A DNA stretch of 22,007 nucleotides, from the NCBI GenBank assembly GCA_029004355.1, contig JAQURV010000016.1, positions 1 to 22,007 of the forward strand. The letters run 5' to 3'. The stretch comes from Candidatus Omnitrophota bacterium (GTDB lineage Bacteria > Omnitrophota > Gorgyraeia > 2-01-FULL-45-10). The translations under genes were made by a program, and so were the position numbers. The notes below the pieces were generated by a model. That model worked only from the letters and a program-made list of their open reading frames with translations. It was not told where the DNA came from and searched no databases. Below are positions 1 through 22,007 of the stretch, piece after piece; within the stretch, counting starts at the first letter, position 1, and each line of letters begins with the position of its first letter.

Positions 1-2190
1 GTGTGCTCTTCCGATCTGGTCGGGCAGCTATCGCGCGCATTCGATAAGATGACGGCGGACTTAAAACATACGACCGCTTCCATAGACAGGCTCAATAGGG
101 AGATTGCCGCGCGCAAGGAGATCGAGAACGATATTAAAAAAATCCAGAAGCAGCAACAGGATATCAACGAACTCCAGCAGCTGCTTCTTGCCCCGGGCGT
201 GCTCGAAAATAAAATTAAAGTCATTACCGATGGCATTGTGCGTATTTTTAACGCCGACTTCTGCCGGATATGGCTGATCCGGCCGGGGGACCTGTGTGAT
301 CAAGGATGCGTTCATGCCGGGGTCAAGGAAGGGCCCCACGTCTGCCGTTTTCGCGACAAATGCCTGCATCTACTGGCAAGCTCCGGCACGTACACACACA
401 TAGACGGCAAGATCCACCGGCGCGTTCCGTTCGACTGTTACAAGATCGGACGCGTCGCTTCGGGCAAGGACCACAGGTTCCTGACAAATGATGTGCCGAA
501 CGATCCCCGCGTACATGATCATGAATGGGCGCATAAACTGGCTCTCGTATCTTTTGCGGGATACCAGATCCGGATCCCGGGAGGAGAGACGATGGGGGTC
601 CTGGCCCTCTTCGCCAAACATCCCATATTGCCCGCCGAAGACGCGCTCTTAGACAGCCTCAGCAGCACTGTCGCTTTCGTTGTTCAGCAATCTGCCTCGC
701 AGGAGAAATTATCGAAAACAGCGGCGGAGTGGGAGACGACGTTCAATTCCATCCCGGACCTGATCTCGATCTACGACAAAGACTACAGGATCGCCAAGGT
801 GAACAAGGCCTTTGCGGATTTCTTCAAGATGAAGCCTGAAGAGGTCGTCGGTAAATTTTGTTATGAGGTGATCCACGGGACCGATAAACCTTACCCGGGG
901 TGCCCCCACAAGAAGACGATGGAGACCGGAAAGCCTTCTGTGTCGGAATTCTTTGAACCCAAGCTGGGTATATATGTCGAGGCGTCGGCCTCGCCGGTAT
1001 TCGATGATAATAAAAATATCATCGGTACGGTCCACATAATAAAGAATATTACCGAGCGAAAGAAGACCGATATTGCCTTGCGCCAACTGGCCAATATAGT
1101 GGAATCGTCGGATGACGCCATCATCGGCAAGAGCCTTGACGGTGTTATAACGAGCTGGAATAAAGGAGCCGAGCGCCTCTATGGATATACCGAAAAAGAG
1201 GTCGTGGGGAAGAACGTCTCTGTCTTGATCCCGGAAGAATATGCTGAAGGACTGCGCGCGATCAACGAGAAGATAGCGAAAGGTCTGTCGGTAGAGCGCC
1301 TTGAGACGATGCGGCAGAAGAAAGACGGGACAAAATTTTATGTCTCCCTGACCATCTCTCCGATAAAAGATAATGACGGAAATATCGTAGGCGCTTCTAC
1401 GATAGCGCACGATATCACGGAACGCAAAAAGACCGAAGAGTTGCTGCGAAGGTACAATGAAGAATTGGAGAAAGCTGTTGATGCAAGGACGAGTGAACTG
1501 AGGGCATCGCAGGATAAGCTCGTTCGTTCCGAAAAGATGGCCAGCATCGGAAAGCTGGCCTCGAGCGTGGCGCACGAGCTCAGGAACCCGTTAGGGGTAA
1601 TGAAGAATGTGGTATATTACCTGAACATGCTGGGCCTGTCCAAAGAGAACCCGGAGGTCAAGGAGAACCTGGACATCATTACTCAGGAGATAGAGAATTC
1701 GGATAAGATCATCGCGGACCTTCTGGAGTTTTCCAGGGCTAAGAACCCTGTCCTCCGGCCGGAGAACATAAATTTGATAGTCAGGGAGGTTTTGAGCAGG
1801 CTGAGGATAGAGCCGAATATAGAATTGGTCCTGGACCTGAAAGACGGCCTGCCGGATATAGCGGTAGACGCGCTCCAGATGCATCAGATCTTTTATAACC
1901 TGATCAAGAACGCGTTAGAGGCGATGGAGCAAGGCGGCAAGCTTAAGATAACTACGGCTCACGAAGGAGAATTTATAGAAGCTGCTGTTTCCGATACGGG
2001 CGGCGGCATCTCAGAAGAGAATCTGGCGAAGATATTCGAACCGCTCTTTTCGACGAAGACGAAGGGCACGGGGCTTGGGCTATCCATCTGCGCATCGCTG
2101 GTGGAGAGGCATGAGGGCAAGCTGGAAGTCAAGAGCGAGGCCGGCAAGGGCACGACTTTTACGGTCAAATTACCTGTTAAGAGAGGATGA
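1..2190 (+). CDS. Sensor histidine kinase, 5'-partial (runs off window start): HAMP tail, coiled coil, Cys/His-rich GAF, two PAS domains, HisKA, HATPase_c
   Basis: H-box 'SSVAHELRNPLGV'. N-box 'FYNLIKNALEA'. G-boxes 'DTGGGI' and 'GTGLGLSI'. GAF-like region from 'ITDGIVRIFNADFCRIWLI' to 'GETMGVLALFAK'. Two PAS-like repeats, each ending in 'ITERKKT'. The ORF starts at nt 1 with no upstream stop, so it is truncated. Confidence 0.9.
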   Translation: MCSSDLVGQLSRAFDKMTADLKHTTASIDRLNREIAARKEIENDIKKIQKQQQDINELQQLLLAPGVLENKIKVITDGIVRIFNADFCRIWLIRPGDLCDQGCVHAGVKEGPHVCRFRDKCLHLLASSGTYTHIDGKIHRRVPFDCYKIGRVASGKDHRFLTNDVPNDPRVHDHEWAHKLALVSFAGYQIRIPGGETMGVLALFAKHPILPAEDALLDSLSSTVAFVVQQSASQEKLSKTAAEWETTFNSIPDLISIYDKDYRIAKVNKAFADFFKMKPEEVVGKFCYEVIHGTDKPYPGCPHKKTMETGKPSVSEFFEPKLGIYVEASASPVFDDNKNIIGTVHIIKNITERKKTDIALRQLANIVESSDDAIIGKSLDGVITSWNKGAERLYGYTEKEVVGKNVSVLIPEEYAEGLRAINEKIAKGLSVERLETMRQKKDGTKFYVSLTISPIKDNDGNIVGASTIAHDITERKKTEELLRRYNEELEKAVDARTSELRASQDKLVRSEKMASIGKLASSVAHELRNPLGVMKNVVYYLNMLGLSKENPEVKENLDIITQEIENSDKIIADLLEFSRAKNPVLRPENINLIVREVLSRLRIEPNIELVLDLKDGLPDIAVDALQMHQIFYNLIKNALEAMEQGGKLKITTAHEGEFIEAAVSDTGGGISEENLAKIFEPLFSTKTKGTGLGLSICASLVERHEGKLEVKSEAGKGTTFTVKLPVKRG

Positions 2191-2193
2191 GAT

Positions 2194-2937
2194 ATGGCGG
2201 AAAAGACAAGAGTGCTGATCGTCGACGATGATGTTAATTTTTGCAATACGCTGTCGAAGGTATTGGCTAAGAAGGGGTACGAAACAACCACTGCGAACAG
2301 CGGTGCAAGTGCTATCGAAATAATAAAAAAGCAGGCGGTAGATACGGTGCTCATGGATATCAAGATGCCCGTAATGAACGGCGTGGAGACCTATAAGCAA
2401 CTCAAGGTAATAAGATCGGACATCAGGGTAATATTGATGACCGCCTTCTCCGTAGAGGACCTGATCAGGGACGCCTTAAAAGAAGGGGTTTACGCCGTGG
2501 TCCGCAAACCTTTCGATATGGAGATGGTCATAAATATGATAGAGAAATCGAAGAACGGGGCGCTAGTAGCTATAGTCGACGATAACCCTAATATCTGCAC
2601 CACGATGAAGAAGGTCCTGGAGAATAAGGGTTACAGCGTCAGCACCTGCCTTACGGGCGAAGAAGCGATCGTCATGGCGAAACAAAGGCCGCATAACATA
2701 TTCTTTATCGACATGAAATTGCCGGTCCTGAACGGGCTGGAGACATACCTGGAGATAAAGAAGGTGAACCCTGCCGCCATAGTGATGGTGATGACAGCCC
2801 ATCGCCAGGAGATGGACGATCTTGTCGCGCAGGCTATAAAGAACGGCGCTTATATCTGTCTCTATAAGCCGTTCGACATGAATGAAGCCATCAGGCTGAT
2901 CGATGAGATTTCCGGGAAGGCGCATAAACGTGATTGA
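2194..2937 (+). CDS. Tandem-receiver response regulator (REC-REC, no output domain)
   Basis: Two CheY-like modules. Each has an N-terminal acidic pair ('LIVDDD' / 'AIVDDNP'), a phospho-acceptor Asp ('LMDIKMP' / 'FIDMKLP'), a conserved T/S ('LMTAFS' / 'VMTAH') and a Lys ('RKPF' / 'YKPF'). The RBS GAGAGGA lies 7 nt upstream of the ATG. It starts 4 nt after the kinase stop. Confidence 0.85.
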   Translation: MAEKTRVLIVDDDVNFCNTLSKVLAKKGYETTTANSGASAIEIIKKQAVDTVLMDIKMPVMNGVETYKQLKVIRSDIRVILMTAFSVEDLIRDALKEGVYAVVRKPFDMEMVINMIEKSKNGALVAIVDDNPNICTTMKKVLENKGYSVSTCLTGEEAIVMAKQRPHNIFFIDMKLPVLNGLETYLEIKKVNPAAIVMVMTAHRQEMDDLVAQAIKNGAYICLYKPFDMNEAIRLIDEISGKAHKRD

Positions 2938-4045
2938 TATCCTCGTTGTAGATGATGACGCCGGCGCAAGGAAGAGCTTCGGGAATATATTGAAGCTTAA
3001 AGGCTATGGCGTAGAGACCGCGGGGACAGGGCAGGAAGCGATCTCTAAGATCAAGGAGAAGTTCTTCAATATAGTTTTTTTGGATATACGGCTGCCCGAC
3101 ATCAGCGGCCTGGAAGTCTTGAAGACCATAAGCGACTTCAATGAAGATATCGTGACTATAATGGTGACCGCCTACGCGTCTATAGATTCATCCATCGATG
3201 CTATAAATAAAGACGCCTACTCTTATATTACAAAACCCGTAAATATGGACCAGGTACTGCAGGTTATCGGCAAGGCGCTCGAGAAACAGCGCCTGGCGAT
3301 GGAGAATAAGCGTCTATTAAAAGAGCTGAAAGAGGCTAACGAAAAATTAAGAGAGATGGATGCCCGCAAGTCGGATTTTGTGGCCAACGTATCCCATGAG
3401 TTCAAGAACCCGCTGGCCGTCATAAAACAGTCCCTTACCATTGTGCTCGAGGGGATGGCGGGGGAGATAAACCCGAAACAGAAGGAGATACTCGAAGCGG
3501 GACAAAGGAATATAGAGCGGCTCATACGGTTGGTCATGGACCTCCTCGACCTGTCCAAAATAGAATCCGGAAAGATAGAGATGAAGAGGGATAAGATCGA
3601 TATAACGTCGCTGGTAGATCAACTGCTGAAGGATTACGAGAATGAGATTTCCAGAAAAAACCTCGTACTTAATAAAGATATCCAGCCGGATATGGGGATG
3701 GTCTGGGCCGACAAGGACAAATTGACGGAAGTCATCATAAATCTTCTGAATAACGCCATAAAGTATACAAACAAAGGCTCCGTAACCGTTAAGCTTAGCG
3801 GGACGGAGGACGAGATACGTTTCGAGGTCGCCGATACCGGACCCGGCATCAAGAAGGAATATCTTGAAAAGATATTCGATAAGTTCGAGCGCATACTGGC
3901 TGAGAGGCAGGAAGGGACGGGCCTGGGCCTTTCCATCGCCAAAGATATAGTAAGATTACACAAAGGAAATATCTGGGTGGAGAGCGAACCCGGGAAGGGC
4001 AGTAAATTCATTTTTACCCTGCCGCGGGACTTAAGACGCTCTTAA
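2903..4045 (+). CDS. Hybrid response regulator/histidine kinase (REC-HisKA-HATPase_c)
   Basis: Receiver motifs 'ILVVDDD', 'FLDIRLPD', 'MVTAYAS' and 'TKP'. H-box 'SHEFKNPLAVI'. ATPase motifs 'NLLNNAIKYT', 'DTGPGI' and 'GTGLGLSI'. The start is either ATG 2903 (35-nt overlap with the upstream gene) or in-frame GTG 2930 (the GTGATTGA overlap with the upstream stop). Confidence 0.85.
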   Translation: MRFPGRRINVIDILVVDDDAGARKSFGNILKLKGYGVETAGTGQEAISKIKEKFFNIVFLDIRLPDISGLEVLKTISDFNEDIVTIMVTAYASIDSSIDAINKDAYSYITKPVNMDQVLQVIGKALEKQRLAMENKRLLKELKEANEKLREMDARKSDFVANVSHEFKNPLAVIKQSLTIVLEGMAGEINPKQKEILEAGQRNIERLIRLVMDLLDLSKIESGKIEMKRDKIDITSLVDQLLKDYENEISRKNLVLNKDIQPDMGMVWADKDKLTEVIINLLNNAIKYTNKGSVTVKLSGTEDEIRFEVADTGPGIKKEYLEKIFDKFERILAERQEGTGLGLSIAKDIVRLHKGNIWVESEPGKGSKFIFTLPRDLRRS

Positions 4046-5313
4046 TCTTTCGCTTTTCTGTCTTTCCCCAACAGGTCTCTCAGCTTTTCCAGATCCAGAC
4101 CGCTCTCATCGATAAACTGCTTTATATTCGCCCCGCCTTCGGCGTCGAGATTGATCCCAAAAAATTTCTGGGCGTTCGTACCGCTCATGATCCACTTCAC
4201 GTCGGCTTTTTGTATGGCGGCGCCGAGAGCGTTAAACTTGGAGATCATGATCTCTTTCTGGATATCGAGCATCTTGACGTTTATGGCCATGTCGTCGAAC
4301 TTCTTCATCGCCTCTGCGAGTTTCAGCGTTCCCGCCGCGTCGGCCTCTTTCTTTATCTGTATTATATTGGCTTCCGCCTTCCCGACGAGCTGTATCTGGC
4401 TTGACTGGCCTTCGGCCTCAACGGTATATTTTATCTTTTGCGCCATGGCCAGCTGTTCTATCTTCTGTTTCTCTATCTCCGCCTGGCCTACCTGCAGCTT
4501 CCTCATGGCCTCTATCCTCTGGGCGTTGGCCTCCGCTTCCTTATCGGCTATCTCCTGGTTCTTTATCTGTTCAGCCATCCCGATCTGTTTATCTTTCTCG
4601 ATCTGCCGTTTGCGGTAGATCTCCTCCGCCTCCGCCTTTGCCAGTTCCGCCTCTTTGGTCGTGGTAGCCACTTTGATATCCGCGTCTCTCCTTATTTCCG
4701 CGGCAACCTTTCTTTCTATATCCTGAATAATGGTACTGCCTACTACATCCTTTATATCCTTCAATTCCAGGTCGACCAGCTCTATGCCCCACTTCGGGAA
4801 TACCTGTTCCACTTCCTTGGTTATAGCCTGATCTAATAGCGATCTGTTCATATAAATATCCAAAAGCGTCTGTTTTGTGGTAACGGTCCTGCCGACGCTC
4901 TCCATAATGGCTCTCAGGTCTTCGGAAAGCCTTATAAAATCAAAACCCATCTCTTTTGAAGTATCGGTGAGTATTAACCTTTCGACCGCCAGGCTGATAT
5001 CTTTTATATTGATAAAGCACATTATGTCGCAGACGAACTTGGCCATATTCTTGTCGTTCAATTTTATATCGTTAACGGGAATGGCCAGATTGCAAAGAGG
5101 CAGTTTGTGTAATTTAGTTATGAAAGGGATCACCCAATATGCGCTCTTGCCTGTTCGTGAGGAGAATATGGTCTTGGAATTACGCAAGATCCTGATATGC
5201 ACTTCGTTGACGGGAACTATCCTGTAAAGGCCGATCATTCCGCCGAATATGTGCCTTAGAAAATAAATGACCGGTGCGGCAATTACAATTGATACTATTG
5301 TCAACGTCGTCAT
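4042..5313 (-). CDS. SPFH/Band-7 flotillin-like membrane protein (YqiK/FloA type)
   Basis: N-terminal TM helix, an SPFH core and a long Ala/Glu/Lys/Gln-rich coiled coil ('AEAEEIYRKRQIEKDKQIGMAEQIKNQEIADKEAEANAQRIEAMRK'). The RBS AGGAGGG precedes the ATG at 5313. Its stop overlaps the stop of the convergent hybrid kinase. Confidence 0.8.
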   Translation of the reverse strand: MTTLTIVSIVIAAPVIYFLRHIFGGMIGLYRIVPVNEVHIRILRNSKTIFSSRTGKSAYWVIPFITKLHKLPLCNLAIPVNDIKLNDKNMAKFVCDIMCFINIKDISLAVERLILTDTSKEMGFDFIRLSEDLRAIMESVGRTVTTKQTLLDIYMNRSLLDQAITKEVEQVFPKWGIELVDLELKDIKDVVGSTIIQDIERKVAAEIRRDADIKVATTTKEAELAKAEAEEIYRKRQIEKDKQIGMAEQIKNQEIADKEAEANAQRIEAMRKLQVGQAEIEKQKIEQLAMAQKIKYTVEAEGQSSQIQLVGKAEANIIQIKKEADAAGTLKLAEAMKKFDDMAINVKMLDIQKEIMISKFNALGAAIQKADVKWIMSGTNAQKFFGINLDAEGGANIKQFIDESGLDLEKLRDLLGKDRKAKD

Positions 5314-5385
5314 CTTGCCCTCCTATTTTTTATAATCGTAACATCGTTCCGGTAATAATACAATACAAATATCTAGTAGTTTGAA

Positions 5386-6444
5386 CTACTTACGATCTTT
5401 AATTTTCAAAGCGACATTGACGAGGATTATAAGGGCGGGGACTTCTATCAGGGGACCTATAACGGTCGCAAAAGCCTGGTTAGAGCTGATCCCGAAGATC
5501 GCGACCGCAACCGCAATAGCAAGCTCGAAATCGTTGCTGGCCGCCGTAAAAGAAGCGGCGGTCGTCTGTCCGTAACCGATCCCCATCTTTCGGGCGATGA
5601 AGAACGTGACAAACCACATAAAGAAGAAATATATGAGGAGCGGCACCGCGATCCTTAATACGTCGAAAGGCAGCTGTATGATGTATTGTCCTTTCAGGGA
5701 AAACATGACGACGATAGTAAAGAGAAGCGCGACGAGCGTTATGGGGCTTATCCTCGGGATAAAGACATCTTCAAACCACCTCTTCCCTTTTAGCTTAATC
5801 AGGCCGGCGCGGGTGAGTACCCCTCCGAGAAACGGTATCCCTAAGTAAAAAAATACGGTTTTGGCCGCCTCGACCATCGAAATGCTGATATTCAATCCCT
5901 TCGCAAGTCCCAGCCAGTTAAGGCCGACGGTAATAAATAGATAGATGTAGGCTGCGTAGAACAAGACCTGGAAAAGCGCGTTAAAAGCGACGAGTCCTAT
6001 GGCAAATTCCCTATCGCCTTCCGCAAGCTCGTTCCAGACGATAACCATCGCTATACATCTGGCCAGCCCTACCAAGATCACGCCGATCATATACTCCGGA
6101 TAACCCCTAAGGAAGACTATCGCAAGGATGAACATCACCAGCGGACCGACTATCCAGTTTTGCACGAGAGAAAGGATGAGAAGTTTCGGTTTATTGAATA
6201 CCTTCCCGATCTCCTCGTATTTTACTTTTGCAAGGGGCGGATACATCATAAGGATGAGACCTATGGCGATCGGGACCGAGGTCGTCCCGACCTGCATACC
6301 GGATATGATCTTAGTAACGCCGGGGACAAAATACCCCAAAGCTATCCCGGCTCCCATCGCAATAAATATAAGCGGGGTTAAAAGCTTGTCCAATAAGGAC
6401 AGTTCCCGCCTTAATTCCTTTGCCGCATGCTTGGTATATTGCAT
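5386..6444 (-). CDS. acr3: ACR3-family arsenite efflux permease
   Basis: ACR3 signatures are present: '[24 protein letters not shown]', '[18 protein letters not shown]' and the conserved Cys in '[11 protein letters not shown]'. It has about 10 TM segments and is about 350 aa. It lies 4 nt downstream of arsM. Confidence 0.85.
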
Positions 6445-6448
6445 CCGG

Positions 6449-7225
6449 CTATTCCTTTTTTGCCGATATCTTCACGCTGGCTATCGCGTCTTCGGTACAT
6501 TTAAATTCCTTGAACATAGCGTCTGTGGGATAACTCGTCTGACCGATCACTTTGACTTCTTTAAACCCGGCAAGCTTTATAAACCTCAGGTATTCATCTT
6601 TCTTGATCGCTCCGGCAAGACAACCCACGTATGCCTCGACCGATCCCTTTATTATGTCCGGCAGATCTTTGACCAGGACCAGATCGGAAACCATGAGCCG
6701 CCCTCCGGGTTTAAGCACCCTGAAAGCCTCTTTAAAAACCCTCTGTTTTTCAGGTGATAGATTAATGACACAGTTTGATATAATGACGTCGATCGAAGCA
6801 TCCTCGACGGGCAGTTTTTCGATCTCACCCAGCCTGAATTCCACATTCGTATACTTACCCTTCCCGGCATTCTTCCGGGCTTTTTCGATCATCTCCGGTG
6901 TCATATCAACGCCTATAACCCGGCCGGTCTTGCCGACTTTTGGAGAAGCAAGGAATGCGTCAAATCCGGCGCCGCTTCCCAGATCAAGCACGACATCGCC
7001 CTCCCTCAAAGATGCAATAGCAACCGGGTTGCCGCATCCAAGGCCCAGGTTGGCGCCTTCGGGAACGATATCAATGTCTGTGTCGCTATAACCGACTGTT
7101 TTACTTATATTTTTCACAGAGCTTGCGCTCCCGCAGCATGAATCCGTAAGGCAGCAAGAAACGTTCTGCGACGCTACTTTGGCGTATTTTTCTTTCACTA
7201 TCTTTTTTATCTTCCTGTCTTTCAT
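6449..7225 (-). CDS. arsM: Arsenite S-adenosylmethionine methyltransferase ArsM
   Basis: SAM motif I 'VLDLGSGAG'. N-terminal cysteine cluster '[11 protein letters not shown]'. Further Cys at 'GLGCGNP', 'SNCVINL' and 'YVGCLAG'. The true start is the internal ATG at 7225 ('MKDRKIKK') with RBS GGGGGTG. The listed 6449-7525 ORF is a 5' read-through. The start overlaps the ccdA stop as ATGA. Confidence 0.85.
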
Positions 7226-7896
7226 ATAAGCACCCCCAGATAAATAGCTATATAATACAGCCCTACTGCCATAAAGATAGCTCCGGTAATTTTTCTTGCG
7301 TATACCTCGAGTCTGGCCACCTTGCCGAACCAATGGTTTAAAGAGGTGATCCCCAATGCAATGCCCAGGGCAAAAATAAATACAGGCAGGCCAGTACCGA
7401 GCCCATATATGAAGGGCAGGCTCAACCCTACCTTGCTCTCTACCGCCAGCGGTATGAGGCTCCCGAAAAAGAGCGCGGCCGATATAGGGCAAAACGACAG
7501 CGCAAAGATAAAGCCTAGGATGCAAGCGCCGAATATGCCGGACCCGGCGAGCCTGGTTTGATGTCTTTCCTGGATTATCAGGCTCGGGATATTGAGTTTA
7601 AAAATATCCAGCAAAAAAAGGCCCGCGATTATCAGGATCGGACCCAATGCTTTGTTCATATACTTCTGCAGAAAGTTCGCCGCCAGGGGCACGCTTAATA
7701 GAGACTTCACGATAAGAAAACCCAATATAGCATACGCCAGCATCCTGCCTATGGTATACGAGATCCCCGATAAAAATACCGTCTTTGGATGGGTTATCTT
7801 CCTGGAGAGGAATGAGATCGCCGCGATATTCGTCGCGAGCGGGCACGGGCTTATTGAGGTAAGGACGCCGAGCCAGAGGGCCGTCAGGATGATCAT
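7222..7896 (-). CDS. ccdA: CcdA/DsbD-family transmembrane thiol-disulfide electron transporter
   Basis: Six predicted TM helices. The first redox Cys is in 'SISPCPL' and the second Cys in 'ALSFCPISAA', the typical CcdA arrangement. The RBS AAGGAG lies upstream of ATG 7896. Confidence 0.8.
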   Translation of the reverse strand: MIILTALWLGVLTSISPCPLATNIAAISFLSRKITHPKTVFLSGISYTIGRMLAYAILGFLIVKSLLSVPLAANFLQKYMNKALGPILIIAGLFLLDIFKLNIPSLIIQERHQTRLAGSGIFGACILGFIFALSFCPISAALFFGSLIPLAVESKVGLSLPFIYGLGTGLPVFIFALGIALGITSLNHWFGKVARLEVYARKITGAIFMAVGLYYIAIYLGVLI

Positions 7897-7899
7897 CTA

Positions 7900-8307
7900 T
7901 TAAAGCTCCTTGAGATACTTTTCTATCTCTGTTCTTATATATTGGTGAAAGGCGTCCTTGTTCCTCAGGTATTCCCATACCTTGGTGAGATTGTCGGATT
8001 TGATCTCCTTACCGCCCTTTACCAGAGAGAGTACGACGGATTTCGTATAAAGCTTGTACTCGTCCGTAAAATGTTCGTTACCTTTCGTTTCGACGTTGAC
8101 TACCTTAAAAACTACCGTGCCCGCATCCAATTCTTTCCGGAAATATTTCTCGACCGCCTCTTTCGTGTTCTGTTCGATCGTTTTGCAATTGACGCATCGG
8201 AAATTACCGTGAAAGTAATAGACTATCACGCTGTTTGCGGGAGCGGCTTCGCATACAAACGAAACGAATATGAGCGCCGCAACTAAAAGGAGCCGTGCGC
8301 GTTTCAT
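7900..8307 (-). CDS. Secreted thioredoxin/glutaredoxin-fold protein with a CVNC motif
   Basis: The true start is ATG 8307 ('MKRARLLLVAALIFVSFVCEA', signal peptide with AXA site) behind RBS GGGGGAG. The mature N-terminus 'VIVYYFHGNFRCVNCKTIEQNTKEAVEKY' matches the beta1-CxxC-alpha1 pattern of Grx/NrdH/ArsC-like folds. About 110 mature residues. Confidence 0.5.
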   Translation of the reverse strand: MKRARLLLVAALIFVSFVCEAAPANSVIVYYFHGNFRCVNCKTIEQNTKEAVEKYFRKELDAGTVVFKVVNVETKGNEHFTDEYKLYTKSVVLSLVKGGKEIKSDNLTKVWEYLRNKDAFHQYIRTEIEKYLKEL

Positions 8308-8543
8308 TTCTCCCCCGAGATCCATTTTTTTATTTCTTCCGCCTTGGGAATGCGGCCGTAGCATTTGATCTTGCCGTTAATGCGCAACCCCGGCGTCTGC
8401 ATAATACCCGCGTCCACTATCTTATTTATCTCTTTGACCTTTTCGACGTCCGCGACGATATTGAGTTCCGAAAGGACGCTCTTTACGCCCTTTTCAACCT
8501 CACCGCACCGATGGCATCCCGGCCCGAATATCTCTATCTTCAT
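8304..8543 (-). CDS. Small thioredoxin-family protein (TIGR00412-like redox-active disulfide protein 2), CHRC active site
   Basis: 'MKIEIFGPGCHRCGE...' followed by '...GIMQTPGLRINGKIKCYGRIPKAEEIKKWI' matches the ~78-aa TM0996/MTH895 family. The true start is ATG 8543 with RBS GGGGGGAGAG. Its stop overlaps the next start as ATGA. Confidence 0.75.
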   Translation of the reverse strand: MKIEIFGPGCHRCGEVEKGVKSVLSELNIVADVEKVKEINKIVDAGIMQTPGLRINGKIKCYGRIPKAEEIKKWISGEK

Positions 8544-8559
8544 CGTGCTCTCCCCCCTG

Positions 8560-9615
8560 TTAAAACCGCGGCACAAAAAACCAGAACACAAGACCTGCTA
8601 TAGTTCCGCATATCCACATAAGCGTCGCATATACCGCCGGAACGCGCGGCTTAACTATCTTGCATACCCCTAGTATCGAAGGCAGGCTTAAAGCCGGGCC
8701 CGTCAGAAGAAATGCCATCGCGGCGCCTGTTCCCATGCCGGACTCCAGGAACCCCCGGACGAGCGGTATCTCGACTAAGGTCGGGGTATACATGAATACG
8801 CCGATAGCCGAGGATAGCATGACCGGTAAAATGCCGTTGCCCAGGTATTTGATTATGACCGATGGGGGCAAAAATGCCTTTACGAGGCCCGCGCAGATAA
8901 CGCCCAAGAATATCAAAGGAAGCACCATCTTTACGAATTCCCACGAATACAATGCCATATTGACCAACCTCTTGCCAAAACCCTGATCTTCCTGCGATCC
9001 TCCATCGGCTTCCGTATCTATACGCACCGGTTCGGGTTCGGGAAGCCTGTTCTTAAAGATCCTGTCTGTGGTATATCCTACGAGGATCCCTGCCGTTACC
9101 GCAACCATAGCTCTTGCTACGGCAAACTTCCAGCCGAGAAGACCCAGAGTGAGCAGGATCGCTGCCGGGTTAAATGCGGGAGCGGCCAGAAGAAAGGTGA
9201 TCGCAGGACCAAGGCCTGCGCCTCTTTTATATAATCCCCCGAAGAGAGGAATGATGCTGCATGAGCACATCGAAAGGAGCGGCCCCCCGAGACCGGCCAC
9301 CGCGTACGGCGTAAAACCTCTGCCTGATCCCATAAGTTTGATGACTTTGTCTCTCGGCGCAAATTCCTGGAGCGCGCCGGCGGCTATAAAGGCCAGCAAA
9401 AGGCATAGCCATGAATGCTTTACATAGTCGATGATGGTAAAGACCAGGAACATGTGCACCGGTATCTTGTGCTCCTGCAAAAGTTGCGCGGTAATGACCT
9501 TGTTCTCGGCCATTGTGACCTTGACGCCCGTCCATGCCCCGGTCCATTCGTATACGATTATTACCGCGAAGATCAGGACCAGTATCGTTATCGCGAATAT
9601 CGTCCTTCTATCCAT
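8560..9615 (-). CDS. arsP: ArsP-like / DUF318 (YraQ) permease with a 'MCSCSIIP' motif
   Basis: About 8-10 TM helices with a two-repeat architecture. The Cys motif 'LSMCSCSIIPLF' resembles the ArsP 'TPFCSCSxxP' signature. It is paired with a TIGR00412-like thioredoxin immediately downstream. Confidence 0.7.
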   Translation of the reverse strand: MDRRTIFAITILVLIFAVIIVYEWTGAWTGVKVTMAENKVITAQLLQEHKIPVHMFLVFTIIDYVKHSWLCLLLAFIAAGALQEFAPRDKVIKLMGSGRGFTPYAVAGLGGPLLSMCSCSIIPLFGGLYKRGAGLGPAITFLLAAPAFNPAAILLTLGLLGWKFAVARAMVAVTAGILVGYTTDRIFKNRLPEPEPVRIDTEADGGSQEDQGFGKRLVNMALYSWEFVKMVLPLIFLGVICAGLVKAFLPPSVIIKYLGNGILPVMLSSAIGVFMYTPTLVEIPLVRGFLESGMGTGAAMAFLLTGPALSLPSILGVCKIVKPRVPAVYATLMWICGTIAGLVFWFFVPRF

Positions 9616-9617
9616 AA

Positions 9618-9920
9618 TTACCGTCTCTTCCTTGTTATTTTACAGCAGCCGCCCTCGATCCTTATAGCCTTGATATTGACCAGTCCGTCGGCGATCTTAT
9701 TGCGGGCGGATGATACGATCCTTGAGAATGTCGGTCTCGATATTTTGAGTCTTTTAGCCGCATCTATCTGTTTTAACCCGTCCAGATCGGCCAGCCTGAC
9801 GGCCTCAAATTCATCCAGGGTCAAACAGATACATTTAACCTTATTTAAGGGTTTGCAGATGGGCTTGAAACATCTCTCGCCCGGCAGGCATTTTATCCAT
9901 CTAGTCTTCTTCGGTCTCAT
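9618..9920 (-). CDS. DUF134 (UPF0251) predicted DNA-binding protein, Cys-rich; candidate operon regulator
   Basis: 'MRPKKTRWIKCLPGERCFKP...LTLDEFEAVRLADLDGLKQIDAAKRLKISRPTFSRIVSSARNKIADGLVNIKAIRIEGG' matches the DUF134 N-terminus plus a sigma-70 region-4-like HTH. It has seven Cys in 100 aa, including a vicinal 'GGCCK'. It is the first gene after the promoter/operator and sits 2 nt upstream of arsP. Confidence 0.65.
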   Translation of the reverse strand: MRPKKTRWIKCLPGERCFKPICKPLNKVKCICLTLDEFEAVRLADLDGLKQIDAAKRLKISRPTFSRIVSSARNKIADGLVNIKAIRIEGGCCKITRKRR

Positions 9921-9982
9921 CTATCCGCCATTATGAACATATGTTCATAATTAATTATACCACATCCCGGTGATTATGCAAA
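9921..9982 (-). promoter_or_regulatory. Sigma70-type promoter (TTGCAT-N16-TATAAT) with a perfect 20-bp palindromic operator over the +1 region
   Basis: The minus strand reads tTTGCATaatcaccgggatgtggTATAATtaaTTATGAACATATGTTCATAAtggcggatagATG. The -35 is at 9981-9976 and the -10 at 9959-9954. The palindrome TTATGAACATATGTTCATAA spans 9950-9931. The DUF134 ATG is at 9920. Confidence 0.55.
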
Positions 9983-11320
9983 TTATTTTTGGATCTTACG
10001 GAAGGCGTGCTTTATCTTTCTTTCCATTATGAAATCGTACCTAAGGTATAGACGCGTCCAGGCCGAGCGTTCCGTCGACATCCTGACGGCTTCGCGCAAA
10101 AACTCGTAGTCGACTCCTTTTATCTTAGGCAGGATGGGGGCGCGCGAGTAATCGCTGTGGGCCTTTATCAGAGAAAGGTCGTTCTTTATGCAGTAATCGT
10201 AAAGGTCGCTCCCCGGATGAGGCGTAAAGAACGCGGGGCTCATCCTGTACGGCTTTATCTTCCGTATCATCCTGACCGTATCCATGGCCTCTTCTCTTGT
10301 CTCCGTCGGGATCCCGAACATGTAGTTGGCCCACATCCTTATGCCGTGTTTCTTGCAGATCTTCGCGGCCCTGTAGTTCATCTCGGCGGTCGAGCCTTTT
10401 CTCAATAGTTTGAGTATGCGGTCGTTGCCGCTTTCGAAACCGATGAGGAACATGCCGAGGCCGGAGCTCTTCATGATCCTTATCATATCTTCGTTCTTGC
10501 AGATTATATCCGCCCTGCTCTGGCAAACGAACGGCGCCTTGAACCCGTTCTTTCTGTACTCTCTGCAGAATTTTTCGATCCAGCCCCTGTCTTCGGTAAG
10601 GCAGTCGTCGTGGAACATCATGCTTTGAAAATGATACCTGTCGCGGAGTTCGTTCAGTTCTTTGATTATATTGTCGACCGACCTGCGCCTTACCTTGTTC
10701 CCGAATATCTTGCGCTCGGCAGGCTGGCAGAAGCTGCAGTTGTAGATGCATCCCCTGCCCGCTATAAGCGTGACGAACGGCCTGTCCAGAAAGCTCTCTA
10801 TGGGCGATTCCTTGTAACGGAATAGTTCCCTGTCCGCGAAAGGAAGGCTGTTGAGGTCGGGGTGCTCGCCCGTTATCACCTTCTCCGCCGGGGCGCCCTT
10901 TTCGATATCCGCGAGCAGTTTTACAAAGCTCGTCTCCCCTTCGCCGATGATAATATGGTCGATGTAGTTATTCGATGTGAGTTCTTCCGGCATTATGCTG
11001 GGGTGCGGCCCGCCTATGACGACTTTTACGTTAGGCAGAGCTGCCTTGGCAGCCTTCGCCGCTTCAACGGCGTAGTCAAAATCGACGCTCATCATCGTTA
11101 TGGCTACGACGTCGGGAGAGAGTTCTTTCAGGTCCTTTTGAAAATCGTCCCACCCGGACAGCTCTCTTAGGTCTATGAGGTTCGTCAGGTGCCCGGCCCT
11201 TTTGGCGCAGGCGCTTAAATAGCAGAGTCCGTGGTGCAGCGAGCTAAAAGTTATAGGCTGCCTGGCCTTGGCAAAACCTGTTTCACCGACAGCCGGAAGC
11301 ACAAAGACTATCTTCAGCAT
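9983..11320 (-). CDS. Cobalamin-binding (class B) radical SAM enzyme
   Basis: The N-terminal Rossmann-like B12-binding region begins 'KIVFVLPAV...'. The radical SAM cluster motif is 'GRGCIYNCSFCQ' (CxxxCxxC), followed by 'GFESGNDRIL'. 445 aa. A TATAAT lies only 8-13 nt upstream of the ATG and there is no obvious SD. Confidence 0.85.
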   Translation of the reverse strand: MLKIVFVLPAVGETGFAKARQPITFSSLHHGLCYLSACAKRAGHLTNLIDLRELSGWDDFQKDLKELSPDVVAITMMSVDFDYAVEAAKAAKAALPNVKVVIGGPHPSIMPEELTSNNYIDHIIIGEGETSFVKLLADIEKGAPAEKVITGEHPDLNSLPFADRELFRYKESPIESFLDRPFVTLIAGRGCIYNCSFCQPAERKIFGNKVRRRSVDNIIKELNELRDRYHFQSMMFHDDCLTEDRGWIEKFCREYRKNGFKAPFVCQSRADIICKNEDMIRIMKSSGLGMFLIGFESGNDRILKLLRKGSTAEMNYRAAKICKKHGIRMWANYMFGIPTETREEAMDTVRMIRKIKPYRMSPAFFTPHPGSDLYDYCIKNDLSLIKAHSDYSRAPILPKIKGVDYEFLREAVRMSTERSAWTRLYLRYDFIMERKIKHAFRKIQK

Positions 11321-11346
11321 ATGCCAGTATTATAGAACAAAAAGGG

Positions 11347-11862
11347 CTATCCATACAAAGTTTTTAATTCTTCTACAGTCGGGTGCTCGGAATAATATTC
11401 ACCCTGCGGCCCGATAAATCCGTTGCCCGACCTTCTCAGCGTGATCGGCGTATAGCTGCCTTTAGAATTGGGGATATTGATAATCACCGTTCCCGGAGCG
11501 GTTGCCGTAATGGGTTGAGCCGCTTCTTGCGCGGCATAAAAGGGTTGGGTCACTACGGGCGGCAGGACAACGACGTAGCCCTGGGAGCAGGGCCTGTAAT
11601 AGACGCCGTCATAATAGTAGTAGGGCACACCCCTGACCACAACACTGCTGTGCCTCGGCGGCAAAGCCTCGACAATGGCGCCGGCGGTGAGGGCGGCCAC
11701 GGCAACGTCGAACCCGAGCCAACCGTGCTTATACCACCTTCCGCCGCAATAATAGTGCTTTTTGGAGTTGACGGGGCCCCACGCAAACGCTTCCTGGGAG
11801 CATAATACCATCAGAGAACAAATCACTATAGCTAACCGATATTTTAAGATATGTTTTAACAT
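11347..11862 (-). CDS. Secreted Tyr-rich hypothetical protein
   Basis: Signal peptide 'MLKHILKYRLAIVICSLMVLCSQEAFA'. Unusual Tyr-rich segments 'KKHYYCGGRWYKHGW' and 'VPYYYYDGVYYRPCSQGYVVVLPP'. The RBS AGGAGG precedes ATG 11862. Confidence 0.5.
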   Translation of the reverse strand: MLKHILKYRLAIVICSLMVLCSQEAFAWGPVNSKKHYYCGGRWYKHGWLGFDVAVAALTAGAIVEALPPRHSSVVVRGVPYYYYDGVYYRPCSQGYVVVLPPVVTQPFYAAQEAAQPITATAPGTVIINIPNSKGSYTPITLRRSGNGFIGPQGEYYSEHPTVEELKTLYG

Positions 11863-11917
11863 TTTTTGCCTCCTTTCAGGATATTAGACAACAAGGCAGG
11901 CAAAAAAGTTCCGCCGG

Positions 11918-12520
11918 CTACATTTCTAATCTCAATTCCTTATTTTTATATTGCAGTTTCACGGAGGTGCTTGTAATAGCGACAACCTTCGCGCTATCCA
12001 CTTCGTCGCCCACGGCTACGGTCTTACCGTTAATAATAGCCTTAGAGCCCATGATGCCTGCCAGCTCGAATTCACTTGCCGGTTTGGGCTGAGCGGCGGC
12101 GGCTGTTTTGGCCTTAGGCGATTTATCGAGTACTGCTTTCATGATGCCGGCGAAGGTCGGCGCGTTCCTGTATCCTACGACAGTATCCACGGTCTTGCCG
12201 GCCGCGCTGAAGAATATGACGGTGGGATATCCCCGCAGTTTATATTTTGAGAACGCGTTCTTATCGACCCCGCAATCCACCTTAACACAGATGAATCTTT
12301 CGGCCAGTTTATCCACGGTCTCATCCACATAAACATCTTCGTCGAGTTTTTTACACCAGCCGCACCATTCCGTGTAGAAATCGGCCATGACGGGTTTGCC
12401 TTCGGCCTTTGCCTTTTTGAACGCCCCGTCAAGGTCTGTTTCCCAGGAGATCGCCCAGGCCTCCGGACCCGAAGTCAGCACAAACGCGAATAATAGAAAC
12501 GCTGTTATGGTCTTTTTCAT
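11918..12520 (-). CDS. Secreted thioredoxin (CGWC active site)
   Basis: Signal peptide 'MKKTITAFLLFAFVLTSGPEAWA'. Canonical Trx motif 'FYTEWCGWCKKLD', with 'YPTVIFF' downstream. A C-terminal extension of about 70 aa follows. The start abuts the BASS gene stop as TAGATG, and the RBS AGGAAGG lies inside the upstream gene. Confidence 0.8.
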   Translation of the reverse strand: MKKTITAFLLFAFVLTSGPEAWAISWETDLDGAFKKAKAEGKPVMADFYTEWCGWCKKLDEDVYVDETVDKLAERFICVKVDCGVDKNAFSKYKLRGYPTVIFFSAAGKTVDTVVGYRNAPTFAGIMKAVLDKSPKAKTAAAAQPKPASEFELAGIMGSKAIINGKTVAVGDEVDSAKVVAITSTSVKLQYKNKELRLEM

Positions 12521-13471
12521 CTATGCGCCTTCCTGTTTTTCCGCCGGGTCAGGCATCCGGTTCCAGATGCTCGCCAATACGGCCGCGCTTATTATACACC
12601 ATGTGGCGAAGAGCGCATTGGGTATCGCGGCTTCCGCCGAGGCATATTTTATCGCAAGGACCGCGCCGAGGCCTGCGTTCTGCATGCCCACGCCTATGGC
12701 AAGCGTACGGCGCTGTTTCCGGTTGAATTTAAATAATATGCCCGCGCCGTAACCTAATACCAGCCCGGAGATATTGAGCAGGACCACCGAGATAAAGACA
12801 ATGACCGTGATGCCTCCAAGCGCTCCTCTGTTGAGCGCGACGACCAGGCCGCAGATGAAGGCTATGAATATCGTGGAGAACGCCGGGAATACGGGACGCA
12901 TCTTCTCGACGGGCCGTTTGAAATAATGCCGCGCGGTAAGGCCAAGGAAGAGCGGCACGATCACCATGAGCATGATGCTCTGCATCATGGGCCAGAACTG
13001 GATCGGCACGTATTCGTGGGCAAAGAAATACATGAGGGCCGGGGTAACGACCGGCGATATGAGCGTAGTACCCGTAGTGAGCGCGACCGACAGCGCGACA
13101 TCCGCCTCGGCTATGTATGACATAACGCCTGCCGCCATCGCGTCGGGGACGGCCCCCGCGAGGATGAGCCCGAAGGCAAGCGCCGGCGGGAGATCCAGGA
13201 GCCGCACTATGATAACCGCCGCGAGGGGCATGATGGTGAACTGCGCCAGTATTCCCAGGATAACGAGCCTCGGTTTTTTAAAGATGGGCTCGAAGTCTTT
13301 CACCGAAAGGAGCGCGCCTATGCCGAACATCGTTGCCGCGAAGAACCAGTCTATAAAAGGCTTGAGCGGGATAAAGGCTTGTGGGAAAAAGTAAGCCGCA
13401 GCCACGGCGATGACCACCCAGAATACGAGATAGTCCGTGAAATATTCGGCTATCCTGTTAATAAGATGCAT
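12521..13471 (-). CDS. Bile acid:sodium symporter (BASS/SBF) family transporter, in the BART superfamily like ACR3
   Basis: About 9-10 TM helices. Family-typical 'AIGVGMQNAGLGAVLA' and 'LILAGAVPDAMAAGVMS' segments. 316 aa. Confidence 0.75.
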   Translation of the reverse strand: MHLINRIAEYFTDYLVFWVVIAVAAAYFFPQAFIPLKPFIDWFFAATMFGIGALLSVKDFEPIFKKPRLVILGILAQFTIMPLAAVIIVRLLDLPPALAFGLILAGAVPDAMAAGVMSYIAEADVALSVALTTGTTLISPVVTPALMYFFAHEYVPIQFWPMMQSIMLMVIVPLFLGLTARHYFKRPVEKMRPVFPAFSTIFIAFICGLVVALNRGALGGITVIVFISVVLLNISGLVLGYGAGILFKFNRKQRRTLAIGVGMQNAGLGAVLAIKYASAEAAIPNALFATWCIISAAVLASIWNRMPDPAEKQEGA

Positions 13472-13484
13472 AGGGGCCCGGTTC

Positions 13485-13982
13485 TTAAGTTATGAACTGC
13501 GCCTTTACTTTAGGATGGATGAAATACATGATAACCGCCAGGTTAAATAATAAGGCTATGGTTATCGATATCACCATTATTACGTTGATCGACTTCTTTA
13601 CGGCCTCTTTCAGCCTGGCCATATCTACCTGGGCCGGCTTATAACCTTTCTTTTCGGCGGCAGCTTTGGCCGCGTCATTGAACTCCTGTTCGAATTGAGC
13701 CGAATAGACTTCACTGCCTTTCTTTATTGCGCTTGGCGCCGTTATCAAGGTCTCTGCCGATACCAATATCGCTATTACGATCACTCCTACGCGGGCCCAA
13801 TTCTTCAATTTTAATAAATAGACGGCCATTATGAAAGAGGCCGGCAGTATAATAAAATAGAAGTAATTCGAAAGCGGCGGGTTCACTTTTTGCGCTTCCG
13901 CGAGGCTCATGGCGCTCAGGACCGTCCCAATGATTATTACCCAGCTGAATATCGTCACTCCCGCAGGTCTCTTCTTATCCAT
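13485..13982 (-). CDS. Small polytopic membrane protein (hypothetical)
   Basis: Four predicted hydrophobic helices. The ATG at 13982 has RBS AAAGGGGG 5-12 nt upstream. The listed ORF begins one codon earlier at a GTG. No recognisable motif. Confidence 0.45.
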   Translation of the reverse strand: MDKKRPAGVTIFSWVIIIGTVLSAMSLAEAQKVNPPLSNYFYFIILPASFIMAVYLLKLKNWARVGVIVIAILVSAETLITAPSAIKKGSEVYSAQFEQEFNDAAKAAAEKKGYKPAQVDMARLKEAVKKSINVIMVISITIALLFNLAVIMYFIHPKVKAQFIT

Positions 13983-14016
13983 CACTGCCCCCTTTCCGCA
14001 TAATCCTTCGAGCTCT

Positions 14017-14541
14017 TTATTCCAGATCGTTCAGGATCTTTTTAATGACCTGAAATTCTTCTTTCGGGATAACGCCCGACCTGACGTAACGGACGGTCCC
14101 CGCCTTATCGATGATCAGGAAATTAGCCTCATCGACTGCCATGCCGTAGCTCTTTTCCATCGCGCCGTCCCAATCTCCGTATATGATAATGCCTTCTTTT
14201 CTGGAATTCTCGCGCAAACTCCGCTGCCATATGACCGGCATAAAAACCGAGCAGCGGATAACGGCTATCCTCATCACCTCTTTTTGTACCGCCGGAGATG
14301 ATCCCGCATAAAATGCATTCAGCTCCTCTTTAAGGGCCCTGTTCTTTTCTTTTGTATCTTTCGTTTCATAGAATATCGTGGCTACTTTATCTTTAAGCAT
14401 ATCGGATGTAAGGGTCTCGTTGCTGCCGGATACCACCCGAAAATACGGCGCTTTCTCCCCGTTGGTTATGCCGATTGCTGGGGCAGCCGATAAAACGATA
14501 AAGCATACGATTATTATAAATACGTTAAATAGTTTTGCCAA
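14017..14541 (-). CDS. Periplasmic thioredoxin-fold (redoxin/YtfJ-like) protein lacking a CxxC motif
   Basis: Signal-peptide-like 'AKLFNVFIIIVCFIVLSAAPAIG'. Redoxin-fold pattern ('KVATIFYETKDTK...', 'FLIIDKAGTVRYV'). The ORF contains no ATG start. The TTG at 14541 has an AAGGG RBS, whereas the TTG at 14586 has none. The boundary is uncertain by 45 nt. Confidence 0.45.
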   Translation of the reverse strand: MAKLFNVFIIIVCFIVLSAAPAIGITNGEKAPYFRVVSGSNETLTSDMLKDKVATIFYETKDTKEKNRALKEELNAFYAGSSPAVQKEVMRIAVIRCSVFMPVIWQRSLRENSRKEGIIIYGDWDGAMEKSYGMAVDEANFLIIDKAGTVRYVRSGVIPKEEFQVIKKILNDLE

Positions 14542-15091
14542 GGTTATAGGCCCTTTCGAGTAATTTAGCGTGTTTCTTAGCGTCAAAATCTGCGGCGCCT
14601 GTCGCCGTAAGCGTTTTTATCCTGACGTGCATATAATTGAAAAATGCCTTCATGGCCCGGACAGAACCCGTAACGATACCTAATAGATGGGAAAACGGAA
14701 AGGGCGCGTGACAGCTTGTTATCAGGATGACCTTACCCGGTTTTTTGGAAGGATAGACAGGGCCGAAGCGGAACTCTTTGAACATAGAATAGCCTCTGTC
14801 AAAAAATCTTTTGGCGCAGGAGGTCACATTGCTAAAATAGGTAGGCGAGCTAAAAACTACTATGTCGGCGTCCCGGATCTTGTCGGCAACGGCATTAAAA
14901 TCGTCTTCTATGATGCATCGCCCCGTTCGCTGGCAGGCGGAACAACCCCTGCATGGCTTTATTGTCAGATCCATAAAATAGATCTTCTCGGTAGAGGCGC
15001 CTCTGTCACGCAACCCATCGAGGGCAGATTCCGTTAATCTGTCGGTTACCTGCCCTTTTCTCGGTCCTGTTACGATCCCGATCGCTTTCAT
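14525..15091 (-). CDS. Iron-sulfur flavoprotein (Isf) / NAD(P)H-dependent FMN reductase family
   Basis: Flavodoxin-like 'MKAIGIVTGPRKGQVTD'. Compact cluster motif 'CRGCSACQRTGRC' (C-x2-C-x2-C-x5-C) typical of Isf. 'VFSSPTYFSNV' FMN-binding segment. ATG 15091 is preferred over GTG 15127, which would read through an AT-rich promoter-like tract. Confidence 0.7.
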   Translation of the reverse strand: MKAIGIVTGPRKGQVTDRLTESALDGLRDRGASTEKIYFMDLTIKPCRGCSACQRTGRCIIEDDFNAVADKIRDADIVVFSSPTYFSNVTSCAKRFFDRGYSMFKEFRFGPVYPSKKPGKVILITSCHAPFPFSHLLGIVTGSVRAMKAFFNYMHVRIKTLTATGAADFDAKKHAKLLERAYNLGKTI

Positions 15092-15260
15092 CTTTAAAAT
15101 AATTATAGCATATAAAAGAAAACCCACCTACCTTTTCCACTTCTCGTATATGCGGTAGATGGGCCAAACCCTACGAGGCTTATGGGCTACTGTCTAAATC
15201 CTCTCTCCCTTAGCCTCATATATAGTATAGCACATTTTTCGGTAAAATACAATGGTTCGG
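15092..15260 (-). promoter_or_regulatory. Intergenic region with two extended -10 promoters (TTGTAT-N16-TGcTATACT distal; TGcTATAAT 10 nt from the ATG)
   Basis: The minus strand reads ...cattgTTGTATtttaccgaaaaatgTGcTATACTatat... with the -10 at 15229-15224. It also reads ...tataTGcTATAATtattttaaagATG with the -10 at 15107-15102. No SD precedes the ATG, so the proximal promoter would give a near-leaderless mRNA. Confidence 0.4.
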
Positions 15261-16967
15261 CTATTTATTGTCTAACGCTGCCAGGGTTTCATGGGCCTCC
15301 GGCCCCGGGTAACCGCATGCTATAGAATTTTTCAAAGCTTCTTTAGCTTCCTCCGGGCGCCCCGCCTCTTTTAAGGCTACCCCTAAATTATAGTATGCGC
15401 TTGGATCTTCAGGGCAAACTCTGACAGCGGCTTTAAACCACCTGATAGCTGATGGATGATCACCTGTTTTGCCTTCGATAAAACCAAGGTAGATATACGG
15501 GGTTACATACGACGGGTCGATCTTAATGGCGGAAAGGAGTTCTTTTTTGGCTAATTCCGTATTATTTGTTCTCAAAAGCGCGAGGCCCAGGTCGCCGGCA
15601 GATTGAGCTTTGTCGCGGGCATTGAAGGAAGGATCATCTTTGATCATATTGAATATTTCCCGGGCAATAGGCAGCGCCTTTTCAAATTCTCCGTTATTTA
15701 ACATGACTGTCAAAAGATTGATGCGGGGCCTTACGGCATAAGCTGGCGTATCTTGCACCGTCGCGGCAAACAGGGTATAGTCGTTTCGCCATACATTTAC
15801 TCTATGTTCAGATCTAACTCCGTAGCCTGTTAAAATAAATATAGCGACAGACGCCGCTGCTATTTTTGAAGTATGCTTTCTGAAAAATAATAGACCGGCA
15901 CCCATGGCAACCGCAAAACCGGCAATAGGCAAATATAGAAACCTTTCTGCCATATATTGTTTCATCGGGACAAGGTTAGATACGGGCAGAAGAAATATGA
16001 CGATCCAGCACAACCCGAACGATCCGACGGGCCACCGCTTGCGGCTTTTAAAAACAAGGGCGGCAAATAGCGCCAGGATGCCCGCGTACAGCCAAAGATG
16101 CCAGTCAATAAATGATTTTAAAGGCAGGATCCCCGAATAATCGGCAAGCAACCTCTGGGGATATGCTAATATTAACAGATATTTAACGCCTACTTTAAAC
16201 ATTGTCATCATTGCCGGTAAAAATCCGCCGTCCAAATAAACGGATTGGGCAGTATGCCCTATAAAACAATGCCTCCACGCCAGATAAGTAAGTCCGGCGA
16301 GAAAGAGATATAGATAGAGCCGCCATAAACGTTTAAAAGGATTGCCGCCGCAAATCAGTATATCATAAAGAAGAAACGCCGCAGGAAGGGCGATGGCTTG
16401 TTCTTTAGAGAGGCACGCCAAAAAATATAATGCCGCCAATATGATCATCTGCCTTATATTCAATGCGCGATGCCATCTTAGCCATAATAAAAAGGCTGTG
16501 AAGACGAAAAGTCCGGCCAATAAGTCATCGCGGCATTTTACCCAGGCGACAACCTCGCTTTGGGCCGGGTGGATCAGATAGACAAGCCCGGCAAAGAGAG
16601 AACTAAATTTTTCTTTCAGTAGTTCCTTCGCGATCAGAAATACCAGAAGCGCATTTAAGAGATGGAGTATCAGGTTGTGCAGGTGACACCAGCGCGGATC
16701 GAGATGGGAGATTTTAAAGTCGACAAGATAGGATATATTACGGATGGGCCTGAACACGCCAAAAGCGTGAGCGTACCCTTTACCGGCGCTTGTTGAAATA
16801 TCCGTAAAATATCCGGGTATGGATGTCCAGCTGTGAATGGCGTTATTTGAAACTATAAAGTATTCGTCGTCCCAAACGAATGAATGCCCAACTGTTTTAC
16901 CCCATACCAACGCGGATAATATCATGAAAATGACTGCTGGGTATACGACAAAGCGCGATTCTTTCAT
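15261..16967 (-). CDS. GT-C/PMT-like integral membrane protein with C-terminal TPR repeats (DUF1736/TMTC-like)
   Basis: About 11 TM helices in the first ~380 aa, with a 'WDDEYFIVSNNAIHSW' loop like PMT/ArnT-type glycosyltransferases. The C-terminus has 4-5 TPR motifs ('AYYNLGVALKEAGRPEEAKEAL'). Confidence 0.7.
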   Translation of the reverse strand: MKESRFVVYPAVIFMILSALVWGKTVGHSFVWDDEYFIVSNNAIHSWTSIPGYFTDISTSAGKGYAHAFGVFRPIRNISYLVDFKISHLDPRWCHLHNLILHLLNALLVFLIAKELLKEKFSSLFAGLVYLIHPAQSEVVAWVKCRDDLLAGLFVFTAFLLWLRWHRALNIRQMIILAALYFLACLSKEQAIALPAAFLLYDILICGGNPFKRLWRLYLYLFLAGLTYLAWRHCFIGHTAQSVYLDGGFLPAMMTMFKVGVKYLLILAYPQRLLADYSGILPLKSFIDWHLWLYAGILALFAALVFKSRKRWPVGSFGLCWIVIFLLPVSNLVPMKQYMAERFLYLPIAGFAVAMGAGLLFFRKHTSKIAAASVAIFILTGYGVRSEHRVNVWRNDYTLFAATVQDTPAYAVRPRINLLTVMLNNGEFEKALPIAREIFNMIKDDPSFNARDKAQSAGDLGLALLRTNNTELAKKELLSAIKIDPSYVTPYIYLGFIEGKTGDHPSAIRWFKAAVRVCPEDPSAYYNLGVALKEAGRPEEAKEALKNSIACGYPGPEAHETLAALDNK

Positions 16968-16974
16968 GCTGGTC

Positions 16975-17784
16975 TCAGAACGGGCTCTTGAATACCCCGC
17001 TCACGGCGTCTTTAGCTTTTGAGGCTGCTTCCGCGGCCTTCTGGGTCGTTTCGATGGCTGTCTTTGTCGCCTTTTGCGCCGTCTCGGAGGCCTGCGCGGT
17101 CATCTTCTGGGCGCTGGCAAGTGTCCCGGAAACCGAACCGCTCAAACCTTTGAGATCGAAATTGGCAAGGCCCGCTATGGAAGTGTTCATAAGGGCTTTT
17201 ACGACTATCAGGCTGACCAAAGTGTAGGGATTCGTTATGTTTGTATATTGCTCGTCTATATTGACATTGAATTCCTTTACGCTCGGTTCGCCGCCCCTGG
17301 AATAGTCCTTATAAACCACTTTGCCTATCTTTAAACGCAGCTTATCTATCTGTATCTCCGGGACTTTTCCGCCGGCCTTCTCCTGCGTCTTGCCGCCCGA
17401 TTTCTGGGCCTGCACGACCTTAAGCGAGTCGAGGTTCAGCTTGCCTTTTTCGTTTTTGACGACGGTGAATTCCCGCATATTTATGCGCGTTTCCGTCAAG
17501 TGGACCTTTCCTTTGAAGATGGCAGGCAGGTCATAATCTACATATATCTCCGGCATGTTGAGCATGTTCTTATCTTTGAAACCTGCGGGATTTAGTATGC
17601 GCAGGTTCCTTATGTCTACGAGGGTATTCAGCATCCCTATCCTGAATCCTCCGATCTTTAATTTCAGGCCGGTCACTATCTGCGTCCCGGATTCTACCGC
17701 TACCTTGATAACCAGGTCTTTGGCTATGCCCAAAATAAAGATAACTACCAATATCCCTACCGCTATAACCATCCACTTCTTCAT
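16975..17784 (-). CDS. Membrane-anchored hypothetical protein with a low-complexity C-terminal tail
   Basis: The true start is ATG 17784 ('MKKWMVIAVGILVVIFILGIA', N-terminal TM anchor) behind RBS GGGAGGTGG. The GTG at 17814 would read through the RBS. The C-terminal tail is rich in Ala/Thr/Gln/Lys. Confidence 0.5.
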   Translation of the reverse strand: MKKWMVIAVGILVVIFILGIAKDLVIKVAVESGTQIVTGLKLKIGGFRIGMLNTLVDIRNLRILNPAGFKDKNMLNMPEIYVDYDLPAIFKGKVHLTETRINMREFTVVKNEKGKLNLDSLKVVQAQKSGGKTQEKAGGKVPEIQIDKLRLKIGKVVYKDYSRGGEPSVKEFNVNIDEQYTNITNPYTLVSLIVVKALMNTSIAGLANFDLKGLSGSVSGTLASAQKMTAQASETAQKATKTAIETTQKAAEAASKAKDAVSGVFKSPF

Positions 17785-17814
17785 ATGCCACCTCCCGCTT
17801 ATCTTTATCCGCAC

Positions 17815-17838
17815 AAAAAAGCAGCCCTCGGGGCTGCT
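17815..17838 (-). terminator. Rho-independent terminator downstream of folE2
   Basis: The minus strand reads GCAGCCC-cga-GGGCTGC followed by TTTTTTgtg. That is a 7-bp GC-rich stem, a 3-nt loop and a U6 tract. It sits 60 nt past the FolE2 stop. Confidence 0.7.
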
Positions 17839-17897
17839 GTAATAATGCTATGTGTATATATCCTCTTCTTTCATATAAAGATATACCACCTATAAGC

Positions 17898-18680
17898 CTA
17901 TTCGCTGTAGCTTACGGACGGGATCCACATGCTCTTCTCTGTAGAGATCACGGTGCTGTAGGAGTGGAGCATACCAAAATTGGAGCAGCGGATCGAATAC
18001 CAGTTGATCGCGCTGTTATGCATCAATTCGTTCTTTATCTCGTCTGTCATGACCACGCTGGTCTTTTTTTCGGAATGTATCTTTTGAATGACAAAACCCT
18101 GGTCTTCTTTTGTTAAAAACGAATAGACGGGGACAAGCGCATGCTTATCTACGATCTTTACAAGATCTTCCGGATATATGTCCCGCTGAGATTCTACTTC
18201 GATCTCCGCTACGCTCAACTGGCCGAACAAGCCTCCCGCTCTCTCCGGATCGGAAACAGGATACGTGGTAATGGCCGGGACTTGCATTTTAAAAATGATC
18301 CTTGCCTTGTTTTCGACCGAAGAGATCTTGGCGGAGTAAGTGCACATATATCTTACCAGGCATTTTTCCCTGGAAACGGGGGTAAGTTTTTCTATAAAAT
18401 ACGGGTAATCGAAGTCGATCCTGATGGTCGATGCGTGCAGTTTTTTAAGATAGTCCTTTATATTCGTCTTCAGCGTCTTCGTCCCTATCCTGTCTCTGTG
18501 TTTATGGACTATTTCGATAAATCTATCTATCCACCCTGACTCGAACTCGTGCATTATGCGCGCGCTTATCGATATATTCGCTACGGTGAACTGGCCTTCC
18601 GCCTTTACTTTCGAAACGACTTTCATGGGAAAAGGCAGGTTCTTCATGCCTACATCTACGAGATATCTTTTTTCTTTCAT
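17898..18680 (-). CDS. folE2: GTP cyclohydrolase FolE2/MptA family (type IB)
   Basis: The N-terminal 'YLVDVGMKNLPFPMKV' fits the family's 'RVGVxxLxxPV' signature. About 260 aa. Cys/His are spaced as in FolE2 ('REKCLVRYMCTY'). The RBS AAGGAGA precedes the start. Confidence 0.55.
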   Translation of the reverse strand: MKEKRYLVDVGMKNLPFPMKVVSKVKAEGQFTVANISISARIMHEFESGWIDRFIEIVHKHRDRIGTKTLKTNIKDYLKKLHASTIRIDFDYPYFIEKLTPVSREKCLVRYMCTYSAKISSVENKARIIFKMQVPAITTYPVSDPERAGGLFGQLSVAEIEVESQRDIYPEDLVKIVDKHALVPVYSFLTKEDQGFVIQKIHSEKKTSVVMTDEIKNELMHNSAINWYSIRCSNFGMLHSYSTVISTEKSMWIPSVSYSE

Positions 18681-18684
18681 AATA

Positions 18685-19710
18685 TCATGTCTCCTTATCG
18701 TGTGCCAGCGCGATAGCCTTTTCGCTCAACATCTTCCATTTATCATATTGTAAATAAAGGCCTTTTATCTTCGAATTGCCTTTACTCAGGATCGTCCTGC
18801 CGTCCGTTTTTCTTATTTTTATTCTACTCTTAAATCCAAGAAAGTCAAGAAGATGGCATATTCTCAAAATGAGCGTTTTTGTGTTCTTTGCGTTATCTGC
18901 GGTGAAGACTATCGCATCTATGCCTCCCAGGACAGAGATAAACGCCCCTGTATATCTCGCGATATGATATTTCAATATTTCCGGCGCCTGATCGGGAAGG
19001 CAGTTTAGGCCGCTTCCCCTGGACAACAGATCGTTTATCCGCTCAAACGACATCCCTTCCGCGTTAAGCTGAAAAATGATCGTAGGGTCGATATCGCCGC
19101 ATGCGGTTTGCGACGGTATGCCCTCCACCGAGGTAAACCCTACCGTTGTCTCTACGGGGGCCCCGTTCTTTATGGCCGCTATATTGGCGGCGTTCCCCAG
19201 ATATACGGATATTACTTTTTGAACGCCCCTGCCAAATACCCGCCTGGCTTCCTCCCATGCCCGCTCGTGACATAGCCCATAACCTCCGTACCGCCTGACG
19301 CCTTTTTTACTCAGCTCATATGGTATAGCATAGGTGCTGGCCTTGTCGGGAAGACATATGAAAAAAGACGTATCGCAAAATAGCACGTGACGGTGGTCCG
19401 CGAATTCCATCGACAGGTATTTCGCCATCTTGTAGATAATACTATTATGCTCCGGCAGGAATCTAACGCACTTCTCCATCCTGGCCAGCGATCGGCCGGT
19501 CAATATGCTGACGGGTTTGTCTATCTCCTCTCCGCCGTTAGGCAATAGATAGCCGAAGAGGATCCTTTCGCCGTTATTTTCTTTCGCTATTTTCTGCCGG
19601 ACCTTATCAAAGCATGATCCGCCGAATATAATTCTATCGCGCGATGAACGCCCGTTCTTTACGGTACGCCATCGTATGAACGGCGGATCCGGTTCGAATA
19701 TTATTATCAT
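18685..19710 (-). CDS. Acetate-kinase-family paralog with degenerate catalytic residues (probable pseudo-kinase)
   Basis: Aligns to AckA via 'VKNGRSS' (cf. NCGSSS), 'RRYGGYGLCHE' (cf. KYGFHGxSH), 'VYLGNAANIAAIKNG', 'TACGDIDP' (Arg to Ala) and 'VLGGIDAIVFTA'. The 'FCDTSFF' segment replaces 'FDTAFH', losing the His. It is about 60 aa shorter than AckA. Its start overlaps the upstream ackA stop as ATGA. Confidence 0.7.
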   Translation of the reverse strand: MIIIFEPDPPFIRWRTVKNGRSSRDRIIFGGSCFDKVRQKIAKENNGERILFGYLLPNGGEEIDKPVSILTGRSLARMEKCVRFLPEHNSIIYKMAKYLSMEFADHRHVLFCDTSFFICLPDKASTYAIPYELSKKGVRRYGGYGLCHERAWEEARRVFGRGVQKVISVYLGNAANIAAIKNGAPVETTVGFTSVEGIPSQTACGDIDPTIIFQLNAEGMSFERINDLLSRGSGLNCLPDQAPEILKYHIARYTGAFISVLGGIDAIVFTADNAKNTKTLILRICHLLDFLGFKSRIKIRKTDGRTILSKGNSKIKGLYLQYDKWKMLSEKAIALAHDKET

Positions 19711-20912
19711 CTTTTTGCCTTTAACAGCTTCAGGCCCTCTAAACAGATGGCCAGTTCTTCCTCGGCAGGAATAGAGACTATCTTGACGCTGGCATTTTTC
19801 GCATTCAATACAGAGATGACATTGCCGACGGCCTTACGGTTCAGCCTTTTATCCAGAACTATACCGCACCATTCCATCTCCCGACACACCTTCTCTCTTA
19901 TAAGAGGGTTCCGGAGGCCTATATCGTCCGTGAATACCAGTGCGTCGATGCCCCCGAGTATCGTTATATAGCTGCCGATGTATTTTTTCAAACGGTGTAT
20001 ATACATCTCCAGGGCCAGCCCCGCCTGCTCCTCCTCTGTGGATATACGATGGATGATGTCGCGTATATCGCTTGAGAACCCGGATATCCCCAACAGTCCA
20101 CTGTCTTTGTTGAGCATATCCATAAGCTGGTCTGGCCTGTAGCCGTATGTCGCCATCAGATATATGGCGAGCATCGGGTCTATGTCCCCGCAGCGCGTGC
20201 TCATCATAAGCCCGGGCAGAGGCGAATAACCCATGGAATTGTCGAGTGATATGCCGCCGTTTATCGCGGCGACACTTGATCCTCCGGTCCCCAGGTGACA
20301 TGCCACCATCTTTACTTTTTCCGGCGGCCGTTTTAGTATCCCGGGAACGGTCTTGGCCACATACGAGTAAGAGAGTCCGTGAAAACCATATTTTCTGAAT
20401 CCGAATCTTTTTCTTATTTTTTCAGGCAGGGCATACGTATACGCGTAATACGGTATTGTTGAATGGAACGCGGTATCGAACGTCACATACTGTTTTATGC
20501 GGGGAAATCGTTTAGAGCACTCCCGCATCACTGCCAGCGTGACGGGGTTATGGATCGGCGCAAGCGGCAGGCATAGATACAGCTTATTTAAGACATTCCT
20601 GTCGATAAAGACCGATCTGCTGAAGTAGGCGCCGCCGTTCACGAACCGGTGGCCTATATAGTCTATGCCGATATCGCTCTCACTTAGGTGCCGCAATATC
20701 AGGATAGCCGCCTGGTCATGGCTCTTTATAGGCACTACATCTTTCCGTACGCTTTGCTGAAAACGATGCTCTATAAAGGACGGTTCTTTGCCTTTTACGC
20801 CTACCCTGTGGGCCTTTCCGGATATTATTTCCTTCTGATCTTTCGACGCGGCTATACCGAAGACGTTATATGTCAGCGATGAACTTCCGCAATTGAAGAC
20901 TAAGATATTCAA
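19707..20912 (-). CDS. ackA: Acetate (or propionate/butyrate) kinase, canonical
   Basis: 'ILVFNCGSSSL', 'GHRFVNGG', 'FDTAFHST', 'KYGFHGLSY', 'CHLGTGGSSVAAINGG', 'STRCGDIDP' and 'IPAEEELAI' are all conserved. The start is TTG, with GGAG 8-11 nt upstream. Confidence 0.85.
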   Translation of the reverse strand: MNILVFNCGSSSLTYNVFGIAASKDQKEIISGKAHRVGVKGKEPSFIEHRFQQSVRKDVVPIKSHDQAAILILRHLSESDIGIDYIGHRFVNGGAYFSRSVFIDRNVLNKLYLCLPLAPIHNPVTLAVMRECSKRFPRIKQYVTFDTAFHSTIPYYAYTYALPEKIRKRFGFRKYGFHGLSYSYVAKTVPGILKRPPEKVKMVACHLGTGGSSVAAINGGISLDNSMGYSPLPGLMMSTRCGDIDPMLAIYLMATYGYRPDQLMDMLNKDSGLLGISGFSSDIRDIIHRISTEEEQAGLALEMYIHRLKKYIGSYITILGGIDALVFTDDIGLRNPLIREKVCREMEWCGIVLDKRLNRKAVGNVISVLNAKNASVKIVSIPAEEELAICLEGLKLLKAKR

Positions 20913-20956
20913 TTTTATCTCCGGGGATCTGCCGGGTGTGAATTATTGCGTCGTAA

Positions 20957-21739
20957 CTAGTTAACGCCGAGAACCTGCATGAACATTTTCGGTTCTATGC
21001 GCCCGCTTCCGGTAAACGGAAAACCGAATGACAATATCGTAAGTAATATGAGCGCTATCGTCACGCCCAACGCGGAGGCCATTATCGCATGGTTAATAAA
21101 TTTATCCGAACCGAAAAAGAACGTAAAGCTTATGGTGGTCAGCGCGCCTACCAACAGGACGAACCATAATACGGGATGGACGCCCGTCCTTGAATCTATT
21201 ATCCGCAATCTTCTCATTTCGCGCAGGCCGTCAAGCTTATCTATAGATTCGGCGTAAAATATATTCTCCTTCTCTGATTTTGGTTCGTATTTTACGTAGA
21301 GCTCCCACATTTTTCTCAATGCCTCGCGCGCTTTCGCGTTCTCCTCGCCGCGGCTCAGGGATTCCCATTCCTCGAGTATAACGGTTTTCCCGTATTCTTT
21401 TATAACCGCGCGGGCTTCGGTCTCAAATGTTTTCCCAAACGCGGCGCTGGACCTGAAAATATCCACCAGGCAATTGGCTTCCGTTTCCGTGTGCGATACG
21501 GCCTTGTCATAATTTTGCCACGCTACGACCACCACAAAAGCCAGTAATACCGTATAGGCCAGCGCGATCGCCTGGAATATAGCGTTGGTCAGATCATTGT
21601 GCGACTTCAATATGTTGCGCGGGACGAACTTCCACACGAGCCAAAGCCCCACTATGGACAACGCTACCGCAAGAAAGACCATGATCATGCCCAGGGGGAT
21701 TATGGGTATGTAGAATAATATCTTTTGAGTGATCGGCAT
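20957..21739 (-). CDS. Integral membrane protein (DUF4239-like, 2+2 TM helices around a soluble middle region)
   Basis: Two N-terminal and two C-terminal hydrophobic helices flank a charged helical core. The strong RBS GAGGAGG precedes the start. The family assignment is from memory of the architecture only. Confidence 0.4.
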   Translation of the reverse strand: MPITQKILFYIPIIPLGMIMVFLAVALSIVGLWLVWKFVPRNILKSHNDLTNAIFQAIALAYTVLLAFVVVVAWQNYDKAVSHTETEANCLVDIFRSSAAFGKTFETEARAVIKEYGKTVILEEWESLSRGEENAKAREALRKMWELYVKYEPKSEKENIFYAESIDKLDGLREMRRLRIIDSRTGVHPVLWFVLLVGALTTISFTFFFGSDKFINHAIMASALGVTIALILLTILSFGFPFTGSGRIEPKMFMQVLGVN

Positions 21740-21757
21740 CGTTCCTCCTCGTATGTA

Positions 21758-22007
21758 CTAAAACGCGCAGGATAGCTGCGCCGTCAGGCCCAATTGATCG
21801 GACCATGCATGGACCCCGTCGGACCATGACATATCGGCGTCATCGTTGGGATCCCACCATCTATGCGTGCCCGCGGTCCTTATCCACAGGTAATCTATAC
21901 CAACGCCCAGCGTTACGGTTTTCGAAACGACCATGTCCAGCCCGGCCAAAAAGTAAAGAGAGTTGCCCATGGTATTCTCATATGTGAACCTGTTCCCGCG
22001 CAGCAGA
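21758..22007 (-). CDS. C-terminal fragment of a probable outer-membrane beta-barrel protein (runs off window end)
   Basis: The reading frame is open from the window edge and ends '...LGLTAQLSCAF' with a C-terminal Phe. It has alternating hydrophobic beta-strand-like segments ('VTLGVGIDYLWIRTAG') and is Trp/Asp-rich. Confidence 0.4.
   Translation of the reverse strand, partial: LLRGNRFTYENTMGNSLYFLAGLDMVVSKTVTLGVGIDYLWIRTAGTHRWWDPNDDADMSWSDGVHAWSDQLGLTAQLSCAF

Follow-up and report, generated by a model that had tools for sequence, protein, structure and literature searches.

A cysteine-rich DUF134 protein as candidate ArsR-unrelated autorepressor of an arsenic-resistance operon with arsEFG in Omnitrophota

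How an arsenic-resistance operon is controlled when no ArsR is encoded nearby, and what three thioredoxin- and CcdA-like proteins do in the middle of it, are the questions raised by a locus in a 22,007-nt stretch of DNA from a Candidatus Omnitrophota bacterium (the window). Seven genes on the minus strand, from 9920 to 5386, encode a DUF134/UPF0251 protein, an ArsP_1-family permease, ArsE, ArsF, ArsG, ArsM, and ACR3, in that order. Judged by its sequence, the region is an operon for arsenic resistance that combines known ars modules, namely an ArsP-family permease, arsEFG, arsM, and acr3. The junctions read from the sequence are, in gene order, 2, 16, -4 (ATGA), 3, -4 (ATGA), and 4 nt, which agrees with the tight coupling of all seven genes in the original prediction, with gaps of at most 16 nt or ATGA overlaps. 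The families proposed there were also recovered by a profile search of each ORF, which matched DUF134, ArsP_1, TIGR00412, DsbD_2, ArsM, and ACR3.

The original prediction had further stated that ArsR and ArsC are absent from the 22 kb, and both the domain search and tblastn corroborate this. None of the window's sizeable ORFs gave a profile match to an ArsR domain (HTH_5/HTH_20) or an ArsC domain (LMWPc/ArsC), and tblastn of one ArsR and seven LMWP-type ArsC queries against the window gave a best E value of 0.17. The lack of arsC is not special, since the LMWP-type ArsC is an optional extra found at 13 of 80 sister loci. The absence of both genes, along with the tight coupling of all seven that are present, had been taken to indicate an ars operon without any metalloregulator, with a newly recruited thiol relay wired to arsenic methylation and efflux. 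We consider that reading highly improbable because the module is the known arsEFG, which elsewhere stands with a permease, ArsC, and ACR3 under ArsR, and because a conserved operator and an HTH protein encoded by the first gene argue for regulation. The same structural genes stand behind ArsR-type regulators elsewhere, and the DUF134 protein thus occupies the slot of ArsR.

The region upstream of the DUF134 gene (9618..9920, minus strand) contains a perfect palindrome that the original prediction overlooked, having treated DUF134 as an ordinary gene. Directly after the stop codon of an upstream radical-SAM gene lies a -35 hexamer, TTGCAT (9976..9981, minus strand), followed by an extended -10 element, TGgTATAAT (9954..9962, minus strand); both were identified by sequence and by a promoter scan, which matched TTTGCA-17-TATAAT with a TG extension at 9982 to 9954 on the minus strand. 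The scan as a whole gave no enrichment over shuffles. TTGACA with at most one mismatch is present in 104 of 110 unique upstream regions of orthologous loci, at a modal distance of 24 nt before the operator, and the geometry TTGACA-N17-(TG)TAAAnT-2 nt-operator is conserved in 104/110, with TnTGnTAAAnT as the -10 consensus across the orthologous loci. The palindrome, ATTATGAACATATGTTCATAAT (9930..9951, no strand assigned), is 22 bp long with 11+11 nt that are 100% complementary, and it is the putative DUF134 operator. It begins 2 nt beyond the -10 box, between the promoter and the DUF134 start codon, and should therefore cover the transcription start. Of 82 genome loci, 81 have its core, TTATGAAC-N4-GTTCATAA, at a distance of at most 60 nt before the DUF134 start, with an exact match in 66, and only two further sites with at most two mismatches were found elsewhere in 1.1 Mb. 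More than a hundred related operons have the palindromic site conserved. Within the window, the site gave one match compared to none in 100 shuffles, and by chance none would be expected there.

The linkage of DUF134 to arsenic genes is conserved. The DUF134 orthologues at 80 genome loci from different Omnitrophota species have 73 to 91% identity, and all 80 loci have an ArsP-like permease or ACR3 directly after DUF134, usually with (ArsM)-ArsE-ArsF-ArsG-ACR3 behind it. An ars gene stands directly behind about 116 of 119 DUF134 genes whose product has a C-terminal Cys-Cys pair (113 loci plus 3 that were mis-scored) but behind none of the 22 generic DUF134 genes, which have Nitro_FeMo-Co genes and genes for NUBPL-type cofactor proteins as neighbours. 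Moreover, the half-sites covary with the recognition helix of the protein: SRPT pairs with ATGAAC..GTTCAT in 103/110 cases, HRST with ATGCAC..GTGCAT in 7/13, SRQT with GCATATGC in 20/20, and, in the two loci that were read, HQST with ATGCAT-ATAT-ATGCAT.

A perfect 22-bp palindrome could also fold as RNA, and symmetric A-to-C and T-to-G changes would preserve a hairpin just as well, so the element might be a leader RNA hairpin or a binding site for some unrelated global regulator, with the role of DUF134 lying elsewhere. We consider this explanation highly improbable, since a palindrome located 2 nt after the -10 box should have the transcript begin inside it, and where DUF134 is generic, the related palindrome is located between the -35 and -10 elements or over them, in untranscribed DNA. 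The half-site classes follow the DUF134 recognition helix, the central 4 nt vary freely, there was no Rfam match, and the motif is found almost exclusively upstream of DUF134 genes. We infer from these patterns that the palindrome is bound by DUF134 itself: a predicted dimer would bind TTATGAAC-N4-GTTCATAA over the transcription start and repress its own seven-gene transcript.

The DUF134 protein is 100 aa long, and besides its HTH core it has five conserved Cys (C11, C17, C22, C92, and C93). It matches PF02001 with 74.7 bits (gathering score, 27) and NF003257 with 63.6 bits, which is under the equivalog cutoff of 115. No winged-helix HTH_5/HTH_20 domain was found in it by Pfam, and besides DUF134 there were only weak HTH_23 and Sigma70_r4_2 matches. 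In the AlphaFold model, the core (residues 30 to 80; pLDDT, 73 to 89) is a three-helix HTH with sigma-70 region 4, DeoR-N, and KorA as structural neighbours, and these neighbours together with the Pfam assignment place the protein outside ArsR/SmtB. The Cys-bearing N- and C-terminal segments have a pLDDT of <50, and their mutual placement is not fixed by the model. The cysteines are spaced C-x5-C-x4-C ... CC in the clade, and among 245 unique clade proteins, C11 is present in 95%, C17 in 98%, C22 in 95%, and C92-C93 in 100%. Generic DUF134 proteins do not have C17, C22, or the C-terminal Cys-Cys pair, and the five-Cys signature is absent from the general family.

The release of DUF134 from its proposed operator is probably brought about by the binding of trivalent arsenic to these thiols. 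The inducer would be arsenite or a trivalent organoarsenical, captured by the clade-specific thiols, that is, the invariant C-terminal Cys-Cys pair together with Cys11, Cys17, and Cys22 of the N-terminal arm, and this capture would free the protein from DNA and induce the operon. The five Cys could equally ligate zinc or an Fe-S cluster, and DUF134 might then be a palindrome-binding autorepressor whose cysteines hold a structural zinc or cluster and which would respond to redox stress, thiol stress, or damage to the cluster without binding arsenic directly. The spacing also fits metal or cluster ligation, the termini are unmodelled, and generic DUF134 genes adjoin those for Nitro_FeMo-Co and NUBPL-type cofactor proteins. 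We regard this as unlikely, however, given that the cysteines were gained exactly in the ars-linked clade (about 116/119 versus 0/22). In the ArsR proteins AfArsR and CgArsR, the As(III) site consists of a vicinal Cys pair and a third thiol, and by analogy, the cysteines of DUF134 may represent the same solution.

Once the operon is induced, arsenite would be exported by ACR3 and methylated by ArsM, and the cysteines that were expected in these proteins and in the permease are all present and conserved across orthologues. ArsM (6449..7225, minus strand; 258 aa), an As(III) S-adenosylmethionine methyltransferase, scores 357.3 bits against the arsenite methyltransferase model NF008823 (cutoff, 263), and its C24/25/30/31, C64, C152, and C202 are kept in 26 to 27 of 27 orthologues. 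The arsenite efflux permease ACR3 (5386..6444, minus strand; 352 aa) scores 443.8 bits against TIGR00832 (curated cutoff, 282.8), with C130, within RCIAMV, kept in 40/40 orthologues. The DUF318/YraQ-like permease (8560..9615, minus strand; 351 aa) has an MCSCS motif, of which C-S-C is kept in 106 to 108 of 108 orthologues, and matches Pfam ArsP_1 (PF03773) with 207.1 bits (threshold, 32.3). Its top NCBIfam matches, SaoE and SO_0444 (Cu/Zn), are both under the cutoff, so its substrate is uncertain and only membership of the ArsP_1 family can be assigned, and its identity to annotated plasmid "permease" genes is at most 38%. We assume that it would export trivalent organoarsenicals.

Of the three genes between the permease and arsM, the last two were originally described as a CcdA/periplasmic-thioredoxin module fused between the cytoplasmic thioredoxin and ArsM, and the linkage of arsenic genes to it as a new wiring. 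All three are separate genes and constitute the known arsEFG, with their products above the ArsE, ArsF, and ArsG cutoffs, and Bacteroidota plasmids have the module under regulators of the ArsR type. The name arsEFG dates from 2019, and curated NCBIfam models exist. ArsE (8304..8543, minus strand; 79 aa) is a small cytoplasmic thioredoxin-like protein (Thioredoxin_3) that scores 89.9 bits against TIGR00412 (MTH895/ArsE-type; cutoff, 62), and C10 and C13 of its CxxC, CHRC, are kept in 58/58 orthologues. ArsF (7900..8307, minus strand; 135 aa) scores 113.8 bits against NF040494 (cutoff, 60), and the identical protein P0271 is named "ArsF family" in GenBank/NCBI. It has a signal peptide and a CxxC, CVNC, whose C38 and C41 are kept in 52/52 orthologues. 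There was no Pfam thioredoxin match for ArsF, but the AlphaFold model (pLDDT, 87) gave Foldseek matches to thioredoxins only, in line with the secreted thioredoxin-fold protein predicted earlier. ArsG (7222..7896, minus strand; 224 aa) is a CcdA/DsbD-like membrane protein with DsbD_2/DsbD_TM domain matches and 272.1 bits against the NF040495 equivalog model (cutoff, 200), and its membrane Cys, C18 and C136 in SPCP and FCP, are kept in 50/50 orthologues. The operon thus encodes a two-Cys membrane protein, a CxxC protein of the cytoplasm as candidate donor, and a secreted CxxC protein with a thioredoxin fold as candidate acceptor, and ArsE, ArsG, and ArsF may together form a thiol-electron relay from the cytoplasm to the periplasm for an arsenic-related reduction.

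The published role is a different one. PMC9144182 describes ArsEFG as a roxarsone and nitarsone resistance system acting by nitro reduction and efflux of the amine product, places ArsG among the efflux transporters, and cites Chen, Zhang and Rosen 2019 (Environ Sci Technol 53:6182) for the ArsEFG of Shewanella putrefaciens. Accordingly, ArsE and ArsF would carry out the nitro reduction of trivalent roxarsone and nitarsone, ArsG would be an aromatic amine arsenical efflux permease, and there would be no generic reductant relay, as the NCBIfam names of the three models matched above the cutoff also imply. We find this doubtful for the operon studied here, since ArsG keeps both CcdA-type membrane Cys, the CxxC of ArsE and ArsF is found in all orthologues, and ArsF combines a signal peptide with a plain thioredoxin fold. 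A canonical Trx lipoprotein and DsbD_TM can also replace ArsF and ArsG, as in one FCPU426 genome where their slot is filled by a Thioredoxin_2 lipoprotein (CIPC) and a DsbD_TM protein. Among uncultured Omnitrophota of groundwater and lakes, the module is near-universal (34 to 35 of 42 long loci), it is also present in oral Prevotella, and selection by synthetic poultry-feed arsenicals is unlikely in such settings. Both the habitat and this near-universality in Omnitrophota suggest that the native substrate is not a synthetic nitroaromatic arsenical. The relay and nitro reduction are compatible with each other.

The best explanation of the whole is that DUF134 is an ars autorepressor unrelated to ArsR and that ArsE, ArsG, and ArsF are most simply a thiol-electron relay, and we give this reading a probability of roughly 60%. 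The gene identities, the conserved synteny, operator, and cysteines, and the covariation of helix and half-site are observed here, whereas the binding of DUF134 to DNA, repression of the operon, induction by arsenic, and the passage of electrons through ArsE/G/F are inferred. Whether the Cys-rich DUF134/UPF0251 clade is a new ArsR-unrelated family of arsenic-sensing repressors, DUF134 proteins as a whole are autoregulated palindrome binders, and arsEFG is natively a transmembrane thiol relay for arsenic detoxification rather than nitroaromatic specific is, in our view, an even bet. If so, the Cys-rich clade would have a defined 20-bp operator with a readable code between helix and half-site and would control ars operons throughout Omnitrophota and in at least some further uncultured lineages.

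Each part of the locus has a counterpart among known systems. Generic DUF134/UPF0251 proteins belong to PF02001 like the ars clade, have its HTH core, and are preceded in their own promoters by a palindrome (core GCATATGC) related to the proposed operator; they differ in their helix, which is SRQT instead of SRPT, and in the genes that follow, which are Nitro_FeMo-Co instead of ars genes. R773 ArsR, AfArsR, and CgArsR have convergently evolved three-thiol As(III) sites, and like these metalloregulators, DUF134 is small, encoded by the first gene, a proposed autorepressor with a promoter-overlapping palindromic operator, and equipped with a vicinal Cys pair and further thiols on flexible termini. 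Its fold and family are unrelated to theirs, however. Relays from thioredoxin through CcdA/DsbD to periplasmic thioredoxin-like proteins serve, for example, cytochrome c maturation, and they resemble ArsE/G/F in having a cytoplasmic CxxC donor, a PC-type two-Cys membrane protein (DsbD_2/DsbD_TM), and a secreted thioredoxin-fold CxxC, whereas ArsE/G/F are embedded in an ars operon and ArsF lacks the Pfam thioredoxin match. As with the ArsEFG of S. putrefaciens, three adjacent proteins here are above the NCBIfam ArsE, ArsF, and ArsG cutoffs. The ArsR/SmtB-controlled arsEFG operons of Prevotella nigrescens F0103 (plasmid order wHTH-ArsF-ArsG-Trx-permease-ArsC-ACR3) and Fulvitalea axinellae pFA1 (ArsR-Trx-ArsF-ArsG-permease) have in common with this operon the ArsE-type thioredoxin, ArsF, ArsG, ArsP_1 permease, and ACR3, packed behind a small first-gene regulator, with 39 to 42% identity in ArsG. 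Compared to them, the window is without ArsC and has ArsM in addition, and where they have a winged-helix regulator, this operon has DUF134, whose HTH resembles sigma-70 region 4.

The seven minus-strand ORFs that run from 9920 to 5386 are led by a 100-residue DUF134 protein (UPF0251), and we consider it highly probable (roughly 85%) that this protein is an autoregulator binding a 22-bp palindrome in its own promoter. To our knowledge, bacterial arsenic sensing is credited almost entirely to ArsR/SmtB proteins. No functional literature on DUF134 or UPF0251 was found, nor any that ties the family to arsenic or to any operator; its sole co-occurrence with arsenic in the literature was a coincidence within a gene table. 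What is new in this operon is the regulator; the structural genes had been described and annotated before.

Profile searches matched all the identities that had been proposed from sequence reading, mostly above curated cutoffs: DUF134 (PF02001), an ArsP_1 permease (8560-9615; PF03773), an MTH895/ArsE-type thioredoxin (TIGR00412), an ArsF-family protein (NF040494), an ArsG-family CcdA-like protein (NF040495, DsbD_2), ArsM (NF008823) and ACR3 (TIGR00832), with junctions in gene order of 2, 16, -4, 3, -4 and 4 nt. The window is the full 22,007-nt length of a contig from a Candidatus Omnitrophota metagenome-assembled genome. The identical ArsF protein is already in an NCBI record, with its name, and identical copies of the segment from DUF134 to ArsG are present in GCA_028712245.1 and two Logan assemblies. 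The original prediction had also noted that ArsR and ArsC are missing, and this was borne out: no such domain occurs in any other sizeable ORF of the window, and tblastn with one ArsR and seven LMWP-type ArsC queries returned nothing. An Rfam scan gave no match.

The palindrome, ATTATGAACATATGTTCATAAT at 9930-9951, had gone unmentioned in the original prediction. It is perfect over its 22 bp, none would be expected in the window by chance, and it has a -10 box (9959-9954) on one side and the start codon of DUF134 (9920) on the other. Its core, TTATGAAC-N4-GTTCATAA, is found no more than 60 nt ahead of the DUF134 start in 81 of 82 loci and matches exactly in 66, and only two other core-like sites (at most two mismatches) were present in 1.1 Mb. 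Alignment of 110 unique upstream regions gives TTGACA-N11-TnTGnTAAAnT-nG-TTATGAACATATGTTCATAAC as consensus, with the -35 hexamer in 104 of the 110 at a modal distance of 24 nt from the palindrome, and outside the promoter and palindrome the flanking sequence is unconserved. Since the promoter and terminator scan was not enriched over shuffles, the promoter call rests on this conservation across loci. The palindrome starts 2 nt past the -10 box and should therefore cover the transcription start, which is the place expected for a repressor site; the same position speaks against reading the palindrome as an RNA hairpin. The two extra sites in the 1.1 Mb, with two mismatches each, both belong to locus L050 (on a contig shared with L101), where they lie at 8900-8919 and 9625-9644 on either side of a TetR-like ORF a short way past acr3, with efflux genes of TolC-like and HlyD-like type after them; they may be DUF134 targets or TetR sites.

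The residues opening the recognition helix track the half-site. A helix beginning SRPT goes with ATGAAC..GTTCAT in 103 of 110 cases and HRST with ATGCAC..GTGCAT in 7 of 13, the rest looking like degenerate versions, while the generic SRQT goes with GCATATGC in 20 of 20 and HQST with ATGCAT-ATAT-ATGCAT in the two loci read. The arms of the palindrome change jointly and the four central bases vary, as predicted for a dimeric HTH protein acting on its own promoter, and the joint change would be hard to explain by another factor at the site.

A metagenome scan seeded with distant members of the Cys-Cys type, the DUF134 clade to which the window protein belongs, returned both this type and generic DUF134. 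An ars gene lies directly downstream of the Cys-Cys type in 113 of 119 loci, with three further loci mis-scored through start offsets, and directly downstream of generic DUF134 in 0 of 22; Nitro_FeMo-Co domain genes follow the latter in 17 of 36 ORFs scanned. The Cys-Cys type also reaches beyond Omnitrophota, with DUF134-led ars operons in MAGs that bear the label Pseudomonadota or candidate division FCPU426. Generic DUF134 genes, with the SRQT helix and no Cys-Cys pair (metagenome loci L138-L163 and the paralogues at L048 12957-13247, L054 4504-4794 and L074 11246-11542), have a palindrome of their own built on the core GCATATGC, TTATGAGCATATGCCCATAAT being one instance, which covers the -35 and -10 elements or sits in the stretch separating them, and are followed by Nitro_FeMo-Co (NifX-like) genes. 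Because the generic genes thus carry a related palindrome in their own promoter, the whole DUF134 family looks to be autoregulated through a common operator architecture.

In the AlphaFold model of the window DUF134, residues 30-80 form a three-helix HTH core predicted with confidence, which is similar to sigma-70 region 4, the N-domain of DeoR and KorA and unlike the winged helices of ArsR; Foldseek E-values are weak (about 0.03), and the HTH, once aligned, fits to about 1 Å. A sequence search of the PDB found no DUF134 structure. The orthologues have in common C11, C17, C22 and, at the C-terminus, an invariant G-G-C-C, with frequencies in 245 unique sequences of 95% for C11, 98% for C17, 95% for C22 and 100% for the Cys-Cys pair, and the general family (150 representatives, 50% clustering) is without C17, C22 and the pair. 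In several ArsR lineages, As(III) is bound by a vicinal cysteine pair together with another thiol. We lean slightly towards direct release of DUF134 by trivalent arsenic at these acquired thiols. The cysteines may alternatively hold zinc or an Fe-S cluster, since the termini that bear them are unmodelled, with a pLDDT below 50 that places metal-site geometry outside the reach of the model.

If direct release by arsenic is correct, DUF134 would be a second, structurally unrelated sensor family, and thiol-based sensing of metalloids would have arisen independently once more. DUF134/UPF0251 would then have a function for the first time, along with a DNA target and a specificity code that can be put to the test. 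The key steps are within reach of a 100-residue protein and a 22-bp oligonucleotide, and operator and protein are small enough for use in Escherichia coli as a potential orthogonal arsenic biosensor.

Scanning one genome per species gave 80 sister loci, all from Omnitrophota or mislabelled relatives, with DUF134 orthologues of 73-91% identity. Wherever the downstream DNA reaches far enough, DUF134 is followed directly by an ArsP-like permease or by ACR3, and the 42 loci that extend for 6.5 kb or more downstream hold ArsP in 40, ArsE in 35, ArsF in 35, ArsG in 34, ACR3 in 31 and ArsM in 16. DUF134-ArsP-ArsM-ArsE-ArsF-ArsG-ACR3 is the most frequent order among them, found in 13 loci, and few share the order in the window, where ArsM follows ArsG. 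Conservation is much higher in DUF134 than in its operon neighbors, the ArsP matches spanning 24-90% identity. The window permease (8560-9615) is of a minority subtype, which only about five of the loci L004-L083 share at 84% identity or more; most sister operons carry a version 24-46% identical to it beside a regulator of at least 73% identity, and all versions keep the C-S-C motif. ArsC, present in 13 of the 80 loci, is an optional accessory. No ArsR family was among those listed for the 142 small ORFs flanking sister operons, and tblastn detected ArsR-like genes in only 2 of the 80 loci, one of them within a second sub-cluster of L068. In several variants a Cys-rich DGC-domain protein is inserted after ArsE (L046 4593-5000, L057 5284-5694, L071 3790-4200), and in six Omnitrophota operons a protein of about 269 residues that ends in a PF04060 domain ("putative Fe-S cluster") directly follows ArsG (L033 5726-6535, L037 12691-13500, L071 5281-6093, L075 12641-13450 and others). 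For Omnitrophota, a poorly known phylum, these loci show a conserved capacity for arsenic methylation and efflux.

The genes on either side were left out of the operon because neither adjacency is kept in other species. Upstream, a B12-binding radical-SAM gene (9983-11320, minus) has a stop codon that abuts the -35 hexamer, and no terminator-like site was seen at its 3' end in the scanned region (up to 10100), so transcription could possibly continue into the ars operon. Downstream, a flotillin/SPFH gene (4042-5313, minus) with its own Shine-Dalgarno sequence begins 72 nt past acr3, and the scan found no terminator between the two. Farther away, a BASS/SBF transporter gene (PanS-like, below cutoff) has zero gap to one for a secreted DsbD-gamma-like thioredoxin (Thioredoxin_7; 11918-13471, minus), and SBF and nearby DUF6515 genes recur upstream of the operon in the close relatives L013 and L017. 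Two tandem acetate/propionate-kinase-family genes overlap by 4 nt at 18685-20912 (minus); the downstream copy (341 aa) covers only part of the Pfam model and may be truncated or divergent.

The three thiol-redox genes that had been taken for an unusual insertion fall into families already curated, as ArsE, ArsF and ArsG. Their structural description stands: ArsF has a signal peptide and a thioredoxin fold (pLDDT 87, structural matches to thioredoxins only, CxxC opening helix 1), and the redox cysteines are invariant, C10/C13 of ArsE in 58 orthologues, C38/C41 of ArsF in 52 and C18/C136 of ArsG in 50. In a candidate division FCPU426 genome (L166 8764-10399), ArsF and ArsG are replaced by a canonical Thioredoxin_2 lipoprotein (CIPC) and a DsbD_TM protein. 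On the strength of this fold and signal peptide, the invariant cysteines and the FCPU426 replacement, we favor ArsE-ArsG-ArsF as a cytoplasm-to-periplasm thiol relay. This departs from the published account as far as it is conveyed by a citing paper (PMC9144182), which credits the ArsEFG name to Chen, Zhang and Rosen 2019 and gives the role as nitroreductase plus efflux. Annotation pipelines are spreading these names, and the present results cast doubt on whether the names capture what the module, near-universal among uncultured anaerobes, natively does. The same set is found under an ArsR-type regulator on plasmid pFA1 of Fulvitalea axinellae (ArsR, thioredoxin, ArsF, ArsG, permease), a Prevotella nigrescens plasmid has a wHTH regulator of the ArsR type with ArsF, ArsG, thioredoxin, permease, ArsC and ACR3, and a Leptolinea plasmid has ArsR, an ArsE-like protein and a permease. 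With this set under ArsR-type regulators in cultured Bacteroidota, the link between the module and arsenic efflux genes was already known and annotated, and the operon described here differs from those systems in being led by DUF134.

What the first reader, a model, noticed from the sequence alone, without database searches (positions are those of the whole stretch)
7222..8543. CcdA, secreted CVNC protein and cytoplasmic TIGR00412 thioredoxin form a transmembrane reductant relay inside an arsenic operon
The trio has a cytoplasmic CHRC thioredoxin, a membrane CcdA and a periplasmic CxxC thioredoxin/glutaredoxin-fold protein. That is the minimal architecture for exporting reducing equivalents to the periplasm. 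The DUF318 permease, TIGR00412 thioredoxin and CcdA co-occur in other genomes (recalled from memory). The inserted signal-peptide protein with 'YYFHGNFRCVNCK' is unusual and could be a periplasmic arsenate or organoarsenical reductase analogue, which would compensate for the missing ArsC.
Basis: partly seen in the sequence, partly recalled or inferred. Interest (0 to 1): 0.7.

Follow-up and report, generated by a model that had tools for sequence, protein, structure and literature searches.

The report
Known ArsEFG arsenic-resistance gene trio
The three genes are the already named arsE-arsF-arsG arsenic-resistance module, but their sequences look more like a chain passing reducing power (or arsenic) across the cell membrane through cysteine pairs than like the "nitroreductase plus efflux pump" of their official names.

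Summary
Window 7222-8543 (minus strand) holds three tightly packed genes. One is a cytoplasmic MTH895-type thioredoxin with CHRC (8304-8543). One is a signal-peptide protein with RCVNC (7900-8307). One is a CcdA/DsbD-like membrane protein (7222-7896). They lie in an operon of DUF134 regulator, ArsP-like permease, the trio, ArsM and Acr3.

The trio is not new. All three pass the curated NCBIfam cut-offs for ArsE, ArsF and ArsG, and NCBI already names this contig's protein ArsF. Castillo & Saier (2010) reported CcdA + thioredoxin + redox-active disulfide protein 2 in ars operons and proposed electron transfer to the periplasm.

The "unusual" protein belongs to a large family: 4085 representative clusters at 50% identity. 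In 80 related genome loci, ArsG follows it in 77 of 78 and ArsE precedes it in 73 of 76.

My evidence favours the relay architecture:
- About 97-99% of ArsF homologues carry a Sec-type leader.
- ArsG keeps both CcdA active-site cysteines.

Points against or unproven:
- ArsF lacks the canonical cis-proline.
- The electron flow and the substrate are inferred.
- "Compensates for missing ArsC" is not supported, because ArsC sits in 17 of the 80 related clusters.

The parts
9954..9982 (-). Promoter-like site (TTTGCA-17-TATAAT with TG) in the 62-base gap upstream of the DUF134 gene. It is a candidate operon promoter.
   Evidence: The position fits, but the number of such sites in the region is no higher than in shuffles, so this is weak evidence.
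9618..9920 (-). DUF134 DNA-binding protein, the likely regulator at the head of the operon, where ArsR sits in the two Bacteroidota clusters.
   Evidence: Pfam DUF134, E 9.4e-21. It heads 49 of 80 related clusters. Cys11, Cys17, Cys22 and the vicinal Cys92-Cys93 are conserved in 44-50 of 50 sequences.
8560..9615 (-). ArsP_1 (DUF318) family permease with an MCSCS motif.
   Evidence: Pfam ArsP_1, 207 bits. Present in 69 of 80 related loci and in both Bacteroidota clusters.
8304..8543 (-). ArsE: a 79-aa cytoplasmic MTH895-type thioredoxin-like protein. The CHRC codons are at 8505-8516, there is a cis-Pro motif (QTPG), and there is no leader peptide.
   Evidence: TIGR00412, 89.9 bits against a cut-off of 62. 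PDB 1ILO (MTH895), E 4.9e-18. G-x-G-C-x-x-C is present in 74 of 74 neighbours. The most hydrophobic 12-mer scores only 1.2 on the Kyte-Doolittle scale.
7900..8307 (-). ArsF: a 135-aa exported thioredoxin-fold protein. The signal peptide covers residues 1-21 (8245-8307) and the RCVNC active site has its CVNC codons at 8185-8196.
7222..7896 (-). ArsG: a 224-aa CcdA/DsbD-superfamily membrane protein. Cys18 is in SPCPL (7843-7845) and Cys136 in FCP (7489-7491).
   Evidence: NF040495, 272 bits against a cut-off of 200. Pfam DsbD_2 and DsbD_TM. Both Cys are invariant in 22 sequences and their motifs are present in 76 of 78 neighbours. A family profile hits CcdA 5VKV, E 0.0017, with the first Cys aligned and the second one residue out of register. 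The two halves align Cys on Cys, z about 2.6.
6449..7225 (-). ArsM arsenite S-adenosylmethionine methyltransferase. Its start overlaps the arsG stop (ATGA).
   Evidence: NF008823, 357.8 bits against a cut-off of 263. The junction was read.
5386..6444 (-). ACR3 arsenite efflux transporter, the last gene of the operon.
   Evidence: TIGR00832, 443.8 bits against a cut-off of 282.8. Present in 48 of 80 related loci.

Best explanation
The three genes are the arsE-arsF-arsG module of arsenic-resistance operons, here in a Candidatus Omnitrophota genome.

Proposed mechanism, a CcdA-type thiol-disulfide relay:
- ArsE is a small cytoplasmic MTH895-type thioredoxin, kept reduced by the cell's thioredoxin reductase.
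- ArsE hands two electrons to the cysteine pair of the membrane protein ArsG (Cys18 and Cys136, each next to a proline in TM1 and TM4).
- ArsG in turn reduces the R-C-x-x-C site of ArsF.
- ArsF is a thioredoxin-fold protein exported by a Sec leader.
- Reduced ArsF then acts outside the cytoplasm, either on an arsenical or on thiols that arsenicals have damaged. This is the compartment into which the neighbouring Acr3 and ArsP-like exporters release trivalent (methyl)arsenicals.

What is shown and what is inferred:
- Shown here: gene identity, folds, cysteine and leader conservation, and the fixed gene order.
- Inferred: the direction and existence of electron flow, and ArsF's substrate.
- From the literature: resistance to aromatic arsenicals (PMC9144182 citing Chen, Zhang & Rosen 2019). 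Reduction of their nitro group is implied by the NCBIfam family names and by my memory of that paper. I could not read the paper.
For: Identity:
- All three proteins pass the curated NCBIfam cut-offs: ArsE 89.9 against 62, ArsF 113.8 against 60, ArsG 272 against 200.
- NCBI already names the identical protein of this 22007-base contig ArsF.

ArsG as a CcdA relative:
- It matches Pfam DsbD_2 and DsbD_TM.
- C18 and C136 are invariant.
- A family profile hits CcdA 5VKV, E 0.0017. The first Cys aligns and the second is one residue out of register.
- The two halves align Cys on Cys.

ArsF:
- The AlphaFold2 model has pLDDT 86.9 and a thioredoxin fold.
- The CxxC sits at the start of helix 1. R37-C38-x-x-C41 is invariant in 146 diverse members.
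- CPTC is the commonest form of the motif. From memory, that is also the CcmG motif.

Opposite sides of the membrane:
- A Sec-type leader (K/R, then a hydrophobic 12-mer with KD mean about 3, then C-E-A|A) is present in 118 of 119 close and 124 of 128 distant homologues. It is also present in two Bacteroidota proteins.
- ArsE has no leader.

Linkage:
- ArsG is adjacent in 77 of 78 related loci. ArsE lies within 700 nt upstream in 73 of 76.
- The same four genes lie behind ArsR in Fulvitalea and Prevotella.
- Start and stop codons overlap in the window.

Precedent: Castillo & Saier proposed the same electron path in 2010 (PMC2963123).
Against: - ArsG is cited as an experimentally shown efflux transporter for organoarsenicals (PMC9144182), and NCBIfam names it a permease.
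- ArsF has no proline at the position of the cis-Pro loop that classical thioredoxin-fold oxidoreductases carry. The position reads T88-K89-S90 and no column there is Pro-rich.
- No ArsF-ArsG or ArsE-ArsG fusion protein appears among the best 150 family representatives.
- Castillo & Saier themselves judged transmembrane flow 'less likely', because ArsC is cytoplasmic.
- No electron transfer, redox state or substrate was or could be measured here.
Confidence: 0.5

Rival explanations
1. The official names taken literally. ArsE and ArsF are two subunits of a nitroreductase that converts nitrophenyl arsenicals (roxarsone, nitarsone) to aminophenyl arsenicals. ArsG is an efflux permease that pumps out the amine product.
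For: - The NCBIfam model names are curated after the Shewanella putrefaciens study.
- PMC9144182 states that ArsG was shown to be an efflux transporter and that ArsE and ArsF confer organoarsenical resistance, citing Chen, Zhang & Rosen 2019.
- A permease role is not absurd for this fold. PGAP names the more distant plasmid homologues of ArsG (27-34% identity) 'sulfite exporter TauE/SafE family protein'.
Against: - ArsE has no leader while ArsF has a Sec leader in 97-99% of homologues. The two cannot form one soluble enzyme.
- Neither protein matches a flavin, Fe-S or other cofactor family. ArsE matches only Thioredoxin_3 in Pfam and ArsF matches no Pfam family. A six-electron nitro reduction by two small dithiol proteins would be unusual chemistry (inference).
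- ArsG keeps exactly the two catalytic cysteines of CcdA.
- The module is widespread: 4085 representative ArsF clusters at 50% identity in a library of public genomes and metagenomes. Nearly all of the 80 genome loci retrieved are uncultured-organism assemblies, mostly Omnitrophota. Synthetic nitro-aromatic arsenicals are unlikely to be the native substrate there (inference).
Confidence: 0.22
2. A thiol ligand-exchange relay for the arsenical itself, analogous to MerP-MerT-MerA for mercury. A trivalent arsenical R-As(III) is bound by one cysteine pair and handed to the next, from ArsE through ArsG to ArsF or in reverse. ArsG would then really translocate arsenic, using its two cysteines as the binding site, and no net electron transfer would be needed.
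For: - The anatomy is the same as for the electron relay: three conserved cysteine pairs, arranged cytoplasm, membrane and outside.
- It reconciles the reported efflux function of ArsG with the conserved cysteines.
- Trivalent arsenicals bind vicinal dithiols, and arsenic systems use cysteine hand-off, as in ArsD to ArsA (PMC6205960).
- The neighbouring permease also carries a CSC motif.
- An arsenic-treated thioredoxin structure (9ncl) is among the Foldseek matches.
Against: - There is no known precedent for a CcdA-fold protein moving a metalloid.
- ArsF would be consumed one-for-one unless the arsenical is released, and no release step or energy coupling is evident.
- ArsF has a thioredoxin fold. 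That is not the ferredoxin-like metal-binding fold of MerP.
- The invariant Arg37, Glu45 and His79 around the CxxC suggest catalysis more than simple chelation (inference).
Confidence: 0.15
3. One reading: ArsF is a periplasmic arsenate (or pentavalent organoarsenical) reductase that stands in for the missing ArsC.
For: - There is no ArsC in the 22 kb window.
- An invariant Arg sits directly before the nucleophilic Cys, with conserved His33 and His79. This could make an oxyanion site.
- Castillo & Saier called the trio a 'putative arsenate reductase system'.
Against: - ArsC co-occurs in the same cluster in 17 of 80 related loci and in Prevotella. It was present in 7 of 8 operons in the 2010 survey. 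The trio is therefore not a substitute for ArsC.
- ArsF matches no ArsC, Spx or LMW-phosphatase profile.
- Making As(III) outside the cell gives no obvious resistance benefit (inference).
- The contig is only 22 kb, so ArsC may lie elsewhere in the genome.
Confidence: 0.08
4. A generic CcdA plus ResA/CcmG-type system for cytochrome c maturation or periplasmic disulfide repair, which merely happens to lie next to arsenic genes.
For: The Pfam family names (cytochrome c biogenesis transmembrane region) and some JGI annotations read 'cytochrome c biogenesis protein CcdA'.
Against: - In almost all of the 80 related loci the pair lies among arsenic genes (ArsP 69, Acr3 48, ArsM 28 of 80), on one strand.
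- In Bacteroidota it sits behind ArsR.
- ArsG scores above the equivalog cut-off of the ArsG model but only 19 bits against DsbD.
- ArsF lacks the cis-Pro of ResA- and CcmG-type proteins.
Confidence: 0.03

Closest known systems
ArsEFG of Shewanella putrefaciens 200 (Chen, Zhang & Rosen 2019, Environ Sci Technol 53:6182; NCBIfam TIGR00412, NF040494, NF040495)
   Same: All three window proteins pass the curated cut-offs of the three models. They are adjacent, co-oriented and lie in an arsenic operon.
   Different: - The host is an uncultured Omnitrophota bacterium.
- The regulator is DUF134, whereas the two Bacteroidota clusters I read have ArsR in that place.
- The module is joined to an ArsP-like permease, ArsM and Acr3.
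- The natural substrate is unlikely to be a synthetic nitro-aromatic arsenical.
- I could not read the 2019 paper or retrieve the Shewanella sequences. Its assays and the leader of its ArsF are therefore unchecked.
CcdA / DsbD-beta transmembrane electron transporters with thioredoxin donor and ResA/CcmG/TlpA-type periplasmic acceptor (e.g. Thermus CcdA, PDB 5VKV)
   Same: - Pfam DsbD_TM and DsbD_2 match.
- There are two cysteines next to prolines in TM1 and TM4, and an internal repeat.
- A cytoplasmic thioredoxin and an exported thioredoxin-fold CxxC protein are encoded alongside.
   Different: - Similarity to CcdA is distant: E 0.0017 by profile and nothing by single sequence.
- The acceptor ArsF lacks the cis-Pro loop and has an invariant Arg before the CxxC.
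- The donor is a dedicated 79-aa MTH895-type protein. Canonical systems use the general thioredoxin.
- The context is arsenic resistance. Canonical systems serve cytochrome maturation.
[quoted passage not shown]
   Same: It is the same gene trio in ars operons, with the same suggestion that thioredoxin-like proteins feed CcdA for electron transfer to the periplasm.
   Different: They tied the trio to ArsC and judged transmembrane flow less likely because ArsC is cytoplasmic. In the passages I read they do not mention that one thioredoxin-like partner carries a signal peptide, which removes that objection.
MerP-MerT-MerA(N-terminal domain) mercury relay
   Same: It has a periplasmic CxxC protein, a membrane protein with a cysteine pair, and a cytoplasmic CxxC domain. 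These pass a thiol-loving toxic element by ligand exchange (own knowledge).
   Different: There is no homology. ArsF has a thioredoxin fold, unlike the ferredoxin-like metal-binding fold of MerP. ArsG has a CcdA fold, unlike MerT. The likely direction here is outward.

Membership tests
ArsEFG module (NCBIfam TIGR00412 / NF040494 / NF040495) | Each protein scores above the curated cut-off of its model | tested here: met
   89.9 against 62, 113.8 against 60 and 272.1 against 200 bits
ArsEFG module (NCBIfam TIGR00412 / NF040494 / NF040495) | The three genes are adjacent and co-oriented within an arsenic-resistance cluster | tested here: met
   Window order and overlapping junctions. In related loci ArsG is adjacent in 77 of 78 and ArsE in 73 of 76.
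ArsEFG module (NCBIfam TIGR00412 / NF040494 / NF040495) | Confers resistance to nitro-aromatic arsenicals, reduces the nitro group and exports the amine | not testable with these tools
   This needs a phenotype and speciation assay. It is known only for Shewanella, by citation and from my memory of the 2019 paper.
CcdA/DsbD-type transmembrane thiol-disulfide electron transporter (ArsG) | Homology to the DsbD transmembrane domain | tested here: met
   Pfam DsbD_2 52.9 bits and DsbD_TM 39.8 bits, both above gathering cut-offs. Profile hit to CcdA 5VKV, E 0.0017.
CcdA/DsbD-type transmembrane thiol-disulfide electron transporter (ArsG) | Two conserved cysteines flanked by prolines, one in TM1 and one in TM4 | tested here: met
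   C18 (SPCPL) and C136 (FCP) are invariant in 22 sequences. The motifs are present in 76 of 78 neighbours and in Fulvitalea. The first aligns with the first Cys of CcdA and the second is one residue out of register.
CcdA/DsbD-type transmembrane thiol-disulfide electron transporter (ArsG) | Six-helix inverted-repeat fold matching solved CcdA | tested here: inconclusive
   [not shown]
CcdA/DsbD-type transmembrane thiol-disulfide electron transporter (ArsG) | Electrons pass from a cytoplasmic thioredoxin to a periplasmic thioredoxin-like acceptor | not testable with these tools
   Only the candidate donor (ArsE, no leader) and acceptor (ArsF, leader) are shown to be encoded alongside.
Thioredoxin-fold thiol:disulfide oxidoreductase (ArsF) | Thioredoxin fold with CxxC at the N-terminus of helix 1 | tested here: met
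   [not shown]
Thioredoxin-fold thiol:disulfide oxidoreductase (ArsF) | Conserved cis-proline loop before strand 3, facing the CxxC | tested here: not met
   The position reads T88-K89-S90. No proline is conserved there in 146 diverse members. ArsE, by contrast, has QTPG.
Thioredoxin-fold thiol:disulfide oxidoreductase (ArsF) | Extracytoplasmic location | tested here: met
   This is a heuristic prediction and not SignalP. The leader has an n-region with K/R, a hydrophobic 12-mer with KD about 3, and C-E-A|A. It is found in 118 of 119 and 124 of 128 homologues.
Arsenate reductase ArsC (Grx-coupled ArsC/Spx type or thioredoxin-coupled LMW-phosphatase type) | Profile match to an ArsC/Spx or LMW-phosphatase family, or nearest structural neighbours of that kind | tested here: not met
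   [not shown]

The most novel reading that the evidence does not exclude
ArsG is not a permease at all. It is the membrane step of a dedicated trans-envelope dithiol relay. Its end point, ArsF, would be a new kind of thioredoxin-fold catalyst with an invariant R-C-x-x-C, Glu45 and His79 and no cis-Pro. ArsF would reduce arsenicals outside the cytoplasm, for example pentavalent methyl or aromatic arsenicals or their nitro groups. From my own knowledge, no pentavalent organoarsenical reductase has been identified. On this reading the published 'nitroreductase plus efflux pump' model would need revision.
Probability: 0.2. Interest if true: 0.65.

Novelty: already known. Interest (0 to 1): 0.3.

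Why it matters
The gene trio is known and already annotated, so the locus itself adds little. The useful point is a mismatch between the official names and the sequences.

The names say cytoplasmic two-subunit nitroreductase plus efflux permease. The sequences show one 'subunit' exported and the other not, and a 'permease' that keeps both catalytic cysteines of an electron transporter.

The module is common in ars clusters of anaerobes (thousands of sequence clusters). A correct mechanism would therefore change how a widespread arsenic-resistance function is annotated. It might also identify a periplasmic step in arsenic handling. The question can be settled with a few standard redox-state and cysteine-mutant experiments.

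Tried and rejected
Literature:
- The 2019 ArsEFG paper, the 2016 Bacteroides vulgatus ars paper and the 2015 ArsP paper are not held.
- Searches for ArsEFG terms gave only citing papers, and one search was swamped by the fungal collection name 'ARSEF'.
- What the 2019 study measured is therefore taken from a citing sentence, from the NCBIfam names and from memory.

Shewanella sequences: I could not retrieve them. The single genome-collection scan returned mostly Omnitrophota, and the plasmid search found only two true ArsG genes, both in Bacteroidota.

Structures:
- Neither ArsF nor ArsG has a solved relative by single-sequence search.

Other checks:
- Fusion proteins joining ArsF to ArsG were sought as interaction evidence. 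None was found among the best 150 representatives.
- Flanking genes (radical SAM, flotillin-like, periplasmic thioredoxin, FMN reductase) are not conserved with the cluster and were dropped from the model.
- The promoter and terminator scan is no better than shuffles.

Rejected readings: ArsF as an ArsC-like enzyme, and the trio as a substitute for ArsC.
Full report
**1. What is there**

The stated interval holds three real genes on the minus strand.
- 8304-8543 encodes a 79-aa protein, MKIEIFGPGCHRCGE...
- 7900-8307 encodes a 135-aa protein, MKRARLLLVAALIFVSFVCEAAPANSVIVYYFHGNFRCVNCK...
- 7222-7896 encodes a 224-aa hydrophobic protein.

Reading the DNA shows tight packing:
- The first stop and the second start overlap as ATGA, with GGGGGAGAA just upstream.
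- Three bases separate the second stop from the third ATG.
- The third stop overlaps the ATG of the next gene, arsM, as ATGA.

The operon runs from 9920 down to 5386. It contains a DUF134 DNA-binding protein, an ArsP_1/DUF318 permease, the trio, ArsM and ACR3. The window is a Candidatus Omnitrophota metagenome-assembled contig: an identical 135-aa protein sits on a 22007-base contig in NCBI.

**2. What the trio is**

All three proteins pass curated NCBIfam cut-offs:
- TIGR00412, 'MTH895/ArsE family thioredoxin-like protein': 89.9 bits against a cut-off of 62.
- NF040494, 'nitrophenyl compound nitroreductase subunit ArsF family protein': 113.8 against 60.
- NF040495, 'aromatic aminobenezylarsenical efflux permease ArsG family transporter': 272.1 against 200.

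NCBI already gives the ArsF name to this very protein and the ArsG name to close relatives. So the 'unusual inserted signal-peptide protein' is ArsF, and the trio is the ArsEFG module.

A citing paper says ArsG was shown to be an efflux transporter and that ArsE and ArsF confer organoarsenical resistance. It cites Chen, Zhang & Rosen 2019 (PMC9144182). I could not obtain the 2019 paper.

**3. ArsF**

- **Family size.** A profile search of 1.84 billion representatives finds 4085 clusters at E <= 0.001 and 534 at E <= 1e-30.
- **Conserved residues.** In 146 diverse members Y31, R37, C38, C41 and E45 are invariant. F56, N71, N77, H79, Y84, L86, W111 and Y123 are nearly so.
- **Missing cis-proline.** There is no proline where classical thioredoxin-fold oxidoreductases have the cis-Pro loop; the position reads T88-K89-S90.
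- **Leader.** The N-terminus is a typical Sec leader: K/R residues, a 12-residue hydrophobic core with mean Kyte-Doolittle about 3, then C-E-A|A. The same is seen in 118 of 119 close homologues and 124 of 128 distant representatives. It is also seen in the Fulvitalea and Prevotella proteins. This is a heuristic and not SignalP, but it is consistent across phyla.

**4. ArsG**

- It matches Pfam DsbD_2 and DsbD_TM.
- C18 (SISPCPLATN) and C136 (SFCPISAA) are invariant in 22 relatives. Their motifs are present in 76 of 78 genome neighbours and in Fulvitalea at 42% identity.
- A profile of the family hits the solved electron transporter CcdA (5VKV) at E 0.0017. The first cysteine is aligned and the second is one residue out of register.
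- The two halves of ArsG align with each other, Cys on Cys, at about 2.6 sd above shuffles.

**5. ArsE**

ArsE is a close relative of MTH895 (PDB 1ILO, E 4.9e-18). It has no leader, it has the QTPG cis-Pro motif, and G-x-G-C-x-x-C is present in all 74 neighbouring copies.

**6. Linkage**

In 80 related genome loci, mostly Omnitrophota with some Desulfobacterota:
- ArsG lies directly downstream of ArsF in 77 of the 78 loci with room for it.
- ArsE lies within 700 nt upstream in 73 of 76.
- The ArsP-like permease is present in 69 loci, ACR3 in 48, DUF134 in 49 and ArsM in 28.
- When ArsM is inserted after the permease, ArsE stays with ArsF-ArsG.

In cultured Bacteroidota the same four genes follow an ArsR-type regulator:
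- Fulvitalea has ArsR, thioredoxin, ArsF, ArsG, permease.
- Prevotella has a winged-helix regulator, ArsF, ArsG, thioredoxin, permease, ArsC, ACR3.

Genes flanking the window's operon are not conserved with it.

**7. Prior literature on the idea**

[quoted passage not shown] They called them a putative arsenate reductase system. They suggested that thioredoxin-like proteins donate electrons to CcdA for transfer to the periplasm, and they noted arsC in 7 of 8 such operons. They thought transmembrane flow less likely because ArsC is cytoplasmic. Both the trio and the relay hypothesis are therefore published.

**8. Mechanism**

The anatomy fits a CcdA-type relay best. A leaderless thioredoxin sits inside, a CcdA-like protein with both active-site cysteines sits in the membrane, and an exported thioredoxin-fold CxxC protein sits outside. 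The three are inherited as a unit.

This placement also means ArsE and ArsF cannot be two subunits of one soluble enzyme, as their names suggest. They can only be coupled through ArsG.

I put 0.5 on the electron relay, for three reasons:
- ArsG is cited as an experimentally shown transporter.
- ArsF lacks the cis-Pro.
- Nothing redox was measured here.

Rivals:
- A Mer-like hand-off of the trivalent arsenical itself along the three cysteine pairs would reconcile the transport data with the cysteines (0.15).
- The literal 'nitroreductase plus permease' reading (0.22) is weakened by the opposite-side topology and the lack of any cofactor domain.
- ArsF as a substitute for ArsC (0.08) is weakened because a thioredoxin-type ArsC lies in 17 of the 80 related clusters, in Prevotella and in 7 of 8 operons of the 2010 survey.
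- A generic cytochrome-maturation role (0.03) does not fit the fixed arsenic context.

**9. Verdict**

Novelty is low. The system is named, curated and already annotated on this contig, and the relay idea dates from 2010.

What remains open is the real mechanism. The near-universal leader on ArsF, which the passages of the 2010 paper that I read do not mention, argues that reducing power or arsenic does cross the membrane through ArsG. That is cheaply testable.

**10. Limits**

- I had no access to the primary ArsEFG paper or to the Shewanella sequences.
- There is no dedicated signal-peptide predictor and no multimer modelling among the tools.
- The ArsG model is poor.
- Most related loci come from one phylum, so the counts are not independent events.

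Noticed in passing
window 9618-9920 (-): A DUF134 protein heads the ars operon, where the two Bacteroidota clusters I read have an ArsR-type regulator. It heads 49 of 80 related clusters. Cys11, Cys17, Cys22 and the vicinal Cys92-Cys93 are conserved in 44-50 of 50 sequences. It could be an uncharacterised As(III)-sensing regulator.
   Followed up: partly
window 11918-12520 (-): A second exported thioredoxin-like protein, with a signal peptide and a WCGWC motif. It matches Pfam Thioredoxin_7 and resembles the C-terminal domain of DsbD (60 bits to PRK00293). It lies beside a DUF6515 protein and a bile-acid/PanS-like transporter. It is not conserved with the ars cluster.
   Followed up: partly
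window 9983-11320 (-): A B12-binding radical SAM protein lies directly upstream of the operon on the same strand. It is below every NCBIfam cut-off, with HpnJ, BchE and the ladderane-lipid family as best partial matches. A full-length counterpart was found only in the closest relative, L001.
   Followed up: partly
window 18685-19710 and 19707-20912 (-): Two acetate-kinase-family genes in tandem, overlapping by 4 bases. One is full length (401 aa). The other is shorter (341 aa) and matches only part of the profile.
   Followed up: no
window 14525-15127 (-): An FMN_red/flavodoxin-like NADPH-dependent FMN reductase, in the same Pfam family as ArsH. It has no NCBIfam match. A homologue lies within 6 kb of the ArsF gene in only 2 of 80 related loci.
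   Followed up: partly
proteins P0241 and P0242: Some ArsF-family proteins are tandem duplications: 317-319 aa with two ArsF domains behind one hydrophobic N-terminus. No ArsF-ArsG fusions were seen among the best 150 representatives.
   Followed up: no
[not shown]
   Followed up: no
window 1-4045 (+): A signalling cluster: a GAF-PAS histidine kinase that runs off the window start, a protein with two receiver domains (2194-2937), and a receiver-histidine kinase hybrid (2903-4045). A flotillin-like SPFH protein follows on the other strand at 4042-5313.
   Followed up: no

Follow-up and report, generated by a model that had tools for sequence, protein, structure and literature searches.

What controls an arsenic-resistance (ars) operon that has no ArsR-like gene in or near it? 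The question is raised by a stretch of 22,007 nucleotides from a Candidatus Omnitrophota bacterium (hereafter, the window), in which a seven-gene ars operon is headed by a gene for a small protein of the DUF134 (UPF0251) family. The ars operons of prokaryotes have been described as ArsR-family-regulated, the novelty among them being the location of the arsenic-binding cysteines (PMC11868830). Here comparative evidence establishes the identity of the regulator, its operator, the repressor-type geometry of the promoter region, and an exclusive link of the regulator to arsenic genes. It is very likely that the protein is an autorepressor of the ars operon that is not of the ArsR type; repression rather than activation is inferred, and there are no experimental data. 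A new type of arsenic-operon repressor is very probable because the gene, together with its own palindromic operator, heads ars operons in hundreds of genomes.

The operon and its first gene

The regulator gene occupies positions 9618-9920 of the minus strand and encodes 100 amino acids belonging to the GGCC clade of DUF134. Family membership is met by the match to Pfam PF02001 (E 9.4e-21; 74.7 bits vs. a gathering cutoff of 27), which spans residues 2-94, or profile positions 6-96 of 98. The protein falls outside the narrower NCBIfam equivalog PRK04217 (NF003257), scoring 63.6 bits vs. a cutoff of 115. HTH_23, HTH_28 and Sigma70_r4_2 are matched below threshold in Pfam; the protein stays below the family cutoffs of both Sigma70_r4_2 (16.3 vs. 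25.7) and TIGR02937 (22.3 vs. 42.9). It is not a sigma factor, since it has no region 2 and only a region-4-like helix-turn-helix (HTH), itself sub-threshold.

Six arsenic genes follow on the same strand, separated by gaps of 0-16 nt or overlapping by ATGA, in the order duf134-arsP-arsE-arsF-arsG-arsM-acr3. The arsP start lies 2 nt past the regulator stop codon, and the gene (8560-9615) encodes an ArsP_1-family permease of 351 aa (Pfam PF03773, E 4e-61, 207 bits). Next come an ArsE-type thioredoxin-like protein (8304-8543; 79 aa from the M at 8543, a start picked, as for arsF and arsM, by its SD sequence and by alignment with the family; TIGR00412 MTH895/ArsE, 89 bits vs. a cutoff of 62) and an ArsF-family protein (7900-8307; 135 aa from the M at 8307; NF040494, 113 bits vs. 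60), whose gene overlaps arsE by ATGA. They are followed by a DsbD_2-like ArsG-family permease (7222-7896; 224 aa; the NF040495 equivalog, 272 bits vs. 200, and Pfam DsbD_2) and by the arsenite S-adenosylmethionine methyltransferase ArsM (6449-7225; 258 aa from the M at 7225; PRK11873, 356 bits vs. 263), whose gene overlaps arsG, again by ATGA. The last gene (5386-6444) encodes the arsenite efflux transporter Acr3 (352 aa; the TIGR00832 equivalog, 443.8 bits vs. 282.8). Curated NCBIfam cutoffs are thus exceeded by every ars gene of the operon except arsP, whose product falls below all NCBIfam equivalog cutoffs and matches only the Pfam ArsP_1 model. Permeases of PF03773 are not all arsenic transporters.

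A preliminary description of the locus, made from the sequence alone, had called the regulator a 100-aa DUF134 protein with a sigma-70 region-4-like HTH, which holds with the proviso that the HTH sequence matches are sub-threshold. It had also placed arsP, arsM and acr3 after the gene, which is correct; arsEFG, absent from that account, are there as well. Its claim that the gene is the first of the operon holds on promoter evidence and not on isolation, because a B12-radical SAM gene (9983-11320) lies directly upstream in the same orientation and no terminator is predicted between the two. Its statement that DUF134 has no assigned function is consistent with the literature searched, where DUF134, UPF0251, COG1342 and PF02001 receive only incidental mentions and no functional study; nor is a DUF134-type regulator described in the literature searched on ArsEFG or Omnitrophota ars genes. 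Elsewhere in the window, an FMN reductase-like ORF (14525-15127) was considered as ArsH and set aside, there being no ArsH match in NCBIfam.

The more obvious candidate for the regulator would be an ArsR. A tblastn search detected no ArsR-like gene in the window or in 169 of 171 related loci, and ArsR was rejected on these grounds as the actual regulator of the operon. The two remaining loci, L079 and L142, each have one no more than 4 kb away. The queries were four ArsR/SmtB sequences, and weak homologues may escape them. An unlinked ArsR elsewhere in Omnitrophota genomes is not excluded by a search at the level of loci. The DUF134 protein is not itself a disguised ArsR by any of the comparisons made: it has no hit to HTH_5 or HTH_20 (the ArsR/SmtB winged helix) at E ≤ 0.01, no ArsR/SmtB chain is among its PDB profile hits at E ≤ 1, and none of its top 50 fold matches is named ArsR/SmtB, all being chains of the DeoR DNA-binding domain, sigma-4 or GerE type.

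The operator and its recognition

The operon has a sigma-70-type promoter on the minus strand (9954-9982; 10 of 12 positions in a consensus scan), consisting of a -35 TTTGCA (9982-9977), a 17-nt spacer and a TG-extended -10 TATAAT (9959-9954). Next to it lies a perfect 22-bp palindrome, ATTATGAACATATGTTCATAAT (9930-9951, with no strand assigned), which is taken as the operator. The palindrome reported earlier, TTATGAACATATGTTCATAA at 9931-9950, is confirmed, and the symmetry is in fact perfect over 22 bp. Its 18-bp core, TATGAACATATGTTCATA (9932-9949), has the half-sites TGAAC/GTTCA and begins 2-4 nt past the -10, so that it spans the expected transcription start. The core occurs once in the window, where 0.01 occurrences are expected by chance.

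Conservation of the site is extensive. Of 131 unique clade loci, 125 have the core 5-23 nt ahead of the start codon; in the other six, the palindrome is a centre variant or the site lies 191 nt upstream. Within 1.6 Mb of related loci there are 218 operator matches, of which only 2 lie elsewhere. In the same 125 of 131 loci the operator is found just downstream of a TTGACA-17-TAnAAT promoter, and in 76 of 134 related loci the TTGACA of the -35 starts 31 nt upstream of the palindrome. In one genome with DUF134 paralogues, each paralogue has its own matching operator.

The protein expected to bind this site has a simple layout. A basic N-terminal arm (residues 1-30) carries C11, C17 and C22; a three-helix HTH core (residues 31-88) contains the recognition helix (62-81), which begins S61-R62-P63-T64-F65-S66-R67; and a C-terminal tail carries the vicinal pair C92-C93 in the motif GGCCK. 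In the AF2 model the core is well defined (block-mean pLDDT ≥ 90 for residues 31-80), and the cysteine-bearing arm and tail are the only parts of low confidence. Only two beta strands are predicted (31-33 and 86-88); through them the arm and the tail leave the core, and according to the model they likely pair with each other.

The best fold and PDB matches are to the DeoR DNA-binding domain and sigma-70 region 4. The closest solved relative is the DNA-binding domain of Bacillus subtilis DeoR (PDB 7bhy, 8r7y), with 40% identity over 40 aa and an rmsd of 0.6 Å, and the recognition helices are near-identical (ISRPTVSRLL in DeoR, ISRPTFSRIV in the regulator). The DeoR domain binds TTGAACA half-sites, and the half-site TGAACA is common to its palindromic operator and the one described here (PMC11229326). 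In DeoR, R39 contacts G4 and R34, the R of ISRP, contacts T12 (PMC11229326); R39 aligns with R67 of the regulator. With TGAA-type inverted half-sites and similarity to 7bhy and 8r7y, the regulator qualifies for the DeoR subclass of HTH. DeoR acts as a tetramer with a SorC sugar-phosphate effector domain of about 250 aa, whereas no SorC domain, or any further domain, was found in the 100-aa regulator, which has in its place only the basic cysteine-bearing arm and the short tail; it is therefore not a member of the SorC family. The regulon also differs (deoxyribonucleoside catabolism in DeoR), as does the effector. The -35-binding domains of sigma-70 region 4 and ECF sigma factors have the same three-helix HTH topology (target-length-normalised TM-scores of 0.6-0.7 over 42-51 residues), but sigma region 4 recognises a -35 hexamer and the regulator a palindrome.

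That the DUF134 protein reads the palindrome is supported by covariation of operator bases with recognition-helix residues across 158 unique loci. Operator positions 4/15 are G/C with R67 in 138 loci, and T/A with N67 or S67 in six of six. Similarly, AA/TT goes with S-R-P-F-S in 90 loci, CA/TG with H-[RQ]-S-[VI]-S in 16, and [AG]G/C[CT] with S-R-Q-F-G in 14. We envisage that two copies of the sigma-4/DeoR-like HTH, presumably as a dimer, would bind the inverted half-sites of TATGAACATATGTTCATA, R67 reading the G of TATG and residues 61, 63, 65 and 66 the next two bases.

Could the palindrome instead serve a different protein, or act as an RNA hairpin in the 5′-UTR, the DUF134 protein serving the operon in a different way? 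The transcribed palindrome can fold as a 9-bp hairpin (-8.5 kcal/mol; z-score -3.4), and an RNA stem would also show symmetric changes in its two arms. The hairpin is only modest, however, and a search against Rfam returned nothing for the window; an RNA element at the palindrome was rejected for these two reasons. In addition, the operator bases covary with the recognition helix, including the change of R67 to N or S with that of G to T; the equivalent arginines of the DeoR homologue contact the same TGAACA bases; and the site is found almost only upstream of DUF134 genes. Furthermore, DUF134 proteins outside the clade (generic DUF134) are arranged for autoregulation in the same way, their own promoters carrying a related palindrome, TAT[GT][AG]GCATATGC[CT][CA]ATA. 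There it lies across the spacer and the -10, as opposed to after the -10 in the GGCC clade, and is therefore mostly upstream of the expected start and untranscribed. We consider this alternative all but excluded.

A second alternative accepts the binding but not the repression: the protein would be an activator, or a constitutive, ligand-independent autoregulator that sets a basal level, and a different regulator that is not linked to the operon, for example an ArsR from another part of the genome, would be responsible for induction by arsenic. In its favor are the kinship of the fold to sigma-70 region 4 and LuxR/GerE-type activators, the ArsR-like genes near L079 and L142, and the limitation of the ArsR search to loci rather than whole genomes. 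Against it, the promoter of related loci is near-consensus and needs no activator; the operator, whether over the start site (clade) or over the spacer and -10 (generic), is in both cases at a position typical of repressors; an ArsR-like gene is lacking nearby in nearly all the loci; and the invariant CC motif specific to the clade would be left without a role. This alternative is very unlikely. The preferred reading remains repression: from a site right after the -10 and over the transcription start, the bound protein would block RNA polymerase.

Cysteines and gene neighbors of the clade

The regulator has cysteines at positions 11, 17, 22, 30, 32, 92 and 93. The preliminary description had given these seven positions and the GGCCK motif exactly, but conservation extends to only five of them. 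All of 121 close homologues have C17, C92 and C93, and C22 is found in 119 and C11 in 113. C30 is kept in only 28 and C32 in 55 of the same set, and these two were dropped as parts of a sensor. In a wider set of 150 clade sequences (47-93% identity), C92 is invariant, and C93, C11, C17 and C22 are each at least 90% conserved. All 136 unique clade proteins retain the CC pair and at least one arm cysteine, the pattern at 11, 17 and 22 being CCC in 117, -CC in nine, CC- in six, C-- in three and C-C in one. With the arm pattern varying in this way, a third thiol ligand is not fixed across the clade.

Comparison with 150 representatives of the whole DUF134 family (PF02001, COG1342) shows what these cysteines replace. 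The R-P-x-x-x-R N-arm, the FxP motif and the HTH are shared, but the generic proteins have FKPxG and GG-x-[VYF] where the clade has cysteines: the corresponding residues are Y/F (17), G (22; 127 of 151 aligned sequences), N/P (92) and V/Y/F (93). Arm cysteines as such are not unique to the arsenic clade, since generic proteins carry them too (position 6 in 52 and position 11 in 28 of 151 aligned sequences). A Zn-ribbon-like CxxC tail, or fusion to a NifX-like domain, is also frequent among the generic proteins.

Arsenic genes (for ArsP, Acr3, ArsM, or an aquaporin with ArsC) come after the clade gene in 114 of the 114 unique loci for which at least 1 kb of sequence is available downstream. The tblastn tally alone gives 109 of 114; of the other five, three could be placed by tblastn hits obtained earlier (L097, L111, L139), one by Pfam gene calls (L169) and one by a Pfam scan (L125). 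Locus L125 was examined as an exception and rejected as such, as it carries an aquaporin and an ArsC-like reductase. Three non-homologous routes of As(III) export thus lie downstream of the clade gene, namely ArsP_1, Acr3, and the MIP aquaporin with the ArsC-like reductase. An ArsP_1 gene immediately follows the regulator in 105 of the 114 loci, and in 80 GTDB species-representative genomes the next gene is ArsP in 77 and Acr3 in three. The upstream neighbors vary. Overall, the clade gene heads arsenic-resistance operons in hundreds of uncultured Omnitrophota genomes.

Generic DUF134 genes, in contrast, precede Nitro_FeMo-Co (NifB/NifX-like) and NUBPL/Mrp ATPase genes, and arsenic genes follow them in 0 of 15 loci (Fisher's test for clade vs. 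generic linkage, p ~1e-14 on the raw tally). We rejected a general link of DUF134 to ars, since many generic members lie ahead of NifX-like genes and none of the 15 lies ahead of ars genes. By this comparative evidence, linkage to ars belongs to the cysteine-bearing clade only and not to DUF134 as a whole. Both computational checks that the preliminary description had proposed have come out favorably: mapping of the cysteines (C92-C93, C11, C17 and C22 are conserved in a clade-specific manner) and tabulation of the neighbors (114/114 clade vs. 0/15 generic loci).

The cysteines could, however, have a different purpose. In a third alternative the autorepressor binds the palindrome as proposed, but its cysteines do not bind arsenic and instead make up a structural site for Zn or Fe-S, or serve as a thiol-disulfide switch, induction being caused by thiol or redox stress or by another ligand. 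Several facts are compatible with this. The four or five conserved cysteines (C11, C17, C22, C92, C93) would suffice for a Zn(Cys)4 or Fe-S site; the Cys-rich arms and CxxC...CxxC tails of generic DUF134, together with the NifX-like and NUBPL/Mrp Fe-S-type genes downstream of them, hint that the family handles metal cofactors; and the operon encodes a thioredoxin-like ArsE and a DsbD-like ArsG. On the other hand, arsenic is the sole factor common to the 114 loci, by way of three non-homologous exporters and ArsM or ArsC, and the thiol-redox genes are not universal, ArsE being missing from L125 and from the Acr3-only and L169 types. The CC pair takes the place of non-cysteine residues specifically in the arsenic clade, and vicinal cysteines are typical As(III)/MAs(III) ligands in ArsR proteins (PMC11868830). 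Finally, the varying number of arm cysteines is easier to reconcile with 2-3-coordinate binding of a soft metalloid than with a structural Cys4 site of fixed composition. We regard this alternative as unlikely and favor cysteines that bind arsenicals.

Proposed arsenical sensing and comparison with ArsR

How might arsenicals release such a repressor? The sensor would consist of the two flexible ends of the protein, the C92-C93 tail and one or more arm thiols (C11, C17, C22). Trivalent arsenicals may bridge the tail and arm thiols, within a subunit or across the dimer, As(III) requiring three thiolates and methyl- or aryl-As(III) two. Bridging would order the arm and the tail and either detach the arm from the DNA or deform the dimer, releasing the operator; efflux, methylation and the regulator itself would then be induced.

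Direct sensing of As(III) or organoarsenicals by the cysteines is inferred by analogy with ArsR and is untested. Of the autoregulated sensor-repressor suggested originally, the autorepressor part is strongly supported, and metalloid sensing rests on the ArsR analogy only. For the full model, an autorepressor of the seven-gene ars operon with arsenical-sensing cysteines, the balance of evidence tips modestly in favor.

The analogy itself has several parts. ArsR/SmtB repressors (R773 ArsR, AfArsR, CgArsR, SpArsR, ArArsR) are likewise proteins of about 100 aa encoded by the first gene of the ars operon. A palindromic operator at the promoter and cysteine sets including a vicinal pair near a terminus are common to both systems. 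In ArsR proteins, As(III) is sensed by three cysteines that evolved at differing positions: C95-C96-C102 in AfArsR, and C15-C16 with C55 of the other subunit in CgArsR. SpArsR senses MAs(III) with only two cysteines, and ArArsR has been probed at C107 and C108 (PMC11868830). The cysteine requirement is present in the clade, as C92-C93 with at least one of C11, C17 and C22 in 136 of 136 proteins; binding and allostery are inferred. The predicted logic is also that of ArsR, a thiolate-bound trivalent arsenical freeing the repressor, arsenical binding being untested for DUF134. The role of an ArsR, to be in and to autoregulate an ars operon, is matched by the regulator, whose gene comes first in the ars operon in 114 of 114 loci and whose operator overlaps the promoter, as a functional resemblance only. 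The fold is unrelated, akin to the DeoR domain and sigma-70 region 4 rather than to a winged helix, and the proposed sensor is in a disordered N-arm and C-tail attached to a three-helix HTH without dimerisation helices.

A bolder reading can be put forward as one joint claim, for and against which the case seems to us evenly balanced. The GGCC clade would be the first prokaryotic arsenic-sensing transcription factor outside the ArsR/SmtB superfamily, working as a 'clasp' in which an arsenical bridges the tail cysteine pair to a cysteine of the DNA-contacting N-arm. Tuning to organoarsenicals is possible, because the CC pair is invariant, the third cysteine is variable, and the core partners are ArsP and ArsEFG. 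All DUF134/UPF0251 proteins, a family that in this reading ranges from archaea to the plasmids of Enterobacteriaceae and usually has NifX-like genes as partners, would be arm-and-tail ligand-sensing autorepressors sharing the operator TATGnnCATATGnnCATA.

If the model is true, thiolate-based arsenic sensing has evolved on a second, structurally unrelated protein scaffold, and a regulator unrelated in structure to ArsR controls ars operons across a whole phylum. DUF134/UPF0251 would gain a first function, a first operator and testable DNA-contact residues. The control of arsenic methylation and efflux in uncultured Omnitrophota would be explained, and their annotation improved. At 100 aa, and with a defined operator of 18-22 bp, the protein is also a very small candidate biosensor part for arsenicals and organoarsenicals.

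All members of the clade come from uncultured MAGs and metagenomes. A search of a plasmid collection found no cultured host of the GGCC clade and only generic DUF134 (<60% identity); generic DUF134 proteins occur also on plasmids of Enterobacteriaceae.

The DUF134 gene and its arsenic operon

The regulator gene (9618-9920, minus strand) encodes a 100-aa protein that is a bona fide member of the DUF134 family (Pfam PF02001; E 9.4e-21, 74.7 bits vs. a cutoff of 27). Other Pfam domains (HTH_23, HTH_28, and Sigma70_r4_2) match it only below threshold, and the NCBIfam equivalog PRK04217 is not reached (63.6 vs. 115). Six genes follow 3′ on the same strand, spaced by 0-16 nt or joined by ATGA overlaps: an ArsP_1 permease (8560-9615; Pfam E 4e-61) and, all above the curated NCBIfam cutoffs, an ArsE-type thioredoxin (8304-8543), ArsF (7900-8307), ArsG (7222-7896), ArsM (6449-7225), and Acr3 (5386-6444). 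On the 5′ side, a motif match identifies a promoter-like site (TTTGCA-17-TATAAT with a TG extension; 9982-9954, minus strand), and a palindrome, perfect over 22 bp (9930-9951), begins 4 nt past it. Across the window its 18-bp core, TATGAACATATGTTCATA, is found a single time, vs. 0.01 times expected by chance. The window has no match to Rfam families. What the preliminary description had reported, the reading frame with its cysteines, the palindrome and the ars neighbors, held in every particular; it had missed only arsEFG.

In its proposed function the regulator is like ArsR, but it fails the test of ArsR/SmtB membership: neither HTH_5 nor HTH_20 matches it, and the folds that match it best belong to DeoR, sigma-4 and GerE-type domains rather than to the winged helix. 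It resembles region 4 of sigma-70 without region 2, and it shares a homologous DNA-binding domain with SorC-family DeoR, whose effector domain it lacks. The ars-operon regulators described in a 2025 paper are of the ArsR family only (PMC11868830), and no functional study of DUF134 was found in the literature searched.

The region upstream offers some minor observations. A B12-binding radical SAM gene (445 aa; 9983-11320, minus strand) lies 5′ of the ars promoter and ends 1 nt before its −35, with no terminator predicted between. Its top NCBIfam matches (HpnJ-, BchE-, and methyltransferase-type radical SAM) are all under cutoff, and it matches ArsL of arsinothricin synthesis weakly (46 bits). 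Radical SAM genes 24-28% identical to it occur within about 5.5 kb in four of the DUF134 loci fetched for comparison from genomes, MAGs, and metagenomes (L026, L061, L103, and L136). Further upstream, 11347-13471 and 16975-17814 (minus strand) are partially syntenic with two such loci (L004, 5731-9302; L007, 8146-9920), sharing an SBF/BASS transporter (PanS-like, below cutoff), DUF6515 and DUF748; a thioredoxin-domain protein with a signal-peptide-like sequence (11918-12520) is extra in the window. A FMN_red/flavodoxin-like protein near the ars region (14525-15127, minus strand) was considered as ArsH and rejected for want of an NCBIfam ArsH match.

Arsenic genes follow the GGCC clade

The regulator belongs to a cysteine-bearing subgroup of DUF134, here called the GGCC clade; the rest of the family is referred to as generic DUF134. 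A scan of one genome per GTDB species with the clade motif KxI[RK][IV][EK]xGCC found 295 relatives, the best 80 loci being labeled Omnitrophota or, coarsely, "uncultured Planctomycetia/Planctomycetales" MAGs. In these 80, the gene directly 3′ of the regulator is an ArsP_1 permease (77/80) or Acr3 (3/80), with ArsE, ArsF, and ArsG usually next and ArsM and Acr3 often present too. On Pfam-annotated contigs the downstream picture stays constant while the upstream neighbor differs (histidine kinase, LTXXQ, thiamine-monophosphate-kinase-like AIRS, SBF transporter, MacB-type ABC pump, or PPDK). Seeding a metagenome scan with the most divergent members of the clade yielded 54 clade loci (45-63% identical to the family representative P0125) and 26 generic loci (38-44%), the latter serving as a built-in control.

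Pooling and de-duplication left 114 unique clade loci that extend 1 kb or more downstream of the regulator. Scored automatically, the next gene was ArsP in 105 and Acr3 in four; three others (L097, L111, and L139) escaped the automatic scoring only because the Acr3 gene overlaps the regulator stop codon, in L169 the first gene is ArsM, and L125, the one locus left, leads into a MIP aquaporin and an arsenate-reductase-like LMWPc protein. Arsenic genes thus come next in 114/114 clade loci, by way of three non-homologous As(III) export routes, and after none of the 15 generic loci with comparable downstream DNA. Fisher's test on the raw automatic tally (109, 5, 1, 15) gives p about 1e-14. The single apparent exception among the generic loci, L127, proved to be a clade gene interrupted by an internal stop. 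The suggestion that DUF134 genes neighbor ars genes held for the clade, and not for generic DUF134.

The protein had also been proposed to stand in place of ArsR. No ArsR-like gene was detectable across the whole 22-kb window by tblastn with four ArsR/SmtB queries, and the same queries found ArsR-like sequences near only 2 of 171 loci, which supports the proposal within the reach of this search. The two genes are L079 11797-12057 (plus strand) and L142 6218-6415 (minus strand). In L079 about 3.8 kb separate the DUF134 start from the ArsR-like gene downstream of it, and still further on, at about +7.8 kb, there is a second Acr3-like gene. Possibly both types of regulator coexist in one genome.

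Several loci depart from the common arrangement. In L125 (2120-3505) the clade member heads another arsenic module, a MIP aquaporin and then an LMWPc protein that scores highest in NCBIfam against thioredoxin-type arsenate reductase (129.5 bits, short of the 174.3 cutoff); its operator is the TATGCACATATGTGCATA variant. In L127 (926-1228) the in-frame stop marks a pseudogene or a sequencing error. L090 (2799-3086) has Y-C instead of C-C, yet still precedes ArsP, and L134 (1360-1629) ends before the CC motif, with no ars gene detected within 2 kb. The distant members L169 and L170 (about 55-60% identical) keep the ars linkage in MAGs labeled Pseudomonadota and Elusimicrobia; horizontal transfer of the regulator-operon module is possible, as is mis-binning or mislabeling. 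The permeases after the regulator are of two very different ArsP_1 types: the window type (351 aa; 66-89% identical in ten loci, L007-L011, L015, L019, L020, L113, and L136) and, in most other loci, one of 390-434 aa where annotated and only about 25-45% identical. The regulator, 73-93% identical across genome loci, is far better conserved than the transporter that follows it.

Operator and its recognition

The 18-mer or its TATGCACATATGTGCATA variant is present with at most three mismatches in 125 of the 131 unique clade loci for which 60 nt or more of upstream sequence exists, and its end is 5-23 nt ahead of the start codon; the remaining six have palindromes with a different center or, in L001, a site as far as 191 nt upstream. 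Across the fetched loci (1.6 Mb), all but 2 of 218 matches fall within the 250 nt upstream of a DUF134 gene, and the two exceptions precede generic DUF134 genes at distances of 292 and 548 nt. In 76 of 134 loci a TTGACA-like −35 has its first base exactly 31 nt ahead of the palindrome, which places the start of the palindrome about 2 nt past the −10, so that the palindrome covers the transcription start site. Generic DUF134 genes have a related palindrome, TAT[GT][AG]GCATATGC[CT][CA]ATA, spanning the promoter spacer and the −10; since its 3′ end forms the −10 box, it is mostly upstream of the expected transcription start. A similar palindrome precedes the DUF134 gene of a Citrobacter plasmid.

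Over 158 unique loci, the operator covaries with the recognition helix. G/C at positions 4/15 goes with R67 (138 loci) and T/A with N67 or S67 (6/6 loci). At positions 5-6/13-14, AA/TT goes with S61-R62-P63-F65-S66 (90 loci), CA/TG with H-[RQ]-S-[VI]-S (16 loci), and [AG]G/C[CT] with S-R-Q-F-G (14 loci). In the PDB, both sequence profile and fold point first to the Bacillus subtilis DeoR DNA-binding domain (7bhy, 8r7y), with 40% identity over 40 residues, an rmsd of 0.6 Å, and a recognition helix reading ISRPTVSRLL vs. ISRPTFSRIV in the regulator. The DeoR domain binds the palindrome TTGAACAAAATTCAA through R39-G4 and R34-T12 contacts (PMC11229326); these arginines align with R67 and R62, and the clade half-site TATGAACA contains TGAACA, as does the DeoR operator. 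Loci with N67 or S67 in place of R67 show the predicted G-to-T change. By analogy, the solved homolog would explain how the regulator contacts its operator bases.

Could the palindrome act instead as an RNA hairpin? This is possible only for the clade version, which is transcribed and folds at −8.5 kcal/mol, but a hairpin would account neither for the way the operator covaries with residues of the protein nor for the generic sites, which are largely untranscribed. We consider it very likely, as one joint estimate, that the DUF134 protein regulates the operon and that the palindrome is its operator. The evidence, which supports the operator proposed in the preliminary description, is comparative, without binding data.

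Three Omnitrophota contigs hold a clade gene and a generic paralogue, each with its own matching operator. The pairs lie within about 5 kb (L054 12741-13208, L061 2504-2971, and L086 11246-11563); the clade gene has TATGAACATATGTTCATA and R67, its partner TATT[AG]GCATATGC[CT]AATA and N67. They appear to be orthogonal regulator-operator pairs. The paralogues of L054 and L061 have Zn-ribbon tails.

Cysteines and the proposed sensing mechanism

The regulator has cysteines at 11, 17, 22, 30, 32, 92, and 93, the last two in a C-terminal GGCCK. A word-indexed search returned 2426 relatives; the 120 closest are 81-93% identical and, where named, all from Candidatus Omnitrophota MAGs. Among these 120 and the query, C17, C92, and C93 are cysteine in 121/121, C22 in 119/121, and C11 in 113/121, whereas C32 (55/121) and C30 (28/121) are not conserved; only five of the seven remain candidates for the sensory role proposed earlier. 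HMMER, run exhaustively over 1.84 billion cluster representatives, recovered 3458 DUF134 members, of which the best 150 were aligned with the query. In these 151 sequences position 22 is Gly in 127 (the FKPxG motif of the family) and position 17 mostly Tyr or Phe; Asn and Pro are the commonest residues at position 92, and position 93 is Val, Tyr, or Phe. Cysteines at these positions are confined to the nearest representatives (P0121, P0122, P0125, P0127, P0146, and some fragments). A separate alignment, of 150 sequences at 47-93% identity, shows the pattern of the GGCC clade: an invariant C92, with conservation of 90% or more for C93, C11, C17, and C22. The conserved cysteines are clade-specific substitutions of non-cysteine residues otherwise conserved in DUF134, the pattern expected of an acquired sensory site rather than of a family-wide structural feature. 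The arm pattern at 11/17/22 varies among unique clade proteins (CCC 117, -CC 9, CC- 6, C-- 3, and C-C 1).

AlphaFold2, run with a 150-sequence alignment, predicts a strand (31-33), three helices (35-46, 51-57, and 62-81) and a second strand (86-88), with mean confidence over 10-residue blocks of at least 90 for 31-80 and 83 for 81-90. Residues 1-30 and 91-100 are of low confidence, and the conserved cysteines all fall within these two flexible ends. No other strands are predicted, so these two probably pair, and the N-arm and C-tail would then likely exit the core side by side, an inference made without coordinates. The arm carries a family-wide basic motif, M-R-P-K-K-x-R-W (R2, P3, K5, and R7 invariant in the clade), and may contact DNA.

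Autoregulated repression from a palindrome overlapping the start site, upstream of the regulator's own gene and the ars genes, is well supported. The further steps are inferred. The protein would bind DNA as a dimer; trivalent arsenicals would bind C92-C93 and an arm cysteine, within a subunit or across the dimer; and this would order arm and tail, lower DNA affinity and derepress the operon. ArsR proteins offer a direct precedent for such chemistry, their three-cysteine As(III) sites having arisen at different places: C32/C34/C37 in R773, C95/C96/C102 in AfArsR, and C15/C16 with C55 of the other subunit in CgArsR (PMC11868830).

The main rival is that the cysteines form a structural Zn or Fe-S site, or a redox switch. 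Their number would suit either, and generic DUF134 is Cys-rich and NifX-associated. Of ten genes downstream in eight generic loci, six encode Nitro_FeMo-Co proteins (NifB/NifX-like; about 120 aa) and a seventh encodes a NUBPL/Mrp P-loop ATPase to which a Nitro_FeMo-Co domain is fused; the DUF134-NifX pairing is also found on an annotated Citrobacter freundii plasmid. Against the rival stand the clade-specific origin of the CC pair and the strict linkage to arsenic through non-homologous exporters, including in loci without thiol-redox genes. Direct sensing of arsenicals by the cysteines, as proposed in the preliminary description, remains to us the most likely mechanism, by inference and without arsenical-binding data; for the full scheme our confidence leans only modestly in favor. 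SpArsR, with two cysteines, responds to MAs(III) only (PMC11868830). The invariant CC pair, the variable arm cysteines and the core partners ArsP and ArsEFG leave room for a preference of the clade for organoarsenicals, which is no more than possible.

Taken as a whole, the finding is genuine, lies well outside what chance would give, and is not accounted for by present annotation. The regulator is very probably an autorepressor of arsenic operons whose scaffold has no relation to that of ArsR, and it provides the first concrete model of function and DNA recognition for DUF134. The clade members all come from uncultured organisms, so bench work needs heterologous expression. Plasmid-borne generic DUF134 offers a genetically tractable entry to the family: generic genes occur in 187 plasmid records, mostly of Klebsiella, Citrobacter, and Escherichia. 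Among the fetched loci, many generic DUF134 genes have a NifB/NifX-like gene directly after them (L143-L168; e.g., L150 8501-8863, L153 1316-1678, and L161 3399-3782), and a NUBPL/Mrp ATPase sometimes follows too; L172 (5995-6751) is grouped with them.

What the first reader, a model, noticed from the sequence alone, without database searches (positions are those of the whole stretch)
11347..15091. Extended co-directional periplasmic redox/transport module upstream of the arsenic operon
Going upstream from the rSAM there is a Tyr-rich secreted protein, a secreted CGWC thioredoxin whose start abuts the BASS transporter stop (TAGATG), a small membrane protein, a CxxC-less redoxin-fold periplasmic protein and an Isf-type iron-sulfur flavoprotein. 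Between the arsenic operon and this module there are five thioredoxin-fold proteins and two BART-superfamily transporters (ACR3 and BASS) within 10 kb. The BASS transporter could be a second metalloid or organo-metalloid carrier, since ACR3 evolved from this superfamily.
Basis: inference. Interest (0 to 1): 0.6.

Follow-up and report, generated by a model that had tools for sequence, protein, structure and literature searches.

The report
Unconserved gene string beside arsenic operon
The six genes are real and correctly described, but they are a lineage-specific run of ordinary envelope, redox and transport genes next to a separately controlled arsenic operon, not a conserved arsenic module.

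Summary
The window comes from an Omnitrophota MAG. All six genes at 11347-15091 exist as described: an Isf-type flavoprotein, a Cys-less peroxiredoxin-fold secreted protein, a 4-TM protein, a BASS transporter, a secreted WCGWC thioredoxin (the TAGATG junction is real) and a Tyr-rich DUF6515 protein. The genes are tightly spaced and two junctions look translationally coupled, so they are probably co-transcribed.

The "module" reading fails the comparative tests.
- The closest relative has DUF748-BASS-[ars operon] and lacks all five other genes and the rSAM gene.
- Thioredoxin and DUF6515 orthologues sit in unrelated neighbourhoods.
- The commonest neighbours at 69 distinct BASS loci are housekeeping genes.
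- The ars operon has its own promoter and an 18-bp palindromic operator, conserved in four lineages. That operator occurs only once in the window.

The BASS protein is a canonical BASS family member, far closer to ASBT_NM/PanS (204 bits) than to ACR3 (25% over 99 aa). It is conserved across the phylum.

One weak signal remains: ars genes lie within 10 kb of this BASS in 4 of 69 loci, which amounts to two or three independent events. The BASS clade also has a rebuilt ion/substrate site: E260 is lost, D110 is gained, and two Cys are invariant or nearly so. A metalloid role is therefore unlikely but not excluded.

Overall this is ordinary and of low interest.

The parts
15092..15260 (-). Intergenic region upstream of the Isf gene and the largest gap in the gene run (169 nt). 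It holds two extended -10-like elements, TGcTATACT (15232-15224) and TGcTATAAT (15110-15102, 10 nt before the ATG). It also holds an imperfect inverted repeat at 15108-15120 / 15141-15153. This is the likely start of the transcription unit.
   Evidence: Sequence read directly; inverted repeat I4; gap sizes. The consensus scan did not call either element, so promoter activity is inferred.
14525..15091 (-). Isf-type flavoprotein, 188 aa, cytoplasmic: FMN_red/flavodoxin-like fold with a compact CX2CX2CX5C motif (Cys47/50/53/59).
   Evidence: PF03358 61.1 bits and PF02525 39.1 bits. Best solved relative is 7d38 'Cd1', E 2e-13, with the Cys motif aligned. Binding of a 4Fe-4S cluster was not tested.
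14017..14541 (-). Secreted, Cys-less peroxiredoxin/redoxin-fold protein (YtfJ-like), 174 aa from a TTG start. It overlaps the Isf stop by 17 nt, which suggests translational coupling.
   Evidence: The family has 306 representatives. Its profile matches Bcp/peroxiredoxin structures 2ywn and 3hjp over the full length, E about 1e-6. AhpC-TSA hits 30/46 members and YtfJ 26/46. The catalytic Cys position is Asn67 in 43/46; one semi-conserved Cys97 occurs in 31/46. The single-sequence AF2 model was unusable, pLDDT 43.
13485..13982 (-). Small membrane protein, 165 aa, with four hydrophobic segments and no known family.
   Evidence: No Pfam hit. Hydropathy segments at about 6-30, 39-60, 62-86 and 127-158. 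No homologue was found in any of the 103 related loci.
12521..13471 (-). BASS-family transporter, 316 aa, belonging to an Omnitrophota-wide clade with a modified ion/substrate site.
   Evidence: PF01758 126.6 bits; PanS NF047939 229 bits (cut-off 400); TIGR00841 190.7 bits (cut-off 326). ASBT_NM 3zuy 204 bits over residues 1-305. There are 1272 homologues at E<=1e-20, and the best 120 are 63-84% identical, mostly from Omnitrophota. Residue signature.
11918..12520 (-). Secreted thioredoxin (WCGWC) with a conserved T2SSB/GspC-HR-like C-terminal domain, 200 aa. Its start codon abuts the BASS stop (TAGATG).
   Evidence: Thioredoxin_7 60.9 bits and best NCBIfam matches to the C-terminal thioredoxin part of DsbD/TsoB. 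The two-domain architecture is conserved in 21 aligned homologues; T2SSB hits 7/21, best E 8.8e-6.
11347..11862 (-). DUF6515 protein, 171 aa: signal peptide, 9.3% Tyr, an internal hydrophobic helix (49-67) and a well-conserved C-terminal beta domain.
   Evidence: PF20125 46.2 bits. 199 homologues, with those named by a source coming from Omnitrophota; alignment. AF2 model pLDDT 74 with no solved-structure match (best E 0.33).
9983..11320 (-). B12-binding radical SAM protein, 445 aa, the last gene of the string before the ars promoter. It has no Shine-Dalgarno sequence. TTGTAT-18-TATAAT (-10 at 11334-11329) sits 8 nt before the ATG, so it may have its own leaderless start.
   Evidence: PF04055 and PF02310. 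It lies below every NCBIfam equivalog cut-off; ArsL scores 46 bits against a cut-off of 450. Sequence read directly. It is absent from the ars-adjacent relatives L003/L007, L024 and L066.
9921..9982 (-). Autonomous ars-operon promoter and operator, marking the boundary between the string and the arsenic operon. The -35 TTTGCA is at 9982-9977, the -10 TATAAT at 9959-9954, and the perfect 22-bp palindrome ATTATGAACATATGTTCATAAT at 9930-9951.
   Evidence: Promoter scan, 10/12 matches with TG. Palindrome. The same promoter-palindrome arrangement lies upstream of DUF134 in L003/L007, L024 and L066/L067.

Best explanation
The region holds six correctly identified genes, seven with the rSAM gene. In this one Omnitrophota lineage they form a compact, probably polycistronic string. 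It lies between a phylum-wide core BASS transporter neighbourhood and an independently regulated DUF134-ArsP-ArsE-ArsF-ArsG-ArsM-ACR3 operon. It is a lineage-specific juxtaposition of ordinary envelope, redox and transport genes, not a conserved module and not part of the ars regulon.

Likely working:
- Transcription starts in the 169-nt gap upstream of the Isf gene (inferred).
- Isf to redoxin-like (17-nt overlap) and BASS to thioredoxin (TAGATG) are translationally coupled (shown by sequence; function inferred).
- Isf acts as a cytoplasmic FMN/Fe-S electron carrier of the kind linked to oxidative-stress protection in anaerobes (from family knowledge).
- The thioredoxin, the Cys-less peroxiredoxin-fold protein and DUF6515 are exported by Sec-type signal peptides into the periplasm (inferred).
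- The BASS protein moves a small organic anion by the elevator mechanism of its family, with altered ion coupling (inferred from residues).
- The ars operon is switched separately by its own operator, probably bound by the Cys-rich DUF134 protein. At most it receives read-through from upstream.
For: Anatomy.

Autonomy of the ars operon: the promoter and 18-bp palindrome are conserved in four lineages, with terminator hairpins just upstream in L024 and L066. There is a single copy in the window at up to 3 mismatches.

Lack of conservation:
- L003/L007 (BASS 84%, DUF748 78%, DUF134 86% identical) has DUF748-BASS-DUF134-ArsP only.
- L024 has PMT/TPR-BASS-DUF6798-DUF6515-LTXXQ-DUF134-ars.
- L104, L004/5, L006 and L021, from the same >=76% BASS clade, have no ars genes.
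- Thioredoxin orthologues lie beside DUF900 and near pyrimidine genes.
- DUF6515 orthologues lie beside ECF-sigma/LTXXQ/MacAB genes, beside an RND pump, or beside nothing notable.
- No homologue of the redoxin-like or 4-TM protein appears in any fetched locus, and Isf homologues appear only in L006 (50%) and L041 (31%).
- The most frequent BASS neighbours across 69 distinct loci are an uncharacterised 237-aa protein and apparent housekeeping proteins (deaminase, CstA, Dus, PGI; named from reading example sequences, not from a family search).

BASS identity.

A survey of about 700 transporters in ars operons lists no non-ACR3 BASS (PMC4435449).
Against: - ars genes lie within 10 kb of this BASS in 4 of 69 distinct loci. 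The expectation is roughly 0.35-0.6 if an ars operon were placed at random in a 2-Mb genome (the genome size is my assumption).
- DUF6515 sits just upstream of the ars operon in two lineages, the window and L024.
- No terminator is predicted between the rSAM gene and DUF134, so read-through into ars is possible.
- Tight spacing and two coupled junctions would also fit a real functional operon.
- There are no expression data.
Confidence: 0.62

Rival explanations
1. The string is a real, self-contained envelope/oxidative-stress operon unrelated to arsenic. Isf would detoxify O2/H2O2 in the cytoplasm. The periplasmic thioredoxin and the peroxiredoxin-fold protein would repair or buffer envelope thiols. 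DUF6515 would be an envelope-stress protein. The BASS gene would simply be embedded among them.
For: - Tight spacing and two coupled junctions.
- Three redox-related folds in a row.
- DUF6515 elsewhere lies next to ECF sigma/anti-sigma, LTXXQ (Spy/CpxP-like) and efflux pumps.
- L006 shows a loose Isf (50%)...BASS...Trx-TPR arrangement.
Against: - The gene set is not found together in any other locus examined.
- The peroxiredoxin-fold protein lacks the catalytic Cys.
- No thiol donor such as CcdA/DsbD lies within the string; the only one nearby is ArsG, in the separately regulated ars operon.
- No stress-regulator site was identified.
Confidence: 0.2
2. The BASS protein is a second metalloid or organo-metalloid carrier, and the neighbouring redox proteins serve arsenic handling as an upstream extension of the ars operon.
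For: - BASS-ars proximity recurs in the window, L003/L007 and L024 (one clade) and independently in L066/67/68.
- The BASS clade has lost Na+ ligands (S114A, N115G, E260G/N) and gained an invariant Asp110.
- It carries invariant Cys207 and near-invariant Cys292 at positions equivalent to ASBT_NM Ile207 and the substrate-contacting His294 (residue roles from PMC10645422).
- ArsG (CcdA-like) could in principle reduce an extra periplasmic thioredoxin.
Against: - The ars operon has its own conserved promoter and operator, and none lies upstream of BASS or Isf.
- In L066 an Rrf2 regulator, an MCP and two other genes separate ars from BASS.
- 65 of 69 distinct BASS loci have no ars genes within the flank available (up to 10 kb), and their commonest neighbours are housekeeping genes.
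- The protein is 63-84% conserved across the phylum, like a core gene.
- It is a canonical BASS member, not an ACR3-clade protein, and lacks the ACR3 R-C-I-A-M motif.
- Thioredoxin orthologues are never next to BASS or ars.
- No BASS was found among about 700 ars-operon transporters.
Confidence: 0.08
3. The segment between BASS and the ars operon, and that between DUF748 and BASS, are variable insertion hotspots. The extra genes are recently acquired accessory cargo with no shared function.
For: - Three related genomes carry three different gene sets at the same two junctions: window, L003/L007 and L024.
- GC3 is uneven along the string: BASS 0.72, rSAM 0.70, Isf 0.53, PMT/TPR 0.47.
Against: - No integrase or transposase gene was recognised among the window proteins scanned. 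No tRNA search or flanking-repeat search was run.
- All the gene families are typical Omnitrophota families at 45-70% identity, so transfer from outside the phylum is not indicated.
- Loss in the relatives explains the pattern equally well.
Confidence: 0.1

Closest known systems
ASBT_NM (Neisseria meningitidis) and PanS (Salmonella): BASS family, TC 2.A.28, pantoate/ketopantoate carriers
   Same: End-to-end alignment with ASBT_NM (204 bits, residues 1-305) and best NCBIfam hit to PanS (229 bits). Q77, S128, T132, M263, Q264, N265, G267 and I203 are kept. The same 10-TM core/panel elevator architecture is implied.
   Different: It falls below the PanS (400) and TIGR00841 (326) cut-offs. The Na+ ligands are changed: S114A, N115G, E260G/N. 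An invariant Asp110 is new. The pantoate contacts are changed: T112M, H294C, N295I, I47T. Cys207 is invariant (residue roles from PMC10645422). Substrate and coupling ion are unknown.
ACR3 arsenite efflux carriers (TIGR00832), including the copy in this window at 5386-6444
   Same: Same superfamily; both hit Pfam SBF PF01758.
   Different: Only 25% identity over 99 aa. There is no TIGR00832 hit for the BASS protein. The ACR3 TM4 motif with its essential Cys (RCIAMV in the window's ACR3) is VPDAMAAG here.
Iron-sulfur flavoprotein Isf of Methanosarcina thermophila
   Same: FMN_red fold and an N-terminal compact Cys motif, CX2CX2CX5C at residues 47-59. The motif definition is from my own knowledge of the family.
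   Different: No solved Isf matched by sequence at E<=1e-3; the best PDB relative is 7d38 'Cd1'. Cluster binding and O2/H2O2 reduction are untested.
Periplasmic Thioredoxin_7 / DsbD C-terminal-type thioredoxins
   Same: Signal peptide, WCGWC active site, and best matches to the C-terminal thioredoxin part of DsbD/TsoB.
   Different: It is a stand-alone protein fused to a T2SSB/GspC-HR-like C-terminal domain. No DsbD/CcdA partner is encoded next to its orthologues.
Bcp/AhpC-TSA peroxiredoxins and the YtfJ_HI0045 family
   Same: Full-length profile match to Bcp structures. AhpC-TSA and YtfJ hits occur in most family members.
   Different: The peroxidatic Cys is replaced by a conserved Asn and there is no CxxC. 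The window protein itself is below the YtfJ cut-off, 19 bits against 24. It is therefore not a functional peroxiredoxin.
ArsEFG/ArsP/ArsM/ACR3 arsenical resistance operons
   Same: These genes lie immediately downstream and on the same strand.
   Different: The string has no ars family member and no ars operator, and its synteny with ars is not conserved, apart from partial BASS and DUF6515 proximity.

Membership tests
BASS / Pfam SBF (PF01758) | Score above the Pfam gathering threshold | tested here: met
   126.6 bits against 24.3
PanS equivalog (NF047939) | Score above the NCBIfam equivalog cut-off of 400 bits | tested here: not met
   229.1 bits
TIGR00841 bass subfamily | Score above the cut-off of 326.3 bits | tested here: not met
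   190.7 bits
Na+-coupled ASBT_NM-type BASS | Na1/Na2 ligands Ser114, Asn115 and Glu260 (with Gln77, Ser128, Thr132, Met263, Gln264) | tested here: not met
   Ala114, Gly115 and Gly260 here. Position 260 is Gly or Asn in all 79 family sequences that cover it. Q77, S128, T132, M263 and Q264 are kept.
Pantoate-binding BASS (ASBT_NM/PanS/BASS1) | Side-chain contacts Asn265, Thr112, His294 and Asn295 (PMC10645422) | tested here: inconclusive
   Asn265 and Gly267 are kept, but Thr112 is Met, His294 is Cys292 and Asn295 is Ile293. Much of the binding in ASBT_NM is through main-chain atoms.
ACR3 (TIGR00832) | Model hit and the TM4 Cys motif | tested here: not met
   No TIGR00832 hit for the BASS protein. 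Identity to the window's ACR3 is 25% over 99 aa, and the motif region reads VPDAMAAG.
ars operon / ars regulon | Shared promoter or operator with the ars genes | tested here: not met
   The conserved palindrome occurs only at 9932-9949, upstream of DUF134, and there is no second copy at up to 3 mismatches.
ars operon / ars regulon | Conserved synteny with ars genes across lineages | tested here: not met
   Thioredoxin: 0 of 3 distinct orthologue contexts. DUF6515: 1 of 5 other contexts. BASS: 4 of 69 distinct loci. Isf, redoxin-like and 4-TM proteins: none found.
ars operon / ars regulon | Induction by arsenicals | not testable with these tools
   No expression data are available.
Thioredoxin (Thioredoxin_7, PF13899) | Domain hit and a CxxC active site | tested here: met
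   60.9 bits against 27. WCGWC is present, with the W, C, W, C positions invariant in 21 homologues.
Isf iron-sulfur flavoprotein | FMN_red fold plus the compact CX2CX2CX4-7C motif | tested here: met
   PF03358 61.1 bits; Cys47/50/53/59.
Isf iron-sulfur flavoprotein | Binds a 4Fe-4S cluster and FMN; reduces O2/H2O2 | not testable with these tools
   Requires biochemistry.
Peroxiredoxin (AhpC-TSA/Bcp) | Peroxidatic Cys in the FYPxxxTxxC region | tested here: not met
   The aligned position is Asn67 in 43/46 members and there is no Cys in the motif.
YtfJ_HI0045 (PF09695 / TIGR01626) | Score above the curated cut-off | tested here: not met
   18.7-19 bits against 24 (Pfam), and 18.1 bits against 151 (TIGR). 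However, 26/46 family members match at E<=0.01.
DUF6515 (PF20125) | Score above the gathering threshold | tested here: met
   46.2 bits against 24.9.

The most novel reading that the evidence does not exclude
The Omnitrophota BASS clade has lost the canonical Na+-site carboxylate (E260G/N, S114A, N115G). It has gained an invariant Asp110 and carries Cys207 and Cys292 at substrate-lining positions. It could be a thiol-lined carrier for a soft metalloid, an organoarsenical or a thiol conjugate. Alternatively it could be a redox-gated transporter whose panel-core Cys pair is reset by the translationally coupled periplasmic thioredoxin. Either would give the recurrent proximity to DUF134-controlled ars operons a functional meaning.
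Probability: 0.08. Interest if true: 0.6.

Novelty: new member of a known kind. Interest (0 to 1): 0.2.

Why it matters
As it stands, this matters little. The region is a set of recognisable gene families in a poorly studied phylum, placed next to an arsenic operon but not part of it. The useful outcome is negative: proximity and shared strand should not be read as an extended arsenic module here.

Two by-products could matter more than the finding itself.
- The BASS clade is conserved across the phylum and has a rebuilt ion/substrate site. This bears on how coupling evolves in elevator transporters.
- A Cys-rich DUF134 protein with a conserved operator appears to head ars operons in place of a recognisable ArsR in these four lineages.

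Tried and rejected
- Single-sequence AF2 model of the redoxin-like protein: pLDDT 43, unusable. I replaced it with profile searches.
- Foldseek of the DUF6515 model against the PDB: nothing below E 0.3. The afdb50 library was unavailable.
- Rfam over the window and a relaxed search over 9800-15400: no credible RNA element.
- Hairpin sequestering the DUF6515 ribosome-binding site (11862-11907): -16.7 kcal/mol, z -1.55, with 11/200 shuffles folding as well. Not significant.
- Consensus promoter/terminator scan: counts are at shuffle level and no intergenic terminator lies inside the string.
- Literature searches: nothing found on DUF6515 function or on DUF134 with arsenic; the Omnitrophota-arsenic and ArsEFG hit lists were only skimmed by title and abstract.
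- Idea that the rSAM protein is an arsinothricin or arsenosugar enzyme: ArsL scores 46 bits against a cut-off of 450, and the gene is absent from the other ars-adjacent loci.
- Idea that the thioredoxin is a conserved BASS partner: rejected. None of the other 68 distinct BASS loci has it adjacent; L006 has only a Trx-TPR protein 2 kb away.

Full report
SOURCE AND LAYOUT

The BASS protein is encoded identically on a contig of GCA_028712245.1, a Candidatus Omnitrophota/Omnitrophica MAG. From 21739 down to 4042, 21 consecutive genes lie on the minus strand. In order of transcription, the relevant genes are:
- FolE2-like.
- A terminator-like hairpin at 17838-17820.
- DUF748 (16975-17784).
- PMT_2/TPR membrane protein (15261-16967).
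- A 169-nt gap.
- Isf-type flavoprotein (14525-15091).
- Redoxin-like protein (14017-14541).
- 4-TM protein (13485-13982).
- BASS (12521-13471).
- Thioredoxin (11918-12520).
- DUF6515 (11347-11862).
- B12-radical SAM (9983-11320).
- A 62-nt gap holding a promoter and palindrome.
- DUF134 (9618-9920), ArsP, ArsE, ArsF, ArsG, ArsM and ACR3 (5386-6444).
- A flotillin-like gene.

CHECK OF THE OBSERVATION

- The Isf-like protein has the FMN_red fold and Cys47-x2-Cys50-x2-Cys53-x5-Cys59.
- The redoxin-like protein on its own gives only a sub-threshold YtfJ hit. An exhaustive search found a family of 306 representatives. A 46-member profile aligns over its full length with Bcp/peroxiredoxin structures (E about 1e-6). 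AhpC-TSA hits 30/46 members and YtfJ 26/46. The peroxidatic Cys position is a conserved Asn and there is no CxxC. "CxxC-less redoxin fold" is therefore right.
- Its most plausible start is a TTG preceded by GAAAGGG. This gives a signal-peptide-like N-terminus and a 17-nt overlap with the Isf stop.
- The thioredoxin has a signal peptide and WCGWC, and its ATG follows the BASS TAG directly.
- DUF6515 is 9.3% Tyr.
- ACR3 and BASS both hit PF01758.

Three caveats apply. I could count four thioredoxin-fold proteins, not five. Co-directionality is uninformative in a 21-gene same-strand run. The consensus scans for promoters and terminators are at shuffle level.

IS IT ONE UNIT, AND DOES IT BELONG TO THE ARS OPERON?

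Inside the string the gaps are -17, 34, 13, 0, 55 and 26 nt, with no intergenic terminator. Co-transcription from the 169-nt gap upstream of the Isf gene is therefore plausible. That gap contains TGcTATACT (15232-15224) and TGcTATAAT (15110-15102), read directly; promoter function is inferred. The rSAM gene lacks a Shine-Dalgarno sequence and has TTGTAT-18-TATAAT ending 8 nt before its ATG. It may have its own leaderless start (inference).

The ars operon is clearly autonomous. TTTGCA-17-TATAAT (9982-9954) is followed by a perfect 22-bp palindrome (9930-9951) just before DUF134. The same promoter-plus-TATGAACATATGTTCATA arrangement lies upstream of DUF134 in three other Omnitrophota ars loci: L003/L007, L024 and L066/L067. 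In L024 and L066 a terminator-like hairpin precedes it. In the window the palindrome occurs once, even with three mismatches allowed. The string therefore carries no copy of the ars operator.

COMPARATIVE GENOMICS

I collected 69 distinct loci encoding this BASS clade from genome and metagenome collections, about 702 kb of flank in total. I searched all of them with every protein of the window.
- The closest relative (BASS 84%, DUF748 78%, DUF134 86% identical) has DUF748-BASS-80 nt-DUF134-ArsP. It lacks PMT/TPR, Isf, the redoxin-like protein, the 4-TM protein, the thioredoxin, DUF6515 and the rSAM gene.
- L024 (BASS 81%) has PMT/TPR-BASS-DUF6798-DUF6515-LTXXQ-DUF134-ArsP-E-F-G-M.
- Five other members of the same >=76% clade (L104, L004/5, L006, L021, L027) have no ars genes nearby.
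- A more distant lineage (L066/67/68, BASS 67%) has a complete ars operon 4.4 kb upstream of BASS. A DUF4136 lipoprotein, an Rrf2 regulator, an MCP and a rhodanese lie in between.
- Clustering of all BASS neighbours shows that the commonest are a 237-aa protein of unknown function (9 loci) and, judging from the example sequences rather than a family search, a CMP/dCMP-type deaminase, CstA, Dus and glucose-6-phosphate isomerase. This is a housekeeping-type context.
- Thioredoxin orthologues (60-66% identical, same two-domain architecture) lie next to DUF900 and near pyrimidine genes.
- DUF6515 orthologues lie next to ECF sigma/anti-sigma/LTXXQ/MacAB-OEP genes, next to an RND pump, or in unremarkable places.
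- No homologue of the redoxin-like or 4-TM protein appeared in any fetched locus.

STATISTICS OF THE BASS-ARS PROXIMITY

Suppose one roughly 6-kb ars operon were placed at random in a 2-Mb genome (the genome size is my assumption). The surveyed flanks would then be expected to contain about 0.35-0.6 ars operons. Four distinct loci do. On a neighbour-joining tree of the BASS proteins, the window and L003 are sisters and L024 is close to them. The four loci therefore represent two or three independent events. The Poisson probability is about 0.003 if all four count and about 0.05-0.1 if only two do. This is suggestive but not convincing.

WHAT THE BASS PROTEIN IS

It aligns end to end with ASBT_NM (204 bits) and ASBT_Yf (about 189 bits). 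Its best NCBIfam score is against PanS (229 bits, below the equivalog cut-off of 400). It shares only 25% over 99 aa with the window's ACR3. More than 1,200 homologues were found, and the best 120 are 63-84% identical, mostly from Omnitrophota. This behaviour fits a core gene rather than accessory resistance cargo.

Residue roles below come from the ASBT_NM-pantoate paper (PMC10645422) and, for E260, Q77, S128, T132, M263 and Q264, from my own knowledge of the 2011 ASBT_NM structure.
- Kept in the clade: Q77, S128, T132, M263, Q264, N265, G267 and I203.
- Changed Na+ ligands: S114A, N115G, E260G/N.
- Gained: an invariant Asp110.
- Changed substrate contacts: T112M, H294C (Cys292), N295I, I47T.
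- Also gained: an invariant Cys207 at the position of Ile207.

These calls are from 47 and 77. The protein is therefore a canonical BASS by descent but not a plain PanS/ASBT_NM-type Na+:pantoate symporter. Its substrate and coupling ion are unknown. A survey of about 700 transporters encoded in ars operons lists no non-ACR3 BASS (PMC4435449).

OTHER COMPONENTS

The thioredoxin carries a conserved C-terminal domain of about 50 residues. That domain matches T2SSB in 7/21 homologues and T2SSC in 2/21. The protein may therefore be docked to an envelope machine. DUF6515 gave an AF2 model with pLDDT 74 and two beta-rich parts plus a hydrophobic helix, but no solved-structure match. The Isf-like protein's closest solved relative is 7d38 'Cd1'.

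VERDICT

The interpretation as an arsenic-linked redox/transport module is not supported by operator distribution, synteny or BASS phylogeny.

The best explanation (about 0.6) is a lineage-specific, probably co-transcribed run of ordinary envelope, redox and transport genes between a core BASS gene and an autonomous ars operon.

Novelty: new members of known kinds. Interest is low (0.2). The only features worth a follow-up are the atypical BASS binding site and, outside this finding, the DUF134-headed ars operon.

Noticed in passing
window 9618-9982 (-); also L003 9996, L007 10996, L024 14245, L066 293, L067 274: The ars operon is headed by a Cys-rich DUF134 protein rather than a recognisable ArsR. 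The protein has 7 Cys, including a C-terminal GGCC. An 18-bp palindrome, TATGAACATATGTTCATA, lies just downstream of the -10 and is conserved in four Omnitrophota lineages. The one paper that contains both 'DUF134' and 'arsenic' is about iron deficiency in Bacteroidetes and mentions each term once. DUF134 may be an arsenic-responsive repressor.
   Followed up: partly
window 12521-13471 (-), residues 110-115, 207, 260, 292-293: The Omnitrophota BASS clade has lost the ASBT_NM Na+ ligands (S114A, N115G, E260G/N) and gained an invariant Asp110. It has invariant Cys207 and near-invariant Cys292 at the positions of ASBT_NM Ile207 and the substrate-contacting His294.
   Followed up: partly
window 11918-12100 (-), C-terminal ~50 residues of the thioredoxin: The secreted WCGWC thioredoxin is fused to a conserved small domain. 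That domain matches T2SSB in 7/21 homologues and T2SSC in 2/21. The architecture is conserved across Omnitrophota.
   Followed up: partly
window 11321-11346 and 15092-15110 (-): The rSAM and Isf genes both lack a Shine-Dalgarno sequence. Each has a TATAAT 8-10 nt before the ATG (11334-11329; 15107-15102, with a TG extension). This hints at leaderless or near-leaderless transcripts.
   Followed up: no
window 7222-8543 (-): ArsE is a cytoplasmic Thioredoxin_3 protein. ArsG is a DsbD_2/CcdA-like membrane protein. ArsF has a signal-peptide-like N-terminus and CxxC. Together they have the anatomy of a complete DsbD-like thiol relay across the membrane.
   Followed up: no
L006 8435-9936; L104 9502-10939: In two related genomes, small FMN-binding split-barrel proteins (Flavin_Reduct, PNPOx_N) directly precede the BASS gene, 12-14 nt upstream.
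   Followed up: no
L066 9450-10939: In the distant ars-proximal locus, a rhodanese-domain protein lies immediately upstream of BASS, after an Rrf2 regulator and an MCP.
   Followed up: no
L100 8001-14254; L103 2942-8552; L024 12985-14144: DUF6515 genes tend to lie next to envelope-stress or efflux genes: ECF sigma/anti-sigma, LTXXQ/Spy-like proteins, MacAB-OEP and RND pumps. This suggests an envelope-stress role for this uncharacterised family.
   Followed up: partly
window 18685-20912 (-): Two acetate/propionate-kinase-like genes lie in tandem and overlap by 4 nt. The second (341 aa) is shorter and scores below the family cut-off (149 bits against 293).
   Followed up: no
window 11862-11907: An inverted repeat could pair the DUF6515 ribosome-binding site with an upstream U-rich stretch. 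Its folding energy is not better than shuffles (z -1.55).
   Followed up: yes

What the first reader, a model, noticed from the sequence alone, without database searches (positions are those of the whole stretch)
18685..20912. Tandem acetate kinase genes in which the downstream copy has lost catalytic Arg and His (pseudo-kinase partner?)
The upstream copy (19707-20912, TTG start) retains every AckA signature. The downstream copy is overlapped by ATGA and aligns along its length. However, it has 'TACGDIDP' instead of 'TRCGDIDP' (the catalytic Arg is Ala), 'FCDTSFF' instead of 'FDTAFH' (the His is lost) and a degenerate 'VKNGRSS' in place of the 'NCGSSS' phosphate-binding loop. It is also about 60 aa shorter. 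AckA is an obligate dimer. A co-translated inactive paralog suggests a regulatory heterodimer or a repurposed ASKHA-fold protein.
Basis: seen in the sequence. Interest (0 to 1): 0.65.

Follow-up and report, generated by a model that had tools for sequence, protein, structure and literature searches.

The report
Acetate kinase, dead paralog, dead FolE2
The two adjacent acetate-kinase genes are real, but they are two-thirds of a conserved, undescribed three-gene unit found in at least 15 bacterial phyla: an Entamoeba-type (probably pyrophosphate-linked) acetate kinase, a kinase-dead copy of it, and a GTP-cyclohydrolase-fold protein that has also lost its catalytic residues.

Summary
ORF 19707-20912(-) is a full acetate kinase (ACK). 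ORF 18685-19710(-) overlaps it by ATGA, is 28% identical, 60 aa shorter, and lacks Arg91, His180, Arg241, Glu384, the PHOSPHATE1 loop and the ADENOSINE motif.

Three corrections:
- The upstream kinase does not carry every AckA signature. It is the Entamoeba histolytica type: HLGTGGSS, and FTDDIG where ATP enzymes have FTAGxGEN.
- The true P-loop equivalent in the short copy is FEPDPPFIRW, not VKNGRSS.
- The pair is part of a triad. The next gene (17898-18680) has the FolE2 fold, but its metal ligands Cys/His/Glu are replaced by Tyr/Phe/Gln.

The triad recurs, tightly coupled and with unrelated flanks, in about 55 species-level MAGs from at least 15 phyla. It was found whether I searched from the short copy or from the full kinase (6 of 6). 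The short copy is therefore an old, selected family and not a decaying duplicate. Its former catalytic positions are no more conserved than background, whereas dimer-interface pocket positions tend to be kept (non-significant trend).

Best reading (about 0.45): a non-catalytic ACK-fold subunit in a multi-protein acetyl-phosphate/PPi kinase module. No publication describing it was found. The heterodimer itself is untested.

The parts
19707..20912 (-). Catalytic subunit: EhACK-type acetate kinase, 401 aa, TTG start
   Evidence: PF00871 scores 373 bits and TIGR00016 scores 380, above the cutoff of 293. The best PDB match is 4H0O, E. histolytica ACK, at E = 4.8e-106, ahead of ATP-dependent ACKs. 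N7, GSSS, R91, D148, F179, H180, H208, R241, E384 and E385 are kept in 52/52 cassette homologs. N211->T occurs in 52/52, there is an extra Gly in PHOSPHATE2, A/G330->D in 52/52 and G331->D in 51/52. It groups with EhACK in an NJ tree.
18685..19710 (-). Degenerate ACK-fold paralog ('short ACK'), 341 aa, predicted to be kinase-dead
   Evidence: PF00871 scores 156 bits; TIGR00016 scores 149, below the cutoff of 293. The AF2 model has pLDDT 86.7 and its Foldseek top hits are all ACKs, TM 0.72-0.81. Family-wide substitutions (n = 52): GSSS->xPPx, R91->V/L/F, F179->G, H180->Y/F/Q, R241->G/S/A, E384->K, E385->W, G331->E and others. D148 is kept in 52/52 and L122->E occurs in 50/52. Catalytic columns are not conserved above background.
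17898..18680 (-). Degenerate FolE2-fold (T-fold) protein, 260 aa; third and most conserved member of the unit
   Evidence: PF02649 scores 99.5 bits, but NF010200 (FolE2) scores 79.8, below the cutoff of 215. The AF2 model against 2R5R/FolE2 structures gives TM 0.86 and rmsd 2.1 A. FolE2 metal ligands are replaced: C147->Y in 51/56, H159->F in 54/56, E201->Q in 51/56. Further losses are E216->V, E243->G, H248->Y and R162->L, and GTHMSR becomes xAxWIDx (ligand identities from PMC11573665). Identity is 63-88% among the top 120 homologs.
19707..19710 (-). ATGA stop/start overlap between the full and short ACK genes (translational coupling)
   Evidence: The sequence reads ...AAA AGA TGA with the ATG of the short copy embedded. 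The same 4-nt overlap or a gap of 3 nt or less occurs in relatives (gene calls).
18681..18696 (-). Junction between the short ACK and the FolE2-like gene: AAGGAG Shine-Dalgarno (18696-18691), TGA stop (18687-18685), 4-nt spacer, ATG at 18680
   Evidence: Read directly from the sequence.
17820..17838 (-). Intrinsic-terminator-like hairpin (8-bp stem, 6 GC pairs, T-run) closing the unit after the FolE2-like gene
   Evidence: This is a consensus match only.

Best explanation
The tandem ACK genes are the first two genes of a self-contained, translationally coupled three-gene module.

Gene 1 is a catalytically competent acetate kinase of the Entamoeba histolytica type. Its acetate and phosphoryl-transfer residues are intact. 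Its nucleotide pocket is remodelled in the way that excludes ATP in EhACK. It therefore most likely interconverts acetyl phosphate and acetate with Pi/PPi, or another non-adenylate partner, rather than ADP/ATP.

Gene 2, the finding's 'pseudo-kinase', keeps the ACK fold and the dimer-interface pocket but has lost every element needed for phosphoryl transfer. It most likely acts as a non-catalytic subunit. It could replace one protomer of the obligate ACK dimer, or it could bridge the kinase to gene 3.

Gene 3 keeps the FolE2 tunnelling fold but has lost the metal site and the catalytic acid/base residues. It is the most conserved of the three and probably forms the oligomeric core or a ligand-sensing part of the assembly.

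Shown here: gene structure, homology, residue losses, fold retention, strict co-occurrence and co-evolution of the three genes, and occasional linkage to ordinary ackA and phosphoketolase.

Inferred, not shown: PPi/Pi use by gene 1, physical association of the three proteins, and a regulatory or scaffolding role for genes 2 and 3.
For: - Homology and degeneracy.
- EhACK-type hallmarks, as defined by Dang & Ingram-Smith 2017 (PMC5517563): the extra Gly in PHOSPHATE2 and Asp-Asp in ADENOSINE, exactly as in their bacterial 'putative PPi-ACKs'. EhACK is on average 46.6% identical to cassette kinases and 37.4% to ordinary ones, and it groups with them in the tree.
- Strict triad: every GTDB locus with room shows kinase, then short copy, then FolE2-like gene. 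Four loci have the order FolE2-like, kinase, short copy. Flanks are unrelated.
- Converse test: 6 of 6 cassette-type kinases chosen independently are followed by the same two genes.
- Overlapping or nearly abutting reading frames (and the gene calls above).
- Distance matrices of the three proteins correlate at r = 0.80-0.89.
- Catalytic columns of the short copy are relaxed: 0.51 against 0.55 background, p = 0.76. In real ACKs they score 0.90-0.93, p < 1e-4. Interface-pocket positions (R176, E/D225, T226, S/T227, G258, Y307, K/R311) are kept: 0.66 against 0.54, p = 0.06 (positions from PMC3475010).
- One Sumerlaeota MAG (L012) encodes the short copy and the FolE2-like protein as a single 653-aa ORF.
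- The only recurrent neighbour is an ordinary ackA (9 of 57 loci), followed by a phosphoketolase in 3 loci (Pfam-confirmed in one, L035). This links the module to acetyl phosphate.
- The acetate-pocket residues V93, I/L122, F179 and P232 are kept in the cassette kinase.
Against: - No direct evidence of a complex.
- EhACK works alone in vitro as a PPi-ACK (PMC5517563), so partners are not chemically required.
- The bacterial kinases have Asp where EhACK has Gln323, and their phosphoryl partner is unknown.
- The FolE2-like protein is extraordinarily conserved: 68 invariant columns of 260. It has a remodelled but fixed pocket (Y, F, Q, V, G, with Q161, S163, D200, N241 and H246 retained). That looks more like a specific ligand or active site than a passive scaffold.
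- The short copy fixes a new Glu at position 122 and keeps Asp148, which could mark a new site.
- Anaerolineaceae, reported to have EhACK-like kinases, did not appear among the short-copy loci. The pairing may therefore not be universal, although the scan used only two peptide patterns.
- The single gene fusion could be a sequencing error.
Confidence: 0.45

Rival explanations
1. Neo-functionalised enzymes. The short ACK-fold protein and/or the FolE2-fold protein have acquired new catalytic activities. With the kinase they would form a short, unknown small-molecule pathway, for example activation of a carboxylate as an acyl phosphate followed by conversion on the T-fold protein. They would not be a regulatory or scaffold complex.
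For: - The FolE2-like protein is the most conserved of the three: mean p-distance 0.39 against 0.44 and 0.59, and 63-88% identity across phyla.
- It has many invariant polar residues (H59, H61, E97, K98, C113, Q154, D193, Q194, H239, Y241, W252).
- Part of the FolE2 pocket is retained (Q161, S163, D200, N241, H246, K107).
- The short copy fixes Glu at position 122 (50/52), Asn at 214 (47/52) and Trp at 385 (50/52), and keeps Asp148 (52/52).
Against: - Former active-site columns of the short copy are, as a set, no more conserved than background.
- The FolE2 metal ligands and acid/base residues are replaced largely by hydrophobic or small residues (Y, F, L, V, G), with Glu201 becoming Gln. That fills a pocket rather than rebuilding a polar one.
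- No further pathway genes are conserved around the triad.
- The kinase keeps an acetate-sized hydrophobic pocket.
Confidence: 0.3
2. The short copy is still an active kinase. Its catalytic residues would be supplied from shifted positions, or in trans by the partner subunit.
For: The ACK fold is intact. Asp148 is invariant, and Asn, Asp or Glu is found at positions 7 and 211.
Against: - The alignment is unambiguous around R91, H180 and R241, because the flanking motifs GxxxxHGG, RRYGxxG and CGDIDP are conserved.
- No basic residue is conserved nearby.
- The PHOSPHATE1 glycine/serine loop is replaced by prolines.
- The ADENOSINE and LOOP4 regions are the least conserved part of the protein, at 0.19-0.52. 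In the window's own clade part of LOOP4 is deleted.
Confidence: 0.05
3. The short copy is a decaying duplicate (pseudogene) of the upstream kinase, and the adjacency has no functional meaning.
For: It is shorter and has lost its catalytic residues. Some relatives show split genes: L005/L023, L007, L026, L035, L071 and L086.
Against: - The ORF is intact and its N-terminus is conserved in 51 non-redundant sequences from at least 15 phyla, at 30-95% pairwise identity.
- It forms its own clade and is not closer to its neighbour than to ordinary ACKs.
- It co-evolves with both neighbours.
- The split genes mostly affect the full kinase. Where several genes are split on one contig, as in L086, assembly error is the likelier cause.
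Confidence: 0.02

Closest known systems
Entamoeba histolytica acetate kinase (EhACK, PDB 4H0O), the only characterised PPi/Pi-dependent ACK, and the uncharacterised 'putative PPi-ACKs' of Anaerolineaceae (Dang & Ingram-Smith 2017, PMC5517563)
   Same: The upstream gene shares the complete catalytic set. It also shares the extended PHOSPHATE2 loop (HLGTGGSS) and an ADENOSINE motif starting with Asp in place of Ala/Gly-Gly-Ile. It has the Asp-Asp variant described for the bacterial look-alikes. 4H0O is its best PDB match, and it groups with EhACK in a tree.
   Different: EhACK has Gln323-Met324 where the cassette kinases have Asp-Ile. EhACK is known as a stand-alone enzyme. Here the kinase is always encoded with two degenerate partner proteins that the paper read here (PMC5517563) and my literature searches do not mention. 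The phosphoryl partner of the bacterial enzymes has not been measured.
Ordinary acetate/propionate kinases (AckA, TdcD, PduW; PF00871, TIGR00016), e.g. M. thermophila 1G99/1TUY and T. maritima 2IIR
   Same: The short copy has the same two-domain ASKHA/ACK fold, recognisable sequence homology (E = 1e-45 to Pfam), the DTxF strand with Asp148, the GDIDP motif and the interface-pocket residues.
   Different: It lacks Asn7, the GSSS loop, Arg91, His180, Arg241, Glu384/385 and the GxGEN adenosine motif. It scores below the TIGR00016 cutoff. It is about 40-60 aa shorter, mainly through deletions in domain I, and in the window's clade also in LOOP4.
GTP cyclohydrolase IB (FolE2; PDB 3D2O, 5K95, 8G6C) and DUF198 protein NE1163 (2R5R)
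   Same: The third gene has the same bimodular T-fold (TM 0.86, rmsd 2.1 A). It keeps a subset of conserved pocket residues: Q39, T41, K107, Q161, S163, D200, N241 and H246.
   Different: Metal ligands Cys147, His159 and Glu201 are replaced by Tyr, Phe and Gln. Cys149, Arg162, His164, Glu216, Glu243, His248 and the GTHMSR motif are lost. It scores far below the NCBIfam FolE2 cutoff. Public annotation still calls it 'GTP cyclohydrolase, FolE2/MptA family'.
ASKHA pseudoenzyme partners such as TsaB (YeaZ) with TsaD in t6A synthesis (from my own knowledge, not tested here)
   Same: An inactive ASKHA-fold paralog that has lost nucleotide binding, working together with a catalytically active paralog.
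   Different: It belongs to a different ASKHA family. No heterodimer has been shown here. The triad also includes an unrelated degenerate T-fold protein.

Membership tests
Acetate/propionate kinase (EC 2.7.2.1/2.7.2.15): short copy, 18685-19710 | Sequence and fold homology to PF00871 | tested here: met
   PF00871 scores 156 bits against a cutoff of 22. The AF2 model matches ACK structures at TM 0.72-0.81.
Acetate/propionate kinase (EC 2.7.2.1/2.7.2.15): short copy, 18685-19710 | Passes the curated NCBIfam TIGR00016 cutoff | tested here: not met
   Scores 149.4 bits against a cutoff of 293.4.
Acetate/propionate kinase (EC 2.7.2.1/2.7.2.15): short copy, 18685-19710 | PHOSPHATE1 loop N7-x-G-S-S-S-x-K | tested here: not met
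   Reads FEPDPPFIRW. Family-wide the pattern is D/N/E-P-x-P-P.
Acetate/propionate kinase (EC 2.7.2.1/2.7.2.15): short copy, 18685-19710 | Catalytic Arg91, His180 and Arg241 | tested here: not met
   Leu, Tyr and Ala in the window. V/L/F, Y/F/Q and G/S/A in 52 homologs.
Acetate/propionate kinase (EC 2.7.2.1/2.7.2.15): short copy, 18685-19710 | Mg ligand Glu384 and the ADENOSINE motif G331-I332-x-x-N335 | tested here: not met
   E384->K and E385->W (50/52). The ADENOSINE region is variable, with conservation of 0.23-0.52.
Acetate/propionate kinase (EC 2.7.2.1/2.7.2.15): short copy, 18685-19710 | Essential Asp148 | tested here: met
   Asp in 52/52.
EhACK-type (putative PPi/Pi-dependent) acetate kinase: full copy, 19707-20912 | Complete ACK catalytic set; passes TIGR00016 | tested here: met
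   Scores 380 bits against a cutoff of 293. N7, GSSS, R91, D148, H180, R241 and E384 are all present.
EhACK-type (putative PPi/Pi-dependent) acetate kinase: full copy, 19707-20912 | Extended PHOSPHATE2 loop with an additional Gly, and Thr in place of Asn211 | tested here: met
   CHLGTGGSS, identical to EhACK, in 52/52 cassette kinases.
EhACK-type (putative PPi/Pi-dependent) acetate kinase: full copy, 19707-20912 | ADENOSINE motif with Asp at position 330 and a non-Gly residue at 331 | tested here: met
   FTDDIG. D330 in 52/52 and D331 in 51/52. This is the bacterial Asp-Asp variant described in PMC5517563.
EhACK-type (putative PPi/Pi-dependent) acetate kinase: full copy, 19707-20912 | Uses Pi/PPi and not ADP/ATP | not testable with these tools
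   Needs enzyme assays. Not measured for any bacterial member in the papers found.
GTP cyclohydrolase IB (FolE2): 17898-18680 | FolE2 bimodular T-fold | tested here: met
   Foldseek against 2R5R and 8G8V: TM 0.85-0.86, rmsd 2.1-2.5 A.
GTP cyclohydrolase IB (FolE2): 17898-18680 | Passes the NCBIfam FolE2 equivalog cutoff | tested here: not met
   NF010200 scores 79.8 bits against a cutoff of 215.
GTP cyclohydrolase IB (FolE2): 17898-18680 | Metal ligands Cys147, His159 and Glu201 (N. gonorrhoeae numbering) | tested here: not met
   Tyr in 51/56, Phe in 54/56 and Gln in 51/56. Ligand identities come from PMC11573665.
GTP cyclohydrolase IB (FolE2): 17898-18680 | Catalytic base Glu243 and His248 | tested here: not met
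   Gly in 54/56 and Tyr in 51/56. His246 is kept.
Pseudoenzyme partner of an active paralog (works like TsaB-TsaD) | Inactive paralog consistently co-encoded with an active one | tested here: met
   All loci with room, and 6 of 6 in the converse test.
Pseudoenzyme partner of an active paralog (works like TsaB-TsaD) | Physical heterodimer or complex with the active paralog | not testable with these tools
   Only indirect hints are available: kept interface-pocket residues, co-evolution and one fusion of the short copy with the FolE2-like protein.
Known anti-phage defence systems (PADLOC) | Match to any PADLOC model | tested here: not met
   No hit for any of the three proteins.

The most novel reading that the evidence does not exclude
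The triad encodes a previously unrecognised hetero-oligomeric enzyme. An Entamoeba-type acetate kinase would work only, or differently, when assembled with two dedicated pseudoenzymes: a dead ACK protomer and a dead FolE2 T-fold oligomer. The assembly would couple acetyl phosphate to pyrophosphate or to an as yet unknown phosphoryl acceptor in anaerobic bacteria of many phyla. The stand-alone Entamoeba PPi-ACK would then be related to, and possibly derived from, this bacterial module.
Probability: 0.3. Interest if true: 0.8.

Novelty: new variant of a known kind. Interest (0 to 1): 0.66.

Why it matters
- EhACK is the only known PPi-dependent acetate kinase, and its physiological role is still debated (PMC9983610). 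Its bacterial relatives have never been characterised. Showing that they come, in the phyla sampled here, as a fixed triad with two degenerate partners gives a concrete genetic context. It also gives a testable hypothesis for what this enzyme class does.
- It would be a dedicated pseudoenzyme partner in the acetate-kinase family; none turned up in my literature searches. It would also be a rare case of two unrelated pseudoenzymes locked to one catalytic subunit.
- There is a practical consequence. The third gene is annotated in public MAGs as 'GTP cyclohydrolase FolE2', and the first as an ordinary ATP acetate kinase. Metabolic reconstructions of folate synthesis and of ATP yield from acetate formation in Omnitrophota, Planctomycetota, Ignavibacteriota and others may therefore be wrong.

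Tried and rejected
The family alignment places the P-loop at FEPDPPFIRW.
- Recent tandem duplication is rejected. The short family is equally distant from cassette kinases (24.1%) and ordinary ACKs (25.7%), and it lacks the cassette-specific extra Gly.
- Pseudogene is rejected on conservation and co-evolution.
- Defence system: there are no PADLOC hits.
- Further conserved neighbours: clustering of 344 flanking ORFs from 57 loci found only an ordinary ackA (9 loci), a lineage-restricted PRC-barrel protein (6 loci) and phosphoketolase (3 loci). In the window, the upstream bestrophin-like gene and the downstream DUF748 gene are not conserved partners.
- Literature: searches for acetate kinase with FolE2, with pseudokinase/paralog, for 'PPi-dependent acetate kinase', and for the Anaerolineaceae enzymes found no description of the triad.
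- Not used: the exhaustive representative search. E-value bands would not separate the short family from ordinary ACKs.
Full report
**1. The observation**

Both ORFs are present on the minus strand at the stated coordinates.

- The upstream ORF (19707-20912, 401 aa, TTG start preceded by GGAG) is a full-length acetate kinase. PF00871 scores 373 bits, and TIGR00016 scores 380 against a cutoff of 293.
- The downstream ORF (18685-19710, 341 aa) starts at an ATG embedded in ATGA with the upstream stop. It matches PF00871 at 156 bits, but it falls below the curated TIGR00016 cutoff (149 against 293).
- The two proteins align over 293 residues at 28% identity, E = 9e-31.
- Alignment to M. thermophila ACK (1TUU/1G99), whose numbering I verified from the printed alignments, gives Arg91->Leu, Phe179->Gly, His180->Tyr, His208->Tyr and Arg241->Ala. 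Asp148 is retained.

The His of FDTAFH is His152, not the catalytic His180, although His180 is lost as well. The proposed P-loop remnant VKNGRSS is a mis-alignment. The PHOSPHATE1 loop FNCGSSSLTY corresponds to FEPDPPFIRW at residues 5-14.

**2. The upstream kinase is not an ordinary AckA**

Its best solved relative is 4H0O, the Entamoeba histolytica enzyme (E = 4.8e-106). T. maritima scores 1e-90 and M. thermophila 2e-84.

Dang & Ingram-Smith (PMC5517563) define what sets the PPi/Pi-dependent EhACK apart:

- a PHOSPHATE2 loop lengthened by one Gly;
- an ADENOSINE motif in which Ala/Gly-Gly331-Ile332 is replaced by Asp-Gln-Met, which occludes the adenosine pocket.

They also note a handful of bacterial look-alikes with Asp-Asp at these positions and an unknown phosphoryl partner. 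The window protein reads CHLGTGGSS and FTDDIGLRN, which is exactly that bacterial variant.

In 52 homologs from the same gene arrangement:

- the catalytic set (N7, GSSS, R91, D148, F179, H180, H208, R241, E384, E385) is invariant;
- N211->T occurs in 52/52, G239->S in 51/52, A/G330->D in 52/52 and G331->D in 51/52;
- the hydrophobic acetate pocket (V93, I/L122, F179, P232) is kept.

EhACK is on average 46.6% identical to these kinases and 37.4% to ordinary ACKs. It joins their clade in a neighbour-joining tree.

**3. The short copy is an old, selected family**

- A search with the short copy returned 217 clusters of proteins of about 330-380 aa, from 72% down to 35% identity.
- A scan of one genome per GTDB species found it in about 55 MAGs. 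These came from Omnitrophota, Sumerlaeota, Auribacterota, Spirochaetota, Ignavibacteriota, Bacteroidota, Myxococcota, Planctomycetota, Actinomycetota (Thermoleophilia), Kiritimatiellia, Verrucomicrobiota, Lentisphaerota, Acidobacteriota, Aminicenantes, Elusimicrobiota, Latescibacterota and Raymondbacteria. None is a cultured isolate.
- The N-terminus MILLFDPxPPxLRW is conserved, so the start and the shortening are genuine.
- The losses are family-wide: GSSS->xPPx, R91->V/L/F, H180->Y/F/Q, R241->G/S/A, E384->K and E385->W (50/52). Asp148 is kept in 52/52, and a new Glu at position 122 is fixed in 50/52.
- An AlphaFold model (pLDDT 86.7) matches ACK structures at TM 0.72-0.81.
- The family forms its own clade. 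It is as far from the cassette kinases (24.1%) as from ordinary ACKs (25.7%). It keeps the ordinary LGN loop without the extra Gly. It is therefore not a recent duplicate of its neighbour.

**4. A third gene belongs to the unit**

The next ORF (17898-18680) starts 4 nt after the stop of the short copy, behind an AAGGAG Shine-Dalgarno. A strong terminator-like hairpin follows it at 17838-17820.

- It matches PF02649 (FolE2) at 99.5 bits, but the NCBIfam FolE2 equivalog at only 79.8 against a cutoff of 215.
- Its model superposes on FolE2 structures at TM 0.86 and rmsd 2.1 A.
- The FolE2 metal ligands are Cys, His and Glu (PMC11573665). Here they are Tyr (51/56), Phe (54/56) and Gln (51/56).
- Cys149, Arg162, His164, Glu216, Glu243, His248 and the GTHMSR motif are also replaced.
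- Yet this is the most conserved of the three proteins. It is 63-88% identical across the top 120 homologs, with 68 invariant columns of 260.

**5. The three genes form a strict module**

- In every locus with enough sequence, the order is cassette-type kinase, short copy, FolE2-like gene. Four loci have the order FolE2-like, kinase, short copy. Flanking genes are unrelated.
- Starting instead from six independently chosen cassette-type kinases, all six are followed by the same two genes.
- Reading frames overlap by 4 nt or are separated by a few bases.
- Pairwise distance matrices of the three proteins correlate at r = 0.80-0.89. Mean divergence is lowest for the FolE2-like protein (0.39), then the kinase (0.44), then the short copy (0.59).
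- In one Sumerlaeota MAG the short copy and the FolE2-like protein are read as a single 653-aa ORF. This is a lone case and could be an error.
- Clustering 344 flanking ORFs found only one widely recurrent neighbour. It is an ordinary ackA in 9 of 57 loci, followed in 3 loci by a phosphoketolase, which produces acetyl phosphate; Pfam confirmed it in one of them, L035.

**6. How it most likely works**

Two conservation tests bear on the role of the short copy.

- Twenty-five positions line the ACK active site. In ordinary ACKs they score 0.93 against 0.57 background, and in cassette kinases 0.90 against 0.66 (both p < 1e-4). In the short family they score 0.51 against 0.55 (p = 0.76). The nucleotide and beta-phosphate part is the most variable.
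- Twelve positions line the dimer-interface pocket described for Salmonella AckA (PMC3475010). They are kept about as well in the short family (0.66 against 0.54, p = 0.06) as in real ACKs. This is a trend, not a significant result.

Relaxed catalytic positions with a maintained interface fit a non-catalytic protomer or adaptor. Together with the coupling to an EhACK-type kinase and the occasional linkage to ackA and xfp, my best reading is a multi-subunit acetyl-phosphate/PPi (or other non-adenylate) phosphotransferase. The kinase would supply the chemistry, and the two degenerate proteins would supply assembly, regulation or ligand sensing.

The association and the PPi use are inferences, so I put this at about 0.45.

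The main rival, at about 0.3, is that the FolE2-like protein and perhaps the short copy have become new enzymes of an unknown pathway. The extreme conservation and the fixed, partly retained pocket of the FolE2-like protein argue for it. Against it, the catalytic residues are replaced mainly by hydrophobic ones, and no further pathway genes are conserved nearby.

**7. Comparison with what is known, and novelty**

- The kinase is a member of the EhACK-type subgroup by every sequence criterion tested. Its donor specificity is untested.
- The short copy belongs to the ACK superfamily by fold, but fails every catalytic criterion and the curated family cutoff.
- The third protein has the FolE2 fold, but fails the metal-ligand, catalytic-residue and cutoff criteria.
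- The arrangement resembles ASKHA pseudoenzyme partnerships such as TsaB-TsaD. That comparison is from my own knowledge and was not tested here.
- Four literature searches found no description of the triad.

I rate it a new variant of a known kind. It is a conserved, uncharacterised module built around a rare kinase type. It is interesting because it offers a handle on the unresolved biology of PPi-type acetate kinases, and because current annotations of its members are misleading.

**8. Limits**

- All members are from MAGs.
- Some loci show split genes that may be assembly errors.
- The tree is neighbour-joining on 351 columns.
- The Anaerolineaceae isolates reported to carry EhACK-like kinases could not be inspected. 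They did not appear in the scan based on the short copy, so the pairing may not be universal.
- No multimer model or experiment was possible.

Noticed in passing
window 5386-15127 (minus strand): A run of genes resembling an arsenic or metalloid resistance/methylation cluster. It contains an ArsP-type permease (8560-9615), two SBF/ACR3-like transporters (5386-6444 and 12521-13471), a SAM methyltransferase (6449-7525), a B12-binding radical-SAM protein (9983-11320), a DsbD-like protein (7222-7896), a thioredoxin (11918-12520) and an FMN reductase (14525-15127).
   Followed up: no
window 20957-21739 (-): A bestrophin-like membrane protein (PF14023, 188 bits) ends 44 nt upstream of the kinase start and may be co-transcribed with it. 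It is not found next to the triad in other loci.
   Followed up: partly
L012 4911-6869 (Sumerlaeota MAG CAZSMK010000021.1): The short ACK and the FolE2-like protein are read as one 653-aa ORF with the linker ...HQAGGIRKM..., so the stop codon is missing. This is either a natural fusion or a sequencing error.
   Followed up: partly
L028-L030, L035 (Ignavibacteria/Bacteroidota); also L001, L048, L053, L054, L057: An ordinary ATP-type ackA lies within 0.1-4 kb of the triad, immediately after it in L028-30 and L035. Flank clustering finds a phosphoketolase-like ORF after that ackA in 3 loci; Pfam confirmed it in L035 (XFP_N, 564 bits).
   Followed up: partly
L007 3779-5001; L005/L023; L026; L035; L071; L086: The cassette kinase, and in L071 and L086 also the short copy, is split into two ORFs in several MAGs. 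This includes L007, a close GTDB relative of the window. The cause could be frameshift errors or real gene decay; L086 also has other split genes.
   Followed up: no
window 17898-18680 and homologs P0241-P0360: Public records name this protein 'GTP cyclohydrolase, FolE2/MptA family' or 'GTP cyclohydrolase I', although the metal ligands and catalytic residues are absent. This is a likely source of false folate-pathway calls in MAG reconstructions.
   Followed up: yes
window 18685-19710 compared with other family members: The window's Omnitrophota clade (P0001-P0012) has an extra deletion of about 17 aa in the LOOP4 region: SGLNCLPDQAPEIL where other members have SGFSGLLGKKCSFLDIL...REIL.
   Followed up: partly
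window 1-4045 (+) and 16975-17814 (-): A GAF-PAS histidine kinase, a response regulator and a hybrid kinase sit at the left end of the window. A DUF748/TIGR03545-like protein lies just downstream of the terminator of the triad.
   Followed up: no
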